Positions 1 through 64,000 of a stretch of 64,000 nt of DNA are shown here, piece by piece (position 1 is the stretch's first letter; the number at the start of each line of letters is the position of its first letter). A program made the position numbers and the translations under genes. Source of the DNA: Amphiscolops sp. MND2022 (Eukaryota). The notes under the pieces were generated by a model. That model did not search any database, had not been told where the DNA came from, and saw only the letters and a program-made list of their open reading frames with translations. The stretch is from NCBI GenBank assembly GCA_964187785.1, contig OZ076414.1, positions 38,936,001 through 39,000,000 on the forward strand, read 5' to 3'.

Positions 1-1290
1 TACCAAATACCTTGACTTGCACAACATAATTGGTCAAGAACAAGAAGGCTTCAGAATGAAAAGAAATACTGTGCGATCACTGTACAGGCTTCATCTATCG
101 CTGGAACGAGCTAAAGCCTGAAAACTTCCTACAGCTTTCCTTAATATAGACTTGGAAAACGTTTTCGACAGCGTCTGGATAGGCGGACTCCTCTACAAAC
201 TACGGAACTACAACATAGCTGACAGAATGTTTCGATTTTTGGAGGCTTTCTTGAGAAACCGACATGTCTTTTTTGAACTAGGGGAATATAAATCTCACAC
301 TTTTCTTGTTAACATGGGGGTACCACAAGGAGGCGTGCGTTCTCCGCTACTTTCATATTTCTCAATGACTTCCTGATAAACGAAAACTGCTCATTCAAAT
401 TCGCGAACGACAGTTCAATTGTAGTCACCGGTGAAAACACAGACAATCTGACGCGAAAGCTCGGTCTGTCTTGTGCTGGAGTGGAAAGGTGGTGTTCAAC
501 TTGGAGAATGGTGGTCAACGGCGGGAAGACTGAAATTATTCTTTTCAATTCTGAAGCAAGTGACATTAAAGCCACTGTGCTAAATAGTGATCCCTGCAAA
601 ATCAAGAGCTTCACCAAATCACTCTAAATGGTAATTGACAATCAGTTAACATACCGACAACATGCAGAAGCAACCGCTGAAAAAGCAAACCGAAAGTGGA
701 ACACCATATCTAGCTTATTTAACAACAAATGGAGCCTCGCCATTCCTACAATGTTTCTGCTGTACAAGACGACAATTCTTCCCCTATTTCTATAGGCCTT
801 CCCGATCTGGTTTGAAAGAAATCGCTGCAGCATGGAAAGGGTACAAAATAATTTCATCAGAACGGGTTTCAATCGTTGCTTTTCGCCAAACATTGAAAGT
901 TGTCAAGTGTTACTGGGAGTACCACCTATTGATATATTGAGTATGAGCATCAACATCAAGTTCCTCATAAAAGTCAAAATTGCAAATGATCTCACAGCGG
1001 TCCATTATTCTTCGGTATTACGACAAAAAAGTGTTGCCAAAAATGAAGTTTACAACGAATTCAGACCTGAGCAAATTGATAAATTGAACCTGCTGTGTAA
1101 AAACGACCGACGAATAGGAAAAGTTTATTTTTGGGAACGAAGAAGCTAAACAAGGACGAAGAAGTCTGAAACTATCCAATAAGTGGACTAAATTAATTGA
1201 TGAAGAAGAGAGTTGGAAACAATGTGAACTGACAAACATCCTCCCGCAAACAGGGGTTTTCAGAACTTATTTATATACATGGCAGAACTT
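1..1290 (+). mobile_element. 3' part of a decayed non-LTR retrotransposon (LINE) reverse transcriptase, duplicate of 10934-12220
   Basis: RT motifs in broken frames (QEQEGFR, DLENVFDSVW, GVPQGGVRSPLL, FKFANDSSIV) with stops and frameshifts. Near-identical to 10934 onward (offset 10933). Confidence 0.85.
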
Positions 1291-1311
1291 ATATACAGAT
1301 TTTATATATAA

Positions 1312-1653
1312 GGGTGGCTGTAAATAGGTCGAATTTTTCTGGTCGAAAGGACAGAAGTGGAACATTTTGATCGAGTTGCAAGAATCGAATGGTCGAATTT
1401 TATCGTATTTGTTGTATGGCTCGGTCGCTTCGCTCCCTTCGCCAAGTAGCAACATTGAGGCATAGCCATATGGCACGTTGCTCCGCCTCGCTTCGCTCCT
1501 GCATTCAGGGCACTAGGGGTATGTGAACACATCTGACTACGTTATAAAAATTTCGATCCGAGTTGTTTTGATCCCATTCAAAAATTTGGTATGTCGACCT
1601 GAGGACTAACTCTGATTTTCGATCCCGTTCCTTCGACCAATTTCCACCCACCC
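1312..1653. mobile_element. MITE family X (GGGTGG...CCACCC termini)
   Basis: Same sequence as the TSD-flanked copy at 22778-23126, with imperfect ~24-bp TIRs. No TSD is preserved here. Confidence 0.8.
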
Positions 1654-1654
1654 G

Positions 1655-1860
1655 TCTTTAACAAGCTCGCCGCATTTTCAACGGGTGACATCAAATACAA
1701 AAGGATGTTGTTATCGTTGCTGAAATGTTCAACCAAAACTAGCTTAAATTCAATATACCGGTTCAACATATCTGCCATGCTAGACCATTGGGTAACTCAG
1801 TAATTAACAGGCTTCCCGCCTGCTTCCGGCATTTTCTGGAAAAATTTGAGGCAAACTTCC
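1655..1860 (-). pseudogene. Probable hAT transposase relic
   Basis: The minus strand reads VTQWSSMADMLNRYIEFK, resembling the hAT 'V.TRWNS.Y.ML.R' block. A frameshift lies just upstream. Duplicated at 12595-12800. Confidence 0.45.
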
Positions 1861-2688
1861 TCAGTTATTCGTTTTGACATGACGACTTGAAAAATTGGCA
1901 ATAATTGGTAACATGCCAATGATTATTGCTGAAAATAATTTTTACCAATCAGTCATTGTCACCCTATTATTGCAATCATTGCAATTTCAATTATTGATTG
2001 AACATCCCTGTAGTGAATTCAATTCGATTTGAAATTTCAGCGAATCAGATTGCAGCATAAAGAAATATTCTGCTGAATGAAACTGAATTTTCATTTTCTG
2101 CTGTTTGAGACTTCTGCTGTGTGGGAATTCTCCGTGCATACACTGGATATGCCCCACATTTCAGGTTTTAGATTCCTTCAGATCCTAGGCGGTGGAGCTC
2201 TCAGGATCTTGTGTGAAAGATGTCCAGTTTACACCGGATATGCGCGATATGAAATTTTGAACTTGGTGTCTAGAAACTATTCCTTTCGAACATAGTAGAA
2301 CGAACTTATTGCCCGAAGCCATATATATATTGATTGGTTTCTTTCGATTGGAGACCAATTTCCTTCCGGCCTCGAGCACACACCCCAGCCCAGTAATACT
2401 CAGTACGCTCCCTCCACGAATATTGCTGGGGCCCTCGGTTGAAGCAATAGACAATTAATTTTGAGGAGCGGACTTTTGGTTTCAGAGGCGGACTTGATGG
2501 AAAGTCAAAAAGTGCAATTCAAAATGGCTCAGAAGACCCATAAAGTGCATATGTCACACCAGCGGTATATCTCCAAAACTCTTGAAGCTGGGTGAAGAAC
2601 TCAAACGTGCTAATTCATTCCTGTTTGTTTCTTACTTAATAATTTTGTTCAGCAGATTTACGATGACAGTATATATACAGTATATATG

Positions 2689-4161
2689 ACACTGAAGATG
2701 AAGCAAAAAGGCCAGAGCGACAGATCCTACACCCTAGAGGGGCTAAAGGGACTCCTTTGGCAAGAGTGGCAAGAACAGGGCCAGCAGTGTCCCTTGCAGT
2801 TACAAAGGTTGACAACTATGCAGGTGACATCTTTGACCTTTCGGTATTCAGTTCTTTGTCGAAGCTTCTCGGTAGTGGTGTCGGTAGTGGTGTATGTCAA
2901 ACGATTTATACAACGCATTTGTAATCAAGGCACCAAGGGATCATTAGGCACCATCTCACCTGAAGAAATGACTGAGGCGGTGATGATTCTTCTGCGACAA
3001 GAACTTCAGCAGTGCGTGAAATGCAGCAGGTTCACAGCCAAGTTGAGTGCGCCGCTTATGGGAGACCTTCTTAAGGAACGCATCGACGTCCCAACCATAG
3101 CCTTTAAAAACGTGGGGCTAGACTTTGCAGGACCTTTTTTGCAAACCAAGCAGCAAGGCTAGAAGTCAGGACAAAGCCTACATGGCTTTGTTTGTTTGTT
3201 TTGCCAGTAAAGCTGTCCACATTGAAAGTGTATCCGATATGACCACTTTGGGGTGTATGGCAGCAATACGACGTTTTTTATCTCGAAGAGGTTGTCCCAG
3301 TCAAGTATTCTCTGACAACGGGACCAACTTTGTTGGCGCAGCCAACAAGATCCAGCAATGGCAAGAGGTTCTATCCAACAAGCATGACAACTCGCTGCAA
3401 TCCCAATCTAGTGCTCTTGGCATTCGATGGAACTTCATATCCCCAAGGGCTCCTCATTTCGGAGGTTTATGGGAAGCGGCAGTAAAAAGTGCGAAGAAAC
3501 ACTTATGCAGAACGATGGGCAACAGTGTCCTGACATTTGAGGAGTTAACAACTCTTTTTTGTCAGATCGAGGCAGTGCTAAACTCGCGCCCAATCAGTGT
3601 AATGTCCGATGATCCCAATGAAGTTGAACCACTTACACCAGCACATCTTTCAATTGGACACAGACTAGACGTGTTACCTTCTTTTTTATTGGACCAAACC
3701 CATGACGTGGACAACTGCAGTCCCTTAAAATGATGGTATCGCATTCAGAACATTATGTTGCATTTCTGGAACAGATGGACCAAAGAATACGTAACCACAT
3801 TACAGGAAAGAAGCAAATGGAGACGAGAAACAAGCAATTTGAAAGTGGGCGACTTAGTTTTTATCTGCGATGACAATTCAGCACCTCTACAATGGCCAAT
3901 TGGTTGCGTCCATAACGTCTACAATGGACCCGATAGTGCCGTCAGAGTAGTCAAGGTGAAAACTCCAACTGGAAAATACAATCGCTCTGTTCACAAGTTG
4001 AAAAAACTACCTATTGATACATAACCTCCTCAATCTTTAATGAAACACCCTGTAATCAGCTGTTTGTTAATGTTCGCTCATTGCCAACTCTTTTGATGCT
4101 GTATTTGTACGTCGTGTAACTTTTTATTGATTTGCGCCACGCAAAATCAAGGCGGGCGGTA
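2689..4161 (+). mobile_element. 5'-truncated BEL/Pao family A pol (integrase and C-terminal domain) plus PPT
   Basis: VGLDFAGP, VHIESVSDMTT, SDNGTNFVGA, PHFGGLWEAAVKS, FWNRWTKEY and RSVHKLKKLP motifs. Matches 20311-21388. Ends in AAGGCGGGCGGTA before TGT. Confidence 0.9.
3125..3733 (+). CDS. BEL/Pao integrase catalytic core fragment
   Basis: SDNGTNF and GGLWEAAVKS integrase motifs, 202 aa ORF. Confidence 0.85.
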   Translation: MQDLFCKPSSKARSQDKAYMALFVCFASKAVHIESVSDMTTLGCMAAIRRFLSRRGCPSQVFSDNGTNFVGAANKIQQWQEVLSNKHDNSLQSQSSALGIRWNFISPRAPHFGGLWEAAVKSAKKHLCRTMGNSVLTFEELTTLFCQIEAVLNSRPISVMSDDPNEVEPLTPAHLSIGHRLDVLPSFLLDQTHDVDNCSPLK

Positions 4162-5146
4162 TGTCGCATATATTAATCTGAATAAAATTCAAAATGATTC
4201 CCCAAAAAAGTGAAAAGATTTATCGAATTCGTTCGCAGACCATGAGTAGTACAGTTTGAAACAACATCAAATGAAATACTTTTGAACAAACGTGTTTTTT
4301 TATTTTGTATATTTATAAAGCTTGAAAGCGCTCCTCAACTTATGAAAACCTGGACTGTCTTCTCCCCCTACTTCTTCCCCGCAAACCCGGCTGCCTTATC
4401 GCACGCCTCACTCCTTGAGGCTGATATTGCGCACCCAGGCGCTGAACGCGCTCTTCCTCAGCCTCCTCGACCTTCAGCGTGGTGGTCATCAAAGACGCTG
4501 GCCCTGGTCCCGTCAATACACAGTGTGCGGTCAATGGGGAAAACAGGACCACATCACCGGGCTCCTGGATGCAGTACACTGTATGTTCCCGGAACTGCAG
4601 GAAATCATCCCGGAGCGTACTAGGCAGGGAACGATGCCTTTCCAACGGAAGCACGATGCGTTTTCTGCGGAGGGTCTTCAACTCGCGTGTTCGAGTGGTG
4701 AAGAACCACAACTTCCTCCCCCTTTCCAGCTGGCTGACAACGCTTCCTCCCGGGTTGGAGTCTATGTGCCAACCACTCCATGCCCAACCACCACTTGCAA
4801 GGAGTGAGACGTGCAAGATGGAGTGCCCGCCAATACCTTGGACAACCTCCACATACTGCTCTCCTAGCGGGCCTGGGTATAGGGCCTCATATCGCCAGGG
4901 AGCTTCTGGAAGACCATCGAAAGAAGCGTTCTTCATCCGTGTGCCCTTGAAGGTTGCCAGAAGTTGCTTCTCACTGCGGAAACAAACAGCAACCCTCCTC
5001 GCTGCTTCGTTGGTGTAACGCAGCACAGGATTGCCACGTATAATAATGGGGATGTTCTGTTTCCTCAAGAAATCCGTTATGCCCCCCTCTCTCACCCGAG
5101 CCAAAGGAAGCCTCCCCGACTCTAACTCCATTATCATGCTTAATGC
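4162..5146 (+). repeat. BEL-A LTR, 3'-truncated copy
   Basis: Starts TGTCGC directly after the PPT and matches 15102-16086. Then breaks into a different BEL integrase fragment. Confidence 0.8.
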
Positions 5147-5182
5147 TTCAGTTCTGAAGAGCTTTCCACCCTTTTTTATCAA
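4340..5182 (-). CDS. JmjC-domain protein (BEL-A LTR cargo) with chimeric N-terminus
   Basis: WHID...GRKLWFF...EPGDVVLFSPLTAHCVLT motifs. The first 12 codons come from the adjacent BEL-C fragment read antisense. Confidence 0.75.
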   Translation of the reverse strand: MIKKGGKLFRTEALSMIMELESGRLPLARVREGGITDFLRKQNIPIIIRGNPVLRYTNEAARRVAVCFRSEKQLLATFKGTRMKNASFDGLPEAPWRYEALYPGPLGEQYVEVVQGIGGHSILHVSLLASGGWAWSGWHIDSNPGGSVVSQLERGRKLWFFTTRTRELKTLRRKRIVLPLERHRSLPSTLRDDFLQFREHTVYCIQEPGDVVLFSPLTAHCVLTGPGPASLMTTTLKVEEAEEERVQRLGAQYQPQGVRRAIRQPGLRGRSRGRRQSRFS

Positions 5183-5756
5183 GTAAAAAACGTGCTAAAA
5201 TCAAGACCCAGAGAATTAGTCTCAGAGGAACCAAAAGACGAAGTCCTTTTGACCCCTGGACATCTGATAAAAGGATTAAAACTGGAATGTTACCCGACTG
5301 AGCAGTCATCCCAAACATTCGATTTGAAATGCTGCTCTGCATCTGCTCGCTGGACTCACATCCAAAATGTCTCATGTCATTTCTGGAATCGCTGGAAAAA
5401 AGAATATGGAACCCCTCTCCAGGAAAGAACTAAATGGACGGATGAGAGCTCCAATCTCAAAATGGGCGAAGTTGTTCATGTCATGGACGACAACGCGGCT
5501 CCCTTACAATAGCCCTTGGCTCGAGTGTCGTATGTGTAAAGTGGGCCTGACATTTTTGTTCGTGTTGTAAAGGTCAGAACGTCAACTGGCGGATACAATC
5601 GTCTCGTCAACAGTCTCAAAAAACTTCCCCTCTTTGATGACTCAACCGTCATTTAAAAAAGTACTCCCAAAAGTCAGTCTAATTGCTCTTTTTCTAGTTG
5701 AAACTCTAATCACTTTGTTTTCTCATGTTGATTCAATTGAGTCAATGCGGGCGGTA
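5147..5756 (+). mobile_element. BEL/Pao family C 3' fragment (integrase C-terminus and PPT); LTR probably starts at 5757 (TGTGAG)
   Basis: EELSTLFYQV..VLKSRP, LTPGHLIKG, FWNRWKKEY and VKVRTSTGGYNRLV motifs. PPT GCGGGCGGTA followed by TGT. Confidence 0.8.
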
Positions 5757-6559
5757 TGTGAGAGCATGTCACAAATAGAATATTTTTTGAAAACGAAATT
5801 TTTAGATGAAAATACAATTGCTCTAAATTCATCAGGAAGTTTGTGAAAATAGCAAATTTGGTAAAAAATACTATATAATGTTAAATGATTTGCAAGTTAT
5901 CCGCTGTTACTTTTTGATTATGGTGTATTTGACTTTTGATTGACTATATTTGGGAATTTTTGCCCAAGTTACTTCTCCATCAAATAAAAACTGAAGCAAT
6001 TCATAACATGCTTCAAGGATTTCGAGTTTTCTCTCTACGGTGCTTTCTCGCTTTATACCGAATCTTAGCCACAATTGGGCAATCAAAGGAGCTACGTTCT
6101 TCATACTTATTTAGCCCTCAATCTGAATTCACTAAAATTTTCTTTCTTTTCAAAAGGACTTCTTCATCTGCCTGGAAAGCCAGGCTGGTCCGCCGCAAGG
6201 ATATAGATTCCGAATTACAACAGGATCGGCGCGTCTTCTCCCCCAACATGATGACACACATGGCACTTGAAAAATCCATGATATCTGGATTAAAAAGATG
6301 AGATACATCGTCGTAATTAATCTAGTACCGTGTAAGTCATCATGTAGGTGGGAGATTACTGCAACTAGAAGGAAACGAAAGACACGATAAAGCACTACTA
6401 CTACTCATGGCAGCCACTATCACTGTAGACAGACAGAACCCTAACAACAAAAAACTATCGATCCACACTGATCGTTGAGTTGAGAGCCAGCCCTAACAAA
6501 GTACCATTTGTGATAAATTTCTTCAAAAACATTCCTGTCGCTCACTCTTCCGAGCGTGC

Positions 6560-7005
6560 GAACAACGGCATTGTAGCAATCCTCAGCTGATGGCAAACAC
6601 CCAGACGGTGTTACCATGATTCCTTGGGAGATGGGTAAACAGCTGGTGTGGGATGTCACAGTTGTGGATGCTCTTGCACCCCGTCGCTTGAATCAAGGCT
6701 CTTTATGCAACCCGGGAACCACCGCCACCGAGGCTGAAGCGCGTAAAATTGAGAAGTATCACAAATTAAAAGACAGTGGATACATTTTTCAGCCGGTGGC
6801 CTTGGAAGTACAGGGTTCTTTAGGCGAGAGCAGTGAAATTTTCATCACGCGTCTCTGTAAAATGCCTCGTCGTTCGCACGACGATCAACGAGCTGGCAGT
6901 TTTCTGAAGCAACGGATTTCAATGGCTCTTCAGATCGGCAATGCAGCCTGTGTTCTAGGAACTGTGAGCGACAGAGATGCGTTCGAAAAATTTTATTACA
7001 TTTAG
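6560..7005 (+). mobile_element. 3' fragment of an RLE-type (CRE-like) non-LTR retrotransposon, restriction-like endonuclease domain
   Basis: PDG.TMIPW..GKQLVWDVTVVDALA...AEARKIEKY...FQPVALE..G..G...QRISMALQIGNAACVLG. This is typical of the C-terminal RLE of CRE-like elements. Confidence 0.7.
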
Positions 7006-7068
7006 CCTATTTTTTTACCTTTATATCATAGCATCTTTAAAAAAGTTTTACCGGTCGACTGCATAGTG

Positions 7069-7353
7069 GGGGTCACGGACATTTCGTGACCAGCCATTCG
7101 GGTTGTTCAAATTGATCAAATAACTGATATATTTGGAGAGGTTAGCATATTTGTTGTATGGCTCGGTCGGTTCTCTCCCTTCGCCAAGTAGCAACATTGA
7201 GGCATGGCTATTTGGCACGTCGCTTTGCTCCTGCATTTAGGGCACTAGGGGTATGTTAACATGTTTAACGGGACTTTTGGGCGACATTATTGTCGCCGAG
7301 AAGGGCAGAAATTTTTGTCGCTCAAATTTTTGATGACGAAATGACCCTGCCTC
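7069..7353. mobile_element. MITE-like element sharing the central core of MITE X
   Basis: 7147-7262 matches the MITE X core. Ends carry GGGTCA.../...TGACCC. Flanked by the direct repeat GCATAGTG (7061-7068, 7354-7361). Confidence 0.5.
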
Positions 7354-8199
7354 GCATAGTGGCTGGTTTGAGTAGTTTGTTGGTTGTTTTTTTTTGTTAC
7401 TGCTCAACTGGTATAGTGACTGGTATGGGGCTCCCTGTTTTCGTTGCAAGCTACGGGTGTGTGTCTCCTCCCCCCAATTGGCCGATTTAATGTGATGAAC
7501 TTGTTGAATAGTTTCAGAGAAGTACTGTTTGTTTTGATTTGTCCGATTAGACTGGAAATCACTGTGAGGCCTGGAAATCACTGTGACAACTGGGGCTGGA
7601 CGGTCAACACTCTCGGATCTCTAGGCGATTCTATTGGTCTATTTCAACAATACTCAAATTAAGTTAGTCCATCCAGTTTTTCTGACCTTTCGGGATCATA
7701 TCTTCATATCATCGCATACATTATTTATGGTATTTATAATCGGTGCCAGCTCTTTGGATCGACCCCTAATTCTATACCCTTAAACTCTATCTCGGCACAT
7801 AGAAGCAACAACAACCAACCCTGTACGACTAGCCAAATGATTGAAATCATTCCACAGTGGCAAACTAGAATCAAAGTTATAGTTTACAGTCAGCGCTATG
7901 GTAAGGTGAACATCCGAAAAAAAAAATTTGGGACTGGCATAGTTATAATTGATGCAAAAACTTAATTCATTTCACATCGGAAACAGAAAGAAGCTTTTAT
8001 TCTGAGCGAGCTGGAAAGAATTCAACCAAAAGTAGACCTAGAATACAAACTACTGTCAACAGTTTGGAGAAACAGAAGTTTTTTGTCCAAATTCAAGCTC
8101 GAGAAAAAGAATAGAAAAAAGCCATCGAAAACGAAACGGAAGAAAATCAAACAGTGAAAGCAAAGTTACCAGGTTGGTAAATTGTTTCTGTTGGGACTT

Positions 8200-11100
8200 C
8201 AAAAACCTTTGTAGATTAGGAGGCCTAATCGAGACAGTGATCCAGCCTCTTGGGGCCCAAATCTCGGACCCAGTCTACCTCGGAAGGCTGCTGCCCTCAT
8301 TGCAAGAAACAATTTGAGGTTACTGAAAAAGACTCAATTTGTTGCAATGGGTGCGAGGTGTGGTGGCACGGTTCCAGTGGAGGCATAGAAGTGAAAGACA
8401 CACCAATACTTCCAAAATTCGCATCTGTATATTGGTCCTGTACCAAATGTGAAAAAAAAGCTTGCAAGGAAAATCATCAAACGTTTGGAAAGCACTGAAT
8501 CAAATAAATCAGAGACAGAAAAAAGCCAACGAAACACAAAAACAAGAAACGCAACTGATCGAATCGATGAAAAAAGATTTGCTCACCATCAAATTGAAAC
8601 TGGATAATCCGGAACAAGCTACAAGCAACGCAACCGTGGCTAAAAGAGAACCACCCGACCGTAAGAAAGAAGAAGAACCCCAGAAGAAGAAGTTGGTAAT
8701 GTGAACAAACAGCGCTCACCACGGGATCCAAACAAGATTTTGATAATAACTGGTGAATAGAATTAGAGACAGTATTGAAATCAAGAGGACGTTTGCAAAA
8801 CTTTTTCCGCTAAAGAAGTTAGTCTTTGCATTCACTACTGCTCGAGGTAACACACACTTGGAATTCTTCACAGTGGAAGAGGCCGATAATGTCTTGAAAT
8901 CCTGGAACCCTGAATTCTTTGGAGGAGATTCAGTTGCGCGGAAAGCAAATGATAAAACGAATGAACTTAGCGCTCTCATTAGAGGGGTACCCATCGAAAT
9001 TGATAACAATGAAATCCAGCAACATCTTGACAACAATTTTCCCGGTGTAAAAGCAATACGATTCGTCAAAGCGACAAAACAGCTTTGCAAACAGTGAAAC
9101 TGCTGTATGACCAGGCCACATCAGACGGCATATTCCTGGATGATCTTTTTTATCAACCCGTCGAGTTCGTACAACAAGGCATAAGAATCATTCGATGCTA
9201 CAAATGCCAGAAGTTTGGCTACATCTGCAGTAGCTGTCATTCAAGGGAATCTTGCAAACATTGCCTTGAGGAACATAGCGTCGCCAAATGTACCAACAAA
9301 GACAAACCAGCTAAGTGTAGCAACTGCAAAGGTAACCCCGAGGCTGATGATACTAATTTGCCCGACATACATGAAGCAAATGCTTACAGTCCATGAAGCT
9401 CGCGGAATACCCATATCTGTCAAAAATGGATGAACGAAAACTGACCTTCTGGCAAATAAACATCTGCGGACTAAGTGAACACTCTAAACTTGCCTAAAAT
9501 CATTATATACATGAGAAAAATCCCAATGTGGTGTTCTTGAACGAAACGAAAGCCAATTTACTTCGGCATTTTTTGAACAACTACAATGCTAAAAGGGAAC
9601 ACAAACATGGCTTGAGTGGAAAGGCAATATAACTGAAAGGAGAAATTCCGTACGCCAGACTGTCAAAAATAGAAGAGAACTCGGTAAACAACAAGCGTTA
9701 ACAATAGTGTCAAATGGTTTGAAATTGGTCAATTTAACAGCCTATGTACAACCAGAGAACTTAGATGGAGTCAAGAACATAATGAAGGTTTTGGAAAACT
9801 AAGAATCTGGTTGATGACAGCAAAATAAATGGTTGCATGTTCTTCGGAGACCTGAACGCTCGTCATCAATGCTGGGGTGACACAAAAAGTAACCGTTTAG
9901 AAGAAGAGACAGTCAACATTGTGGATACATGCAGCATACTCAACAATTCTGAACCTACTTTCATTTCAAGAAACGGTTCGAGTGTAATTGACCTATGTGT
10001 CATCTAAGGACCAATTGTCAGTCAAAAAAAGAGGTCATCTGCCACTTTTAGTTGATTTTGCTGTGTCCACTGAAAAATTAAAAACTAAGAAGTTGTGGAT
10101 GGAGAAAGCAAATTGGAAACTTTGGACAGATTGTGTTGAGACTGGTGTTGGCGAAATTGATCTGAATGACAACAACTCCACTACACAGTGGAAAACCTTC
10201 TTGAACCTTCTACCGGATGCGTCGAAGAAATACATTCCCTTGAAAATTATATCTAGACACAGCAAACCTTTTTGGAAATCTGAATTAACGAAATCTAGTT
10301 AAGAGCTGAGACATCTGAGAAGAAAAAACTATCCGATAGTGCGTCTAAATGGATGAGTTGCTTCCTTAGCAATCTTGGGCATAAAAGAGGCCGAGACTTT
10401 TGGGCATCATATAAAAGTTTACTCAACAAGAAGAAGGAAGAGGTTGGGCTAATAAGAAACAAGACAGGTGAATTTTTTTTCACCAAAAGCGAAATTTGTA
10501 CACAATTTGAAACAACCTATTTCTCCGGTCAACATCTCTCCAAACAATCTTACGACGAAAGGTTCTTTGAACATGACGAACAGGAAGTCAGAGTGCCCGA
10601 CAACAGCGATGAACACGAAAATGGTCACTTTGTCGACCCACTCAATATGGAAGAGCTAAATGCAGCAATCGCGAACACATCAATTTCTAGGTCTTTCGAT
10701 ACCGATGGCATACACCTGTCAATTATCAAAAACATGGGATTCAAAGCTCGAGAAATGCTTCTCCAAATTTTCAACAACTGCTGGGAGACTGCGTCATGGC
10801 CTTGGGATGAATCGCGAGTTAGTATCATCCGTAAGCCGAAAAAAGAGAGATACGACGACTGTTCATCTTACCGACCGTTGTCCATTTCCAGCCTTTTTGG
10901 TAAACTCCTTGGACGAAATTTGGCCGGTGGAATTACCAAATACCTTGACTTGCACAACATAATTGGTCAAGAACAAGAAGGCTTCAGAATGAAAAGAAAT
11001 ACTGTGCGATCACTGTACAGGCTTCATCTATCGCTGGAACGAGCTAAAGCCTGAAAACTTCCTACAGCTTTCCTTAATATAGACTTGGAAAACGTTTTCG

Positions 11101-12220
11101 ACAGCGTCTGGATAGGCGGACTCCTCTACAAACTACGGAACTACAACATAGCTGACAGAATGTTTCGATTTTTGGAGGCTTTCTTGAGAAACCGACATGT
11201 CTTTTTTGAACTAGGGGAATATAAATCTCACACTTTTCTTGTTAACATGGGGGTACCACAAGGAGGCGTGCGTTCTCCGCTACTTTCATATTTCTCAATG
11301 ACTTCCTGATAAACGAAAACTGCTCATTCAAATTCGCGAACGACAGTTCAATTGTAGTCACCGGTGAAAACACAGACAATCTGACGCGAAAGCTCGGTCT
11401 GTGTTGTGCTGGAGTGGAAAGATGGTGTTCAACTTGGAGAATGGTGGTCAACGGCGGGAAGACTGAAATTATTCTTTTCAATTCTGAAGCAAGTGACATT
11501 AAAGCCACTGTGCTAAATAGTGATCCCTGCAAAATCAAGAGCTTCACCAAATCACTCTAAATGGTAATTGACAATCAGTTAACATACCGACAACATGCAG
11601 AAGCAACCGCTGAAAAAGCAAACCGAAAGTGGAACACCATATCTAGCTTATTTAACAACAAATGGAGCCTCGCCATTCCTACAATGTTTCTGCTGTACAA
11701 GACGACAATTCTTCCCCTATTTCTATAGGCCTTCCCGATCTGGTTTGAAAGAAATCGCTGCAGCATGGAAAGGGTACAAAATAATTTCATCAGAACGGGT
11801 TTCAATCGTTGCTTTTCGCCAAACATTGAAAGTTGTCAAGTGTTACTGGGAGTACCACCTATTGATATATTGAGTATGAGCATCAACATCAAGTTCCTCA
11901 TAAAAGTCAAAATTGCAAATGATCTCACAGCGGTCCATTATTCTTCGGTATTACGACAAAAAAGTGTTGCCAAAAATGAAGTTTACAACGAATTCAGACC
12001 TGAGCAAATTGATAAATTGAACCTGCTGTGTAAAAACGACCGACGAATAGGAAAAGTTTATTTTTGGGAACGAAGAAGCTAAACAAGGACGAAGAAGTCT
12101 GAAACTATCCAATAAGTGGACTAAATTAATTGATGAAGAAGAGAGTTGGAAACAATGTGAACTGACAAACATCCTCCCGCAAACAGGGGTTTTCAGAACT
12201 TATTTATATACATGGCAGAA
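8200..12220 (+). mobile_element. Decayed full-length LINE (ORF1 with PHD finger and CCHC knuckles; ORF2 APE-RT), Jockey/I- or CR1/L2-like
   Basis: PHD-like CPHC...ICCNGCEVWWHG..C.KC at 8290-8450. Triple zinc knuckles RCYKCQKFGY...CKHC..H...CSNCKG at 9190-9350. APE start (FWQINICGLS) at ~9430. RT at 10600-11600. Many stops and frameshifts. Confidence 0.85.
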
Positions 12221-12244
12221 CTTATATACAGATTTTATATATAA

Positions 12245-12593
12245 GGGTGGCTGTAAATAGGTCGAATTTTTCTGGTCGAAAGGACAGAAGTGGAACATTT
12301 TGATCGAGTTGCAAGAATCGAATGGAATGCGGTCGAATTTTATCGTATTTGTTGTATGGCTCGGTCGCTTCGCTCCCTTCGCCAAGTAGCAACATTGAGG
12401 CATAGCCATATGGCACGTTGCTCCGCTTCGCTTCGCTCCTGCATTCAGGGCACTAGGGGTATGTGAACACATCTGACTACGTTATAAAAATTTCGATCCG
12501 AGTTGTTTTGATCCCATTCAAAAATTTGGTATGTCGACCTGAGGACTAACTCTGATTTTCGATCCCGTTCCTTCGACCAATTTCCACCCACCC
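12245..12593. mobile_element. MITE family X copy
   Basis: Duplicate of 1312-1653. Confidence 0.8.
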
Positions 12594-13628
12594 GTCTTTA
12601 ACAAGCTCGCCGCATTTTCAACGGGTGACATCAAATACAAAAGGATGTTGTTATCGTTGCTGAAATGTTCAACCAAAACTAGTTTAAATTCAATATACCG
12701 GTTCAACATATCTGCCATGCTAGACCATTGGGTAACTCAGTAATTAACAGGCTTCCCGCCTGCTTCCGGCATTTTCTGGAAAAATTTGAGGCAAACTTCC
12801 TCAGTTATTCGTTTTGACATGACGACTTGAAAAATTGGCAATAATTGGTAACATGCCAATGATTATTGCTGAAAATAATTTTTACCAATCAGTCATTGTC
12901 ACCTTATTATTGCAATCATTGCAATTTCAATTATTGATTGAACATCCCTGTAGTGAATTCAATTCGATTTGAAATTTCAGCGAATCAGATTGCAGCATAA
13001 AGAAATATTCTGCTGAATGAAACTGAATTTTCATTTTCTGCTGTTTGAGACTTCTGCTGTGTGGGAATTCTCCGTGCATACACTGGATATGCCCCACATT
13101 TCAGGTTTTAGATTCCTTCAGATCCTAGGCGGTGGAGCTCTCAGGATCTTGTGTGAAAGATGTCCAGTTTACACCGGATATGCGCGATATGAAATTTTGA
13201 ACTTGGTGTCTAGAAACTATTCCTTTCGAACTTAGTAGAACGAACTTATTGCCCGAAGCCATATATATATTGATTGGTTTCTTTCGATTGGAGACCAATT
13301 TCCTTCCGGCCTCGAGCACACACCCCAGCCCAGTAATACTCAGTACGCTCCCTCCACGAATATTGCTGGGGCCCTCGGTTGAAGCAATAGACAATTAATT
13401 TTGAGGAGCGGACTTTTGGTTTCAGAGGCGGACTTGATGGAAAGTCAAAAAGTGCAATTCAAAATGGCTCAGAAGACCCATAAAGTGCATATGTCACACC
13501 AGCGGTATATCTCCAAAACTCTTGAAGCTGGGTGAAGAACTCAAACGTGCTAATTCATTCCTGTTTGTTTCTTACTTAATAATTTTGTTCAGCAGATTTA
13601 CGATGACAGTATATATACAGTATATATG

Positions 13629-15101
13629 ACACTGAAGATGAAGCAAAAAGGCCAGAGCGACAGATCCTACACCCTAGAGGGGCTAAAGGGACTCCTTTGG
13701 CAAGAGTGGCAAGAACAGGGCCAGCAGTGTCCCTTGCAGTTACAAAGGTTGACAACTATGCAGGTGACATCTTTGACCTTTCGGTATTCAGTTCTTTGTC
13801 GAAGCTTCTCGGTAGTGGTGTCGGTAGTGGTGTATGTCAAACGATTTATACAACGCATTTGTAATCAAGGCACCAAGGGATCATTAGGCACCATCTCACC
13901 TGAAGAAATGACTGAGGCGGTGATGATTCTTCTGCGACAAGAACTTCAGCAGTGCGTGAAATGCAGCAGGTTCACAGCCAAGTTGAGTGCGCCGCTTATG
14001 GGAGACCTTCTTAAGGAACGCATCGACGTCCCAACCATAGCCTTTAAAAACGTGGGGCTAGACTTTGCAGGACCTTTTTTGCAAACCAAGCAGCAAGGCT
14101 AGAAGTCAGGACAAAGCCTACATGGCTTTGTTTGTTTGTTTTGCCAGTAAAGCTGTCCACATTGAAAGTGTATCCGATATGACCACTTTGGGGTGTATGG
14201 CAGCAATACGACGTTTTTTATCTCGAAGAGGTTGTCCCAGTCAAGTATTCTCTGACAACGGGACCAACTTTGTTGGCGCAGCCAACAAGATCCAGCAATG
14301 GCAAGAGGTTCTATCCAACAAGCATGACAACTCGCTGCAATCCCAATCTAGTGCTCTTGGCATTCGATGGAACTTCATATCCCCAAGGGCTCCTCATTTC
14401 GGAGGTTTATGGGAAGCGGCAGTAAAAAGTGCGAAGAAACACTTATGCAGAACGATGGGCAACAGTGTCCTGACATTTGAGGAGTTAACAACTCTTTTTT
14501 GTCAGATCGAGGCAGTGCTAAACTCGCGCCCAATCAGTGTAATGTCCGATGATCCCAATGAAGTTGAACCACTTACACCAGCACATCTTTCAATTGGACA
14601 CAGACTAGACGTGTTACTTTCTTTTTTATTGGACCAAACCCATGACGTGGACAACTGCAGTCCCTTAAAATGATGGTATCGCATTCAGAACATTATGTTG
14701 CATTTCTGGAACAGATGGACCAAAGAATACGTAACCACATTACAGGAAAGAAGCGAATGGAGACGAGAAACAAGCAATTTGAAAGTGGGCGACTTAGTTT
14801 TTATCTGCGATGACAATTCAGCACCTCTACAATGGCCAATTGGTTGCGTCCATAACGTCTACAATGGACCCGATAGTGCCGTCAGAGTAGTCAAGGTGAA
14901 AACTCCAACTGGAAAATACAATCGCTCTGTTCACAAGTTGAAAAAACTACCTATTGATACATAACCTCCTCAATCTTTAATGAAACACCCTGTAATCAGC
15001 TGTTTGTTAATGTTCGCTCATTGCCAACTCTTTTGATGCTGTATTTGTACGTCGTGTAACTTTTTAATGATTTGCGCCACGCAAAATCCAGGCGGGCCGT
15101 A
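13629..15101 (+). mobile_element. 5'-truncated BEL-A pol plus PPT (duplicate of 2689-4161)
   Basis: Integrase ORF 14065-14673 and C-terminal ORF 14695-14964. Confidence 0.9.
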
Positions 15102-16713
15102 TGTCGCATATATTAATCTGAATAAAATTCAAAATGATTCCCCAAAAAAGTGAAAAGATTTATCGAATTCGTTCGCAGACCATGAGTAGTACAGTTTGAA
15201 ACAACATCAAATGAAATACTTTTGAACAAACGTGTTTTTTTATTTTGTATATTTATAAAGCTTGAAAGCGCTCCTCAACTTATGAAAACCTGGACTGTCT
15301 TCTCCCCCTACTTCTTCCCCGCAAACCCGGCTGCCTTATCGCACGCCTCACTCCTTGAGGCTGATATTGCGCACCCAGGCGCTGAACGCGCTCTTCCTCA
15401 GCCTCCTCGACCTTCAGCGTGGTGGTCATCAAAGACGCTGGCCCTGGTCCCGTCAATACACAGTGTGCGGTCAATGGGGAAAACAGGACCACATCACCGG
15501 GCTCCTGGATGCAGTACACTGTATGTTCCCGGAACTGCAGGAAATCATCCCGGAGCGTACTAGGCAGGGAACGATGCCTTTCCAACGGAAGCACGATGCG
15601 TTTTCTGCGGAGGGTCTTCAACTCGCGTGTTCGAGTGGTGAAGAACCACAACTTCCTCCCCCTTTCCAGCTGGCTGACAACGCTTCCTCCCGGGTTGGAG
15701 TCTATGTGCCAACCACTCCATGCCCAACCACCACTTGCAAGGAGTGAGACGTGCAAGATGGAGTGCCCGCCAATACCTTGGACAACCTCCACATACTGCT
15801 CTCCTAGCGGGCCTGGGTATAGGGCCTCATATCGCCAGGGAGCTTCTGGAAGACCATCGAAAGAAGCGTTCTTCATCCGTGTGCCCTTGAAGGTTGCCAG
15901 AAGTTGCTTCTCACTGCGGAAACAAACAGCAACCCTCCTCGCTGCTTCGTTGGTGTAACGCAGCACAGGATTGCCACGTATAATAATGGGGATGTTCTGT
16001 TTCCTCAAGAAATCCGTTATGCCCCCCTCTCTCACCCGAGCCAAAGGAAGCCTCCCCGACTCTAACTCCATTATCATGCTTAATGCAGCCTCAAGCTCAT
16101 TCATCTCTAGAATAGCAAACTTTACTCTTTCTTCATCTATATTTGTGTTTGAAATTGTAATTTATAACTTTTAGTTGAAAACGAATTTTTGAGTTCATAC
16201 AAGCTCACTGTGACAACGCGCTGAATGTTATCTTTGTTTGATTGACCTTTCCCAACCCCATTCATTCTCATTGCTTTTGCTGAATACATGTTTTACGTTG
16301 CCTATTTGTTGTATAGACCGAATTGAACAAGGTGTTTTGCCAATGCATACAACATATTTGTTAGCCAATAGGCGTGCAGTTACAAAACTCCAATTGCATC
16401 ATACTGTGTCATTTGTATCCATTGACTGGTACATGAATTCTAAACATTGTGCTTCATTGTCAAAACCTCACCCACCAAGATGAGAGCAGTGAACTGTCTT
16501 GAACTGCAAAAACATGCAAAACGCAATAATCGTTTAGTTTAATAAAGCTTTAAAGCTTTAACTCAGTTTTGTTCGAGTCTCTTCAGCAGAAATCATAGTC
16601 TTACTTCCTGATAGTGGTCAGATGGTCCGCTATTCAAGAACCAAGGGCAAGATTACTTCGCAAGCTACAAGTAAAACCTTCTCGCAAACAACAGAGGGAC
16701 ATCGGCGCGAACA
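15102..16713 (+). repeat. BEL-A LTR (1612 bp), shared between the upstream truncated element and the downstream full-length element
   Basis: Preceded by a PPT-like tract, starts TGTCGC, ends GCGAACA (imperfect inverted termini), and is followed directly by a PBS and the gag ATG. Repeated at 21389-29273. Confidence 0.8.
15280..16104 (-). CDS. JmjC-domain (Fe(II)/2OG dioxygenase) protein encoded inside the BEL-A LTR, antisense to gag-pol
   Basis: 274 aa open ORF with H133-x-D135...H214 metal triad, K151 in GRKLWFF, 'QEPGDVVLFSP..AHCVLT' strand, and an Arg/Gly-rich tail. Confidence 0.85.
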   Translation of the reverse strand: MNELEAALSMIMELESGRLPLARVREGGITDFLRKQNIPIIIRGNPVLRYTNEAARRVAVCFRSEKQLLATFKGTRMKNASFDGLPEAPWRYEALYPGPLGEQYVEVVQGIGGHSILHVSLLASGGWAWSGWHIDSNPGGSVVSQLERGRKLWFFTTRTRELKTLRRKRIVLPLERHRSLPSTLRDDFLQFREHTVYCIQEPGDVVLFSPLTAHCVLTGPGPASLMTTTLKVEEAEEERVQRLGAQYQPQGVRRAIRQPGLRGRSRGRRQSRFS

Positions 16714-16715
16714 TT

Positions 16716-16733
16716 TGGTCCGCCGACCCGGAT
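16716..16733 (+). promoter_or_regulatory. Primer binding site of BEL-A
   Basis: TGGTCCGCCGACCCGGAT, 2 nt after the LTR end. Resembles the TGGTCCTTCGA(G/A)CCGGAT PBS common in BEL/Pao elements. Confidence 0.7.
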
Positions 16734-19700
16734 ATGGCTGAAGCAGAAACAAACAACTGGGAGGAAGCTGTTCGCAAACTAGTGCGTGTGAGGGGAGGAC
16801 ACAATGCAGCATTCACAAAGTACGAGACCAGAGTTGATGACCTCGTAGCAGATCACGCAGTTACCAGTGAGAAGCTCTGTGAAGCAGAGGCGCTGTTTTC
16901 TACGTTGCAGAACAAGTACAAAACAATCCTCAGATGGAACGCAGAGATCGAGCTCAAAATTGAAGACGATGCCAAGCTGGCACAAGAACAATGCACTAAT
17001 TGACAATATCAAGACCCAGTTGAAAGCGGGACTTACAGCAACCGCATAAACCTCTTCAGGTCTACCGACTACAGGACGCATGCGTCTACCAAAACTCCAA
17101 ATGCCAACTTTCACTGGTGCCTATACCAATTGGGTATCTTTCAGCGATCTCTTCCAAGCAGCAGTGGGCTCAAGCAGTCTTTTATCCGACTCCAAGAGAC
17201 TAAATTACCTGAAAGCCTGCATAAAGGGTGATGCTGCGAAAATAATCTGCTCACTTAGAATCACAGATGCCAATTACCCCATTGCGTGGCAGCTACTAAA
17301 GGACAGATACGACAACACACGAAGTATAGTGCATGCTCATTTGCAAGCTATTTCGTCTCAGTCGTCAATGAAGGTAGAATCTGGGTCTGGCCTCAGGAAA
17401 CTACACGAAACCACCAATGAGCATCTGAGGGCATTAGAAGCTTTGGGTCAACCAGTGAATCAATGGAGTGCTGTATTATCTTTTTGCATCGCCGACAAGC
17501 TCGATGCAGAATCACGGAAGCAATGGCAGCTCAAACATCCTGGCAAAAATGTCCTTCGCTGGGATGATTTATCCAAGTTCCTTGATGAAAGAAGAGCAGG
17601 GCATTAGACAGTGGTGCAATCAAAGTGATTCCCCAAGCCAGCAAGATGAACGATCAACGTGAGCCTCGGCATCAGTCTTACGCGGCTTCAATGGCGTGTA
17701 GTGAAATATGTGACGTTGAACATAAACTCCATGCGTGTCCAGAATTCAAGAAGATGTCAACGTCCCAGAAGTGCTTGTTTCAATTGTTTGCAGATTGGAC
17801 ACAGTGTCAGCGAATGTGGTTCTAAATTCAGCTGCAGGGAGTGCAAGGCTAAACACCACACTCTATTTCACCGACCAAAGACTGTGAGAACCTCGCATGA
17901 CGGGTCAAACAAGACAATAGCGAGGGTGTCGACTTCTGCCAACACAACAATCCAGTCTGCCGGTTCAGCAGGTCAGCAAGCCGACACTTCCGTCTTGACT
18001 GGGCATTGCGGGTCTGGATCTCCAAACGCCGGTGCTCTACTTCCAACGGCAATGGTACCCATCCACAATAAATCAGGTGGAAGGGTACATCTACGAGCCT
18101 TGTTAGATTCCGGATCACAGGTTAGCTTCATTACAGAGGCAACAGCGAAGGCACTAATGTTGAAAGTGCAAAAAACACCGTCAGCCATCATAACTCTGGG
18201 TGCTTCTAGCTCACAAAAGACATGCGGCGTGTTACCAGCTACGATTGCATGTTTGATAGACGTTAACTTTCACGTGATCCCGAAGATAACTGGTTCACTG
18301 CCTAATGCAATTGTGGATATCTCCCAGATGCGTCATCTGAAGCTGGCTTATCCCAAGTTCAGTGTACCTGGCAAAATCGACATGCTTCTGGGAGCCGACA
18401 TCATTGAAGATCTAATGCTGGACAATCGAATCGGGGACAATGGTCTCATCATTCGGGAGTCACTCCTGGGCTGGATTGTTTCGGGTCCAATATTGGAAAC
18501 GAATGGTGCAATCTCGACTCATCATGTGACAGTGGCAAGCGATGGGGAGTCAAACAAGTTACTAGCGAGATTTTGGAAACTAGAGAGTGTACCAGAAAAG
18601 AAGCACCGCACGATGGAAGAGGCTCAATGCGAAGAACATTTTGATGCAACAACCACAAGAGACTCAGCCGGAAGGTTCTATGTGAGGTTACCTTTCAAGG
18701 CAGAAGGTCACGTGCTGGGCCAGAGTTGAGCTTCTGCAATGAGACGATTCATCAATCTGGAAAACTAACTGAATTGTGAAAACTTGCTGAAAGTCAGGTA
18801 TTATGATTTTGTTAATGAATGTTTGAAATTGGGTCATCTAGAGAAGGTACCTGATGGAGAGTTGGAAAATGTCAACTACTACTACATGCCCCATCAATGT
18901 GTATTAAACGATGCTAGTACAACGACGAAGCTGCGGGTGGTCTTTGATGCTAGTGCTAAGACAACAGATCTTTCGCTAAATGGCTGCTTGATGGTGGGCC
19001 CGAAACTGCAAGACGACCTATTTAGCATTTTGATACGATTCCGATTCTTCAAGGTTGCGTTGTCGGCAGACGTTGCCAAGATGTACCGGCAGGTCGGTCT
19101 AGACCCCAGAGACAGGGACTTCATGCGACTCCTCTGGTGCTTCAGTGAAGACGAGCCTGTACAGACTTTTCGCTTGACGCGAGTGATTTACGGGGTAGCA
19201 AGTTCCGCTTATCACTCAATCAGATGCTGGAGGGAAACAGCCCAAATTGATCGTGTACCAAAGGCGGCCAAAGAAGCAATTCTACGTGATTTCCATGTGG
19301 ACGACATTTTGACATGAGCTAGTAGCATTGAGGAAGCTGAGCAGCTTCTCAATGATTTGATACAAACTCTTGAACGAGTTCAATTCGATCTGAAAAAATG
19401 GGCCAGCAATGTTCCTTCTCTTGTCTTAGCACTTCCCGCAGAGTATAGGGAAGCAAATGAAAACCTGAAGTTTTTTGACCCAACTCATACCATAAAAACA
19501 TTGGGTGTCACTTGGAACTATTTTGATGATTTGTTCTCGTTTGAGGTAGCTCACATCTCTGATGATATCAATGACGATGGAATTACAAAAAGACAAATGT
19601 TTAGTGACATCGCCAAAACTTTTGATCCTCTGGGCTGGTTGTCTCCGGTGACAATGCTACTAAAGAGCATGATGCAATGGGCCTGGCAAACAAATGTCGA

Positions 19701-21251
19701 CTGGGATCAGAAACCGCCAACCGAGATTGATGTGAGCTAGCGGACCTGGCGAAAGAATCTACACAGTTTAAAAGAGATCAAGTTGCAACGCTTTGTTCTG
19801 AGCGAAGAACAGCAAGAGCCTTTCGAGTTACATGTCTTCTGTGATGCCTCAGAGAAGGCATATGCAGCCTGTGTATACGTGATCTGAATCAATAATCGAG
19901 GTGAGAGGAGTTCCAATCTACTTGTGGCAAAATGCAAGGTCGCTCCACTGAAAACACAATCTATTCCTCGCTTGGAATTGTGCACTGTGCTTCTCGGATC
20001 CCGTCTGGTGTCGTTAGTCACTTGAGCGAATTTCTGTCAATATACGTGCAACAACGGGCTGGAGTGGTTCCACATCTGATCTCTGTTGGCTCTCTCGAGA
20101 ACCAAGTAACTGGACAACGTTTGTCGCGAACAGAGTTGACGAAATACAGCGCAATGACCGTGTTCATTGGCTACACATACCCACAGAGGACAATCCAGCT
20201 GATGCAGAGTCTCCTGGTGTTGAGCCAAGTGCACTCAAGAGCCTGGAAATTTGGTGGAAGGGACCAATTTGGTTACGTAGTGGAGTCCTACCGTCACAAC
20301 CGAAACTAAACTTCACTGAAGATGAAGCAAAAAGGCCAGAGCGACAGATCCTGCACCCTCGAGCGGCTAAAGGGACTCCTTTGGCAAGAGTGGCAAGAAC
20401 AGGGCCAGCAGTGTCCCTTGCAGTTACAAAGGTTGACAACTATGCAGGGGACATCTTTGACTTTTCGCTATTCAGTTCTCTGTCGAAGCTTCTCGGTAGT
20501 GGTGTCAGTAGTGGTGTATGTCAAACAATTTATACAACGCATTTGTAATCGAGGCACCAAGGGATCATTAGGCACCATCTCACCTGAAGAAATGACTGAG
20601 GCGGTGATGATTCTTCTGCGACAAGAACTTCAGCAGTGCGTGAACTGCAGCAGGTTCACAGCCAAGTTGAGTGCACCGCTTATGGGAGACCTTCTTAAGG
20701 AACGCATCGACGTCCCAACCAGAGCCTTTGAAAACGTAAGGCTAGACTTTGCAGGACCTTTTCTATGCAAACCAAGCAGCAAGGCCAGAAGTCAGGACAA
20801 AGCCTACATGGCTTTGTTTATTTGTTTTGCCAGTAAAGCTGTCCACATTGAGTGTGTATCCGATATGACCACTTTGGGGTGTATAGCAGCAATACGACGT
20901 TTTAAATCTCGAAGAGATTGTCCCAGTCAAGACGTGGACAACTGCAGTCCCTTAAAATGATGGTATGGCAATCAGAACATTATGTTGCATTTCTGGAACA
21001 GATGGACCAAAGAATACGTAACCACATTACAGGAAAGAAGCAAATGGAGACGAGAAACAAGCAATTTGAAAGTGGGCGACTTAGTTTTTATCTGCGAAGA
21101 CAATTCAGCACCTCTACAATGGCCAATTGGTTGCGTCCATAACGTCTACAGTGGACCCGATAGTGCCATCAGAGTAGTCAAGGTGAAAATTCCAACTGGA
21201 ATATACAATCGCTCTGTTCACAAGTTGAAAAAACTACCTATTGACACATAA
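16734..21251 (+). pseudogene. BEL/Pao family A gag-pol (disrupted): gag/DUF1759, zinc knuckles, protease, RT, RNase H, partly deleted integrase
   Basis: LPKLQMPTFTG..TNW..F, CFNCLQIGH..SEC, ALLDSGSQVSFIT, YYMPHQCV..TTKLRVVFDASAK, FHVDDILT, HVFCDASEKAY, PRLELC, RLDFAGP. Multiple stops and frameshifts. Confidence 0.92.
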
Positions 21252-21591
21252 CCTCCTCAATCTTTAATGAAACACCGTGTAATCAGCTGTTTGTTAATGT
21301 TCGCTCATTGTCATTTCTTTTGATGCTGTATTTGTACGTCGTGTAACTTTTTTTTGATTTGCGCCACGCAAAATCAAGTCGGGTGGTATGTCGCATTTAT
21401 TAATCTGAATAAAATTCAAAATAATTCCCCAAACAAGTGAAAAGATTTATCGAATTCGTTCGCAGACCATGAGTTGTGCAGTTTGAAACAAAATCAATCA
21501 AATGAAATACTTTTGAACAAACGTGTTTTTTTATTGTGTATATTTATAAAGCTTGAAAGCGCTCCTCACCTTATGAAAACCTGGACTGTCT

Positions 21592-22392
21592 TCACCCCCT
21601 ACTTCTTCCCCGCGAACCCGGCTGCCTTATCGCACGCCTCACTCCTTGAGGCTGATATTGCGCACCCAGGCGCTGAACGCGCTCTTCCTCGGCCTCCTCG
21701 AACTTCAGCGTGGTGGTCATCAAAGCCGCTGGCCCTGAACCCGTCAATACACAGTGTGCGGTCAATGGGGAAAACAGGACCACATCATCGGGCTCCTGGA
21801 TGCAGTACACTGTTTGTTCCTGGAATTGCAGCAAATCATCCCGGAGCGTACTAGGCAGGGAACGATGCCTTTCCAACGGAAGCACGATGCGTTTTCTGCA
21901 GAGGGTCTTCACCTCGCGTGTTCGAGTGGTGAAGAACCACAACTTCCTCCCCCTTTTCAGCTGGCTGACAACGCTTCCTCCCGGGTTGGAGTCGATGTGC
22001 CAACCACTCCATGCCCAACCACTTGCAAGGAGTGAGACGTGCAAGAAGGAGTGCCCGCCAATACCTTGGACAACCTCCACATACTGCTCTCCTAGCGGGT
22101 CTGGGTATAGGGCCTCATATCGCCAGGGAGCCTCTGGAAGACCATCGAAAGCAGCGTCCTTCATCCGTGTGCCCTTGAAGGTTGCCAGAAAGTGCTTCTC
22201 ACTACGGAAACAAACAGCAACCCTCCTCGCTGCTTCGTTGGTGTAACGCACCACAGGTTTGCCACGTATAAAAATGGGGATGTTCTGTTTCCTCAAGCAA
22301 TCCGTTACGCCCCCCTCTCTCACCCGAGTCAAAGGAAGCCTCCCCGACTCTAACTCCATTATCAGGCTTAATGCAGCCTCAAGCTCATTCAT
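21592..22392 (-). CDS. JmjC-domain protein, third copy (BEL-A 3' LTR)
   Basis: 266 aa open ORF with the HxD...H triad intact. About two dozen amino-acid differences and one codon deletion relative to 15280-16104. Confidence 0.85.
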   Translation of the reverse strand: MNELEAALSLIMELESGRLPLTRVREGGVTDCLRKQNIPIFIRGKPVVRYTNEAARRVAVCFRSEKHFLATFKGTRMKDAAFDGLPEAPWRYEALYPDPLGEQYVEVVQGIGGHSFLHVSLLASGWAWSGWHIDSNPGGSVVSQLKRGRKLWFFTTRTREVKTLCRKRIVLPLERHRSLPSTLRDDLLQFQEQTVYCIQEPDDVVLFSPLTAHCVLTGSGPAALMTTTLKFEEAEEERVQRLGAQYQPQGVRRAIRQPGSRGRSRG

Positions 22393-22777
22393 CTCTAGAA
22401 TAGCAAACTTTACTCTTTCTTCATCTATACTTGTGTTTGTCTTTATTGTGATTTATACCTTTTAGTTGAAAACAAATTTTTGAGTTCATGCAAGCTCACT
22501 GTGACAACGCGCTGAATGTTATCTTTGTTTGATTGACTTTTCCCAACCCCATTCATTCTCATTGCTTTTGCTGAATACATGTTTTACGTTGCCTATTTGT
22601 TGTATAGACCGAATTGAACAAGGTGTTTTGCCAATGCATACAACATATTTGTTAGCCAATAAGCGTGCAGTTACATAACTCCAATTGCATCATACTGTGT
22701 CATTTGTGTCCATTGACTGTTACATGAATTCTAAACATTGTGCTTCACTGTCAAAACCTCACCCACCATGATGAGAG

Positions 22778-23126
22778 GGGTGGCTGTAAATTGGTTGAAT
22801 TTTTCTGGTCGAAAGGACAGAGGTTGAACCTTTTGATCGAATTGTAGGGATCGAATGGAATGCGGTCGAATTTTATCGTATTTGTTGTATGGCTCGGTCG
22901 CTTCGCTCCCTTCGCCAAGTAGCAACATTGAGACATGGCCATATGGCACGTCGCTCCGCTACGCTTCGCTCCTGCATTCAGGGCACTAGGGGTATGTGAA
23001 CATATCTGACTACGTTATAAAAATTTCGATCCCAGTTGTTTCGATCCCATTCAAAAATTTGGTATGTCAAACTGAGGACTAACTCTGATTTTCGATCCCG
23101 TTCGTTCAACCTATTTCCGCCCACCC
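22778..23126. mobile_element. MITE family X with 8-bp TSD GATGAGAG
   Basis: TSD at 22770-22777 and 23127-23134. The empty site is visible in the paralogous LTR (16479-16486). TIRs GGGTGG.../...CCACCC. Confidence 0.9.
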
Positions 23127-23588
23127 GATGAGAGCAGTGAACTGTCTTGAACTGCAAAAACATGCAAAACGCATAAATCTTTCAGTTAATTAAAGCTTTA
23201 AAGCTTAAACTCAGTTTTGTTCGAGTCTCTTCAGCAGAAATTATAGTCTTACTTCCTGATAGTGGTCAGGTGGTCCGCCATTCAAGAACCAAGGGCGAGA
23301 TTACTTCGCAAGCTACAAGTAAAGCATTCTCGCAAACAACAGAGGTGTCAGGTTCAGATGGCTGGAAGCCGACCAGCTGACCAGCTGACCAGCTGACCGA
23401 CAGCCGATGAAACTATTGAGGTCAAAATAGATAGCAGACTTGACAGGTACCTGCCAGACAGTGAACTGAATTGTACTTTTTCTGGCACCTGCTGTGACCT
23501 GTAAACATTAGTGTATATATCGCTTCCAATTTCATTTGTGTCATTCCAATAATCAATTCAAATATTAATCACTGCATCATTTTTGAGA

Positions 23589-23602
23589 GGTTATGGGCCC
23601 AG
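23589..23602 (+). promoter_or_regulatory. Copia-type PBS (half-tRNA-iMet type)
   Basis: GGTTATGGGCCCAG directly after the 5' LTR, the same motif as the Drosophila copia PBS. Confidence 0.8.
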
Positions 23603-23787
23603 ATCATAACTATCGACGACCAACTCCACCTCAACGATCACAGCCTAACCAGCCCAGATCAACCAATTGACGTGGAGTCAAGCAGTCAGCAGACGAGATG
23701 ACAGCCACCCATTCGAAGTTGGAGAAACTCTCCTTCTCTGGCTAAGACGAGGACTTTGCGGCGTTCAGCGAGCAGTTCGAGGCGAGG

Positions 23788-26325
23788 ATGCACAAGCTCA
23801 ACCTGGGGAAGTGCCTCGAGGACAAGCTGACTGTGCCTGCCTACAAAGAAGACGAGACGAGGGGAGAAGAAACTGCCAGGGTCAAAGCAGAGGACAAGAG
23901 GAAGAAGCAGCGATTCATGGTCTGGTGCGAACTTGTTCAGTGCTTGGACAAGGCTTCAATCAACTTCATCCGCCTTCACAAGCCAGATGGGGTAGAAGCC
24001 TGGAAAGCCATTGTGGGGAAGCATCGCAGCAACGAGAGGCCCCGCATTCAGACGTTGCTCACTCAGCTGGCTGGATTGAAGATGGCGCCAGGGGAGAAAG
24101 TGACCGACTACCTCTCCAGGGCTGAGGGAATACGGCTGGACCTTCAAGAAGCAGGCGAGATGACTTCCAACGCGATGTTCAGCGCAATGGTGTTGAAGGG
24201 CCTTCCTCCAACTTTTGAGAGCATCGCGACGGTTCTCAACTTCGGACCACGAAAGGGCTACGAAGACATGAAACAGGACATCATCAACTTTGCCAACACG
24301 AGGGCAGAGCCTGGCACTGATGTGGCTTCAACTGCCTTCCACTCAAGCGGGGGCAACAGCAGCAGGAAGATCACGTGCTTCAAGTGCCAAAAAGAGGGTC
24401 ACATAGCGAGGGACTGCAGGTCAAAGGAAAGCAGGGCGTGCTTCAAGTGCAATGCGAAGGGCCATCTTGCAAGGGATTGCAAGAGCAAGAAGGGGCTGTC
24501 CAGTAGCACCAGCAGGGGTCCAGAGAAGCAAGGCTTCTTCAGCTTCGGAAGCTTTGGAGGGGCTTCAGTGGAAGGAGGACTCGAGCTATTGGTGGACTCG
24601 GGTTGCAACGGGTTCATGCTGAAGGACAGGGATTTCTTCAAGGAACTCGACGAGGCTTTCAACACCGATGTGGGCAATGCAAACGGGAGTCGAACACGAG
24701 TGGAAGGCAGATGCACAGCACGATGTGGTGTGCTGGACAGCAGGGGCAGGTTGTGTGAACTCGGGCTGAAGCAGGCCTTCTGGGTACCCACCTACACCCG
24801 CAACCTGATTTCAGTGAAGAAGCTAGACGAGCAGGGTGCAATGGTCAGCTTCGGGAAGGAAGCCAACATCAGGACACGAGACGGAACCATTCTTCCTTTG
24901 GTTTGTACCAGTGATGACCTATACACTCTTCGTGTTCTCCCTTTTGTGTGTAACCTTGGACCAAGAGCACTCCCAGTGGAACGTCTCCCAGGCATTGCAC
25001 ATGGATGTGGAGGGCGCAAGGGTTGGTCACCCTGGTTGAGCAGCCATGCAGCCCAAAGCAGAACCCTGGTGCAGTGGCACAGGGCACTGGGACACAACAA
25101 CTTCAACGATGTGGCACGGCTAACGAAGCTAGTCGACGTTATGCACATTCGGAAGGACGGAGAAGCAGGGCATTGTGACACATGCGCGGAAGAAAAAGCC
25201 AAGCGTGCACCTGTGAACAAGGCATCGGGCATTAGAGCGAAGAAGAAGCTGGACCTTGTTCACACTGATGTGCTGGGGCTAATACATCAGGAGTCATACG
25301 AGGGTTTCCGATATGCAATCGGGTTCGTTGACAGCTACTCTCGATATGCTGTCATGTACCCAATGCGGACACGAGACGAGGTCATTGAGAAGCTGGAACT
25401 CTTCATTGCGGATGTGGGCTCACCTGGAACACTGGTCTCAGACGGGGCACAAGAGTACAAACCACGGGGTTTCAACGAGGTGTGTCGCAAGAATGGCATT
25501 CGGCAGGAGTACTCAGCGCCTTACACTCCACAGGAGAATGGTAAAATTGAACGCATGTGGGGCACTGTCACAGGAATGACGAGGTGCATGCTCGAGACGG
25601 CGGGTCTGCCAAAGCAACTCTGGCCTTATGCTCTGGCTACATCTTTCTGTGTCAAAAACAGATGTTTCCACTCTGCGCACAACAGTACGCCGTATGAAAT
25701 GTTCTTTGGTGAAAGGCCAAACCTGAGTGAGATGCAACCTTTTGGATGTCGAGCGTTTGTACTCACCGAGGACAGGAGGAAACTCGACAGCAAGGCCCAG
25801 ACGGGGATCTTTCCGGGCTACTCGAGCAGAAGCAAGTGTTTCATTGTGTGCACTGAAGATGGAACTCCTGAGCGAAAGCCAAGCAAGATGTGGACTTCAA
25901 GGAACGTGACGTTCAACATGGACTGCTTCCCAGGAACCGTTACATGTGTCGACACAGACATGACTCACGACAGATGCGGGGAGACGACGATCCATTATGA
26001 CAATGGTCTACACGACGTGAAGGGTTCATCACCAGATGTTGAGCAAACAGAAGTAGCCGACGAAACAATTCCCAACACTGGACACTTGGATGACGAGGAC
26101 AACACACAGCTGCAGAGGTGCGAAGCGGGGCGAAGACGGAGGAATGTCATATGGCCTCGACGTCTCGATGACTTCGTGATGGGGGACAAGCTCGAGAACC
26201 TGGCACTACACAGCGAGGCATTGGTGGCATCGACGGTCCCTGGATCCGCATCCGAGGCTCTTGCTGGCCCTAACTGGAAAGCAGCGATGCAGCGAGAGTA
26301 CGATTCTTTGACGAACGAGGTGTAG
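23788..26325 (+). CDS. Copia gag-protease-integrase polyprotein (845 aa, ends at a premature stop before RT)
   Basis: Two CCHC knuckles (CFKCQKEGHIARDC, CFKCNAKGHLARDC), LLVDSG, WHRALGH, DLVHTDV, VSDGAQEY, PQENGKIER. Confidence 0.9.
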   Translation: MHKLNLGKCLEDKLTVPAYKEDETRGEETARVKAEDKRKKQRFMVWCELVQCLDKASINFIRLHKPDGVEAWKAIVGKHRSNERPRIQTLLTQLAGLKMAPGEKVTDYLSRAEGIRLDLQEAGEMTSNAMFSAMVLKGLPPTFESIATVLNFGPRKGYEDMKQDIINFANTRAEPGTDVASTAFHSSGGNSSRKITCFKCQKEGHIARDCRSKESRACFKCNAKGHLARDCKSKKGLSSSTSRGPEKQGFFSFGSFGGASVEGGLELLVDSGCNGFMLKDRDFFKELDEAFNTDVGNANGSRTRVEGRCTARCGVLDSRGRLCELGLKQAFWVPTYTRNLISVKKLDEQGAMVSFGKEANIRTRDGTILPLVCTSDDLYTLRVLPFVCNLGPRALPVERLPGIAHGCGGRKGWSPWLSSHAAQSRTLVQWHRALGHNNFNDVARLTKLVDVMHIRKDGEAGHCDTCAEEKAKRAPVNKASGIRAKKKLDLVHTDVLGLIHQESYEGFRYAIGFVDSYSRYAVMYPMRTRDEVIEKLELFIADVGSPGTLVSDGAQEYKPRGFNEVCRKNGIRQEYSAPYTPQENGKIERMWGTVTGMTRCMLETAGLPKQLWPYALATSFCVKNRCFHSAHNSTPYEMFFGERPNLSEMQPFGCRAFVLTEDRRKLDSKAQTGIFPGYSSRSKCFIVCTEDGTPERKPSKMWTSRNVTFNMDCFPGTVTCVDTDMTHDRCGETTIHYDNGLHDVKGSSPDVEQTEVADETIPNTGHLDDEDNTQLQRCEAGRRRRNVIWPRRLDDFVMGDKLENLALHSEALVASTVPGSASEALAGPNWKAAMQREYDSLTNEV

Positions 26326-27647
26326 TCTCTGGTTTCACGGCCAACGGAGCGACATCCGATCACTGGGAAGTGGCACTTTGCAGTGAAAGTCAACGAGGAC
26401 GGCAAAGTGACAAAGTACAAGGCACGTTTTGTGGCGCGGGGCTTCACGCAGACACCTGGCTTAGACTACCACGAGACGTACTCACCAACGGTCAGACTGT
26501 CAACATTGAGGACAGTGCTTGCGTGTGACGTGAGACAGGGCATCAAGTTCCGACAAATGGACATAAAGTCAGCCTACCTCAATGCACCCATAGACGAAGA
26601 GATTTTTTTTGGAGCAGCCAGAAGGGTTCAAGCAGGGCGACAGCGACATGGCCTGCAAACTGAAAAGATCGCTGTACGGGCTCAAACAGTCAGTTCGCAA
26701 CTGGTACGAGTGCCTAGCACATCAACTGCAGCAGCTGGGGTTTCATTCTTTACAGCACGACAAGTGTCTTTGGACACAAAAGAGGGACAACCACCATTGC
26801 TGGGCACTGGTGTGGGTTGACGACATCGTCTACGGTTCAACCGACGAGGACTTCGGACGTAGTTTGAGGCAGAGGTGGGCAAACAGTTCACAATTGGTGA
26901 CTTTGGCCTCTTGCGTGGTTCCTGGGCATTGCATTCAAAGCGGAACAAGACGGTTTGACGTTGAGCCACAAACTGTACATATCAAACTTGCTGACGAAGT
27001 TCGGAATGCACAACTGCCAGATCGCTTCAACTCCCTTACCAGAAAAGTGTGCACTCAGCAAAGACGACCAGCCAGAAGACGGTTCAGGGGGATGTTTCGA
27101 AGATAGCTGAATGCGACTACCGAGGACTAGTGGGAAGCATCTCTTAACCTGGCGATGACGACGAGACCTGACCTGGCATTTGCAGCTCATCTACTGTCGA
27201 GGTTCCTCAACAATCATAATCTGGTTCACTGGCAGGCGGCAAAACATGTGTTGCTGTACCTCAGGGGCATCTCATACTGGCGGGACTGCGAGGCACACTT
27301 GACAGGGTACTCAGACGCGGACTACGCGAGCTGCAAAGACGACCGCAAAAGCGTGACTGGATACTGTTTCAATTACGGGAGTGGTGCAATCTCTTGGTCA
27401 GCGAAGAAACAGACATGCGTGGCCACATCAACGACAGAAGCAGAGGTTCACGCACTTAGCGAATCGGTCAAGGAAGCACTTCACTTACAAGGGATCCTGG
27501 AGTGCATTGGCGAGACGCAACAAACAACCATTCTCAGCGACTCCCAATCGTGTTTGGCACTGATCTCGAAGGACGATGGTAGCTACAAGGCGAAACACTT
27601 CGCCACCCGCCTAGCGTTCCTCAAGGACACTACTACTACTACTAGAA

Positions 27648-28820
27648 GGGTGACACGAAACGGGTCGAAATAATCCGGTCGAATTGCAAGGGCGAAACTG
27701 TGATCGAACGAAATTGATCGAAGTAAAATGATCGAAGAAAATGGTCGAAAGTTTGCAAAAAACGGACCTATACCGAATAGAAAAATAGGAAAAGCGTCGA
27801 ACAACTAGAAAGTGGTCAGAATTGCTCAAAAAATGTCAAAACGTTCAGAAATGCGATTTTTTGCAGAATGGATGAACTTTAACGCGGTTTTTTTTAGTAC
27901 AAAACGTGCCTCGGATATGTCCCCATTTCCTCTAGTGCCCCGCGGCCCCTTGGGGCCGCTTATATTCCCATCTTGCTAAGCGAGGTCGAACAGGAGCAAA
28001 GACCTAGCGGGAACGGAGATCGCGAAGCGATCGTAGTGGGAGCTGGTCTTTGCGACGGTGAGGGCGAGCGTGCATACATCGCATATGCCCCACATTATTA
28101 ATATTTCTGCTTTAGCAGGAATGTTATTGTAACCTCAAAGTTGGTCCTTTTTTTTTTTCAGTCGTCAAATTTCGTCCTACTGAATAATTCAGATATTTTG
28201 TTCGGCAGTGAGTGTAAGCGTGGGAAAGCTGCCGACAACAATTCAATTCTAGTGCGATAGAACGAGCGAGTGGTAATTATCCATTCGTATGCTGACGTCA
28301 TTGAGATGAAGCGAATGAGTGTTAATTATTCGTTCGTTGAGAGCTTCGCCTGCATTCAAATGCGAATGCGAAACTTCGTCTACGCTTAGTTATATTTTCT
28401 TTAGTCCGAGAAGAATTAAAGGCGATGTAAACTTGTACAGTGATTAATTGTGCTCTAAGTAATGATTAAACAGGAGTGTATTGGTATTCCAGATATGATT
28501 CTTTTATTAATGATTTTTTGTTTTAAAAAAATAAAGATTAAAGCAGAAATAGTACTGAGCCCCGGAGGGGCCTATTTTATAAACTAAAAGTCTCTGCCAT
28601 TTGATGTGTTCACGACCGCGGTCACCCATAACCAAACCTGAAATTAGATTAAATAAGATTGTTGGTTATTTTTTCGACTAAATTCTATCTTGAAAAGCAG
28701 TTCGACCTTAATCGTTCGATCAAAAAATGCTACATATTCAATTTCGACCCAATTATTTTTCGACCAGTTTCGACCTCAGTTTTTTCGACCAAACTTTTTC
28801 GACCTGGTTATACGTCGCCC
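27648..28820. mobile_element. MITE related to family X (GGGTGAC...GTCGCCC), 8-bp TSD TACTAGAA
   Basis: TSD at 27640-27647 and 28821-28828 (a 10-bp parse CTACTAGAAG is also possible). TCGA-rich subterminal repeats are inverted at the two ends. Confidence 0.75.
28095..28577 (+). mobile_element. HINE/DINE-like non-autonomous Helentron element (copy 1)
   Basis: Subterminal inverted repeat TAATATTTCT/AGAAATAGTA, 3' hairpin GCCCCGGAGGGGC, T-rich flanks. Homologous to 63233-63701. Confidence 0.6.
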
Positions 28821-29273
28821 TACTAGAAGACTTAATTCCCTTTTTATATAAAGGAACATTCAAGCAGTTGTAATGTAGGCTTCTACAGACACGGTCAAGT
28901 GCAGCGTGCACAGAATTGACTTGAAGTTTGTGCCATCAGCAGATAACATGGCGGACTTCTTCACAAAAGGGTTGGGCAGAATCAAGACGATACAGCACAC
29001 GAAAGGACTTTCAGCCAAGCGGGGGTGTCAGGTTCAGATGGCTGAAAGCCGACCGGCTGACCGACAGCCGATGAAACTATTGAGGTCAAAATAGATAGCA
29101 GACTTGACAGGTACCTGCCAGACAGTGAACTGAATTGTACTTTTTCTGGCACCTGCTGTGACCTGTAAACATTAGTGTATATATCGCTTCCAATTTCATT
29201 TGTGTCATTCCAATAATCAATTCAACTATTAATCACTGCATCATTTTTGAGAAGAGGGACATCGGCGCGAACA

Positions 29274-29320
29274 ACCTCTGTCCTTTCGACCAGAAAAATT
29301 CGACCTATTTACAGACACCC
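29274..29320 (-). repeat. Reverse-oriented terminal arm of MITE X; BEL-A appears to have inserted into this MITE
   Basis: Reverse complement of GGGTG..TGTAAATAGGTCGAATTTTTCTGGTCGAAAGGACAGAGG, directly abutting the LTR end. Confidence 0.75.
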
Positions 29321-29533
29321 TATCCTCAGCTCCACGTGCTCTCTCTGCTGAACATTACATTCAGTTTTTTATACCGATCTGCATTCTTCTACAGGTATAG
29401 CCCGAAGAGTTTAAAACTTTGGCGGTTGAGTAGCCGAATTGAATATGGTTTATGAAGGCCTGTCTAGAGTCACAGATCTGAATTCAATTGCCATAGTGCT
29501 GTTTTTGCAATTTGATGTTTTTTAGTATCTCTA

Positions 29534-31114
29534 ATGGAAAGCCAAGCTGGACTGACCATTTCTACCGAAGAGCTGACTGGAATTGGTTCTTTTGTCCTTT
29601 TCAATCCACACACCCGCTTCCATCGCTATTTTGCCCTATTTTTCATTTGTTTCCTTTCGTTTGGCTCGTATTTTTGCTATGATTCTCCAGCTGCCCTTGC
29701 TGATCAAATCGAAAGAGACATGGATGTTACGGCTGGTCAGTATACCTTGTTGTATTCCTGGTATTCTTGGCCAAATACAGTTCTCTGTTTCTTCGGCGGT
29801 TTTCTGCTGGATCGCGTGTTTGGTCTCCGGGCTGGAGCTCTAATTTTCAGTGCATTCTGCATCCTAGGACATGCTGTAGTTGCTACTGCAGCATTGATTG
29901 GGCCTTCTGCATATGGGTTGATGGAAGCTGGGCGATTCATTTTTGGTTTAGGAGGTGAGTCATTGGCTGTTGCACAAAACGCATACAGTGTTTTGTGGTT
30001 TAAAGGAGCTGAGTTGAATATGGTTTTCGGCTTGCAGCTAAGCTTCTCACGATTGGGATCTACGCTGAATATGAATATTCAAACTCCTCTTTACAATTAC
30101 TTTCGCGACACCTATCCTTCCTGGCAGACATATCAGATATTATCCGCCACATTGTATGTCGGTGTTGTCATGTGCATTTTCTCATTCTTTTGTGGTATTA
30201 TTTTAGCTCTTATTGACAAACGAGCTTCTCGCATTTTGAAGAGAGGTAGTGCTGGGTCGGGTGAAGTAATCAAAATAACAGATGTGCGATTTTTTCCTGT
30301 ATCATTTTGGCTCATATGTATTATTTGTGTCATGTATTATGCAGCTGTTTTTCCTTTCGTGGCTGTAGGAAAGATTTTTTTCATGGGTAAATTCGCTATG
30401 TCAGACTCTTCGGCTTCTCTGTTGAACAGCATTGTATATTTGATTTCTGCCGGAGCTTCTCCCCTCCTTGGTGTCTTGGTTGACTACACAGGGTTCAATC
30501 TGTTTTATCTAATTGCATCGATTATTGGAACTCTTGGTGCGCATTTCCTGCTGGCGTATACGTGGATCACACCTTGGCTGGCAATGATTATAATGGGCGT
30601 AGGCTACTCTCTCTGCGCCTGCGCCTTGTGGCCAATGGTGGCACTCATCATCCCTGGGCATCAAGTTGGAACTGCTTATGGATGCATGCAGAGTATTCAG
30701 AACCTTGGTCTTGCTTTAGCCACTTTAGTCTGTGGTGCAATCGTTGAGGCTACTGGTTATCTCATGCTAGAAATCTTTTTCATTTGTTGCCTCTTCCTGG
30801 CTTTGCTTAGCACCACTCTCTTGTATCTTCTTGATGATTTGAATGGACTGGGGCTCAATCTCTCAACTAAGGAACGCAATCGTATTCAGGCTGAAGAAAT
30901 GGAACGTGCTAAGTGTGACATCCAGTCTGAAAAATCATCAGACACGGGATCCGTTCACAATGAGGTTATGTACAATGATCTAATCAAACCAAGGAGTGCT
31001 AGTGCTTTGAGATTGCGCTTTTACTCCATGGTCACCCCCGATGCTGCAGATGACCCAAAAGGCAGTTTCGCTGCTCATTCTGCAACTCTCTCTAGAAGGT
31101 CGTTAGTTGCTTGA
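29534..31114 (+). CDS. MFSD1: Major facilitator superfamily domain-containing protein 1-like lysosomal transporter, intronless
   Basis: 526 aa ORF with about 12 hydrophobic segments. FGSYFCYD.P..L...I, LLYSWYSWPN.VLCFFGGFL.DRVFG, GRFIFGLGGESLAVAQN and ALWPMVALI motifs are characteristic of MFSD1. Confidence 0.9.
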   Translation: MESQAGLTISTEELTGIGSFVLFNPHTRFHRYFALFFICFLSFGSYFCYDSPAALADQIERDMDVTAGQYTLLYSWYSWPNTVLCFFGGFLLDRVFGLRAGALIFSAFCILGHAVVATAALIGPSAYGLMEAGRFIFGLGGESLAVAQNAYSVLWFKGAELNMVFGLQLSFSRLGSTLNMNIQTPLYNYFRDTYPSWQTYQILSATLYVGVVMCIFSFFCGIILALIDKRASRILKRGSAGSGEVIKITDVRFFPVSFWLICIICVMYYAAVFPFVAVGKIFFMGKFAMSDSSASLLNSIVYLISAGASPLLGVLVDYTGFNLFYLIASIIGTLGAHFLLAYTWITPWLAMIIMGVGYSLCACALWPMVALIIPGHQVGTAYGCMQSIQNLGLALATLVCGAIVEATGYLMLEIFFICCLFLALLSTTLLYLLDDLNGLGLNLSTKERNRIQAEEMERAKCDIQSEKSSDTGSVHNEVMYNDLIKPRSASALRLRFYSMVTPDAADDPKGSFAAHSATLSRRSLVA

Positions 31115-32154
31115 ACAATTGATTCATTTGTTCATAATTCGATCGATGACTGATCATAAATATTTCTGTTACACTGGATTAAAAATGTGCCATGGTCATG
31201 ATGAAATGAAAAATATTTTCGTTGAATTCGAGTAGAAAATTTCTAGCGAAAATCGTGGTTTTTGGTCGAACCCCTCAGTCTTGGTACCAGAAGACTGGCA
31301 ATCATTCACTGAATTGGCAATCAATTGCAATGACTGGCTGCAACTATTAAATTGGAAAACAATAGCAGTGTCACGTAAACTTATTGACACTTCCCAATAA
31401 TTGCACTAATTGTCACTAAGATTTCTCATTTTATGAGTTCTCTACACCAAAACAATCATCATCTTGGCCTGAAAAGTGAAAATCATAATCTGTGTTGTTT
31501 TTTTTTTCAAATTCTGCCGAATCTCCCAGTTTCTTCATCAACCTCACCTATTACTTGACTATTTTAATTACTGAAATAGTCAAGTAACTAAAACAGCTTA
31601 GAGGGATGATTAATATCTAAAGTCAAAAATGGGAATAAGAGAGTTTTACGCCACCTTCGGACAATGATTTTGTGCACATACTCCTCCTTCTTGAATTGGT
31701 GGTAAATCACCCCCACTCTGGTCCATACTTTCTCGATTCTTTGGTCGCTTTTCATCAGGTTAAAGAAATTCACTCTGGGGCTGATAGATCTTCAAATACC
31801 TTCACGTGTTAAACATCCGGTTTTTTGCCAGCTCTTGTTTCTCAATCAGTAGTGTTGACGCTCAAGATGTCAAGGCCAACTTTTCTAAACCAATACTTGA
31901 CTAATTTGCAATCGCACAAAATGAAGACGTGATATTGTGAATCAAATTATACTTTGTTAAACTTGATCACGCTTTTTCAGTTTTGTAAATTTTCGTCACT
32001 GCAAGTTCAATACTGAATGAAACTTTCATGCTGAGAATAAATTCAATCTTTCTTTTGTAAACCAATTTACAAAGTCAACGCTATCCAGCAACATTATTGG
32101 TGCTATACGACCCGGGAGTCGACTCAGAAGTACGATTACTGTTCGAAATCGATC

Positions 32155-33153
32155 ATGATGTCACTTGAAACTAAAACTATAGAGCAACTGCGTAGATTAA
32201 GGTTCGCAATTTTGGGCATTATAACAAAAAATGCCATCAAAATCAATGCTATTGCAGACAAAGCACCGGTCAACGTAACAAACGAAGACCTGGCAACCCT
32301 CAGAGCATTGCTTGAAGTGATGCAAGCGAAATTGACTTTCGCCCTACAACTCAACACAGTCATCCTTGATAAATCAGAAGAAAGTGACGATGCGTTTGAT
32401 ATTGAATTCCAAGCAGGAAATGAATTTGAAGTGAAACTTCAGACCCAAATACAAGAAATTGAAGGTCTCATCGACAGATCAACAGCCCAACCGATTGATT
32501 CTCACTTTCCACAGCCAAGAACCAGTAGAACAATGGGAGTCAAAATGCCAAAGTTTGACATACCGAAGTTTTCGGGGCGATACAAGGACTGGATTCCCTT
32601 CTATGATCAATTCATAGCAGCTGTCGACCAAAACGACACAATACCCGATATACAGAAATTGAACTATTTGAAGGCGTCTTTAAAGGACGAAGCAGCAACA
32701 CTATTGGCTCATTTGCCATTGACAGCATCCAATTACCAGGTTGGCATTAAATTACTTGAAAATCAGTATTCGAACAAGCGATTGATTCTAAAGGCTCATA
32801 TGGAGGAAATTCATCAAGCGCCAAGCCTACGCACTGAGTCTGCAGGTTTGAGGCGTCTACAACTAACGCTGGACGAAAATTTGATGGCTATGGAGGCCAT
32901 GAAGATTGACACTTCACTCAATTGTTTCTATTGGGTACATATTATCTCTGAAAAACTTGACGCAGAGTCAAGAAGGCAATGGGAGTTGGATAGCCCAGGG
33001 GATAATATTCGGAAAATCAACGAATTGCGAGAGTTCATCGCAAAACGGGAACGAGCATTAGAAGCATCAGATAAAATGAAACAATCAACAACCGCAAAGG
33101 GAAAAACATTTCCACACTTCTCCGAAAAATCCGCATCCATTTCAAAGTTATAA
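32155..33153 (+). CDS. BEL-B gag (DUF1759-type)
   Basis: MPKFDIPKFSG.YKDWIPFYDQF, QKLNYLKASL, L...Y.N.RLI motifs. Confidence 0.85.
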   Translation: MMSLETKTIEQLRRLRFAILGIITKNAIKINAIADKAPVNVTNEDLATLRALLEVMQAKLTFALQLNTVILDKSEESDDAFDIEFQAGNEFEVKLQTQIQEIEGLIDRSTAQPIDSHFPQPRTSRTMGVKMPKFDIPKFSGRYKDWIPFYDQFIAAVDQNDTIPDIQKLNYLKASLKDEAATLLAHLPLTASNYQVGIKLLENQYSNKRLILKAHMEEIHQAPSLRTESAGLRRLQLTLDENLMAMEAMKIDTSLNCFYWVHIISEKLDAESRRQWELDSPGDNIRKINELREFIAKRERALEASDKMKQSTTAKGKTFPHFSEKSASISKL

Positions 33154-33224
33154 AACTACAGCATCAATTTGTCCAGCGTGTTCAGATGTAACATCGGATC
33201 TTCAATTGCCAAAAGTTCCAGAAA

Positions 33225-36200
33225 ATGTCACTGACAGAAAAAAGGAATCTAGCATACACTTCCAAGCTTTGTTTCAGTTGCTTGAGAGAGGGTCATATGA
33301 CAAAAGATTGCCCTTCTACATCGACGTGCAAGAAATGCCACAAAAATCACAACACGTGGTTACATGCAGACAAAGTCGACAACAGCAAGTCGAAAACAAT
33401 ACAAGAAACTAATCTACACCATTCGTCAGTGAAATTTAATTCAGTTCTCCTTCCCACTGCAGTAATTCCTGTAGTTGCCTCCGATGGATCCATAATTCAA
33501 TGCAGAGCATTGCTTGACAGTGGAGCTCAATTGAGCATGATAACAGAAGAGTGCACCCAAAATCTTAAACTCAAGAGAACACCAATTTCAATCCAGTTGA
33601 ACGGCATAGTGAGTTCTAAATTTGTGAGTACGTCTTCTGTCGACTTTGAGATTCGCCCTACTCATTTCCAAAAACTGGATGTAAAGGCTCTGGTAAGACC
33701 AAAATTGACTGAATTTCTACCGTCTCAGTCAATCACCAATGCACAATGCTTTCATGCAAAGTCGGTAAAATTGGCTGATCCAGACTTCCTGATGTCAAGA
33801 CGAGTTGATATTTTGGGATCGGATATCTACGAAAGCATAGTATTGGATGGCAAATTGGAAGAAGAGAATGGCCTCCATTTGTGGAAAACCATTTTTGGAT
33901 GGGTTGTGTCAGGAAAACTACCACGAGAAACGACCTCTGCAGTGAATTCAGTAACCATTCTGAAGACGGATATTGATTTGAGAAGATTCTGGGAGATTGA
34001 GGAAGTGCATTCTCCGAAGCAACTAACAGCAGAAGAAATGCAGTGTGAGCAACATTTTCTTGAAACCACACAAGAAGCAGAAGACGCAAGATTCAAGGTG
34101 AAACTGCCATTCAAGCCAGAAGTTAGTAAATTGGGCGAAAGTTTCACACAAGCACGACGTAGATTCATGTCACTAGAACGACGTTTGATAGCAGACCCTG
34201 AACTCCATGAACGTTACAGGATTTTCATCAGAGAATTCATGGATTTGGGACATCTAGAAGAAGTACCACTTAATGAAATAGACAAAGATCCATCTCAACT
34301 GTATTATTTGCCACATCATTGCGTTTTCAAGGAGGAATCAACGACAACCAAATTAAGAGTGGTTTTCGATGGCTCAGCGAAAACGAGCACCGGGCAGTCC
34401 TTGAATGAATCTCTGATGGTGGGTGCAAAACTTCAGTCAGACTTGTACTCGACACTTCTGCGTTTTAGACTACACAAGGTGGCTTTATCCGGTGACATTG
34501 CCAAGATGTATCGTCAAATTGCATTAGCCGATGAAGATAAAGACTTTCATCGCATTTTGTGGCGGGATAGTCCTTCCGAACCACTAAAACATCTGCGAAT
34601 GACGAGGGTCACTTATGGCATCGCGTCATCTTCCTATCATTCGATACGATGTCTCCAGGAAGTGGGAAAGAAGTCTACCGATGAAGCAGTCAAATTGGCC
34701 ATTTTCAATGATTTCTCCGTCGATGATTTCATTGGAGGTGCACCAGATAAAGACACAGCATCATCTTTAGTACATCAATTGATTGCCGCATTGAAGAAGC
34801 ATGGATTTGAACTACGCAAATGGACAAGCAGTGACTCATCGATAACGCTCTCCCTACCTGAAAAATTACGCGAAACAGAAGAATCGTCAAAAATTCTTGA
34901 TAAAGACTACCATATGAAGACACTAGGTATCCGTTGGAACCCCAACCCTGATACTTTCACATTCAATGTGACTCTGGATGCCATGAAACAACATACGAAG
35001 AGAACTTTGTTATCAGACGTATCGAAACTCTTCGATCCTAGTGGATGGCTTGGTCCTGTAATTATTCGCTATAAAGGTCTGCTTCAAAAACTTTGGATTC
35101 TCGGAATTGATTGGTACTCTGAATGGTGACATCAAAGAGTGGCTATCAGCGCGAACCAGCTTAAAACAGCTCGAAGGTTTTCACATTCCACGCTGTGTTT
35201 TGCCTGATGGCGAAATTGAAGACTTTCAACTACATCTTTTCACAGATGCAAGTGAAAAGGCTTACTCTGCGAACGTGTATAGCAGAATCAAATCTAAGGA
35301 TCGTTCAGTTTCAACGAGACTTCTGGTTGCAAAAACACTTGTGGCACCTGTGAAAACAGTCAGTTTGCCTCGATTGGAGTTATGTGGAGCACAACTGGGA
35401 ACCAAATTGATGAGTATCGTCATTGAGTCTCTACAGTCCTCGAAATTGACCATCAATTCTACACATGCATGGACAGATTCGACAATCGTGTTACAATGGT
35501 TGGATCAACTACCACGCACATGGACAACATTCGTTGCAAACAGAGTGTCCGAGATTCAAGAATCAATGCCTAGAGCAGAATGGAACCACATTCCGTCGCA
35601 ACAAAATCCAGCTGATCTATCTTCTCGTGGAATGGAGCTAAATATCATATCTTCATATCTTCAAACCTCTGGTGGCAAGGTCCTCAGTTTCTCGGAGTTA
35701 ATGAAAATCAATGGCCAAAGCAACCGATGCTTTCTGGAACTCCGCCAGAAATTCGATCGAAGGAATCTGACATGAAGCAAACAATTGGAGTTGTGGATAC
35801 GGGAAATCATTCTAGCGGTTTTATTCCCATAGAATGTTATTCCAGTTTCAACAAGCTATTGCGAATAATGGCCACTGTTCATGTAGCTAGTCAACATATG
35901 AGAAAACACAAACGCTCAAATTACATCACAGTAAGTGACATTCACGAGCAAAGAATGGAGTAATCAGATGCCACCAAATAGCGTACTACACGAAAGAGCT
36001 TAGATTATTGCAAAACGATCTGCTGTTGCCAAAAGACAGCAAAATTTTGAACTTGACCCCGATTTATGACGAAGAAACAGGAACATTGCGAGTTGGAGGA
36101 CGTTTATCTCAAGGACAATTCAGAGAAAGCAAAAAGTTTCCATTTTTGATTGCTAAAGATTCACGACTGGCATTTTTGATCCTACAGCCTTTCCATGAAG

Positions 36201-37220
36201 CGATCCTTCATGGCGTGGGGCCTGCTGACTTTGAATGCAAGTCGCGAAGAGTATTGGGTCCCTGGTGGTAGAGAACTCCTCAAGAAAATCATCAAACAGT
36301 GCGTCAAGTGTAGCTGTTTTGAAAACAAAGTTCCATATCAACTCATGGCTGATTTACCCGCTGAAAGAATAACAGTAGCAAAACCCTTCCAAAAAACAGG
36401 TCTAGATTTTGCAGGACCAATTCCCACAAAAACATCACCAAAAACATACATCGCCATATTTGTTTTTGTTGTGAAAGCGGTGCACATAGAGCTAGTGGGA
36501 GACCTCAGGGCTTCCTGAGAAAATATTCAGTGACAATGGAAGGAATTTCATTGGAGCAAGGAACGATATCCTAAAGGTTCAAAAATTACTCTCACTGGAT
36601 TGCAGCAACGAATCTTTGGGAAGTTTTGTAACCCACGAAGGAATTGAATGGGAAACAATGCCACCTCGTGCTCCACATTTTGGCGGATTGTGGGAGGCAT
36701 CCGTAAAAAGCCTAAAACGTCACCTGCGAAAAACAGTCGGTCTACAGATTCTTTCTTCGAAGAACTGAACACAGTAGTCATACAGATTGAATCAATTCTT
36801 AACTCGGGACCTCTAGCAGACATGTCGAATGACCCCAACGATTTACAATCAATCACCCCAGCGCATTTCTTGCTAGGGAGAGCAGCGTCTGACATTCCCA
36901 ACATGACGAACAACATGGACAAAAACATATCGTTGTCTCAAAGATTCAAGCCGCTGGAACGGATTAAACGATCTTTTTGGAAATCATGGCATCGTGATTA
37001 TCTTGTGACACTTCAAGTGCGTAAACGATGGCTCCACTCAGGTCCCAAGTTTTCAGAAGGTGACTTAGTCCTGATTGCAATGGCAATTGGCGAGAATTGA
37101 AAAATTATACTGTGGAAATGACGAAATCAACAGAGTTGCGAAGTTGAAAGTTGGCACTGGATTCCTGATTCGACCTATAGTGAAACTTCGAAAGCTTCCT
37201 GTAGAAAGCATGCATTGATT
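33225..37220 (+). pseudogene. BEL-B pol (knuckles, protease, RT, RNase H, integrase), frameshifted and with deletions in integrase
   Basis: CFSCLREGH, ALLDSGAQ, YYLPHHCVF..STTTKLRVVFDGSAK, FSVDDFIG, HLFTDASEKAY, PRLELCGA, TGLDFAGP, FWKSWHRDYL, RPIVKLRKLP. Confidence 0.92.
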
Positions 37221-37769
37221 TCAGTCAATGAATCGAGAACCCACTCTTATTCAGAATTGAAAACAATCATTGAAAAAAAATTACCTATTATTTCTACCCC
37301 AGACAACCCCAAAAAAGCCCGAAAAAAATCATTGTTTTCAAAAGAAATTCTAAAAAATCAAACCGAACAATTAAAGTACTGACGATTGCCGAGCCTACGA
37401 GCATATTGGAAGCAATTTATCTGCAGCCATCAAAATTGGCAAATTTTTTGAAAATCACCCCTTTCAATTGGCACTGAGAAGATTATTAATTAATATCTGA
37501 CAGTTTTATTACTGAAAAAGACAAGAGAGATAGAGAAGAAGGAAAACCGGTGATAGAGCATTACTCACTTGTTAAAATACAGCGACTGGTCTTTTTTTCT
37601 TTGGGTCTTTACCAGTCACAGACGCTGATTTTATATTTTTAGCATTCAGCTTTTTGTTCGGTGAAAGCAATCTGTATGCCACATATTCTGCAATTAAGTG
37701 AATGTATTACCTCAATCGTATGAACACTTTAGACTGACCTAAACTACTCAACCACTAACCTTTTCTTTG

Positions 37770-38791
37770 CTGCTGCCGTTCCTGAAATTGCATGCGTACA
37801 TCTTTCAAATTATTCAACTTTCTCTGTTTATTTGAAACAGATGGCCGGCCTCTTTTAGATGGACTTTTTGGAGAATTTCCTGTTCGACATTGACACCAAT
37901 TGTCCGATTGCCTGTTTTGGAATTTTTAGCAGTTGCAAGAGCTTCAGAACACTTTTGAGGATTTGATTTCTTCAAACCTACTCTCAGGACTTCATTACAA
38001 ATGCCAAAATTTGGTGACTAAATGGGATTTTAAATGCCTGTCCGTAACATCGTTAGCTTCCCAACCACTATCAAGAAAAGATCCAGTTGAAATAGTCAGG
38101 ACAGAATGAGCGCACAAAGATGGTTGAATTATCATATCAGAGACATCAGTGATGTGATAGAAAATATTTTTCTCACAAGGTAATTTTGGACCCTTCAATA
38201 CCCAGCTGACGAAAGACTCGATCGTGGAAGTCATAGCAAACAATCTACTTGATGCAGCACCGCGTTTGGCTATCATGAACAATTTCCTGCCGATGGGAGT
38301 TAGAGAAACAGATATGTCCCCGCCCTCTTCTACGTGACCATCAGTGAACCAACGTCCAACGCCAATAATTGCTGAGGAATGAGCGCCTTTGACATGACTA
38401 GGTGCAGTGTAGAAGCTCAGTCCTGTCATATCTAATGAACTAGCAAAGGATGTGGATAAATCTTCAACTGGGTTTATTTTTTTTGTTTCTCTTGTGGCAG
38501 TATTATATTTGAATTTTCGGAAGATTGCAGCTAATTGGCGCTTATTGGTGCATTTTTGGACAGCTCGCAAAAATTCTTCATCAAATTTAAATAGACGCTG
38601 ATTGCAGACAAAATTGGTTGGCAAATCCAGACATCATCAAAAATATCTAAACTACTATTATGCGCCTCCTCTTTGATCGAATTCAAATCAAAGCAATTAG
38701 TGCCATCTATTGTTGCAAGCGAATTCCAACCCAAATCTTTCATTCCCTCGCTGGAACTGCACAGTTGAATCAATGAATCCAAATCTGACAT
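37770..38791 (-). pseudogene. Divergent JmjC-domain gene carried antisense between BEL-B pol and the 3' LTR (core ORF 37995-38624)
   Basis: FTDGHVEEGG...GRKLFMI...DMIIQPSLCAHSVLT gives T94, H97, E99, K114, H173. A frameshifted N-terminal ORF lies at 38531-38791 and a frameshifted basic tail with KRGRP at 37842-37856. Confidence 0.75.
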
Positions 38792-41769
38792 TGCTGATCT
38801 GGAAGAGAATTATATCATTAATGTACCGAACAGATCATCTCATTTGAAGAATGTGCATTCTTCAAGGGGCCCGGTATGTTGACGCTCAAGATGTCAAGAC
38901 CAACTTTTCTAAACCAATACTTGACTAATTTGCAATCGCACAAAATGAAGACGTGATATTGTGAATGAAAATATAATTTGTTAAACTTGATCACGCTTTT
39001 TCAGTTGTTTGTAAATTTTCGTCACTGCAAGTTCAATACTGAATGAAACTTTCATGCTGAGATTAAATTCAATCTTTCTTTTGTAAACCAATTTACAAAG
39101 TCAACGCTATCCAGCAACAAGTAGGTTGATTTTCTTGATTCGGCTACCAAATTAAACAATGATTGGTTTCTATTTACCTACACGAGTGTCAGCCTATGCT
39201 CAATGGAACTGTCGTTCGCCGTTACACTAGCACCAATAATGTTGGCAATAGCAACCACTTTTCTCCTTATAAATTGAAGAAACCCTCTCGCTGGATGATA
39301 TGAAACAGTTGTTAACGGTCTTTTTTGAGATGTAAAACCATTCACTATAATACGTACTAGGTATGCGTGCATCGCAAGGTTCGTGTACTTAGAAGGCGGG
39401 AACTGCATTAGTCAGGCTTTTGGTACCGAATAACTGTAATTAGTGCCAGAGCCTGGTACCAAAGACTCCGAAGATGCATTTGTTGTTTGATTAGATTGTA
39501 CTGTAATACGAATTTCTTCATTTATTCAATTCATATTCTCGTGTATAAACTCTTTAAAATGAGTTAATGCTAATGCTAGAATACTGTATAAGCTAGATGT
39601 GGCTGTTTTTGGTGCTGAAAAGATTTCACTCATTAGGACTTCGGAAAATATTTAATTTCTCCAAGTATTATCCGGGTCATTGTTTTTATTGTCTCGATAT
39701 AAACATTTTCCGTAAGATATTCTTCCTGTCGTTCACAATTGTATCACTTCGGTCAAAGGGGACGACTTTCTGTCAATTTAAAGGAACCAATCACGCTAAT
39801 ATTTTCGTTTTCACATTCGCATTTACTTTGAAAAAGTTCCGTGTTCTCTCCCAAAACGTGCAGCAGTAGAAAGCATTAGTGCGTTTCGTAATTTCCCGAA
39901 GTCCTTTACTCCACGGGCACCCACCTATGTTTTAGATTACCATTCCTAATTAGCTGCTACACTTACATTTGAATTTTAATCATGTAACACCTTCACACAT
40001 GGTAATTTCTCTGTTGCATGATGTAAAACATTGATGAAAGTACTTTCACCTTCCAAAACCATTGTCTATTTTTATCTCATTAAATCTCTCATATTGATAA
40101 GTCGATGAAAACTCAAGTCATTTGGCTGTTTTTTTTCACTTGCTCATTCCTACTATTTTTTTTGGGATCTTAGATAAACTTTTATTCACAAACTGTTTGA
40201 ATCTTTTTCGAGTAATGAATGGATCCTCGTCAACGACCACTTTCTCAGTGTTATATGGAAAGCTCTATAAAACTTCTGTCTTGTTTTTCTGACTCGTTCT
40301 GAAGATGGATGTTCTTTTTGAAGAAATGAATGAAGTAGCGTTCGTAATCTTCGCCCAAAAATGATACAGGAGTTATTCAGTGTTTGAAGTTCAATTCTAC
40401 CAATGTATTGTAATGTAGAAGCCCAAATAATTCAATGATTTAAAATAGTTTTTCTTGCTGTGAGTTTATACATTTTAATACAGTTAGCTATTCACTTGAA
40501 GCAATGATAAAGTGTGTGGATATTCGCCATAGAATTATTTTATTCCCGTTTAATTATTTTTAATTTTACAGAAATCTTCAAGGGCTCATGCCCGCAGTGG
40601 GAAACCCTCAATTACAAACAATTTCTGATAAAATCGTACTCGAAAGAACAGCTTCGATTTTTTATCGCTTTGTTAATGTACTTTCCAAGAGTTGGAAAAA
40701 AATTTTCCTGTGGAATCGCACCTGTGCAAAAATTTTGACTACCTGTGCAATCGTAACTTTTTTCTCCCGAACTTTCAAGAAAATCAAGTTTTTCGCCACT
40801 GTGCGGCTTTTTCGACAAAAAAATTCATTTGGTCATATGGTACCCCCTTTACTTTAAAAAAAAGTTTTTGGCTTGGAATAAATGTTTTCCGAACTTAGAA
40901 GGCCTCCTTTTCGGGACTGAGACTTTTCCCGATTTTTTTCGACAATTTGTTTTTTTTTCGGCACCGCGACTTTGAAATTTTTTTCATTTGCTCATAGGGT
41001 CACCTCTTCATTTTCATTTTTTTTCGACGTGTAAAAAGTTCCTTTCTCGGCACTGTGAGACTTTTTTCCAAAGAAAAAATTTAACTTCCAGAAACATTTG
41101 ATGTTTCCAGTTGGGAAAAGCGGTTTTCGAGTCTTTTGGCTATCTTCCTTCGTGTTTTTTTCCGGCACTGTGATTTTGATGATTTTTTGCATATTTAACC
41201 CTAACGAACCTAGTGGTGCTTTAAAGCAGCCGATCTTTTTTCCAAATTCTGATTCCTTTTGCCAGTAGCCCATTTTCTCTAGTACAGTTTTCAACAATTA
41301 ATTGGTACCTAGGTTGATTTGAATGGCACAAGCATTAGAAAAAATGAATATGTCTCCAAAGCTGAGAAAAATGTTTTTTTTGCACAAAAATGGTTATTTT
41401 TTCCCAAAATTCAGTTTTTGACGAAATCCAGTTTTCTCAAAAGTCTTTGATCAATAGAAAAAAAAGCAACCACATACCCTTCCACAGCAAGTCCTGGTGC
41501 AGCGAACCCCAATTATATTCTGCTACTACAAGCCCCCGAAGTGTGGAACTGCCGCGAAGCGGTGGTACCGGAAAAAGGCTAAAATTCTGAAGGGGCGAAC
41601 AGCGAGAGAGCTCACCTGACCAAAATGAAAGCCCAATACCAGACCTTTCAAACGCGCTAGAGTTTGTTTCTCTGGTACGCGTAGTTGTATTGATGAATTT
41701 TTTGAAATTTTTTAAAAACGCCCAGGTCAATCGGGGTTAATAAACTTGGATCATTTTTAGGAGTCGGAA

Positions 41770-42660
41770 AAAATTTCGACTACTTATGCAATCGCGTCGT
41801 TTTTTTTTCTACCGACCTTTCATGAAAATTTCAAATTTCTCGAAAACTGCCCATAAGATTTTCAAAAAAATTTGCACAGTCATTCTACACCCAAAGAGGC
41901 CCCTGCATGCGCAAAGGCATCAAAATCGTATGACTGGGATGTGAGAAATATAGCCAAAATTAGGCCAAAAAACAGCAATTTTTCAACTTTTTTCGATTTT
42001 GCAAAAAAACTCCATATTAGAGTCCTATATGTGCAATGGCATCAAAATCGTATGGCTGGGATGTGAGAAACATAGCCAAAATTAGCCCAAAAATGGTCAA
42101 AAAAGGGCCATTTTTCGACTTCAGAAGGAAAAAGACTCCTTTACCGCACATGCGGCTCTGGTTTTTTTTTGTTTTTTTCTCCCGACCTTTTCATGAAAAT
42201 TTCAAATTTCTCAAAAACTGTCCATACGATTTTCACGAAATTTTGCACAGTCATTCTACACCCAAAGGGGCCCCTGCGTGTGCAAAGGCATCAAAATCGT
42301 ATGGCCTGGATGTGAGAAACATAGCCAAAATTAGCCCAAAAATGGCCAAAAAACAGCCATTTTTCGACTTTTTTCGATTTTCTCAAAAACTCCATACGAT
42401 TCGAACGAAATTTTCTACATTTATTCTACACCATATTAAAGTCCTATTTGTGCAATGGCATTAAAATCGTATGGCTGGGATGTGAGAAACATAGCCAAAA
42501 ATAGCCCAAAAATGGCCAAAAAACAGCCATTTTTCGTCTTTTTTTGATTTTCACAAAAACTGTCCATATGATTCGAAATTTTCTACAGTCATTTTTTACA
42601 CCATAACATGGTCCTATGTGTGCAATTTCAATAAATTCGTATGACTGGGATTCGAGCGAG
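41770..42660. repeat. Imperfect tandem repeat block (GCATCAAAATCGTATGGCTGGGATGTGAGAAACATAGCCAAAATTAG core, 4-5 copies)
   Basis: The core recurs at ~41915, 42035, 42285 and 42462, and partially at 42625. Confidence 0.8.
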
Positions 42661-43571
42661 TCAGAAGGAAAAAGATCTGAGCCGACTCGTTTACCGCATA
42701 TGCGGCTCTGGTTCTAGTTCCGTAAAAAATGTAAAACGGTCAGTGAGCAAGAATGGGTCTTAAGATGCCTTCAAGAGTTTAGACCGTAAGCTCCAATGAT
42801 GATATGCTTCCTGAATAGCGGTTATCAGTAGGGCGACTCAAATTAAGCTAACCTAAAAAATTCGAAGTTGTAACCTGAAACTATTTCCAAGGTAACCGGA
42901 AACGTTTTTTCTGGTAACCTAACGTTGAAAAAGGGATAAAGCTAAATATTTTTTTCTAGAAAATAGCAAATGAAATTCCCCTAGGTATTCCTTGACGATA
43001 CGCTGAATTTTCACTACATTGGAGACTCCACGTTTAGATATTTTGTCGAAATTTGCCAGTTTCTAGTGCATCCCATCTGAAAATGACGTGGAAAAACTAA
43101 TCTCCGGCTCCTTGGCAACTAACCAATTGTCGAGAAAACAACAGTTTGCCTTTAGTTTCTTCGTTCGGATGCAAGCAAAATTACTTTTTATAATCTGTAT
43201 AAGAAAAGAAGCACGCTAAACACTTGGACTAATTTCTGCACTGAAGTATTCCAGCAATATACTTCAAAGAAATGTTGAAGAAATGTTCAAAAAATGCTTT
43301 TTAATTTTAAAAGTTGAAGTATCGTTGTGAATATCTAATTGAGAAAATTAAATATCTTAATAAATACACGTATATGCTGCGAACTAATTTTTTAGCCGAA
43401 TGAGAATTTGTGTTTCGAGTGTAAAACAGAAATGTTCGAGTGGAAAATAGCAAACAACGGCGAATGTCTTGGTTATGTTTTTAGTTGGCGCCTTTTCCCT
43501 TAAGGAAAAAAGCCCGACTGTTACAGTGGGTAGTTTTTTTTCAGCTTACAATCTCACTCTGAATGGTCCAC

Positions 43572-43862
43572 TTTTTGCACATGACGAAGTCAATGTGCAT
43601 TGCAGTCCAGCTAAGAAACTTTTTTTTCCACAATAGCCAACTTCATAATAAGCGCCTTTTAGAGAAGCCAAAACCCCAGAGAGATTCGAACCTGCAGCCT
43701 CCCGATTGCGCGGCATAAGTGTTAACCACTGTGCCATAAGGACGTTATTGAATAAAGTTGAACTGTTGAATATATACGCATGCGATTAAAATAATATATA
43801 TACGCATATTAAAATAATCGTTGTCTTCGTCATGTGTTGCGAAGCACCGCTTCGCCTCTGTG
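43572..43862 (+). mobile_element. HINE/DINE-like Helentron-associated element containing a tRNA-like segment
   Basis: Subterminal inverted repeat CACATGACGAAG (43578-43589)/CTTCGTCATGTG (43825-43836), 3' hairpin GCGAAGCACCGCTTCGC (43839-43855). Interrupts the module GTCCACTTTT-TTACAAT that is intact at ~60955 and ~61860. Confidence 0.7.
43672..43743 (-). other. tRNA-derived pseudogene or SINE-head-like sequence (A and B boxes)
   Basis: The minus strand has TGGCACAGTGG (A box) and GGTTCGAATC (B box) at tRNA spacing, but the acceptor and T stems pair poorly. Confidence 0.55.
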
Positions 43863-44039
43863 TTACAATTTGTTCATCTGTTCTGTTGTTCATCTTCGAC
43901 TAAATTTCTGAAGCCGGAGAGCGGGGGAGTAGTTTGTGTATATATATTCATTGAAAATCGCAGGGGGGGGGTTTGAAATTTTACCAAAAATTTATGATTA
44001 AAATAAGTTCTAAACACAAATTACGTTTAAATTCGAGTA

Positions 44040-44490
44040 ATTGAAAACACTTTCTAAAAAATGTTCTTGCTGTGCTGAAGAAAAAAAATTTCAAGAAAAT
44101 CTGGTGAACACCAACCCCTCTCTCCCCCCCCCTCCTCCACATGCAAAAATTGAAAAAATTTGAAAATCTTACAAAAACTCCGGAAAGTATATGGAACAAT
44201 CAGAAATGAAAAAAAACGCATCGTTGACTCAAAAAACAAAAAAACGATAAAAAAACTGTCAAAAATGTAAACACACCTCCCCCCCTCCATACTCTACTGC
44301 AAAAAAATCGAAAAATTATTTTTTTTCAAAAAAAAACAGAAACAGTGGGGAATATCCCCAAATGTGATGAAACGCATCGTTGGCGTCAGAAACCCGAAAA
44401 AAATTCTCAAAAACGTAAACACACCCCCCTCCATCTATACCCTACATGCAAAAAATCGAAAAATTTAAAAAAATTTCAAAAAAACCCGGA
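44040..44490. repeat. Subterminal ~150-bp tandem repeats with C-runs (mirrored at ~59660-60110)
   Basis: AAACAC..CCCCCTCCA...TGCAAAAAATCGAAAAATT recurs three times. Confidence 0.7.
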
Positions 44491-44999
44491 AATGGTGCGA
44501 AACGTTAAAAAATGTTAAAAACGTGCAATCATCAAAAATGATGGAAAAGGTCCCCGTGAACACTTACTGAAGACATGTAAAATCTCAAAAATGGAAAAAA
44601 AATCTGAAATACACTCAGTTCAACTTGGAATTTTTTCGCAATTGGGTGCAAGTTTTTGACCGTGTAAGACAACTAGAATCAAACTTATAGAAATATGTTT
44701 TTTCTGTAGACACCTCATTCCTCCGGCAATCATTCATCCGAAATAAGAAACTCAAATTCAAGAGTGTCTATGACTTGTCAACTCATTTTTTACCTGCTGA
44801 CTGAGTATCTATGAATCGAAGCAAAGCCGCATTATGCAAAGTTTGATATGAAGCAATTTATGGCGTTTATACATATCCATACTGACCAACGAAGTTAAAA
44901 TTCTTGAAACTCTTTGACCCTGAAAACCTTGGTTCATCTTGTCTTCGACCATGAATATCATGTATGTCATGTTTATGCAGTTGTGTTTATGCAAAAATT

Positions 45000-45735
45000 G
45001 AAAATCAGTCCTATACGACCATAGAATCTTGGCTACTTTAGACCTATAGTATGGTACTGTATATTGAAAGATAGATTGAAAATCGGTCCTATGCGACCGG
45101 ATTCATCGAGTCTCAGCTACTTTAGACCTATAGTATGGTACTGTATATTGAAAGATAGATTGAAAATCGGTCCTATGCGACCGGATTAATCGAGTCTCAG
45201 CTACATTAGACCTATTGTATGGTCCTGTATATTGAAATATAGATTGGATATCAGTCGTATACGACCGTGTTTATCCAGTCTTAGCCGTTTCGGAACTATA
45301 GTATGGTCCTGTATAATGAAAATAGATCAAAAATAACTCCATTTCGACCGAGTTCATCGAATCTTAACCACTTTAGACTTATACTATAGTCCTGTATATT
45401 GAAAGATAGATTGGATATCAGTGCTATACGACCGTGTTTATCGAGTCTTGGCTACATTAGACCTATACTATGATACTGTATTTTGAAAGACAGATCAAAT
45501 ATAAGTCCTATACGACCGTGTTTATCCAGTATTAGCCATTTTAGACCTCTAGTATGGTACTGTATATTGAAAGATAGATTGAATATCAGTTCTATACGAC
45601 CGTGTTCATCAATTCTTAGCGACTTTAGACCTATATGATAGTCCTGTATAATAGAAGATAGATTGAATATCAGCCCTATACGACCGTGTTCATCGAATCT
45701 TGGCTATGTTAGACATATAGTATGGTTCTGTATAT
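45000..45735. repeat. ~84-bp tandem array, about 9 units (mirrored at ~58420-59160)
   Basis: TTAGACCTATAGTATGGTACTGTATATTGAAAGATAGATTG...TATACGACC repeats; unit starts at 45076, 45160 and 45244. Confidence 0.9.
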
Positions 45736-47334
45736 TGAGAGAGAGATGCATCAAAGATAGACTGGCAGCAATACATCAAAAGTATTTTTTGAAGTGTCAT
45801 ATACGATTCAAATGGTAAAACCCATCTTCGTGAAAAACGATATTTCAAGGATCAAAACATTTCTTGAAATCAAAAAATTCAAAGTGTGCTCCCTGAAAAT
45901 TTGGAAGCTTTTACGGGCTTCATTCTAGCATTTATGGAAACGATGAATCAAACGGTATCCCTTGAAGCACCATATTTGATCCAAGTGGTAAAACTCATCT
46001 CGAGAAAAAACGTTTCAAAGGAACAGAAGCGTTTTCAAAAAACGTAATAAAAAGTTCAAAGTGTGCTCCTTGAATAGTTGGGAGCTGATACGAGCTTTTA
46101 CCCAGCTTTTCGGGAAACGATGGATCAAGGAATGTCTTTTGAAGCATCATATACAATCCAAATGGCAAAACCCCAACGGTCAGAGCTCACGGACAGTAGA
46201 CCACCTGTATTTTTCCTCTAGATTACTACATAGCAAGTATTTCCCAATATCTAAAGTTTTACATTATCACGTATTATCCAATTTTTAGAGCTGTACGTTC
46301 TCTACCAATTATCTCCCGGTTAATGCAGAGAACAACATGGATGGTTTTGAATAATAAACTTTGCTATTTCCAAAAGTCTTGCGATCTCAACAACATGAGA
46401 CTGACAACATTTGTCAGTTAAAAAAGCAACTCTGAAGTGAGTCAGATTGAGTACGCAAAAACTCCGTTGAACAAGCTGAGGCACGTTCAACGCCTGTGCT
46501 AAACATTTACACATACTGTGTCGGTATCGCTTTTGAGCTTATCCAGCGTCGCGCTCTACAGAGTCTGTTTGCCTAATTCTTTTCAGATTGTTTGACTCAC
46601 TTTAAAAACAAATGCCGCTGAAAACACGCCTATTGAAGCTACTGTTTAGTGATTAATCACAAGTACAAAGGGCCGACGTCGCTTTCATGTTTACACAGCG
46701 TGTCGCTCTGTTTGTTCAATCTGGAATTTGTGACTACGGATATCTATATGCCACACTGGACACGCTTGTTGAAGCTACTGTTTAATGAATAACCTATAAA
46801 TACAAAGTGCCGGCGTCGCTTTCATGTTTACACAGCGTGTCGCTTTAATCAATATGGAATTGGCAACTACAGAGATCTATTGATCCAATATCAATCTTGC
46901 ATCCGGTCTGCTCGACCAAAACAAAAACAATCCATACTAAATTTGTTTACGATGAACTAGCGAATGGAATTGATTTGAATTTTGAGGTCTCGATGTTGTT
47001 TCAATCATTAGTATCTTGTTTCAAAACATTTATCAAATTTAGTGAATGAAAAAAGAATAGCAAGCCATTTCGGTGGTGTTAAAGTTTTGTGCCTGATGAA
47101 CATTGTTTTGTATGCAACAAGTTCTCTGTTGTGTCAAATGTCATTGAGCTTGAGTTTCAAGTATCTTGCCTGTTAATTTTTTTTCAGACATTTGTCTTGA
47201 GATCACCGGTAGCACAGCATAATCACCAGTCAAAATGTATCAGAAATCAGCCATGACTTTCAGCTCTCACATCCTCAAAAGATCTCGAGTTAGGAGATGC
47301 CCATATTGACCTGGCATCATCTGATAAACGACTT

Positions 47335-47616
47335 GTGGGCGTGACCACAAACACATATAAAAACAGCGGTCTTACATACATCAACATCAAGTTGTTCAAG
47401 AAAAAAGAGGATCAAGGTGACTTTCGCTTGCAACAGAGAGTGGGTCTCACTGTCAACGAGTTTCAGGAAATAATAGCGAATGTAGAAAACATTAGCATGG
47501 GCCCTCCGAATCCAGGTGGCACTACGGGGGAGAAGAAAATCAATAAGAGGATTGCTCAAAGCTATACGGAGGCTGCTGACGTCACGAAGCAAAAAACTGC
47601 AGATAAGAAGGAATGA
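47335..47616 (+). CDS. Small PC4-like ssDNA-binding protein candidate (mirror copy 56404-56700, minus strand)
   Basis: KRLVGVTTNTYKNSGLTYINIKLF...RVGLTVNEFQEI follows the PC4 beta-beta-beta-beta-alpha pattern. Judged by eye. Confidence 0.45.
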   Translation: MGVTTNTYKNSGLTYINIKLFKKKEDQGDFRLQQRVGLTVNEFQEIIANVENISMGPPNPGGTTGEKKINKRIAQSYTEAADVTKQKTADKKE

Positions 47617-48554
47617 AAAGTTGTACAATTCATTTCAAAAGTAATTACAGCATACAAGTTTTGTTATTGTTCCTAGTTTTAATCTGTTTTCATAACCATT
47701 AATTGTAGTAAGATACGTTTTTCGAATGTTTTTGTTTCTATTTCATTTTCCTTGTATCGGTACATCCCATCTTCTCGATCGTTTTTGTTTGATGAGAACT
47801 GTGCTATAATGCTTTCTTTTGTTTGCCCCAGATTGTGTCGTTTCTCCAATCTACCCTTTCTACCATTAGGTTTTTTATCATTTGTTTCCATTGCATACGC
47901 TCCTCTCCTCATTTACGTTCTATCCCATCTTATACTGTAACGTATCGATTTGAGTTCATTTCTGATGAAGTGTTGTTGTTCCCTTCCTGTGGTATCCTAT
48001 CTTTTTTGCAATTTTCACCTCATACGTTTAAATTAATTACTTGATTTATCTTTTTAATGTGCTTTATTCCATTTTCTCCTGTCGTTGTTTCAAATCTGTA
48101 CGTTAATGGAGTATTCAATATTTAGCTAATCCCCACTATTTCATTTGCTAGTGTCATGCTTTTGTTTAATCTCAAAGTCCAGTGAAGTAATTTATATTCG
48201 ATATAAACATTTTTTCACCTCGTTGGTTTTTGAATTAGTTTCATTCATCCCGAGTTTTGTTTTCGTTGTTGAGATAGTATTGGGTATTAAAAACACTTCG
48301 TGAAAAACTACCACAAAATTTTTCACACCTTTATATTTTATAGCAACATTGATGAAAAACATCCTTTTCCGAACAATTTGAGTAAAGGAATCTTTTCGGT
48401 GGCGTTTCTCAAGAATGTGCAAGCACCTTGAAACTCGAATTGTCTCATGCAACTGTAAAACCCGTGATCCAAGCAACTTTTTTTGTTTTTTGTATAGTCA
48501 ATGTGAAGTAATTGTATCAACTTTCGTTTACAGTTTTTTTGTAGACGAAAAATG

Positions 48555-49147
48555 GTGGAAGCAATGCATGAACAGCATCCGGACTTTTTCAAACAACATC
48601 GGAAAAATTTTCGGTACCCGGTGTTAGAAAAAGAACCAAGAATTGGGCTTGACATTCCCTCAGGATCAAATTACGCATTTGGAGTTCATTCTTTATCTGA
48701 TATGTGATCTATACCTCTGATTATCTGTGCGGCTTTGAGAAACAACCACACTACCATGTTCTTTTTGAGTGCGATTCCAGTAATAGAAAAGGTTACAATG
48801 TACCCTGCCTCTATTCAACTTTCTGTCTACTGTTGGTGGATTGTTCGAGTCTCGTTATGCAAGGTGAAATTATGAATCGTCTGCAGGTTGCAATGAAGTA
48901 CAACGTAAAAGAAAACAAAACCTTGCTAGCGCAGGGTCGACGCAAAGTTCCTGTTGTTCAAATCAGACGAGACAAAAGTGTTCAAACTGGTTTTTTGCCG
49001 ACTGCCACGTTTAGCCGATTTCAGCAGTTGATTCAAGGCCCATCAGCTGCAACTTTGTACAGAATCTTAGACATTCTCAATGACGGGTACGGAAGCATCA
49101 ACACTGCTAATTTGTATTTTTCGATTGACAATTCCAAAACTTTGTAA
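48555..49147 (+). pseudogene. HUH-endonuclease-like ORF, left-arm copy broken by a ~17-bp insertion near 48695
   Basis: EKQPHYHVLFEC and KYNVK motifs. Compared with the open mirror copy at 54893-55534. Confidence 0.4.
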
Positions 49148-49985
49148 AGCTTGCATAGTTTATGAGGAATACAATGTGGCATGAATATAATCTTCAAACC
49201 AGTATTTCCTTGTCAACTTCAGCCAGTGCTTGACAGCGAAAATTGTTTTTTAAGGATTAAAATCGAGCAGTCAGGTATAAATAAATTGGATCGTTGTGTA
49301 CTGACAGGTTTGCACTATCATTAAATCATCTGAACGCTGGTCACGCTTAGTAGTAAACTTTGTTTACATAATGAAATTGCGCCGTTAGATTCAAGCGAAT
49401 TGGATCATTGTGTAGTGGCATTTTAACGCTGTCATTAATTCATATGAATGTTGCGCATATTGTGACAGTGTGACGGAAGCTGTCAAAGCATGAAAAAGCA
49501 AGAGTATCAGATTCGCGACACTCGGAAACGAGAACTGGAATTTCATGCATGTAATTTAGTTCTGTACATGTACTGTCTAGCCAATGAGTCAGGTCAGATA
49601 TTGAGATATAGTACTCCAGGGTACAAGCGTGGTTTATTCAAGACTTTATACACAATGATTAAACTGCAACACATGCTTTGTTCGCCGTTGCAAAATTAAT
49701 TTTCTTTTCAACTCCGTCAAGCAACTCGTTCCAACCAGTTCTTTCAAGACTCAAAACTTCACGGTAGAGCAAAATCTTTGATAGAATGTGCCCACTCAAA
49801 CACATTATACTTTGGTTGTTCCCAAATCCAAAGGCGTTTAGTGTTAAGCAGAATTATTAACTCTCAAGCTCAGATATCAATCTAGAGGAGAAATAGAAAA
49901 CAACGAAAATGTATATTCGTTTTTGAGTTTTGATTTTTGGTGAACAATTGGGCACATTCTTCAACTTGTCAGCAATTGAGCTTGC

Positions 49986-50579
49986 ATGAAACTACCAATG
50001 CAGACTATCACTGGTGTGTCTGGTAACTCGCGGTTCACGTTTTATGAAACTTGGTTCAACAAAACAGTAGCAATAATTGAAGAAGAATGGTGGGAGGACG
50101 TCTGGTCGATAAAAAGCTCAGTTTCAATCCCAAAAGATTTGTTTATTCTGCTGCGAGAGGAATGTGTATCGGGAACTATTCCAAACAGCTTCAACCTAAC
50201 GGGCACTGTAGAAACGCCATTCACTACAACAATAGTTTATGATCGTTTCGAGCTGCCGTATGGTGTACGACAGCTTCTGTTTGACATTGACTGTCGAAAT
50301 ATACCCGTTTCAGAAAATGAGTTGGTTTGTATGATAGACTTTGAAAATTTAAAAAGTTACTGGGATATAAGAGGTACCCCTGAATCACCACAAGACGCTT
50401 CATGTTCTCTGTCGTCAAATATTGCCGACACAAACCAAGAGCAAATTGCTTGTGGCAGTCCAATCAAATCAGAAACTAGCCCAGTAAAGGAATGCCCGCC
50501 AGCGCCAAAGAAGAATAGAGTTGAAAAATTCAAAAGGACAGCATTGGAAATAGCAAAGCTTGATCTCGCAGACGTTTGA
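49986..50579 (+). CDS. Uncharacterised 197-aa protein, possibly with an N-terminal PC4-like fold (mirror copy 53465-54054 is frameshifted)
   Basis: ATG-initiated ORF conserved in both arms. RFTFYETW...VAIIEEEW...SVSIPKDLFILL pattern. Confidence 0.45.
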   Translation: MKLPMQTITGVSGNSRFTFYETWFNKTVAIIEEEWWEDVWSIKSSVSIPKDLFILLREECVSGTIPNSFNLTGTVETPFTTTIVYDRFELPYGVRQLLFDIDCRNIPVSENELVCMIDFENLKSYWDIRGTPESPQDASCSLSSNIADTNQEQIACGSPIKSETSPVKECPPAPKKNRVEKFKRTALEIAKLDLADV

Positions 50580-50947
50580 CAAACTTTCTTGATGTGATGT
50601 TTTATAACTTGTTTGTTTGTATCATCGTTCATATCATTGCTTCAACTTTGTCATTCAAGTCATTTTGTAATAAATTTTTCAGCCATTCTTTTCCAGTGCC
50701 TAGCTTGATCACCTCACAAGAGTAAACTTGTGCGGCTTTGAGCCCTTTGAATCGCTAAAGAAAATTGATATCAGAGTTTGTCTCAGCAATCAAACGCCGA
50801 GTGAGAGAAAATAACCAAACCTTGATGTGAATAACCCTTTACTTATATTTACTCTTCTAGGTGAAGCCATCTCTTTTCAGAAAACGGAAAATGATCAGAA
50901 AATTTTTTTGGAAAATTAACTTTCCAATGGTAATTTGAAGTCATCCC

Positions 50948-52116
50948 TTGTCTTTTTTTCAGAGTTTCTCCATGGAAAGCAACGCTTCAACTTCAAACTT
51001 GCCAGAGCAGCGAAACACTGAGGACCACATGGGTTTCAACCAAAATGAAGAGCCAATTGCCAGTTTCAACAAATTGCGAGACGAGGTTCTTTGCTTGAAA
51101 ATTCAAGTCTCTGAATTGCGAGATGAGTTGTGGTCACTAGCTAAAAAATTCCCCCTGCTCATTGTAAAAGTGTTCCAGTACATCCACTCAATGCAACTTA
51201 TTACTGCACGAATGCGAGAAGAGGTATCTGAACTGAGGAATGAGATGATTGAGATGAAAAGCGAAAACATTGTCTGTGAAACAATGAAAACCTCTGGCTC
51301 TACAAAAACTCTCGAGGTGGCGAGTAGAAGGATTGGAATAAAAGAAAGTAAACCTCAGCCTAAACTATTCAATGCAGCAAGAAGCAGTGGCGAAGTCAAG
51401 GAAAACGCAGCAAGCGGTAGCGAAATCAAGGGAAGCAGCTCGGTTAAACCTGTGGAAAGAGAAAGTCTGAACGAAGATGTCATAAAGCGTCAAAACGAAT
51501 TAATTGAAAGACACTCGAAAAAAAATGTTCCACTTGAACAATTTTCTCGCCATTTGCTCGAGCGTATAAAAAGTCTTGAATGTGGCCGTAATGGGTCAGT
51601 TGTTTGGAAACTCAGTGGCTTCAACCATATTTCCGAGGCGGCGAATAGAGCTGAAGTTAATTTCAAAAATTAAAAAGTGCCAACAGACTTTTGTAGTCCA
51701 ATAATTCTCACAGGTTCTCCCGGATATTCTTTGTATGTGAGACTATTTCCATTTGGATGCGAGGTGGCAGCTGGCAATCACGTTTCTGTTTTTGTTGCCC
51801 TAATTCCCGGAATGTATGATGCCATTCTCAAATGGCCATTCAAGTCTACAATCAAAATCAGCGTCATTAGTCAACATGATCCTGCTGATAGATGGACGCG
51901 ATCAATAGTCCCTAGTGAAAAAACTGGGAGCTGCTTCAAGCGTCCGTCTTCGTGTTAAGGAAACATGTCGGTTGGTATACTGCATTTCCTACCAGAGTAA
52001 GTTTGAATGAAATCGTGATCAATTTTTTTTCAAGCTTGTTACATGGATGCAGCAGAGATCATGGATACCTAAAGGAGGATGCAATGTTCATCGAAGTTAC
52101 ATTTTCAGCTGAATGA
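50948..52116 (+). pseudogene. TRAF-like gene (coiled coil plus MATH domain) with two in-frame stops and a short intron (51997-52034)
   Basis: GSVVWKLSGF, FCSP..TG.PGYSLYVRLFPFG...GNHVSVFVALIPG.YDAILKWPF, CFKRP. After splicing GTAAGT...TTCAAG the frame ends GYLKEDAMFIEV. Confidence 0.85.
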
Positions 52117-53094
52117 AGTATTTATTTTGTGAACAAAAATTTCAAGTTCGTTTTGTTTAATAATCTTGAAACAAATTTAAATATCAAACTGCAATTCCAA
52201 CCTAGTTTTCATGAGCTGCTATAGACGATAGGAATGCAAACGTTGACTGATGATACTCATTATACTCGATGATCAGAAAAGTTCCATCAGTGTATATCTT
52301 AAGTTTTTCCCGATTCAGGCTTCTTTAACCTCGATCGGTAACCTGTGAGCTATAATTTACAATATCAGTCGTTAGCGATACGTTATTAAAATGATAACAT
52401 CAGAGAGAGACCGTTTCAAACAAAACGGATATCACCTCGTTTTACCGGTGGAACTGGAAAATGGGTATCAAAATTAGTTCGGGTTCATATCGAAAGTACG
52501 AAAATAGATTGTCGTACCCAAACGTTTGAAAGAACTAGATTGAACATGGACCTTAAAAATTAGTTTTAAAATAGTCTGCTCTACTTCAGACAATGCCTGA
52601 TGGTGTACACACAAATTTATGTGATATTCTTCCGGACTCGACTGTGTGTTTTCGCAGACCCATATTGACGAATACTTGTACTAGACAATGCATAGCAATA
52701 ATAAAATTTGACAAGGAAGCGTTCGAGCACCTCAAGGCCTTCGCAGCTATTATCGTCAGTGAGCAAGAACTTAAATTGTGTGTCTTTAGTAAAACACACC
52801 TACAGTGTGAAGACGTGGGCTAAATTGAGGTAACGGTCGAACCTATTCTGGAGACAAGTTTCGGAGAAAGCTTATCAGTCTTTGTAGAATTGGTGGATCC
52901 AAACAAAAAGGAGTTCAAAGGTCCTTTCATCTTGTCAGTTTACTTGAAAGACGTCAGGAGCAAAGATGAAAAAAGTTTCAGGAGACAGATGGAAATTATT
53001 CTACCTGGCTACCGCGTCAAGCGAGCAATGAAACATTTAATTTTAGCAATCAATGCTACGTATTGGAGTTTGTATTCAACGACAAAAGTCTAAG

Positions 53095-56000
53095 AAGGGA
53101 TGACTTCAAATTACCATTGAAAAGTTAATTTTCCAAAAAAATTTTCTGATCATTTTCCCTTTTCTGAAAAGAGATGGCTTCACCTAGAAGAGTAAATATA
53201 AGTAAAGGGTTCTTCACATCAAGGTTTGGCTATTTTCTCTCACTCGGCGTTTGATTGCTGAGACAAACTCTGATATCAATTTTCTTTAGCGATTCAACGG
53301 GCTCAAAGCCGCACAATTTTACTCTTGTGAGGTGATCAAGCTAGGCACTGGAAAAGAATGGCTGAAAAATTTATTACAAAATGACTTGAATGACAAAGTT
53401 GAAGCAATGATATGAACGATGATACAAACAAACAAGTTATAAAACATCACATCAAGAAAGTTTGTCAAACGTCTGCGAGATCAAGCTTAGCTATTTCCAA
53501 TGCTGTCCTTTTGAATTTTTCAACTCTGTTCTTCTTTGGCGCTGGCGGACATTCCTTTACTGGGCTAGTTTCTGATTTGATTGGACTGCCACAAGCAATT
53601 TGCTCTTGGTTTGTGTCGGCAATATTTGACGACAGAGAACATGAAGCGTCTTGTGGTGATTCAGGGGTACCTCTTATATCCCAGTAACTTTTTAAATTTT
53701 CAAAGTCTATCATACAAACCAACTGATTTTCTGAAACGGGTATATTTCGACAGTCAATGTCAAACAGAAGCTGTCGTACACCATACGGCAGCTCGAAACG
53801 ATCATAAAGTATTGTTGTAGTGAATGGCGTTTCTACAGTGCCCGTTAGGTTGAAGCTGTTTGGATTAGTTCCCGATACACATTCCGCTCGCAGCAGAATA
53901 AACAAATCTTTTGGGATTGAAAGCCTTTCATCGACCAGACGTCCTCCCACCATTCTTCTTCAATTATTGCTATTGTTTTGTTGAACCAAGTTTCATAAAA
54001 TGTGAACCGCGAGTTACCAGACACACCAGTGATAGTCTGCATTGGTAGTTTCATGCAAGCTCAATTGCTGACAAGTTGAAGAATGTGCCCAATTGTTCAC
54101 CAAAAATCAAAACTCAAAAACGAATATACATTTTGGTTGTTTTCTATTTCTCCTCTAGATTGATATCTGAGCTTGAGAGTTAACAATTCTGCTTAACACT
54201 AAACGCCTTTGGATTTGGGAACAACCAAAGTATAATGTGTTTGAGTGGGCACATTCTATCAAAGATTTTGCTCTACCGTGAAGTTTTGAGTCTTGAAAGA
54301 ACTGGTTGGAACGAGTTGCTTGACGGAGTTGAAAAGAAAATTAATTTTGCAACGGCGAACAAAGCATGTGTTGCAGTTTAATCATTGTGTATAAAGTCTT
54401 GAATAAACCACGCTTGTACCCTGGAGTACTATATCTCAAAATCTGACCTGACTCATTGGCTAGACAGTACATGTACAGAACTAAATTACATGCATGAAAT
54501 TCCAGTTCTCGTTTCCGAGTGTCGCGAATCTGATACTCTTGCTTTTTCATGCTTTGACAGCTTCCGTCACACTGTCACAATATGCGCAACATTCATATGA
54601 ATTAATGACAGCGTTAAAATGCCACTACACAATGATCCAATTCGCTTGAATCTAACGGCGCAATTTCATTATGTAAACAAAGTTTACTACTAAGCGTGAC
54701 CAGCGTTCAGATGATTTATTGATAGTGCAAACCTGTCAGTACACAACGATCCAATTTATTTATACCTGACTGCTCGATTTTAATCCATAAAAAACAGTTT
54801 TCGCTGTCAAGCACTGGCTGACGTTGACAAGGAAATACTGGTTTGAAGATTATATTCATGCCACATTGTATTCCTCATAAACTATGTAAGATTTACAAAG
54901 TTTTGGAATTGTCAATCGAAAAATACAAATTAGCAGTGTCGATGCTTCCGTACCCGTCATTGAGAATGTCTAAGATTCTGTACAAAGTTGCAGCTGATGG
55001 GCCTTGAATCAACTGCTGAAATCGGCTAAACGTGGCAGTCGGCAAAAAACCAGTTTGAACACTTTTGTCTCGTCTGATTTGAACAACAGGAACTTTGCGT
55101 CGACCCTGCGCTAGCAAGGTTTTGTTTTCTTTTACGTTGTACTTCATTGCAACCTGCAGACGATTCATAATTTCACCTTGCATAACGAGACTCGAACAAT
55201 CCGCCAACAGTAGACAGAAAGGTGAATAGAGGCAGGGTACATTGTAACCTTTTCTATTACTGGAATCGCACTCAAAAAGAACATGGTAGTGTGGTTGTTT
55301 CTCAAAGCCGCACAGATAATCAGAGGTTAAAGAATGAACTCCAAATGCGTAATTTGATCCTGAGGGAATGTCAAGCCCAATTCTTGGTTCTTTTTCTAAC
55401 ACCAGGTACCGAAAATTTTTCCGATGTTGTTTGAAAAAGTCCGGATGCTGTTCATGCATTGCTTCCACCATTTTTCGTCTACAAAAAAAACTGTAAACGA
55501 AAGTTGATACAATTACTTCACATTGACTATACAAAAAAAGTTGCTTGGATCACGGGTTTTACAGTTGCATGAGACAATTCGAGTTTCAAGGTGCTTGCAC
55601 ATTCTTGAGAAACGCCACCGAAAAGATTCCTTTACTCAAATTGTTTGGAAAAGGATGTTTTTCATCAATGTTGCTATAAAATATAAAGGTGTGAAAAATT
55701 TTGTGGTAGTTTTTCACGAAGTGTTTTTAATACCCAATACTATCTCAACAACGAAAACAAAACTCGGGATGAATGAAAGTAATTCAAAAACCAACGAGGT
55801 GAAAAAATGTTTATATCGAATATTCATTACTTCACTGGACTTTGAGATTAAACAAAAGCATGACACTAGCAAATGAAATAGTGGGGATTAGCTAAATATT
55901 GAATACTCCATTAACGTACAGATTTGAAACAACGACTGGAGAAAATGGAATAAAGCACAATAAAAAGATAAATCAAGTAATTAATTCAAACGTATAAGAG

Positions 56001-59000
56001 GTGAAAATTGTAAAAAAAGATAGGATACCACAGGAAGGGAACAACAACACTTCATCAGAAATGAACTCAAATCGATACGTTACAGTATAAGATGGGATAG
56101 AACGTAAATGAGGAGAGGAGCGTATGCAATGGAAACAAATGATAAAAAACCTAATGGTAGAAAGGGTAGATTGGAGAAACGACACAATCTGGGGCAAACA
56201 AAAGAAAGCATTATAGCACAGTTCACATCAAACAAAAACGATCGAGAAGATGGGATGTACCGATACAAGGAAAATGAAATAGAAACAAAAACATTCGAAA
56301 AACCTATCTTACTACAATTAATGGTTATGAAAACAGATTAAAACTAGGAACAATAACAAAACTTGTATGCTGTAATTACTTTTGAAATGAATTGTACAAC
56401 TTTTCATTCCTTCTTATCTGCAGTTTTTTGCTTCGTGACGTCAGCAGCCTCCGTATAGCTTTGAGCAATCCTCTTATTGATTTTCTTCTCCCCCGTAGTG
56501 CCACCTGGGTTCGGAGGGTCCATGCTAATGTTTTCTACATTCGCTATTATTTCCTGAAACTCGTTGACAGTGAGACCCACTCTCTGTTGCAAGCGAAAGT
56601 CACCTTGATCCTCTTTTTTCTTGAACAACTTGATGTTGATGTATGTAAGACCACTGTTTTTATATGTTTGTGGTCACGCGGACAAGTCGTTTATCAGATG
56701 ATGCCACGTCAATATGGGCATCTCCAAACTCGAGATCTTTTGAGGATGTGAGAGAGCTGAAAGTCATGGCTGATTTCTGATACATTTTGACTGGTGATTA
56801 TGCTGTGCTACCGGTGATCTCAAGACAAATGTCTGAAAAAAAATTAACAGGCAAGATACTTGAAACTCAAGCTCAATGACATTTGACACAACAGAGAACT
56901 TGTTGCATACAAAACAATGTTCATCAGGCACAAAACTTTAACACCACCGAAATGGCTTGCTATTCTTTTTTCATTCACTAAATTTGATGAATGTTTTCGA
57001 ACAAGATACTAATGATTAAAACAAAATCGAGACCTCAAAATTAAAATCAATTCCATTCGCTAGTTCATCGTAAACAAATGTAGTATGGATTGTTTTTGTT
57101 TTGGTCGAGCAGACCGGATGCAAGATTGATATTGGATCAATAGATCTCTGTAGTTGCCAATTCCATATTGATTAAATAAAGCGACACGCTGTGTAAACAT
57201 GAAAGCGACGCCGGCACTTTGTATTTATAGGTTGTTCATTAAACAGTAGCTTCAACAAGCGTGTCCAGAGTGGCATATAGATATCCGTAGTCACAAATTC
57301 CAGATTGAACAAACAGAGCGACACGCTGTGTAAACATGAAAGCGTTGCCGGCCCTTTGTACTTGTGATTAATCACTAAACAGTAGCTTCAACAAGCGTGT
57401 CCAGAGTGGCATATAGGTATCCGTAGTCACAAATTCCAGATTGAACAAACAGAGCGACACGCTGTGTAAACATGGAAGCGACGTCGGCCCTTTGTACTTG
57501 TGATTAATCACTAAACAGTAGCTTCAATAGGCGTGTTTTCAGCGGCATTTGTTTTTAAAGTGAGTCAAACAAACTGAAAAGAATTAGGCAAACAGACTCT
57601 GTAGAGCGCGACGCTGGATAAGCTCAAAAGCGATACCGACACAGTATGTGTAAATGTTTAGCACAGGCGTTGAACGTGCCTCAGCTTGTTCAGTGGAGTT
57701 TTTGCGTACTCAATCTGACTCACTTCAGAATTGCTTTTTTAACTGACAAATGTTGTCAGTCTCATGTTGTTGAGATCGCAAGACTTTTGAAAATAGCAAA
57801 GTTTATTATTCAAAACCATCCATGTTGTTCTCTGCATTAACCGGGAGATAATTGGTAGAGAACGTACAGCTCTAAAAATTGGATAATACGTGATAATGTA
57901 AAGCTTTAGATATTAGGAAATACTTGCTATGTAGTAATCTAGAGGAAAAATACAGGTGGTCTACTGTCCGTGAGCTCTGACCGTTGGGGTTTTGCCATTT
58001 GGATTGTATATGATGCTTCAAAAGGCATTCCTTGATCCATCGTTTCCCGAAAAGCTGGGTAAAAGCTCGTATCAGCTCCCAACTATTCAAGGAGCACACT
58101 TTGAACTTTTTATTACGTTTTTTGAAAACGCTTCTGTTCCTTTGAAACGTTTTTTCTCGAGATGAGTTTTACCACTTGGATCAAATATGGTGCTTCAAGG
58201 GATACCGTTTGATTCATCGTTTCCATAAATGCTAGAATGAAGCCCGTAAAAGCTTCCAAATTTTCAGGGAGCACACTTTGAATTTTTTGATTTCAAGAAA
58301 TGTTTTGATCCTTGAAATATCGTTTTTCACGAAGATGGGTTTTACCACTTGAATCGTATATGACACTTCAAAAAATACTTTTGATGTATTGCTGCCAGTC
58401 TATCTTTGATGCATCTCTCTCTCAATATACAGAACCATACTATATGTCTAACATAGCCAAGATTCGATGAACACGGTCGTATAGGGCTGATATTCAATCT
58501 ATCTTCTATTATACAGGACTATCATATAGGTCTAAAGTCGCTAAGAATTGATGAACACGGTCGTATAGAACTGATATTCAATCTATCTTTCAATATACAG
58601 TACCATACTAGAGGTCTAAAATGGCTAATACTGGATAAACACGGTCGTATAGGACTTATATTTGATCTGTCTTTCAAAATACAGTATCATAGTATAGGTC
58701 TAATGTAGCCAAGACTCGATAAACACGGTCGTATAGCACTGATATCCAATCTATCTTTCAATATACAGGACTATAGTATAAGTCTGAAGTGGTTAAGATT
58801 CGATGAACTCGGTCGAAATGGAGTTATTTTTGATCTATTTTCATTATACAGGACCATACTATAGTTCTAAAACGGCTAAGACTGGATAAACACGGTCGTA
58901 TACGACTGATATCCAATCTATATTTCAATATACAGGACCATACAATATGTCTAATGTAGCTGAGACTCGATTAATCCGGTCGCATAGGACCGATTTTCAA

Positions 59001-60224
59001 TCTATCTTTCAATATACAGTACCATATTATAGGTCTAAAGTAGCTGAGACTCGATGAATCCGGTCGCATAGGACCGATTTTCAATCTATCTTTCAATATA
59101 CAGTACCATACTATAGGTCTAAAGTAGCCAAGATTCTATAGTCGTATAGGACCGATTTTCAATTTTTGCATAAACACAACTGCATAAACATGACATACAT
59201 GATATTCATGGTCGAAGACAAGATGAACCAAGGTTTTCAGGGTCATAGAGTTTCAAGAATTTTAACTTCGTTGGTCAGTATGGATATGTATAAACGCCAT
59301 AAATTGCTTTATATCAAACTTTGCATAATGCAGCTTTGCTTCGATTCATAGATACTCAGTCAGCAGGTAAAAAATGAGTTTACAAGTCATAGACACTCTT
59401 GAATTTGAGTTTCTTATCTCGGATGAATGATTGCCGGAGGAATGAGGTGTCTACAGAAAAAACATATTTCTATAAGTTTGATTTTAGTTGTCTTACACGG
59501 TCAAAAACTTGCACCCAATTGCGAAAAAATTCCAAGTTGAACTGAGTGTATTTCAGATTTTTTTCCATTTTTGAGATTTTACATGTCTTCAGTAAGTGTT
59601 CACGGGGACCTTTTCCATCATTTTTGATGATTGCACGTTTTTAACAACTTTTTTGAACGTTTCGCACCATTTCCGGGTATTTTGAATTTTTTTTAATTTT
59701 TCGATTTTTTGCATGCAGGGTATAGATGGAGGGGGGTGTGTTTACGTTTTTGACAATTTTTTTCGGGTTTCTGACGCCAACGATGCGTTTCATCACATTT
59801 GGGGATATTCCCCACCGTTTCTGTTTTTTTTTGAAAAAAAATTTTTCGATTTTTTTGCAGTAGAGTATGGAGGGGAGGGGGGGAGGTGTGTTTACATTTT
59901 TGACAGTTTTTTATCGTTTCTTTGTTTTTGATGTCAACGATGCGTTTTTTCATTTCTGATTGTTCCAGATACTTTCCCGAGTTTTTGTAAGATTTTCAAT
60001 TTTTTTCAATTTTTGCATGTGGAGGGGGGGGGAGGGAGGGGTATTTCACCAGATTTTCTTGAAATTTTTTTTCTTCAGCACAGCAAGAAAATTTTCTAGA
60101 AAGTGTTTTTAATTACTCGAATTTAAACGTAATTTGTGTTTAGAACTTATTTTAATCATAAATTTTTGGTAAAATTTCAAACCCCCCCCTGCGATTTTCA
60201 ATGAATATATATACACAAACTACT
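53095..60224 (-). repeat. Right arm (~7.1 kb) of the giant inverted repeat
   Basis: Reverse complement of 43928-50949 with scattered SNPs and indels and one extra ~136-bp unit (57180-57500). Confidence 0.95.
54893..55534 (-). CDS. HUH-endonuclease-like protein candidate (open copy)
   Basis: 213 aa frame (probable start MVEAM) with a P-H-Y-H-V-L-F motif and Y-N-V-K about 50 aa downstream. Confidence 0.4.
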   Translation of the reverse strand: MYSQCEVIVSTFVYSFFCRRKMVEAMHEQHPDFFKQHRKNFRYLVLEKEPRIGLDIPSGSNYAFGVHSLTSDYLCGFEKQPHYHVLFECDSSNRKGYNVPCLYSPFCLLLADCSSLVMQGEIMNRLQVAMKYNVKENKTLLAQGRRKVPVVQIRRDKSVQTGFLPTATFSRFQQLIQGPSAATLYRILDILNDGYGSIDTANLYFSIDNSKTL

Positions 60225-63200
60225 CGGGGGTTCGATTCTCGCACTAAACCATAATATTTTTATGCTTCCAAAAGTACAGGTGAGACCAAAGGGTCCCCCC
60301 TTTGGGTTTTTTTCGGCACTCTGCGATTTTTTTCGAAAATTTTCGAATATCATCAAAGGGTACCCCTTGCATTTTTTGAAGTTTTCGGTTTGTAAAAAAC
60401 GTTTAATGGGCCTAAATGACCTCTTTTTGGGTTTTTCGGCACTGTGTGACTTTAATCGAATACTTTAAAAATATATATTTTTTTTTCAAATGCTTCCAAT
60501 AGTTGTTTTCGGCGTAGTGAGACTTTTTTTCGCAAATTTTTCAAATGTCTCCAAAGGGTCCCCCCTTCATTTTTTCCTATTTTTCCAAAGAATGGATGTT
60601 TATAAACTCCCAAATGCCCCCTTTTACATTTGTCGGCACTGTGTGACTTTTTTTCGAAAGAAAAAATTTTCGAAAATTTCAAGTTTTTTTCCAAAAAATT
60701 TTGCGCTTTTTGAGCCTTAGATATAGCGCCGACTTTAGACGTTCCCGTCTTGTTTATTAGTCGGCGCCTTTTCCCTTAAGGAAAAAAGCCCGACTATTAC
60801 AGTGGGTAGTTTTTAGTCGGCGCCTTTTCCTGTAAGGTAAGAAGCCCGACTATTACAGTGGCTAGTTTTTAGTCGGCGCCTTTTCCCTTAAGGAAAAAAG
60901 CCCGACTCTTACAGTGAGTAGTTTTTTTTTTCAGTTGACAATCTCACTCTGAGTGGTCCACTTTTCTTACAATTTTTGTTCATCTTTCATATTTGTTCAT
61001 CTTTCATCTTCGACCCAGCCGGAGAGCGTGGGTTCGAATCCCGCACTAAACCATAAATTTTTTAATGAGTTTTTCGGCATTGTGCGACCTAAAAAATACT
61101 TTTTTTCGAAAAAAAATCAAAATTTTTTTTTTGAAAAAAAATTTTTTTTTCCAAATTTTTCCAATAGTTGTTCCTTGAATATTTTTGAGCCTAACATATG
61201 GCGCCGACTTGGGACGTTCCCGTCTTGTTTTTTTTTCGTCAGACCACAGAGCTCATCGCGTATGTACCACTTTTTACAGAAACTGGTAAGACTACTCAGG
61301 CCAAGTCAGGCCAATGGAAACTTAGTGCAAAGGGTCCCCTCTTTCATTTTTTACCTTTTTTACGTAACCTACAAAACCGGAAAAGACCAAAGGGTCCCCC
61401 TTTTCAATTTTTTCGGCACTACGAAATTTTTTTTCGAAACTTTTTTAAGGTGTCAAGAGTCCCCCCTTCGAGTTTTTTTGATATTTTGCAACAGAATGTA
61501 TGTTAATGAATCCCAAAGGGTCCCCCCTTTTCATTTTTTGGCACTATGTGACATTTTCGAAGTTTTTTTCAAAAAAATTCCAAATTTTCTTTTGTTCCCA
61601 GTCGGGAAACAGTGATTTTCCAGTCATATCGACCATGAAAGGCACACTTTGGGTGTCTCGAAAGTGTTTTCAAAGCTTTTCATGAATTCGTCCTGAGCAT
61701 ATTTAGAAAACTTTGCGCTTCTTGAGCCTTAGATATAGCGCTGACTTTAGACGTTCCCGTCTTGTCTTTAGTCGGCGCCTTTTCCCTTAAGGAAAAAAGC
61801 CCGACTCTTACAGTGAGTAGTTTTTTTTGTTTTTTTTTCAGTTGACAATCTCACTCTGAGTGGTCCACTTTTCTTACAATTTGTTCATCTTTCATGTTTG
61901 TTCATCTTCGACCCAGCCGGAGAGCGTGGGTTCGATTCTCGCACTAAACCATAAATTTTTTAATGCTTCTAAAAGTACAGGTGAGACCGAAGGGTCCCCC
62001 CTTTGGGTTTTTTTTCGGCACTATGCGACTTTTTTCGAAAATTTTTGAAATTTATCAAAGGGTACCCCCTTGCATTTTTTTGAAGTTTTCGGTTTGTAGA
62101 AAACGGTGAATGTGCCTGAATGGCCTCTTTTTGAGTTTTTCGGCATTGTGCGACTTAAAAAATACTTTTTTCGAAAAAAAATTTCAAAAATAATTTTTTT
62201 CAAAAAATTTTTTTTTCAAAATTTTCCAATAGTTGATCCTTGAATATTTTTGAGCCTAAGATATGGCGCCAACTTGGGACGTTCCCGTCTTGTTTCTTTT
62301 TCAGCCTACAATCTCACTCTGAATGGTCCACGTTTCTTACAATCTTTGTTCATTTGTTCAACTAATTTTCTGAGAAGCCGCAGATCGATTCTGGGTTCGA
62401 TTCTCGCACTAAACCACAAATTTTTTATGCTTCCAAAAGTAGATGCGAGACCGAAGGTTTTCTTTCGTTTGATTTTTTTCGTTTTTTTCGGCACTATGAG
62501 ACTTTTTTTCGAAAATTTTCGGATTCTATCAAAGGGTAACCCCCTGCATTTTTTTGAAGTTTTCAGTTTGTAAAAACGTTTAATGAGCCTGAATGGCCTC
62601 TTTTTGAATTTTTCGGCATTGTGCGACTTTTTAAAAAAAATTTCCAAATGTTTCCAATAGTTGTTCTTTGAATATTTTTGAGCCTTAGATATGGCGCCGA
62701 CTTGAGACGATTCCGTCTTGTTTTTTTTTCAGTTGACAATCTCACTCTGAGTGGTCCACTTTTCTTACAATTTTCATAAATTTTTGAAAATCTCTTGATA
62801 ATGGCGCAAAAGTTTGTAACGTCTTTTTACATCATCTGAAAAACTCCACGGTACCTAAGGGTACTCCCTTTGAGTACTTTTCGGCTCTGTGAGACTTTTT
62901 TTCGAAAAAAATTTTTTCCCCAAAGGGTCCCCCTTCAATTTTTTAGTTTTCCGACAGAACGGATGTTGAAAAATCCCAAAGGGTCCCCCCTCTCAGTTTT
63001 TTCGGCATTGTGAGACTTTTTTTCAAATTTTTTTTTCACCAAAAGTGTCCCTCCTTCATTTTTTTAATGATTTGCGACAGAATGGATTTGGTGGTTTCCC
63101 ATCTGGTGCGCCAATTCGGTTCAACTTTTGGGGTTTTCCGGTACCATAGAAGAGAATACTTTGACACTTTGAAGTCCTTTTGCTGTTTTTGACCCTTAGA

Positions 63201-63232
63201 TATGGCGCCAACTTGGGCCGTTCTCGGCTTGT
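60225..63232. repeat. Modular patchwork repeat array (continues on the left at 43480-43927; related pieces at 40680-41200)
   Basis: Reiterated modules TAGTCGGCGCCTTTTCCCTTAAGGAAAAAAGCCCGACT, CAATCTCACTCTGAGTGGTCCAC, GGTTCGATTCTCGCACTAAACC, AAAGGGTCCCCC and GAGCCTTAGATATGGCGCCGACTT. Confidence 0.85.
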
Positions 63233-63701
63233 TTATTATTTCTTCGATAGCAGGAATATTATTGAAACCTCAAGATGTTAACTTTTTTCAGTGAAATTCT
63301 TGGCATGATACTGAATAATTCAGATATTTTGTTCGGCAGTGACTATAAGCGTGAGAATTAAATTTCTTAAGCTGTCGACGACAATTCAATTCTCGTGCGA
63401 TGGAACGAGCGAGTGGTAATTATGCATTCGTACGCTGACGTCATTGGGATGAAGCGATCGAACGAGTGTTAATTATTCGTTCGCGGAGAGCGTCGCCTGC
63501 ATTCAAATGTGAATGCGAAACTTCGTCTACGCTTGGTAGTTATATATGCTTTAGTCCGAGATTTAAAGGCGGTATAAACTGGTACAGTGATTATTTGCGC
63601 ACTAAATAATGATTAAACAGGAGTGTGTTGGTATTCCAGATATGATACTATTATTAATGAAAGATTGAAGTAGAAATAGTATGCCCCGGAGGGGCCTATT
63701 T
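63233..63701 (+). mobile_element. HINE/DINE-like non-autonomous Helentron element (copy 2)
   Basis: Homologous to 28095-28577. SubTIR TATTATTTCT/AGAAATAGTA, hairpin GCCCCGGAGGGGC. Confidence 0.6.
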
Positions 63702-64000
63702 TACAAGATAAACTTTCAGATGACTGCCTATGATTGCTGTCTCAGTTCTTGTGAGCCTGCGTCGGTTTCTGGAAGTGGAGTTGAATTGCTACTTTTGCTT
63801 ACTAACGGCTCCAATATAAGTGTTCCTCTTGCATGGCCGGTTCGATTGCCCAGTGAAACAGTGTTCACCGTTAGATATTTCGGAACAACTCTTCTTGACG
63901 GACGTATGCAAACTGCTTTAATCACAGACTGCTTCATTTCTAATTTGTGCAATATTTTTATGTTTCGCATTTGTGAAGATTCCGTTCGTGAAAGCTACCA

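Follow-up and report, generated by a model that had tools for sequence, protein, structure and literature searches.

A selected accessory gene of predicted JmjC fold is built into the long terminal repeat of a BEL/Pao retrotransposon family

Features of the locus

The DNA analyzed here, which we call the window, is a stretch of 64,000 nt from Amphiscolops sp. MND2022 (GCA_964187785.1 OZ076414.1:38936001-39000000). Its main features belong to two BEL/Pao families, A and B, and are listed in Table 1. The family-A long terminal repeat (LTR) at the center of this study opens with TGTCGC and closes with GCGAACA, as read from the sequence, and has a double role, being at once the 3' LTR of a 5'-truncated upstream copy and the 5' LTR of the downstream element. 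On its antisense strand it carries the 274-aa open reading frame (ORF) that had been described in the original prediction, with H133 and D135, H214, and K151 in GRKLWFF all in place. The ORF is flanked within the LTR by 178 nt on the 5' side and 609 nt on the 3' side, and it forms an island of 53-60% G+C between LTR flanks of 30-39%. Family A was assigned to BEL/Pao by the DUF1759, Peptidase_A17 (Pao), integrase and DUF5641 domains found in ORFs of the window and in a sister copy's frame of 1,613 codons, and its full elements measure about 8.69 kb.

Table 1. Coordinates of the family-A and family-B features in the window.
Feature	Position	Strand	Remarks
LTR fragment, LTR positions 1-985	4162..5146	+	Within a duplicated 10.9-kb block
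JmjC copy in the LTR fragment	4340-5182	-	N-terminus foreign
pol 3' fragment with integrase and DUF5641, from the 5'-truncated family-A copy upstream of the shared LTR	13630..15101	+	Mapped against sister copy
Polypurine-tract-like stretch CCAGGCGGGCCGTA	15084..15101	+	Adjoins the LTR start
Family-A BEL/Pao LTR, TG...CA	15102..16713	+	1,612 bp; self-comparison, junctions, target duplications, depth step
AATAAA, antisense	15239..15244	-	36 nt past the stop codon
JmjC-like accessory gene, intronless, 274 aa	15280..16104	-	H133, D135, H214, K151
TATA-like box GTTATAAAT, candidate antisense core promoter	16160..16168	-	In 17/18 aligned full LTRs
AATAAA of the LTR, sense	16541..16546	+	Read in the sequence
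Primer-binding site, 18 nt	16716..16733	+	Exact complement of the tRNA-Tyr(GUA) 3' end + CCA
Internal gag-pol region	16714..21388	+	9 in-frame stops; lacks 294 and 395 bp in two deletions when compared with L035
3' LTR	21389..23345	+	95.6% identical to 15102-16713; self-comparison, sister-copy mapping
JmjC copy in the 3' LTR	21592..22392	-	266 aa, 3-nt deletion, premature stop
Final 21 nt of the 3' LTR, beyond the Copia insertion	29253..29273	+	AGAGG duplicated
Family B, second BEL/Pao element	31853..39119	+	243-bp LTRs, target duplication AGTAG
Distant JmjC-like gene of family B, internal region	about 37770-38876	antisense	Followed closely by the polypurine tract and 3' LTR

The window is a rearranged array. 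Self-comparison showed that 14641-16486 recurs at 20928-22777 with 95.6% identity, and that 1-5146 corresponds to 10934-16086 with 99.65% identity. The 3' LTR of the downstream element is broken by a 349-bp MITE (22778-23126) and then by a 5.9-kb Copia element. A hotspot of MITE insertions was seen in 3' LTRs and not in 5' LTRs.

Two further copies of the gene had been predicted in this array, and both are present in altered form. The one in the LTR fragment has a foreign N-terminus because the edge of the 10.9-kb duplication truncates the LTR at position 985, and the one in the 3' LTR combines its deletion with an early stop that removes the last 8 codons and retains the catalytic residues. 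The contrast that had been drawn between an open cargo gene and a ruined gag-pol was accurate for the element in the window but did not extend to the family. Other family-A copies keep gag-pol frames of 1,418-1,613 codons that are nearly open, with a single stop relative to the longest frame, and the contrast is consequently local to the window copy.

Boundaries of the long terminal repeat

The window LTR was aligned, together with 1 kb on each side, to 30 of the genomic loci with protein matches. In 5' LTRs (L005, L007, L008, L013, L022, L023) homology sets in exactly at 15102 and continues into gag, and in 3' LTRs (L010, L014, L015, L016, L020, L026) it arrives from pol and halts exactly at 16713. 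In three solo LTRs it is confined to the interval between these two positions, and 5-bp target duplications (TACTG, CGAGA, and ATGGT/ATTGT) surround the solo LTRs. The contigs of four public runs, which behave as genomic DNA, show heterogeneous loose ends at 15102 and at 16713, and their summed depth, which does not equate to copy number, is about 5-fold higher between these positions. Furthermore, the primer-binding site follows the LTR at a distance of 2 nt and matches a tRNA-Tyr(GUA) of the same genome. The 1.6-kb repeat is therefore an LTR, as had been proposed, with ends set by the agreement of 5', 3' and solo junctions, 5-bp duplications and the tRNA-Tyr site.

These junctions also locate the gene. 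A 5' boundary downstream of 16104 would have moved the gene out of the LTR; every 5' junction fell at 15102 and none beyond 16104, which places the gene within the repeat. Since it lies upstream of the sense AATAAA, the gene presumably occupies the upstream part of the LTR, U3. The hallmarks of BEL/Pao (Belpaoviridae) are all present, including TG...CA LTRs, a short target duplication, a tRNA site by the 5' LTR and a polypurine tract by the 3' LTR, and in family B, too, the 3' LTR is adjoined by a motif resembling the G-rich polypurine-like tract of family A. The 1,612-bp LTR of family A exceeds the range of 0.2-1.2 kb that one survey gives for BEL/Pao (PMC3118150).

Identity of the encoded protein

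In JmjC enzymes, an HxD/E...H motif and a Lys on the following strand provide the ligands of Fe(II) and 2-oxoglutarate. By alignment, the corresponding candidate roles in the 274-aa protein fall to H133-I-D135 and H214 for iron and to K151, in GRKLWFF, for 2-oxoglutarate. The protein scored 23.0 bits (E 1.2e-4) against the Pfam JmjC model (PF02373, cupin clan), just below the gathering cut-off of 24 bits. One relative (P0055) reached 25.1 bits, and 23 of 34 relatives matched the model at E below 0.01, the best at 3.6e-7. Pfam returned no further domain in the 274-aa protein. A word-indexed protein search recovered close relatives only, and an exhaustive HMMER search over 1.84 billion representative proteins produced 72 relatives, all from ENA or Logan assemblies.

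An alignment of 34 sequences revealed nearly invariant H133, G149 and K151 and the family motifs WHxD...VSQLxRGxKLWFF and QEPGDxVxxPxxxAHxVL. When the profile built from it was compared with PDB sequences, the leading match was ceKDM7A (6.4e-7), followed by PHF8 (1.5e-5) and then KDM7A and PHF2, the matches to KDM7, PHF8 and PHF2 spanning E 6e-7 to 8e-3; JMJD6 (E 0.39) and TYW5 (0.88) were much weaker. A profile of 6 sequences gave only a chance match in the same database. In the profile alignment, the WHxD, GxK and AHxVL segments fall on ligand residues, with H133, D135 and H214 opposite the triad of ceKDM7A and PHF8 and K151 corresponding to the Lys of GEKIFY in KDM7/PHF8.

The AlphaFold model, built from 34 diverse relatives, had a pLDDT of 85.8 and a pTM of 0.83, compared to a pLDDT of 29.5 from a shallow alignment of 6 sequences. 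It predicts a double-stranded beta-helix (cupin) fold with a disordered basic tail at residues 252-269, annotated on the gene as 252-274, and its top Foldseek and VIA-align matches were all JmjC structures. Foldseek was led in the PDB by JMJD5, FIH, JMJD7, TYW5 and JMJD6 and in AlphaFold-SwissProt by TYW4, JMJD8 and JMJ30 (E about 1e-7 in both cases), and a structure search independent of Foldseek was led by PHF2 (14.3), ceKDM7A (13.8), KDM2A (13.4) and JMJD5 (13.0). In the structural alignment, the protein matches PHF8 from its residue 1 onward over positions 80-356, which comprise the catalytic domain only. The JmjC identity that had been proposed was thus borne out by profile and structure searches alike, with the ligand motif intact, and the view of the protein as a bare JmjC catalytic domain of oxygenase nature is well supported by profiles and predicted structure.

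The subfamily is a finer question. The PHD finger of the KDM7-subfamily enzymes PHF8, PHF2, KIAA1718 and ceKDM7A, which reads H3K4me3, is N-terminal and a hallmark of the group, and their substrates are H3K9me2/1, H3K27me2 and H4K20me1; the 274-aa protein lacks this finger. The protein is nearest to the KDM2/KDM7 demethylases, devoid of their reader domains, and by modeled structure it is not clearly distinct from the JmjC-only hydroxylases. It could be asked whether the product is an active JmjC-only hydroxylase or a non-histone demethylase, acting on a host protein, on Gag/Pol or on RNA, and aiding a step of the life cycle other than escape from silencing. The order of the Foldseek matches in the PDB and the bare domain without histone-reader modules would fit such an enzyme, and an RNA-acting 2-oxoglutarate oxygenase (AlkB) is known as cargo in orchid Ty3/Gypsy elements (PMC9289625). 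The profile matches point the other way, given that KDM7, PHF8 and PHF2 are recovered at E values far below that of JMJD6, and we regard a hydroxylase or non-histone enzyme as possible but rather unlikely. Histone demethylation of the KDM7 type is suggested by the closest sequence and structure matches, and a histone-demethylase and anti-silencing role would be plausible.

Related elements and layouts

Genes of this kind were found in two layouts, inside the LTR in three elements (family A, a second family and a metagenome Pao element) and internally in two. The second family resides in the same genome and has an intact 278-aa ORF that is 48% identical to the family-A cargo; because its gene is found upstream of gag and again 7.0 kb away, it too must be borne by the LTR. 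The metagenome contig encodes an intact Pao gag-pol of 1,755 aa and, 243 nt beyond pol, a 260-aa antisense homologue whose start recurs at the opposite end of the contig, as expected of an LTR-borne gene. In family B, the distant JmjC-like gene ends about 85 nt before the 3' LTR. The remaining case is a 12.8-kb Gypsy-like element from another sample, in which the homologue is antisense and placed between integrase and further ORFs.

Cargo similarity is greatest for the LTR-borne carriers (38-48% identity), the internal ones being far more distant (19-26%), from which we infer that the internal position is the older one, an argument built on few cases. A relic polypurine-tract motif was sought on the other side of the family-A gene and none was found.

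Copies in the genome and selection

A six-frame search of the 1.07-Gb genome of the animal itself revealed at least 144 protein matches, many of them paired about 7.07 kb apart. Because of its location within the repeat, the gene occurs in two copies per element, as had been anticipated, and some solo LTRs, among them L021 and L028, still carry it intact.

Selection was measured on real copies. For 25 copies in register, the median dN/dS was 0.47 in frame, with a dS of 0.093. Four of the other five frames gave values of 0.9-1.46 and the third-position-matched antisense frame gave 0.55. Deeper comparisons, with dS of 0.45-0.68, brought the dN/dS of the cargo down to 0.19-0.33. A ratio near 1, together with a lack of transcription, had been named as the mark of hitchhiking, and the cargo departs from it at both depths. 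A comparison with gag-pol had also been proposed: the cargo is constrained, but gag-pol of the same elements is equally so (0.46-0.53), and there is no contrast between them at the level of the family. The gene is therefore as constrained as the core genes of the element. Within the family, singleton changes had an N:S of 122:50, with 6 stops, and shared changes of 38:28, a suggestive difference (p = 0.064). Between the two LTRs of one element, where changes are few, dN/dS was 0.70, as expected for decay after insertion. Overall, the JmjC gene is under purifying selection and was kept as the lineage of the element diversified.

Two plus-strand ORFs of the LTR, 15355-15747 and 15419-15958, were considered as genes and rejected because dN/dS in their frames was 1 or more. 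The conservation profile along the LTR was flat in this young family, and regulatory parts cannot be singled out in that way.

Could the gene nevertheless be a passive hitchhiker, a captured fragment of a host gene that is open only through the youth of its copies? Full-length open homologues at 48%, 44% and 38% identity are found at the corresponding position in further element families and in different samples, and these, together with the low ratios of the deeper comparisons, the conservation of catalytic residues and a constraint matching that of gag-pol, count against an explanation whose appeal lies in the small divergence of family-A LTR pairs (0.5-2%) and in a within-family ratio that is only moderately low. 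This reading is already disfavoured and we consider it very improbable.

Nor do we give much credit to the view that the host has taken over LTR-borne copies, especially those in solo LTRs, as a dispersed gene family of its own. Such a view could draw on the intact ORFs of the two solo LTRs and on a summed contig depth that, while not a measure of copy number, suggests many more LTRs than internal regions. The ratio between the LTRs of one element is, however, not clearly below 1 and the singleton changes are near-neutral. Both fit decay after insertion, and co-option appears highly doubtful.

A further possibility is that the fold has been kept without catalysis, the protein serving, for example, as a decoy or binding either methylated tails or a silencing factor of the host. 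PHF2, the top match of the independent structure search, has limited intrinsic demethylase activity, which would fit such a role. The family-A protein departs from this expectation in its ligands. H133, K151 and H214 are invariant in the 25 copies, in which D135 was replaced by E once, and the triad and Lys are nearly as constant in the 34 relatives, the pattern expected if catalysis is selected. A non-catalytic role is thus improbable, if less so than hitchhiking or co-option.

Candidate expression signals and proposed mechanism

The TATA-like box is located 57-64 nt upstream of the JmjC ATG and is followed by a 4-codon upstream ORF; from sequence, it is a candidate antisense core promoter. 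The canonical antisense AATAAA is confined to the window copy among the aligned LTRs, most of which have AATATA-like variants, so that it is uncertain where an mRNA would end.

We propose that a selected, LTR-borne JmjC gene, transcribed from an antisense promoter and placed in the LTR by a shift of the priming site, encodes a demethylase of the KDM2/KDM7 type. Being presumably part of U3, it would travel with the genomic RNA in reverse-complement form, and reverse transcription would place a copy in each of the two LTRs. The antisense LTR promoter, with its TATA-like box about 60 nt before the ATG, would transcribe it from the integrated DNA, and each LTR, even a solo one, would suffice by itself for expression of the gene. 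The basic tail may take the protein into the nucleus, where its activity would be that of an oxygenase dependent on Fe(II) and 2-oxoglutarate. The most likely reaction would be demethylation of lysine as carried out by KDM2/KDM7 enzymes (H3K9me2/1, H3K27me2, H4K20me1 or H3K36me2), and silencing of the element by heterochromatin could be weakened as a result.

The LTR-borne layout would probably derive from a commoner one, exemplified by family B, in which an antisense gene lies between pol and the 3' LTR, the change being brought about by relocation of the plus-strand priming site from one flank of the gene to the opposite one. We infer that a shift of this kind can make an internal accessory gene part of the LTR, doubling its dose and leaving it behind in solo LTRs. 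We assign this explanation, taken as a whole, a probability of roughly 0.55.

A bolder proposal would treat the protein as the retrotransposon's own histone demethylase, used in counter-defence, with each LTR as an autonomous source and the 3' LTR kept open for antisense transcription, the latter being hinted at by the location of the MITE hotspot. We put this forward as a tentative possibility only, clearly less probable than the explanation above. What is established is more restricted: a real, selected accessory gene, whose JmjC fold comes from a predicted structure, forms part of the LTR in a BEL/Pao family.

Comparison with known systems

A full-text literature search found no description of JmjC cargo in an LTR retrotransposon, in line with the earlier statement that no JmjC-bearing BEL family was known. 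JmjC or antisense cargo also goes unmentioned in two relevant surveys, one of which is PMC3118150.

Among known JmjC proteins, the closest histone lysine demethylases, KDM7/PHF8/PHF2 and KDM2 (JHDM1), share only 10-14% identity with the family-A protein, which differs from them in lacking a PHD finger and the CXXC, F-box and C-terminal helical domains, in its length of 274 aa and in being encoded by a retrotransposon. The JmjC-only hydroxylases (JMJD5/KDM8, FIH, JMJD7, TYW5, JMJD6, JMJD8) have the same single-domain build and a similar size and provide the top Foldseek matches, but their profile similarity is much weaker.

Coding capacity beyond gag-pol has been described in other retrotransposons. 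Examples are additional and antisense ORFs (aORFs) in plant LTR retrotransposons (PMC7264820), an AlkB domain, a 2-oxoglutarate oxygenase, in orchid Ty3/Gypsy elements (PMC9289625), and the same extra ORF common to different types of retroelement in bdelloids (PMC5408684), the last of which resembles the sharing of a JmjC gene by BEL/Pao and a Gypsy-like element. Those ORFs are internal or fused to pol, rather than located in the LTR, and no JmjC cargo is reported. HBZ of HTLV-1 is an antisense retroviral gene driven from the 3' LTR (PMC10186651). The 3'-terminal location of an accessory gene in antisense orientation, with an LTR promoter, is exactly the layout of family B. Family A differs in having the whole coding region in the LTR and a product of oxygenase fold, as opposed to a bZIP factor.

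Hosts silence retrotransposons mainly through H3K9 methylation guided by small RNAs. To our knowledge, few counter-measures of transposons have been recognized, and none of those in animals takes the form of a histone-demethylating enzyme. VANC of Arabidopsis VANDAL elements and the TET/JBP genes of fungal KDZ transposons are anti-silencing or DNA-modifying factors. They resemble the present case in that a mobile element carries a factor directed at the epigenetic marks of its host, and differ in that unrelated proteins are carried by DNA transposons of plants and fungi, whereas here an LTR retrotransposon of an animal carries a JmjC protein. The conserved JmjC gene of BEL/Pao and Gypsy-like elements would represent a directly testable candidate for counter-defence; if the proposal is true, the element may come equipped with a means to erase silencing marks of the H3K9 type.

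The nearest parallel in placement is sag of MMTV, a sense-strand ORF that encodes a protein in U3 of a retroviral LTR and is expressed from viral promoters. The family-A gene resembles sag in its location within the LTR, whose length it increases and with which it is duplicated; unlike sag, it is antisense, has a candidate promoter of its own and encodes a predicted enzyme. Beside that of MMTV, the family-A repeat would be a rare case of a protein-coding LTR.

JmjC-like genes outside family A

JmjC-like genes were also found in other elements and contexts (see table). The internal region of the second BEL/Pao element of the window, family B, holds a distant JmjC-like gene in antisense orientation, and its reading frame switches near 38625, through a frameshift or else through a very short intron. 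The JmjC gene of a Gypsy-like element from another sample (L061) is likewise internal and antisense. Between this gene and the 3' LTR lie three more sense ORFs of 111, 154, and 490 aa, which may be env-like; a Pfam search with the three ORFs returned no match. A further homologue adjoins 1.78-kb tandem repeats on a contig (L039) that carries no recognisable retroelement genes near it.

Features of the window and of related loci
Feature	Location	Details
Family B, BEL/Pao	window 31853-39119	243-bp LTRs; target duplication AGTAG
Gypsy-like element, 12.8 kb	L061:4589-17390	other sample; LTRs about 420 bp
JmjC homologue, 296 aa	L039:8001-8891	27% identical; 13-kb contig
Upstream ORF, 4 codons	window 16132-16146	antisense; ATG AAG AAA GAG TAA
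tRNA-Tyr(GUA) gene array	G000:C6:56171000-56195000 (L066)	head-to-tail
TIR-insertion stretch	window 16261-16583	LTR positions about 1160-1482
Copia-type element	window 23346-29252	gag, integrase, RVT_2
Direct duplication, 10.9 kb	window 1-5146 and 10934-16086	99.65% identity
Large inverted repeat	window 43927-60225	arms 43927-50949 vs 60225-53095, about 97%
Uninterrupted ORF, 526 aa	window 29534-31114	Major Facilitator Superfamily domain, E 5e-34

Family A and its surroundings

Most copies of the family-A JmjC gene are preceded, about 30 nt ahead of the start, by the short upstream ORF. The family-A primer is the 3' end of the tRNA-Tyr(GUA) encoded in an array of about 350 intron-containing genes with a period of about 212 bp.

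The 10.9-kb duplication, which includes the pol fragment and LTR nt 1-985, appears to have arisen recently, as a segmental or a tandem duplication. The inverted repeat contains 84-bp tandem repeats internally, and the Major Facilitator Superfamily ORF is flanked by the two retroelement nests of the window. The Copia-type element, with LTRs of about 213 bp, went into the family-A 3' LTR close to its end, duplicating AGAGG, and the interrupted LTR picks up again at 29253-29273.

Family-A LTRs contain insertions of short TIR elements, both in the window (22778-23126) and at loci outside it (L034-L038, L068). These elements belong to three or more kinds, with lengths of about 349, 543-557, and 690 bp, and have target duplications of 8-10 bp. 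The insertions occupy seven distinct sites within one 320-bp LTR stretch. Of the 17 3' LTRs of family A, 7 carry a TIR element, whereas all 16 5' LTRs lack one (Fisher p = 0.007); such an insertion is present in one LTR-only tandem array as well. The stretch may represent chromatin that is open in 3' LTRs only, and not in 5' LTRs.

What the first reader, a model, noticed from the sequence alone, without database searches (positions are those of the whole stretch)
37770..38876. A second, very divergent JmjC gene in another BEL/Pao family, suggesting JmjC carriage is a lineage trait
Seen: the TSD-bounded BEL-B element (31853-39119) has ~1.65 kb of extra sequence between pol and the 3' LTR. Antisense it encodes FTDGHVEEGG...GRKLFMI...QPSLCAHSVLT (T94, H97, E99, K114, H173). 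A frameshifted N-terminus starts ~85 bp from the 3' LTR, and a frameshifted basic tail contains an AT-hook-like KRGRP (37842-37856). Known: the T-x-x-H-x-D/E...K(+17)...H layout matches KDM2/KDM7-type JmjC enzymes (human KDM2A T209, H212, D214, K229, H284). It shares only motif-level similarity with the BEL-A cargo (GRKL, P..AH.VLT). Inference: two divergent BEL families with the cargo in the same orientation at the 3' end point to an ancient, retained accessory gene, or repeated capture, driven by an antisense LTR promoter.
Basis: partly seen in the sequence, partly recalled or inferred. Interest (0 to 1): 0.88.

Follow-up and report, generated by a model that had tools for sequence, protein, structure and literature searches.

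The report
Retrotransposon-borne antisense JmjC oxygenase gene
A decayed BEL/Pao jumping gene in this animal genome carries, backwards next to its right-hand repeat, a two-exon gene for a small enzyme with the fold and catalytic residues of histone demethylases. The same gene family also rides in a different superfamily of retroelements, so it looks like a portable accessory gene that may counter silencing.

Summary
The element at 31853-39119 is a TSD-flanked BEL/Pao retrotransposon. About 1.65 kb lies between pol and the 3' LTR, encoding on the minus strand a protein with T94/H97/E99/K114/H173 and a KRGRP AT-hook.

Pfam and PDB sequence searches miss it. A confident AlphaFold model of an intact sister copy matches KDM2A, KDM7 and PHF8 best (Z about 15), and the catalytic residues align in register with PHF8.

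The window copy is a pseudogene with four frame breaks. The gene has two exons and runs to 37572, beyond the finding.

- Every close BEL-B copy found carries the cargo, and it is homologous to the BEL-A cargo (hhalign E 2.5e-9).
- It is not BEL-specific. The same family, with the same phase-1 intron, sits between pol and an env-like ORF of Gypsy-type elements here and in at least two other samples.
- The nearest foreign relatives of the BEL-B cargo are Gypsy-borne, so cargo and pol histories are decoupled.

Deep dN/dS is 0.1-0.3. Expression, the antisense LTR promoter and enzyme activity are untested. This scan has noted the same phenomenon many times elsewhere in this genome. I found no published description.

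The parts
31848..31852 (.). Left copy of the 5-bp target-site duplication (AGTAG)
   Evidence: the same pentamer follows the 3' LTR at 39120-39124
31853..32093 (+). 5' LTR of the BEL-B element (241 bp, TG..CA)
   Evidence: 236 of 241 aligned bases identical to the 3' LTR
32155..33153 (+). gag (DUF1759)
   Evidence: E 7e-32
33225..37222 (+). pol (protease, RT, Peptidase_A17, integrase, DUF5641), split over several frames in this copy
   Evidence: the stop position follows from the L002 pol ORF
37572..37687 (-). Cargo exon 2: 38 codons plus stop, starting EYVAYRLL and ending in a basic KDPKKKRPV stretch
   Evidence: the peptide is conserved in L005, L006, L010. Its first 8-13 residues are also conserved in L007, L014 and Gypsy-borne L050
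37688..37759 (-). Predicted 72-nt phase-1 intron with GT..AG ends
   Evidence: donor and acceptor sit at the same codon position in BEL-B, L007/L014 and L050 although the intron sequence differs. No RNA evidence
37760..38791 (-). Cargo exon 1 (348 codons in intact sister copies), here interrupted by four frame-shifting deletions
37842..37856 (-). AT-hook-like KRGRP, out of frame with the core ORF in this copy
   Evidence: the GRP core is kept in the BEL-B clade, L016, L030, P0009, P0010 and P0013, but only in 5 of 44 long database members
37995..38624 (-). Longest surviving ORF (209 aa), which is the JmjC double-stranded beta-helix core
38328..38345 (-). T94-x-x-H97-x-E99: a 2OG-contacting Thr and two Fe(II) ligands. 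They align with PHF8 T244, H247 and D249
38283..38285 (-). K114, the 2OG-binding lysine, 17 residues after the first His. It aligns with PHF8 K264
38106..38108 (-). H173, the third Fe(II) ligand. It aligns with PHF8 H319
38877..39119 (+). 3' LTR (243 bp). Its antisense strand lies directly upstream of the cargo ATG and is a candidate, untested promoter
39120..39124 (.). Right copy of the target-site duplication (AGTAG)

Best explanation
The region is the accessory gene of a decayed BEL/Pao LTR retrotransposon.

In intact sister copies it is a two-exon gene on the strand opposite gag-pol. It starts 85 nt inside the 3' LTR. It encodes a protein of about 386 aa that is essentially a bare KDM2/KDM7-type JmjC catalytic core. 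The core keeps a complete Fe(II) triad (H-x-E...H) and the 2-oxoglutarate-binding Thr and Lys. A basic tail with an AT-hook follows.

Because the gene is antisense, its intron is not removed from the element's genomic RNA and so survives retrotransposition.

Inferred mechanism:
- The gene is transcribed from its own antisense promoter in or next to the LTR, and the transcript is spliced.
- The protein enters the nucleus and binds AT-rich DNA or chromatin through its tail.
- It removes repressive histone lysine methyl marks, which favours expression of the element. This is an anti-silencing function.

The gene belongs to a family that moves between retroelement superfamilies (BEL/Pao and env-bearing Gypsy-type). 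It is not inherited only within BEL.

The window copy itself is a dead pseudogene.

Shown: gene structure, fold, catalytic residues, family distribution and purifying selection. Inferred: transcription, splicing, nuclear action, substrate and benefit to the element.
For: Fold:
- AlphaFold model of L002: pLDDT 86, pTM 0.80.
- Foldseek against PDB: PHF2, ceKDM7A, PHF8 and KDM2A at the top, E from 2.5e-8. 435 hits at E<=0.001, and all 50 listed are JmjC/cupin oxygenases.
- VIA-align: Z 15.0 to KDM2A, 14.9 to ceKDM7A and PHF8, over about 250 residues.
- AFDB and ESM Atlas agree. The top Atlas cluster is JmjC+JHD+PHD, TM 0.59.
- The language-model feature search also returns JmjC clusters.

Residues:
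- T150, H153, E155 and K170 are invariant among the 16 sequences of A1, and H229 is nearly so. In the 32-sequence A2, H229 is invariant and T150, E155 and K170 are at least 90% conserved.
- They align in register with PHF8 T244, H247, D249, K264 and H319. The roles of those PHF8 residues are given in PMC9516565.
- The H-x-D/E...K...H motif is kept in 39 of 44 long family members.

Selection (dN/dS):
- 0.22 for L007 against P0004, 0.11 for P0004 against P0005, 0.20 for L024 against L028.
- dS is saturated at dN about 0.3 between BEL-B and its 60%-identical relatives.

Gene structure: intron position, phase and splice signals are conserved, and so is exon 2, across BEL-borne and Gypsy-borne copies.

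Distribution:
- At least 150 genomic matches.
- 331 cluster representatives at E<=0.001 among 1.84 billion proteins.
- BEL or Gypsy-env contexts.
Against: - No sequence profile recognises the protein. Pfam gives nothing at E<=10, and PHF8 is the top PDB sequence hit only at E 0.94.
- The lead of KDM2/7 over other JmjC classes is only 1-2 Z units, so a hydroxylase role is not excluded.
- No RNA run holds the sequence. Transcription, splicing and the promoter are therefore unproven.
- The AT-hook is present only in some clades.
- The PHF8 Y257 position, a further 2OG contact, is not conserved.
- The copy in the window cannot make the protein.
Confidence: 0.55

Rival explanations
1. The protein is an active JmjC oxygenase, but it acts as a protein or RNA hydroxylase (JMJD4, JMJD6, FIH or TYW5-like). 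It would modify a host or element protein rather than demethylate histones.
For: - JMJD5, FIH, JMJD6 and TYW5 score Z 13.1-13.8 against 15.0 for KDM2A.
- JMJD4 and JMJD6/psr-1 are among the top AFDB and Atlas hits.
- No histone-reader domain is present.
Against: - The best and longest structural matches, and the only sequence-level register, are to KDM2/KDM7/PHF8.
- The T(-3) and K(+17) spacing equals PHF8.
- An AT-hook tail suggests chromatin targeting.
Confidence: 0.2
2. The JmjC gene is an ancient accessory gene inherited vertically within BEL/Pao elements, and the BEL-A and BEL-B cargos are its diverged descendants.
For: - The BEL-A and BEL-B/Gypsy cargo profiles are homologous (probability 96%, E 2.5e-9).
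- Many BEL lineages with pol C-termini 71-76% identical to BEL-B have an antisense cargo about 1 kb downstream of pol.
- An AU test does not reject monophyly of the BEL-borne members of the BEL-B clade (p 0.147).
Against: - The 100/100-supported clade holding the BEL-B cargo also holds Gypsy-env-borne copies from another organism. In the ML tree these are sister to BEL-borne L007/L014.
- All other clades of known context are Gypsy-env-borne.
- BEL lineages at equal pol distance (about 74%) carry cargos either 66% or 31-39% identical to BEL-B's.
- BEL-A and BEL-B pol are 41-49% identical, but the cargos are only 22-25% identical, one inside the LTR and the other outside it.
Confidence: 0.2
3. 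The ORF is incidental. What matters is an antisense RNA that regulates the element, or the segment is a one-off captured host fragment.
For: The window copy is frameshifted. Young copy pairs give dN/dS of 0.65-1.4, as expected for neutral decay after insertion.
Against: - Deep dN/dS is 0.1-0.3.
- Catalytic residues are invariant or nearly so.
- Splice sites are conserved.
- The gene is present in every close BEL-B copy and in hundreds of other loci.
- No close host donor exists. The Pfam JmjC hits in the genome do not include this family.
Confidence: 0.03

Closest known systems
KDM2A/JHDM1 and KDM7/PHF8/PHF2 JmjC histone lysine demethylases
   Same: - Same double-stranded beta-helix core with its N-terminal strands and following helices. 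Z is about 15 over about 250 residues.
- Same H-x-D/E...H metal triad.
- Thr at -3 and Lys at +17 from the first His, as in PHF8 T244 and K264.
   Different: - No PHD, CXXC, F-box or LRR modules.
- Only about 386 aa, with an AT-hook and basic tail instead.
- 11-14% sequence identity.
- Not recognised by Pfam JmjC or JHD.
- Encoded inside retrotransposons, on the antisense strand.
AlkB-type 2OG dioxygenase ORF in giant Ty3/Gypsy elements of Phalaenopsis orchids (PMC9289625)
   Same: An Fe(II)/2OG dioxygenase fixed as an extra ORF in an LTR retrotransposon lineage. It is proposed to counter host surveillance by removing methyl marks.
   Different: - AlkB rather than JmjC fold.
- The substrate is m6A in RNA, and activity was shown in vitro.
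- Plant host and a single Gypsy lineage. I did not check that ORF's strand or intron content.
- Here the gene is antisense, contains an intron, occurs in animals, and spans two superfamilies.
TET/JBP dioxygenase genes in fungal DNA transposons (PMC12730594)
   Same: Diverse transposon lineages carry a 2OG dioxygenase that can erase an epigenetic silencing mark.
   Different: - DNA transposons rather than retrotransposons.
- TET/JBP fold acting on 5mC in DNA.
- Fungi rather than animals.
ORF3 types shared between diverse retroelements in bdelloid rotifers (PMC5408684)
   Same: Accessory ORFs downstream of pol are shared among unrelated retroelement types and acquired independently more than once.
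   Different: The rotifer ORF3s are GDSL esterase, DEDDy exonuclease, coiled-coil, TM or env types. The paper contains no JmjC or dioxygenase.
Host JmjC proteins that oppose silencing or support retrotransposition: S. pombe Epe1 (10.1101/2022.07.04.498379) and Dictyostelium CbfA (PMC4559204)
   Same: JmjC-domain proteins act as anti-silencing factors or are needed for retrotransposon amplification. CbfA also appears among the structural hits.
   Different: They are host-encoded, large, multidomain proteins, not carried by the element.

Membership tests
JmjC / cupin Fe(II)-2OG oxygenase superfamily | Double-stranded beta-helix (jelly-roll) catalytic fold | tested here: met
   Model pLDDT 86. 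Foldseek gives 435 PDB hits at E<=0.001, and all 50 listed are JmjC/cupin oxygenases. VIA Z is 13-15. Atlas TM is 0.5-0.59.
JmjC / cupin Fe(II)-2OG oxygenase superfamily | H-x-D/E...H facial triad for Fe(II) | tested here: met
   H153 and E155 are invariant and H229 nearly so in the 16 sequences of A1. In the 32 sequences of A2, H229 is invariant and E155 is at least 90% conserved. They align with PHF8 H247, D249 and H319. The motif is present in 39 of 44 long members.
JmjC / cupin Fe(II)-2OG oxygenase superfamily | Basic or polar residues that bind the 2OG C5 carboxylate | tested here: met
   T150 and K170 are invariant in A1 and at least 90% conserved in A2. They align with PHF8 T244 and K264. 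The PHF8 Y257 position is not conserved.
JmjC / cupin Fe(II)-2OG oxygenase superfamily | Match to the curated sequence profile (Pfam PF02373, Cupin_8 or JmjC_2) above its cut-off | tested here: not met
   No Pfam family at E<=10 for three intact members or at E<=1 for the window ORF. The genome-wide PF02373 scan does not hit this family.
JmjC / cupin Fe(II)-2OG oxygenase superfamily | Fe(II)- and 2OG-dependent catalysis | not testable with these tools
   Needs recombinant protein and an enzyme assay.
KDM2/KDM7 (JHDM1/PHF8) subfamily | Closest structural neighbours are KDM2/KDM7 members, clearly above other JmjC classes | tested here: inconclusive
   KDM2A, ceKDM7A, PHF8 and PHF2 are on top at Z 14-15. 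JMJD5, UTY, FIH and JMJD6 follow at 13.1-13.8, and the tool treats differences under 1 as ties.
KDM2/KDM7 (JHDM1/PHF8) subfamily | Thr three residues before, and Lys 17 residues after, the first metal-binding His | tested here: met
   T150, H153 and K170 against PHF8 T244, H247 and K264.
KDM2/KDM7 (JHDM1/PHF8) subfamily | Helical JHD module after the JmjC barrel | tested here: inconclusive
   Helices at 254-306 are included in alignments to KDM2A 37-357 and PHF8. The top Atlas cluster carries PF17811 JHD. Pfam JHD does not hit.
KDM2/KDM7 (JHDM1/PHF8) subfamily | Chromatin-reader or targeting modules (PHD, CXXC, F-box/LRR) | tested here: not met
   No such Pfam domains. The protein is only the catalytic core plus a basic tail.
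KDM2/KDM7 (JHDM1/PHF8) subfamily | Histone lysine demethylase activity | not testable with these tools
   Requires biochemical assay.
BEL/Pao LTR retrotransposon (the carrier) | LTRs with a TSD, gag with DUF1759, and pol with Peptidase_A17, RT and integrase with DUF5641 | tested here: met
AT-hook DNA-binding motif | G-R-P core flanked by basic residues | tested here: met
   KRGRP at 37842-37856. It is conserved in the BEL-B clade and a few others, but only in 5 of 44 long database members. DNA binding was not tested.

The most novel reading that the evidence does not exclude
A compact histone-demethylase-like gene with its own intron and antisense promoter is a portable anti-silencing module. 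Env-bearing Gypsy-type retroelements and BEL/Pao elements exchange it, within and between animal species. Retroelements would then actively erase the heterochromatin marks laid on them.
Probability: 0.3. Interest if true: 0.85.

Novelty: new variant of a known kind. Interest (0 to 1): 0.7.

Why it matters
Transposon silencing in animals ends in repressive histone methylation, and few element-encoded counter-measures are known. The full-text searches run here found no JmjC enzyme encoded by an LTR retrotransposon.

This gene has several features that make it a concrete, testable candidate for a retroelement-encoded eraser of silencing marks:
- It is conserved and under purifying selection.
- It contains an intron and lies antisense.
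- It has an intact demethylase-type active site.
- It is shared by two retroelement superfamilies and several host samples.

It also shows that accessory genes can be exchanged between BEL/Pao and Gypsy-type elements.

The protein defines a JmjC family that current sequence profiles miss. Similar cargo may therefore go unannotated in other genomes.

Tried and rejected
- **Pfam.** Scans of the window ORFs and three intact members found no JmjC hit.
- **PDB by sequence.** phmmer found nothing. The 16-sequence profile found only noise. The 32-sequence profile put PHF8 on top, but at E 0.94.
- **More genomic DNA.** Contexts therefore rest on 1.5-kb flanks, on coordinate matching between the cargo and pol searches, and on contigs from other assemblies.
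- **RNA evidence.** Neither run search found an RNA run. The reads laid were DNA contigs only. They confirmed that three of the frame breaks are real in a low-depth run, and that the family majority is unbroken.
- **BEL monophyly.** The AU test did not reject monophyly of the BEL-borne cargos (p 0.147). The paraphyly seen in the ML tree is therefore suggestive only.
- **L013 as a possible source.** I tested whether the BEL-adjacent 31-39% cargos belong to the L013 Gypsy clade. They are equally distant from it at 32-34%, so they remain unplaced.
- **P0009.** It has no contig on record.
- **One-off host-fragment hypothesis.** Rejected.
- **Prokaryotic promoter scan.** Not used, because it does not apply to an animal genome.
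- **Host organism.** Not identified, because run names are coded.
Full report
**1. The element**

Direct repeats of 241 and 243 bp at 31853-32093 and 38877-39119 bound the element.
- They begin TG and end CA.
- They share 236 of 241 aligned bases plus one 2-bp indel.
- They are flanked by the 5-bp duplication AGTAG.

Between them lie a gag ORF matching DUF1759 and pol ORFs matching aspartic protease, RVT_1, Peptidase_A17 and DUF5641. This is a BEL/Pao retrotransposon.
- pol is split over several frames.
- By comparison with the intact pol end of sister copy L002, pol stops near 37220. That leaves about 1,656 bp before the 3' LTR.

**2. The antisense gene in the window**

The 209-aa ORF at 37995-38624 (-) contains T94, H97, E99, K114 and H173 exactly as reported.
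- An 86-aa ORF in another frame starts at ATG 38791, 85 nt from the LTR.
- A third frame encodes KRGRP at 37842-37856.

Aligned with L002, the region is 97.9% identical. It differs by four frame-shifting deletions, near 38611, 38004-38009, 37911-37914 and 37863-37866.

Contigs of public DNA runs bear on these breaks.
- High-depth contigs, which represent the collapsed family, carry the unbroken form at all four places.
- Low-depth contigs of run X2 match the window without gaps across three of the breaks.
- The breaks therefore belong to this copy and are not assembly slips.

The window copy is a pseudogene.

**3. Gene model**

In L002 and L003 the first exon is an uninterrupted 348-codon ORF. 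It ends at a G|GT donor.

In the window a 72-nt GT..AG interval (37759-37688) follows. Then comes a second exon (37687-37572) of 38 codons, starting EYVAYRLL and ending in a basic KDPKKKRPV stretch.

Conservation supports this model.
- The exon-2 peptide is conserved in L005, L006 and L010 (92-95% identical; L006's exon 1 is only 73% identical to the window's). Its first 8-13 residues are also conserved in L007, L014 and the Gypsy-borne copy L050.
- In those more distant copies the intron sequence has diverged. The donor, the polypyrimidine-AG acceptor, the position after the QQ(R/K)(K/R) codons and phase 1 are all kept.

An intron can persist in a retroelement only if it lies antisense to the genomic RNA. 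Its conserved signals argue that a spliced antisense mRNA is under selection. No RNA data were available to confirm this.

**4. What the protein is**

Sequence methods fail.
- Pfam gives nothing.
- PDB sequence searches give nothing significant.

Structure is clear. An AlphaFold model built from a 16-sequence alignment has pLDDT 86 and pTM 0.80.

| Search | Result |
|---|---|
| Foldseek, PDB | PHF2, ceKDM7A, PHF8, KDM2A, then FIH, JMJD6, NO66, KDM5/6; 435 hits at E<=0.001 |
| VIA-align | Z 15.0 to KDM2A; 14.9 to ceKDM7A and PHF8; about 250 aligned residues across model residues 1-323 |
| VIA-align, other JmjC classes | Z 13.1-13.8 |
| AFDB libraries | JmjC proteins |
| ESM Atlas, by structure | KDM7-type (JmjC+JHD+PHD) and KDM2-type (CXXC+JmjC+F-box) clusters first |
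| ESM Atlas, by language-model features | JmjC clusters |

With a broader 32-sequence profile, PHF8 becomes the top PDB sequence hit. It is not significant (E 0.94), but it is in the correct register. T150, H153, E155, K170 and H229 align with PHF8 T244, H247, D249, K264 and H319.
- H247, D249 and H319 are the Fe ligands in PHF8.
- T244 and K264 contact the co-substrate carboxylate (PMC9516565).

These residues are invariant or nearly so across the family, and 39 of 44 long database members keep the motif.

The protein is thus a bare KDM2/KDM7-like catalytic core with a basic tail. The AT-hook GRP core is kept in the BEL-B clade and a few other clades, but not family-wide.

**5. Selection**

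Results:

| Comparison | dN/dS |
|---|---|
| L007 vs P0004 | 0.22 |
| P0004 vs P0005 | 0.11 |
| L024 vs L028 | 0.20 |
| L020 vs L021 | 0.34 |
| L002 vs window | 0.65 |
| L002 vs L006 | 0.73 |

- dS is saturated while dN is about 0.3 between BEL-B and its 60%-identical relatives.
- The young-pair values (0.65, 0.73) are what neutral decay after insertion would give.

**6. Distribution and carriers**

The genome holds at least 150 matches. The 1.84-billion-protein library holds 331 cluster representatives at E<=0.001, none of them named.

BEL carriers:
- The five other copies with pol C-termini at least 95% identical to BEL-B's are exactly the loci that carry the cargo.
- L007 and L014, whose cargos are 63-66% identical, also adjoin BEL pol.
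- Eight further BEL loci with pol C-termini 71-74% identical have antisense cargos about 1 kb downstream. Those cargos are only 31-39% identical to BEL-B's (coordinates).

Gypsy-type carriers:
- Most other clades lie in Gypsy-type elements (RT_RNaseH_2, Integrase_H2C2, rve).
- There the gene sits antisense between pol and a 580-870-aa ORF3. That ORF3 has no Pfam match, and earlier notes of this scan call it env.

Other samples:
- In sample ERZ26859043, P0004 and P0007 sit in such Gypsy-env elements.
- P0004 is 61% identical to the BEL-B cargo and 71-73% identical to L007 and L014.
- This genome has no closer copy of P0004, so that sample comes from a different organism.
- P0019 shows the same architecture in a third sample.

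**7. Phylogeny**

A careful ML tree gives a 100/100 clade holding the BEL-B cargos, BEL-borne L007 and L014, P0005, and Gypsy-borne P0004 and P0007.
- This clade is one branch of a radiation whose other members of known context are all Gypsy-env-borne.
- In the ML tree the Gypsy-borne copies of the second organism are sister to L007 and L014.
- An AU test does not reject monophyly of the BEL-borne members (p 0.147).
- Either way, the carrier superfamily changed at least once within a tight clade that shares the same intron.

BEL-A and BEL-B differ further.
- pol is 41-49% identical.
- The cargos are only 22-25% identical, although clearly homologous (hhalign E 9e-4 with a single sequence, 2.5e-9 profile against profile).
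- The BEL-A cargo lies inside the LTR.
- Within the BEL-B/L007 lineage the cargo (63%) diverges no faster than the pol C-terminus (56%).

The BEL-A/BEL-B cargo gap is therefore too deep for simple co-divergence. Exchange or repeated acquisition from a shared pool fits better than a single ancient BEL trait. Neither the root nor the direction has been proven.

**8. Mechanism**

Shown:
- an intact active-site signature;
- the fold;
- purifying selection;
- a conserved antisense two-exon structure;
- the position next to the LTR.

Inferred:
- transcription from an antisense promoter in or near the 3' LTR. In Gypsy-type carriers the promoter must be internal, because there the gene is head-to-head with ORF3;
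- nuclear and chromatin targeting through the basic or AT-hook tail;
- demethylation of repressive histone lysine marks to the element's benefit.

A hydroxylase role is the main functional rival.

**9. Literature**

Full-text searches found no LTR retrotransposon encoding a JmjC enzyme. The nearest precedents are:
- an AlkB-type m6A demethylase in orchid Gypsy elements (PMC9289625);
- TET/JBP genes in fungal DNA transposons (PMC12730594);
- ORF3 sharing among rotifer retroelements (PMC5408684);
- the host JmjC proteins Epe1 and CbfA.

This scan has already flagged the same phenomenon many times in this genome. I reached the Gypsy context independently, and I took the two-exon idea as a lead from those notes before testing it here.

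**10. Verdict**

- The JmjC assignment is confirmed by structure, not by profile.
- The copy in the window is dead.
- The "BEL lineage trait" inference needs to be replaced by [quoted passage not shown].
- Function and expression remain to be tested.

Noticed in passing
L048:6986-18376 and L047, L050, L052, L054, L055 (contigs of ERZ25074608, ERZ26859043, ERZ25071359): Gypsy-type elements ordered gag, RT, RNaseH-integrase, antisense JmjC gene, then a sense ORF3 of 580-870 aa with no Pfam match. Earlier notes call ORF3 env-like. The JmjC gene and ORF3 are head-to-head, about 0.4-1.4 kb apart.
   Followed up: partly
L049:1-21077 (ERZ25074608 contig): A distant member of the family (P0121, 358 aa) lies in a repeat unit of about 9.6 kb, present at least twice in tandem. 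The unit also holds PIF1-helicase fragments, so it may be a Helitron-like or other non-LTR carrier.
   Followed up: no
G000, e.g. C7:8654885-8655193 and C1:26460262-26460573: Dozens of near-identical, Pfam-positive JmjC ORFs form two further multi-copy families. One has 207-aa open frames at 39.8 bits and the other 206-aa frames at 29.4 bits. They are distinct from this cargo and probably also repeat-borne.
   Followed up: no
window:15280-16104 (-), also 4343-5149 and 21574-22392: The BEL-A cargo is a 274-aa ORF with a borderline Pfam JmjC hit (23 bits against a cut-off of 24). It has H-x-D, a Lys at +18 and a second His. It occurs in pairs about 7 kb apart across the genome, consistent with a position inside LTRs.
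   Followed up: partly
window:37523-37524: Relative to the high-depth family contigs and to L002, this copy lacks 63 bp just downstream of the cargo stop codon.
   Followed up: no
G000 coordinates C13:32593037/32594641, C2:99293947/99292385, C7:65142721/65144541 and five more pairs: BEL elements whose pol C-termini are 71-74% identical to BEL-B carry antisense cargos only 31-39% identical to the BEL-B cargo. These cargos are equally far from the L013 Gypsy clade. They form an unplaced BEL-borne cargo group.
   Followed up: partly

Follow-up and report, generated by a model that had tools for sequence, protein, structure and literature searches.

A 16.3-kb palindromic element with Polinton/Maverick ends and no detected core genes in Amphiscolops sp. 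MND2022

Introduction

How does an element with the ends of a Polinton, in which none of the Polinton core genes is found, come to be inserted cleanly in a genome as an almost complete palindrome? The question is raised by a locus in Amphiscolops sp. MND2022, studied here within a 64-kb stretch of contig OZ076414.1 (the window, to which all positions refer). What is known of how Polintons replicate and are packaged comes mostly from their gene content, and Maverick particles are described as not observed (PMC8097293). A palindromic, core-less, unit-length and cleanly integrated element would be the fossil of a replication intermediate. In vertebrate Mavericks the commonest end motif is (AGT)2//(ACT)2, with (AG)3//(CT)3 also occurring, the target site duplication (TSD) is 6 bp, and intact copies measure 16,862 +/- 1,678 bp (range 12.7-24.6 kb) with terminal inverted repeats (TIRs) of 46-1,447 bp (PMC8097293). 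Another account gives Polinton TIRs as 100-1,500 bp (PMC10748475).

Results

The element spans 43928-60224 (16,297 bp) and is a palindrome with a central spacer, the palindrome making up 87% of its length. The left arm (43928..50949, plus strand, 7,022 bp) starts with the end motif AGTAGT, and the right arm (53095..60224, minus strand, 7,130 bp) is an inverted copy of it that ends in ACTACT; an unpaired spacer of 2,145 bp (50950..53094) lies between them. Self-BLAST resolved the arms into two inverted matches, 43927-46880/60225-57277 at 97.0% and 46624-50949/57400-53095 at 97.7%, and the sole break between these matches is a difference in a 136-bp repeat unit. The initial annotation had described this palindrome, and its coordinates proved exact by both self-BLAST and global arm alignment.

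Read directly at both ends, the boundaries are CGGGGG/AGTAGT...ACTACT/CGGGGG, as had been claimed. The TSD copies lie at 43922..43927 and 60225..60230 (both plus strand), and the host repeat resumes in the flank beyond the right copy. The probability that one random pair of flank 6-mers is identical by chance is 0.0013. When the flanks were joined minus one 6-bp copy, they aligned without a gap at the junction to the empty paralogous sites 61879-61991 and 60975-61064, which bears out the uninterrupted target sites previously placed at about 61918 and 61020; alternative joins were worse, giving a 1-nt gap when 5 bp were removed and a 6-nt gap when 0 bp were removed. A third, more diverged empty site lies at 62346-62455. 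The empty sites carry the target once, as CGTGGG. The end motifs, the 6-bp TSD and the length, which falls within about 13-25 kb, are those of a Polinton/Maverick, whereas the arms far exceed the usual TIR range of about 50-1,500 bp. The earlier view that the element is of near-unit length holds when it is set beside intact vertebrate Mavericks (PMC8097293). Polinton TIRs in the literature searched reach 1.5-2 kb; the 7-kb arms are far longer. In the 64-kb window, there was no third copy of the terminal 400 bp and no Rfam or ARAGORN match.

The arms carry repeats that mirror each other. These are imperfect repeats of low complexity in the subterminal region, spaced by about 150-250 bp (44122..44497, plus strand; mirrored at about 59694-59947) and two diverged copies of a unit of about 172 bp (45775..46171, plus strand; mirror 57989-58385), both found by self-BLAST, an 84-bp tandem array (45020..45747, plus strand, 8.7 copies; mirror 58413-59133, 8.6 copies), and the 136-bp tandem unit, present in about 2 copies in the left arm (46624..46880, plus strand) and 2.9 copies in the right arm (57140-57536). 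The copy number of this last unit accounts for the only large indel between the arms.

In the global alignment the arms differ by 104 mismatches in 6,974 aligned positions (1.49%), or by 78 in 6,318 (1.23%) from 44600 inwards. Nine of the 19 indel events are in the homopolymer-rich first 670 bp. Counted as 78 events, the differences are distributed evenly along the arms (p 0.56 for interior dispersion). A proposal that the outer 600 bp represent older, original TIRs found no support after clustered mismatches had been merged (p 0.07-0.15 for terminal excess). Synonymous and non-synonymous differences stand at 7:15, which does not differ from the neutral 24% (p 0.45), and a CpG-driven excess is absent (13 of 104 mismatches). 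Even, neutral differences are expected for arms that were identical at insertion. On this reading, the identical arms decayed neutrally after insertion to about 1.2%, similar to the LTR pairs in the same window, which differ by 3/229 and 5/241. The arm differences had been taken to argue against a simple read fold-back, and their uniformity and neutrality argue the same way. The 7-kb arms could serve as an LTR-like clock to date insertions.

Stop-to-stop frames in the element reach at most 244 aa. A Pfam scan of its 23 ORFs (59 in the window) found no polymerase, integrase, ATPase, protease or capsid family; the same scan recovered rve in neighbouring retroelements. Six core-protein motif patterns matched at just two mirrored positions, both in non-coding terminal sequence, with no polymerase motif in the element frames and no Walker A or protease motif in any coding frame. 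In PHROG searches of the element there was no packaging ATPase, protease or capsid match, and no helicase was found in it. Pfam and the motif scan agree with the initial annotation, which had found no motifs of pPolB, integrase, packaging ATPase, protease or capsid. Because this absence is one of Pfam families and motifs, short decayed remnants of core genes may persist. The element can be called core-less in the sense that no core gene was found in it, but it is not gene-free, with three genes per arm and broken frames in the spacer.

One arm gene (47257..47616, plus strand; mirror frame 56404-56673, minus strand) has, according to structural modelling, a PC4 fold of a beta-sheet with a C-terminal helix, and a predicted ssDNA-binding function. 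Close to its 5' end, small indels shift the frame in both arm copies. The gene has 60 homologue clusters. For the model of one relative, P0038, the best seven VIA matches were PC4, Sub1, T5 PC4 or Pur-alpha (Z 5.8-6.6), with rmsd 2.4-5.2 over 63-80 aligned residues, and Foldseek agreed on the fold, with a best E of 1.7e-3 against PDB and of 7.7e-5 for a phage SSB. Pfam PC4 matched weakly, in 3 of 24 members (E 0.026). The best Pfam match, Herpes_gI (14 of 24 members), was rejected as below its own cut-off and contradicted by the fold, and the PDB sequence search returned only chance phosphatase matches. The literature searched gave no support for PC4 as a Polinton accessory gene; one apparent 'PC4' was a cluster label.

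ORF-A is interrupted near 48.7 kb in its left copy (48552..49147, plus strand) and open in its right copy (54893..55471, minus strand, 192 aa). Its model (pLDDT 91.8) has an N-terminal domain with a predicted HUH-Rep/origin-binding-like fold and an HYH motif, followed by a small C-terminal domain. Among the best 15 structural matches, 14 were Rep HUH or E1/T-antigen origin-binding domains, as were all of the best 24 in a second search. These matches are weak (Z only 3.0-4.8, rmsd 3.1-5.3), the best having Z 4.8 and rmsd 3.3 over 77 aligned residues. The HxH is kept in 59/62 and 58/61 sequences; a Tyr at the motif-III position (82) is present in 41/62, any Tyr in the same helix in 47/62, and Lys at 86 in 25/62, with no invariant Lys after the motif-III-position Tyr. 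Pfam Rep_OBD matched 2 of 62 members, weakly (E 0.079). There was no PDB sequence match and no usable assignment from Pfam, PHROG, PDB sequence or Atlas; Foldseek against viral models gave nothing at E<=0.001, and the named matches were nonetheless Rep/NS1 proteins. The modelled fold is weakly consistent with an HUH-Rep/origin-binding domain whose HxH is conserved and whose catalytic Tyr is not. With 37 close clusters and 158 representatives at E<=1e-3 (50% identity), ORF-A exposes an unannotated protein family of predicted Rep-like fold, paired with a PC4-type SSB.

ORF-B (49980..50579, plus strand) is a 199-aa open frame whose right-arm copy (53465-54060, minus strand) is frame-shifted; it has no Pfam, PHROG or Atlas match. 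In the spacer, a multicopy TRAF-type gene with a coiled coil and a MATH domain (50972..52116, plus strand) is broken into three frames. It matches Pfam TRAF-mep_MATH (E 7.1e-19) and PDB TRAF domains (best E 7.9e-12), and its homologues form 12 clusters, including a 325-aa member, P0099. In one relative, P0103, the match to the TRAF region starts only at 50951, the boundary of left arm and spacer. ORF-C (52575..53093, plus strand) consists of two open stretches in one frame with a stop between them, and its final stop is 1 bp before the right arm; nothing was found for it in Pfam, PHROGs or Atlas/PDB where these were run. ORF-B and ORF-C are too short for a major capsid protein. All five frames of the left arm and spacer share one direction. 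The spacer ends show no clear inverted microhomology (longest 6 bp).

Homologue searches covered ORF-A, the PC4-like gene and the TRAF gene, and yielded 196, 178 and 61 member sequences, counts that may mix several assemblies and transcriptomes. With contigs equated by size, 12 of 33 ORF-A contigs recurred among 57 PC4-like contigs, and 3 of 11 TRAF contigs among the arm-gene matches. Copies of the arm genes are about three times as numerous as those of the spacer gene. The arm and spacer genes form a putative dispersed, linked module. The two arms of the element are mutual best matches among the fetched relatives (140/143 and 86/87 residues). Same-contig pairs, defined by contig and not by orientation, were mutual closest relatives in 4 of 7 cases; the other three were 70-80% identical. 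Several subfamilies with 80-88% identity to the window's genes contain closely matched pairs, and probably also contain related two-armed copies. Since its genes exist in multiple copies, and single contigs again carry closely matched pairs, the element is probably not unique and looks to belong to a family of two-armed elements. Tandem duplications also occur in the host genome (self-BLAST).

Discussion

The best explanation of this locus, to which we give a probability of about 80%, is a non-autonomous element moved by Polinton machinery. Since no core genes were found, insertion in trans is implied, which suggests that the element travels by borrowing the machinery of complete elements. The clean TSD and the empty sites indicate that it was inserted as a unit and, with no integrase found, without one of its own, in agreement with the integration in trans proposed by the initial annotation. 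For an integrated PLV without a detectable integrase, the use of one in trans has been proposed (PMC11296320).

Within the non-autonomous Polinton reading, we lean slightly towards a copy-back origin overall, in which the ends of the element would be two copies of one parent end. Where an active Polinton is present in the cell, strand-displacement synthesis with a protein primer would begin at one terminus; the polymerase would switch template some 7 kb further on, or the inverted end would serve to complete a broken displaced strand. The core module (pPolB, integrase, ATPase, protease and capsids) would thereby give way to a mirrored accessory end, leaving a product with two origins and two integrase ends. 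Its single strand could fold into a 7-kb panhandle with a 2.1-kb loop, copyable by the helper's polymerase. The predicted PC4-type SSB and the Rep-like fold would be replication accessories of the parent, unable alone to move the element, and a Polinton-type retroviral integrase acting in trans would have inserted one unit with the 6-bp duplication seen against the empty sites. Given the unpaired loop, copy-back or panhandle is a closer term than the snap-back derivative suggested earlier (definitions in PMC13506859). The geometry and the even, neutral divergence fit the replacement of one end by the reverse complement of the other, and the five co-directional frames are as one parent end would have. 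However, a single copy-back predicts one new junction, and the start of the P0103 match suggests that the left junction may also be non-parental; the stop of ORF-C is equally compatible with the natural end of a gene and with a random break. Within the sequences covered, no autonomous partner appeared and no arm gene was linked to pPolB or integrase. This and the lack of clear inverted microhomology also count against copy-back, and the three pairs that are not closest relatives, together with tandem duplication in the host, count against a copy-back family.

The recurrence of matched pairs in several subfamilies leaves room for a parent family that natively had giant gene-bearing TIRs of about 7 kb, of which this copy would be an internal deletion moved in trans, its spacer a remnant of the central core module. 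The ORF-C stop at the arm boundary and the excess of arm genes over the spacer gene point the same way, and butterfly polintons have 2-kb gene-bearing TIRs (10.1101/2025.02.07.637071). We nevertheless consider this unlikely: about 14 kb of arms plus a core would be at or above the range of intact Mavericks (PMC8097293), an objection softened by the up to 40 kb cited for the Polinton group (PMC6431247), ending at 16.3 kb would need chance or selection, and P0103 shows no arm sequence upstream of TRAF. The structural matches of ORF-A, its conserved HxH and the modular tandem repeats of the arms, a trait of fold-back elements, would also suit a separate, non-Polinton fold-back element that is copied by rolling-hairpin or rolling-circle replication with an HUH-fold protein and SSB and inserted by another transposase; some viruses of PLV size pair HUH genes with retroviral integrases (10.64898/2026.06.19.733378). 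That origin is quite unlikely, as the Z scores are low, the Tyr and Lys are not invariant, the element lacks the rolling-circle nonanucleotide (an origin of the NANTATTAC type), HUH transposons mostly lack a TSD and the repeats of Replitrons are short and direct (PMC10288648), whereas the ends and the 6-bp TSD match Polintons exactly (PMC8097293).

An intact TSD and flanks would equally follow, with no mobile palindrome, if a normal Polinton had inserted and later double-strand-break repair via the opposite TIR had copied its left end rightward and deleted the core; at a single locus the two histories look the same. Such a local accident should be rare, but other contigs also hold matched pairs, and a cluster of 4 members has the window's truncated TRAF protein at its head; the duplication would also have to follow insertion closely, terminal and interior divergence being about equal. 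We regard it as very unlikely. Multicopy long inverted repeats assemble poorly, and a fold-back read, or haplotypes or family copies joined head to head, could mimic a palindrome. Such an assembly or amplification artefact is highly improbable here: the mirror ends exactly at the element termini, the flanks continue the empty paralogous site, and at the inner junction there is no homology through which an assembler could have made the join. Moreover, 104 substitutions and a 136-bp unit separate the arms, yet these are closer to each other than to the fetched relatives, and the same assembly resolves a 5.1-kb duplication with 11 mismatches.

A more tentative extension of the copy-back origin, possible rather than probable, is that these are giant palindromic Polinton satellites, copy-back genomes packaged in helper capsids that are now a mobile germline family. 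The elements would then represent the defective-interfering genomes of an animal DNA virus in integrated form, with tens to about a hundred germline copies held near unit length by helper-capsid packaging. Both arms would encode an SSB and a Rep-like origin-binding protein and, facing inwards, could give rise to long double-stranded RNA against the parent. If many copies proved to be about 16 kb long but to have different inner junctions, this would speak indirectly for a capsid size limit and for template switching in replication from terminal origins. Screens that need both pPolB and integrase, or that limit TIRs to 2.5 kb, would not see satellites of this kind. One published screen begins from co-located integrase and pPolB (PMC8097293) and another admits only elements with hallmark genes and with TIRs of up to 2,500 bp (PMC11131425); both would therefore miss such elements.

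Short non-autonomous Polintons are described in Repbase. In the literature searched, largely open-access articles, no palindromic core-less Polinton was found, and the term 'non-autonomous Polinton/Maverick' appeared only for Tlr1 (PMC5499653). The present element resembles animal Polintons/Mavericks (polintoviruses) in its ends, 6-bp TSD, TIRs, 16.3-kb length and accessory cargo genes, and differs from them in its 7-kb arms, its 87% palindrome and the core genes (pPolB, integrase, ATPase, protease, capsid) not found in it. Butterfly polintons likewise have genes doubled in long TIRs and mobile copies that lack a core gene, polB; their TIRs of about 2 kb hold hexon and adenain and most of the core is kept (10.1101/2025.02.07.637071), whereas the arms here are 3.5 times longer and hold accessory genes only, with no core gene found.

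MULE and P/Galileo fold-back elements have TSDs of 7-10 bp and superfamily-specific ends, and were rejected on the 6-bp TSD. Replitrons and other HUH transposons have a small stand-alone HUH-fold protein with a second domain, which ORF-A may resemble, but have short direct repeats and mostly no TSD; the 7-kb TIRs and 6-bp TSD speak against a Replitron, Helitron or IS91-type transposon (PMC10288648). The catalytic Tyr is not invariant in ORF-A. Transpovirons and Tlr1 are also linear, bounded by TIRs, reduced in modules and dependent on another virus or element, but they keep an SF1 helicase, which was not found here, and are not palindromes (PMC5499653). Copy-back and snap-back defective viral genomes would share the end copied as a reverse complement and the helper-needing panhandle or palindrome (PMC13506859). 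Unlike them, the present element has a germline insertion with a TSD and an apparently dispersed family. Closer analogues are the left-end-duplicated adenovirus genomes and the palindromic derivatives of protein-primed yeast plasmids.

Results

Self-comparison of the window yielded two inverted matches that jointly span 43928-50949 and 53095-60224, reproducing to the base the palindrome of the initial annotation. The element measures 16,297 bp, of which 7,022 bp belong to the left arm, 7,130 bp to the right arm and 2,145 bp to the spacer (50950-53094). It starts with AGTAGT, finishes with ACTACT and is bordered on either side by the target-site duplication (TSD) CGGGGG, so that the ends and 6-bp TSD first described were found at both sides; two random 6-mers from its flanks would be identical with a probability of 0.0013. 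When the element and one 6-bp copy were removed, the joined flanks gave a gapless alignment over the junction with the paralogous host repeats at 61879-61991 and 60975-61064, in which CGTGGG is present once. The uninterrupted paralogous target sites proposed earlier are therefore real, and the element entered a host repeat as a single unit. A third paralogous repeat (62346-62455) is more diverged than the other two.

A tRNA-like head lies on the minus strand at about 43670-43740, some 190 bp left of the element. It contains A-box and B-box-like motifs and is probably a SINE, and ARAGORN and Rfam gave no match to it. The insertion site itself directly precedes another B-box-like motif, and a 170-bp tandem repeat region is located at 41802-42651. 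A fragment of this repeat is fused in frame to the retrieved protein P0019, a relative of the arm frame ORF-A, and in P0097 a PC4-like piece is joined to the host repeat flanking the element; copies elsewhere are therefore truncated or sit inside these same host repeats.

The arms mismatch at 104 of 6,974 aligned positions (78 of 6,318 from 44600 inwards) and differ by 19 indels, one of which is a whole 136-bp repeat unit. After merging, the mismatches formed 78 events spread evenly along the arms (p 0.56 for dispersion in the interior); the outer 600 bp seemed to hold more of them, but not significantly so (p 0.07-0.15). In three reading frames the arms differ by 7 synonymous and 15 non-synonymous changes, in keeping with a neutral expectation of 24% synonymous (p 0.45), and each arm carries its own set of gene lesions. 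LTR pairs within the window differ at 3/229 bases in a Copia element and 5/241 in a BEL/Pao element.

The initial annotation had found no Polinton core genes (pPolB, integrase, packaging ATPase, protease and capsids) in the element. None was found here either, but five other genes or frames had been overlooked. The longest stop-to-stop frame in the element is 244 aa, far below the requirement of pPolB. Six core-protein motif patterns gave only two mirror matches over the element, both in non-coding terminal sequence. None of the 23 element ORFs matched the Pfam polymerase, integrase, ATPase, protease or capsid families in a scan that small decayed remnants could escape; the same scan detected integrase and RT domains in the retroelements beside the element.

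The five genes or frames are all co-oriented in the left arm and spacer. The PC4-like arm gene (47257-47616; 60 homologue clusters) was modeled from 24 clusters (first row P0038), with confidence over approximately residues 20-90. The best 7 rows of a wide structural search were PC4, Sub1, phage T5 PC4 and Pur-alpha (Z 5.8-6.6), and Foldseek placed PC4 homologues at the top of the list, with a phage SSB as the best viral match; the Pfam PC4 match was weak (3/24 members). ORF-A, a 192-aa open frame at 54893-55471 in the right arm with 37 close clusters, belongs to a large, unannotated family with 158 representatives at E<=0.001 in a 50% identity library, mostly of 180-230 aa where full length (P0110-P0251). 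In a model built from 62 sequences (pLDDT 91.8), residues 15-112 resemble Rep HUH endonucleases and E1/T-antigen origin-binding domains, which made up 14 of the best 15 rows of one structural search and all of the best 24 of a second, at Z <=4.8, graded middling by the search tool. The HxH motif is conserved in 59/62 and 58/61 sequences, and His46, Cys54 and Cys80 to the same degree, while a tyrosine occupies the motif-III position in just 41/62. We interpret ORF-A as a protein of Rep-like fold that may bind origins rather than as an established nickase, and the near-invariant His46, Cys54, His61, His63 and Cys80 form a possible metal site on that fold. ORF-B, a 199-aa arm frame, and ORF-C, a broken spacer frame, had no family match in the searches run. 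The other spacer gene, also broken, is of TRAF type (Pfam E 7.1e-19; PDB TRAF domains matched); for related midsize DNA viruses, the legend of a figure lists a gene with predicted TRAF similarity (PMC8502044).

Homologue searches retrieved 196, 178 and 61 member sequences for ORF-A, the PC4-like gene and the TRAF gene in 37, 60 and 12 clusters, which may mix assemblies and transcripts; all clusters are ENA-tagged except the window's own, and one is also from Logan. By equal contig size, a match that leaves identity unproven, 12 of the 33 ORF-A contigs are also among the 57 PC4 contigs, and 3 of the 11 TRAF contigs are among the arm-gene matches. The TRAF gene is therefore family cargo rather than a host fragment captured at this locus. 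Seven cluster pairs lie on equal-sized contigs. In four, the partners are mutual closest or tied-closest relatives (105/108, 106/108, 72/76 and 65/70 residues identical), as are the window's own arms (140/143 and 86/87); the other three pairs are 70-80% identical (ranks 2, 3 and 10). One cluster pair, on a 25-kb contig, has a shifted C-terminus common to both. These sequence pairs suggest that further two-armed elements exist in other subfamilies, although the same genome also produces tandem duplications (1-5146 and 10934-16086), which limits the pair evidence. The element is probably a member of a family. Open relatives of ORF-A or the PC4-like gene, 55-70% identical (P0007, P0009, P0013, P0014, P0018 and P0068-P0085), occur on contigs of 0.6-9 kb, many below 3 kb. 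These contigs may represent transcripts of related subfamilies or of related species, which suggests that both genes are expressed somewhere.

Elsewhere in the window, the direct duplication spans at least 5.1 kb (11 mismatches in 5,146 bases), and a partial third copy at 20314-23127, about 95.5% identical, forms the 3' portion of a BEL/Pao element (16471-23345). Between integrase and 3' LTR, the BEL/Pao copies contain antisense frames of about 285-293 aa (minus strand; 21592-22452, 15280-16161 and 4340-5194). The frame has a weak JmjC match (Pfam E ~1e-4; 22.9 bits, under the cut-off of 24) and no match in a PDB sequence search, and is possibly a 2-oxoglutarate dioxygenase carried by the retrotransposon. 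The Copia element (about 23345-29252), whose LTRs apparently end in GA rather than CA, sits in the 3' LTR of this BEL/Pao with a 5-bp duplication (AGAGG). A second BEL/Pao (31853-39119) has TG...CA ends, a 5-bp duplication (AGTAG) and a pol split over several frames. An intronless 532-aa frame for an MFS (Major Facilitator Superfamily) transporter at 29516-31114 (+; Pfam E 5.5e-34) is the only gene detected in the window that is clearly of host type.

Discussion

The palindrome is real: it is a core-less element of Polinton type that was inserted cleanly and whose gene-bearing arms are unusually long. In ends, TSD and size it corresponds to Mavericks, for which PMC8097293 gives (AGT)2//(ACT)2 as the commonest end motif, 6-bp TSDs and, in intact copies, a mean length of 16,862 +/- 1,678 bp and TIRs spanning 46-1,447 bp; the Polinton TIR range in PMC10748475 is 100-1,500 bp. 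The element is thus of about unit length, as first proposed. Since no integrase was found in it, it was probably inserted in trans, as a non-autonomous element moved by Polinton machinery.

A panhandle model has been proposed for Polinton replication, and palindromic derivatives have been described for adenovirus and yeast plasmids. In our favored reading (probability roughly 0.55), the arms would have arisen by copy-back during protein-primed terminal replication, one end being copied as the reverse complement of itself and replacing the other end of the parent. Copy-back is favored because the co-oriented left 9.2 kb resembles one parental end and because the total length falls at the family mean. 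Counted against it are the stop of ORF-C, 1 bp from the right arm, and the finding of no clear microhomology at the junctions. The match of P0103, a TRAF relative whose N-terminus is extended, begins only at 50951, at the spacer start, and does not take in the end of the arm; the left arm/spacer junction may therefore be new too, which would also speak against copy-back. It is conceivable, though doubtful, that such palindromes form an amplified, size-constrained satellite lineage.

The main rival, an internal deletion within a family of natively giant TIRs, gains from the butterfly polintons, whose TIRs of 2 kb carry genes and whose polB-less copies are still mobile (10.1101/2025.02.07.637071), but we consider it unlikely. 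A separate HUH-driven class of element is less probable still: the TSD, the inverted ends and the variable ORF-A tyrosine count against it (PMC10288648). There is little likelihood that host repair after insertion produced the second arm. The arm differences are those of two copies that were identical at insertion and decayed afterwards, and the earlier argument that scattered SNPs and indels speak against a simple fold-back read was sustained: such an artefact is disfavored because it would yield identical arms and mirrored flanks, and an assembly or read error is the most improbable source of the palindrome.

The TRAF, BEL/Pao and Copia content marks the host as an animal, and the flanking repeats are reminiscent of acoel flatworm genomes. 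Mavericks make up 4.5% of one acoel assembly (PMC6451197). No palindromic core-less Polinton turned up in the literature searched. Published screens start from core genes (PMC8097293) or accept TIRs of at most 2,500 bp (PMC11131425), and would therefore pass over such an element. The Polinton-driven rearrangements of PMC11414722 have 744-bp TIRs, unlike the palindrome described here. In contrast to an autonomous Polinton, the element yielded neither pPolB nor integrase, and its TIRs are about 5 times too long; in its Polinton-type ends, TSD and size it is like a Polinton derivative.
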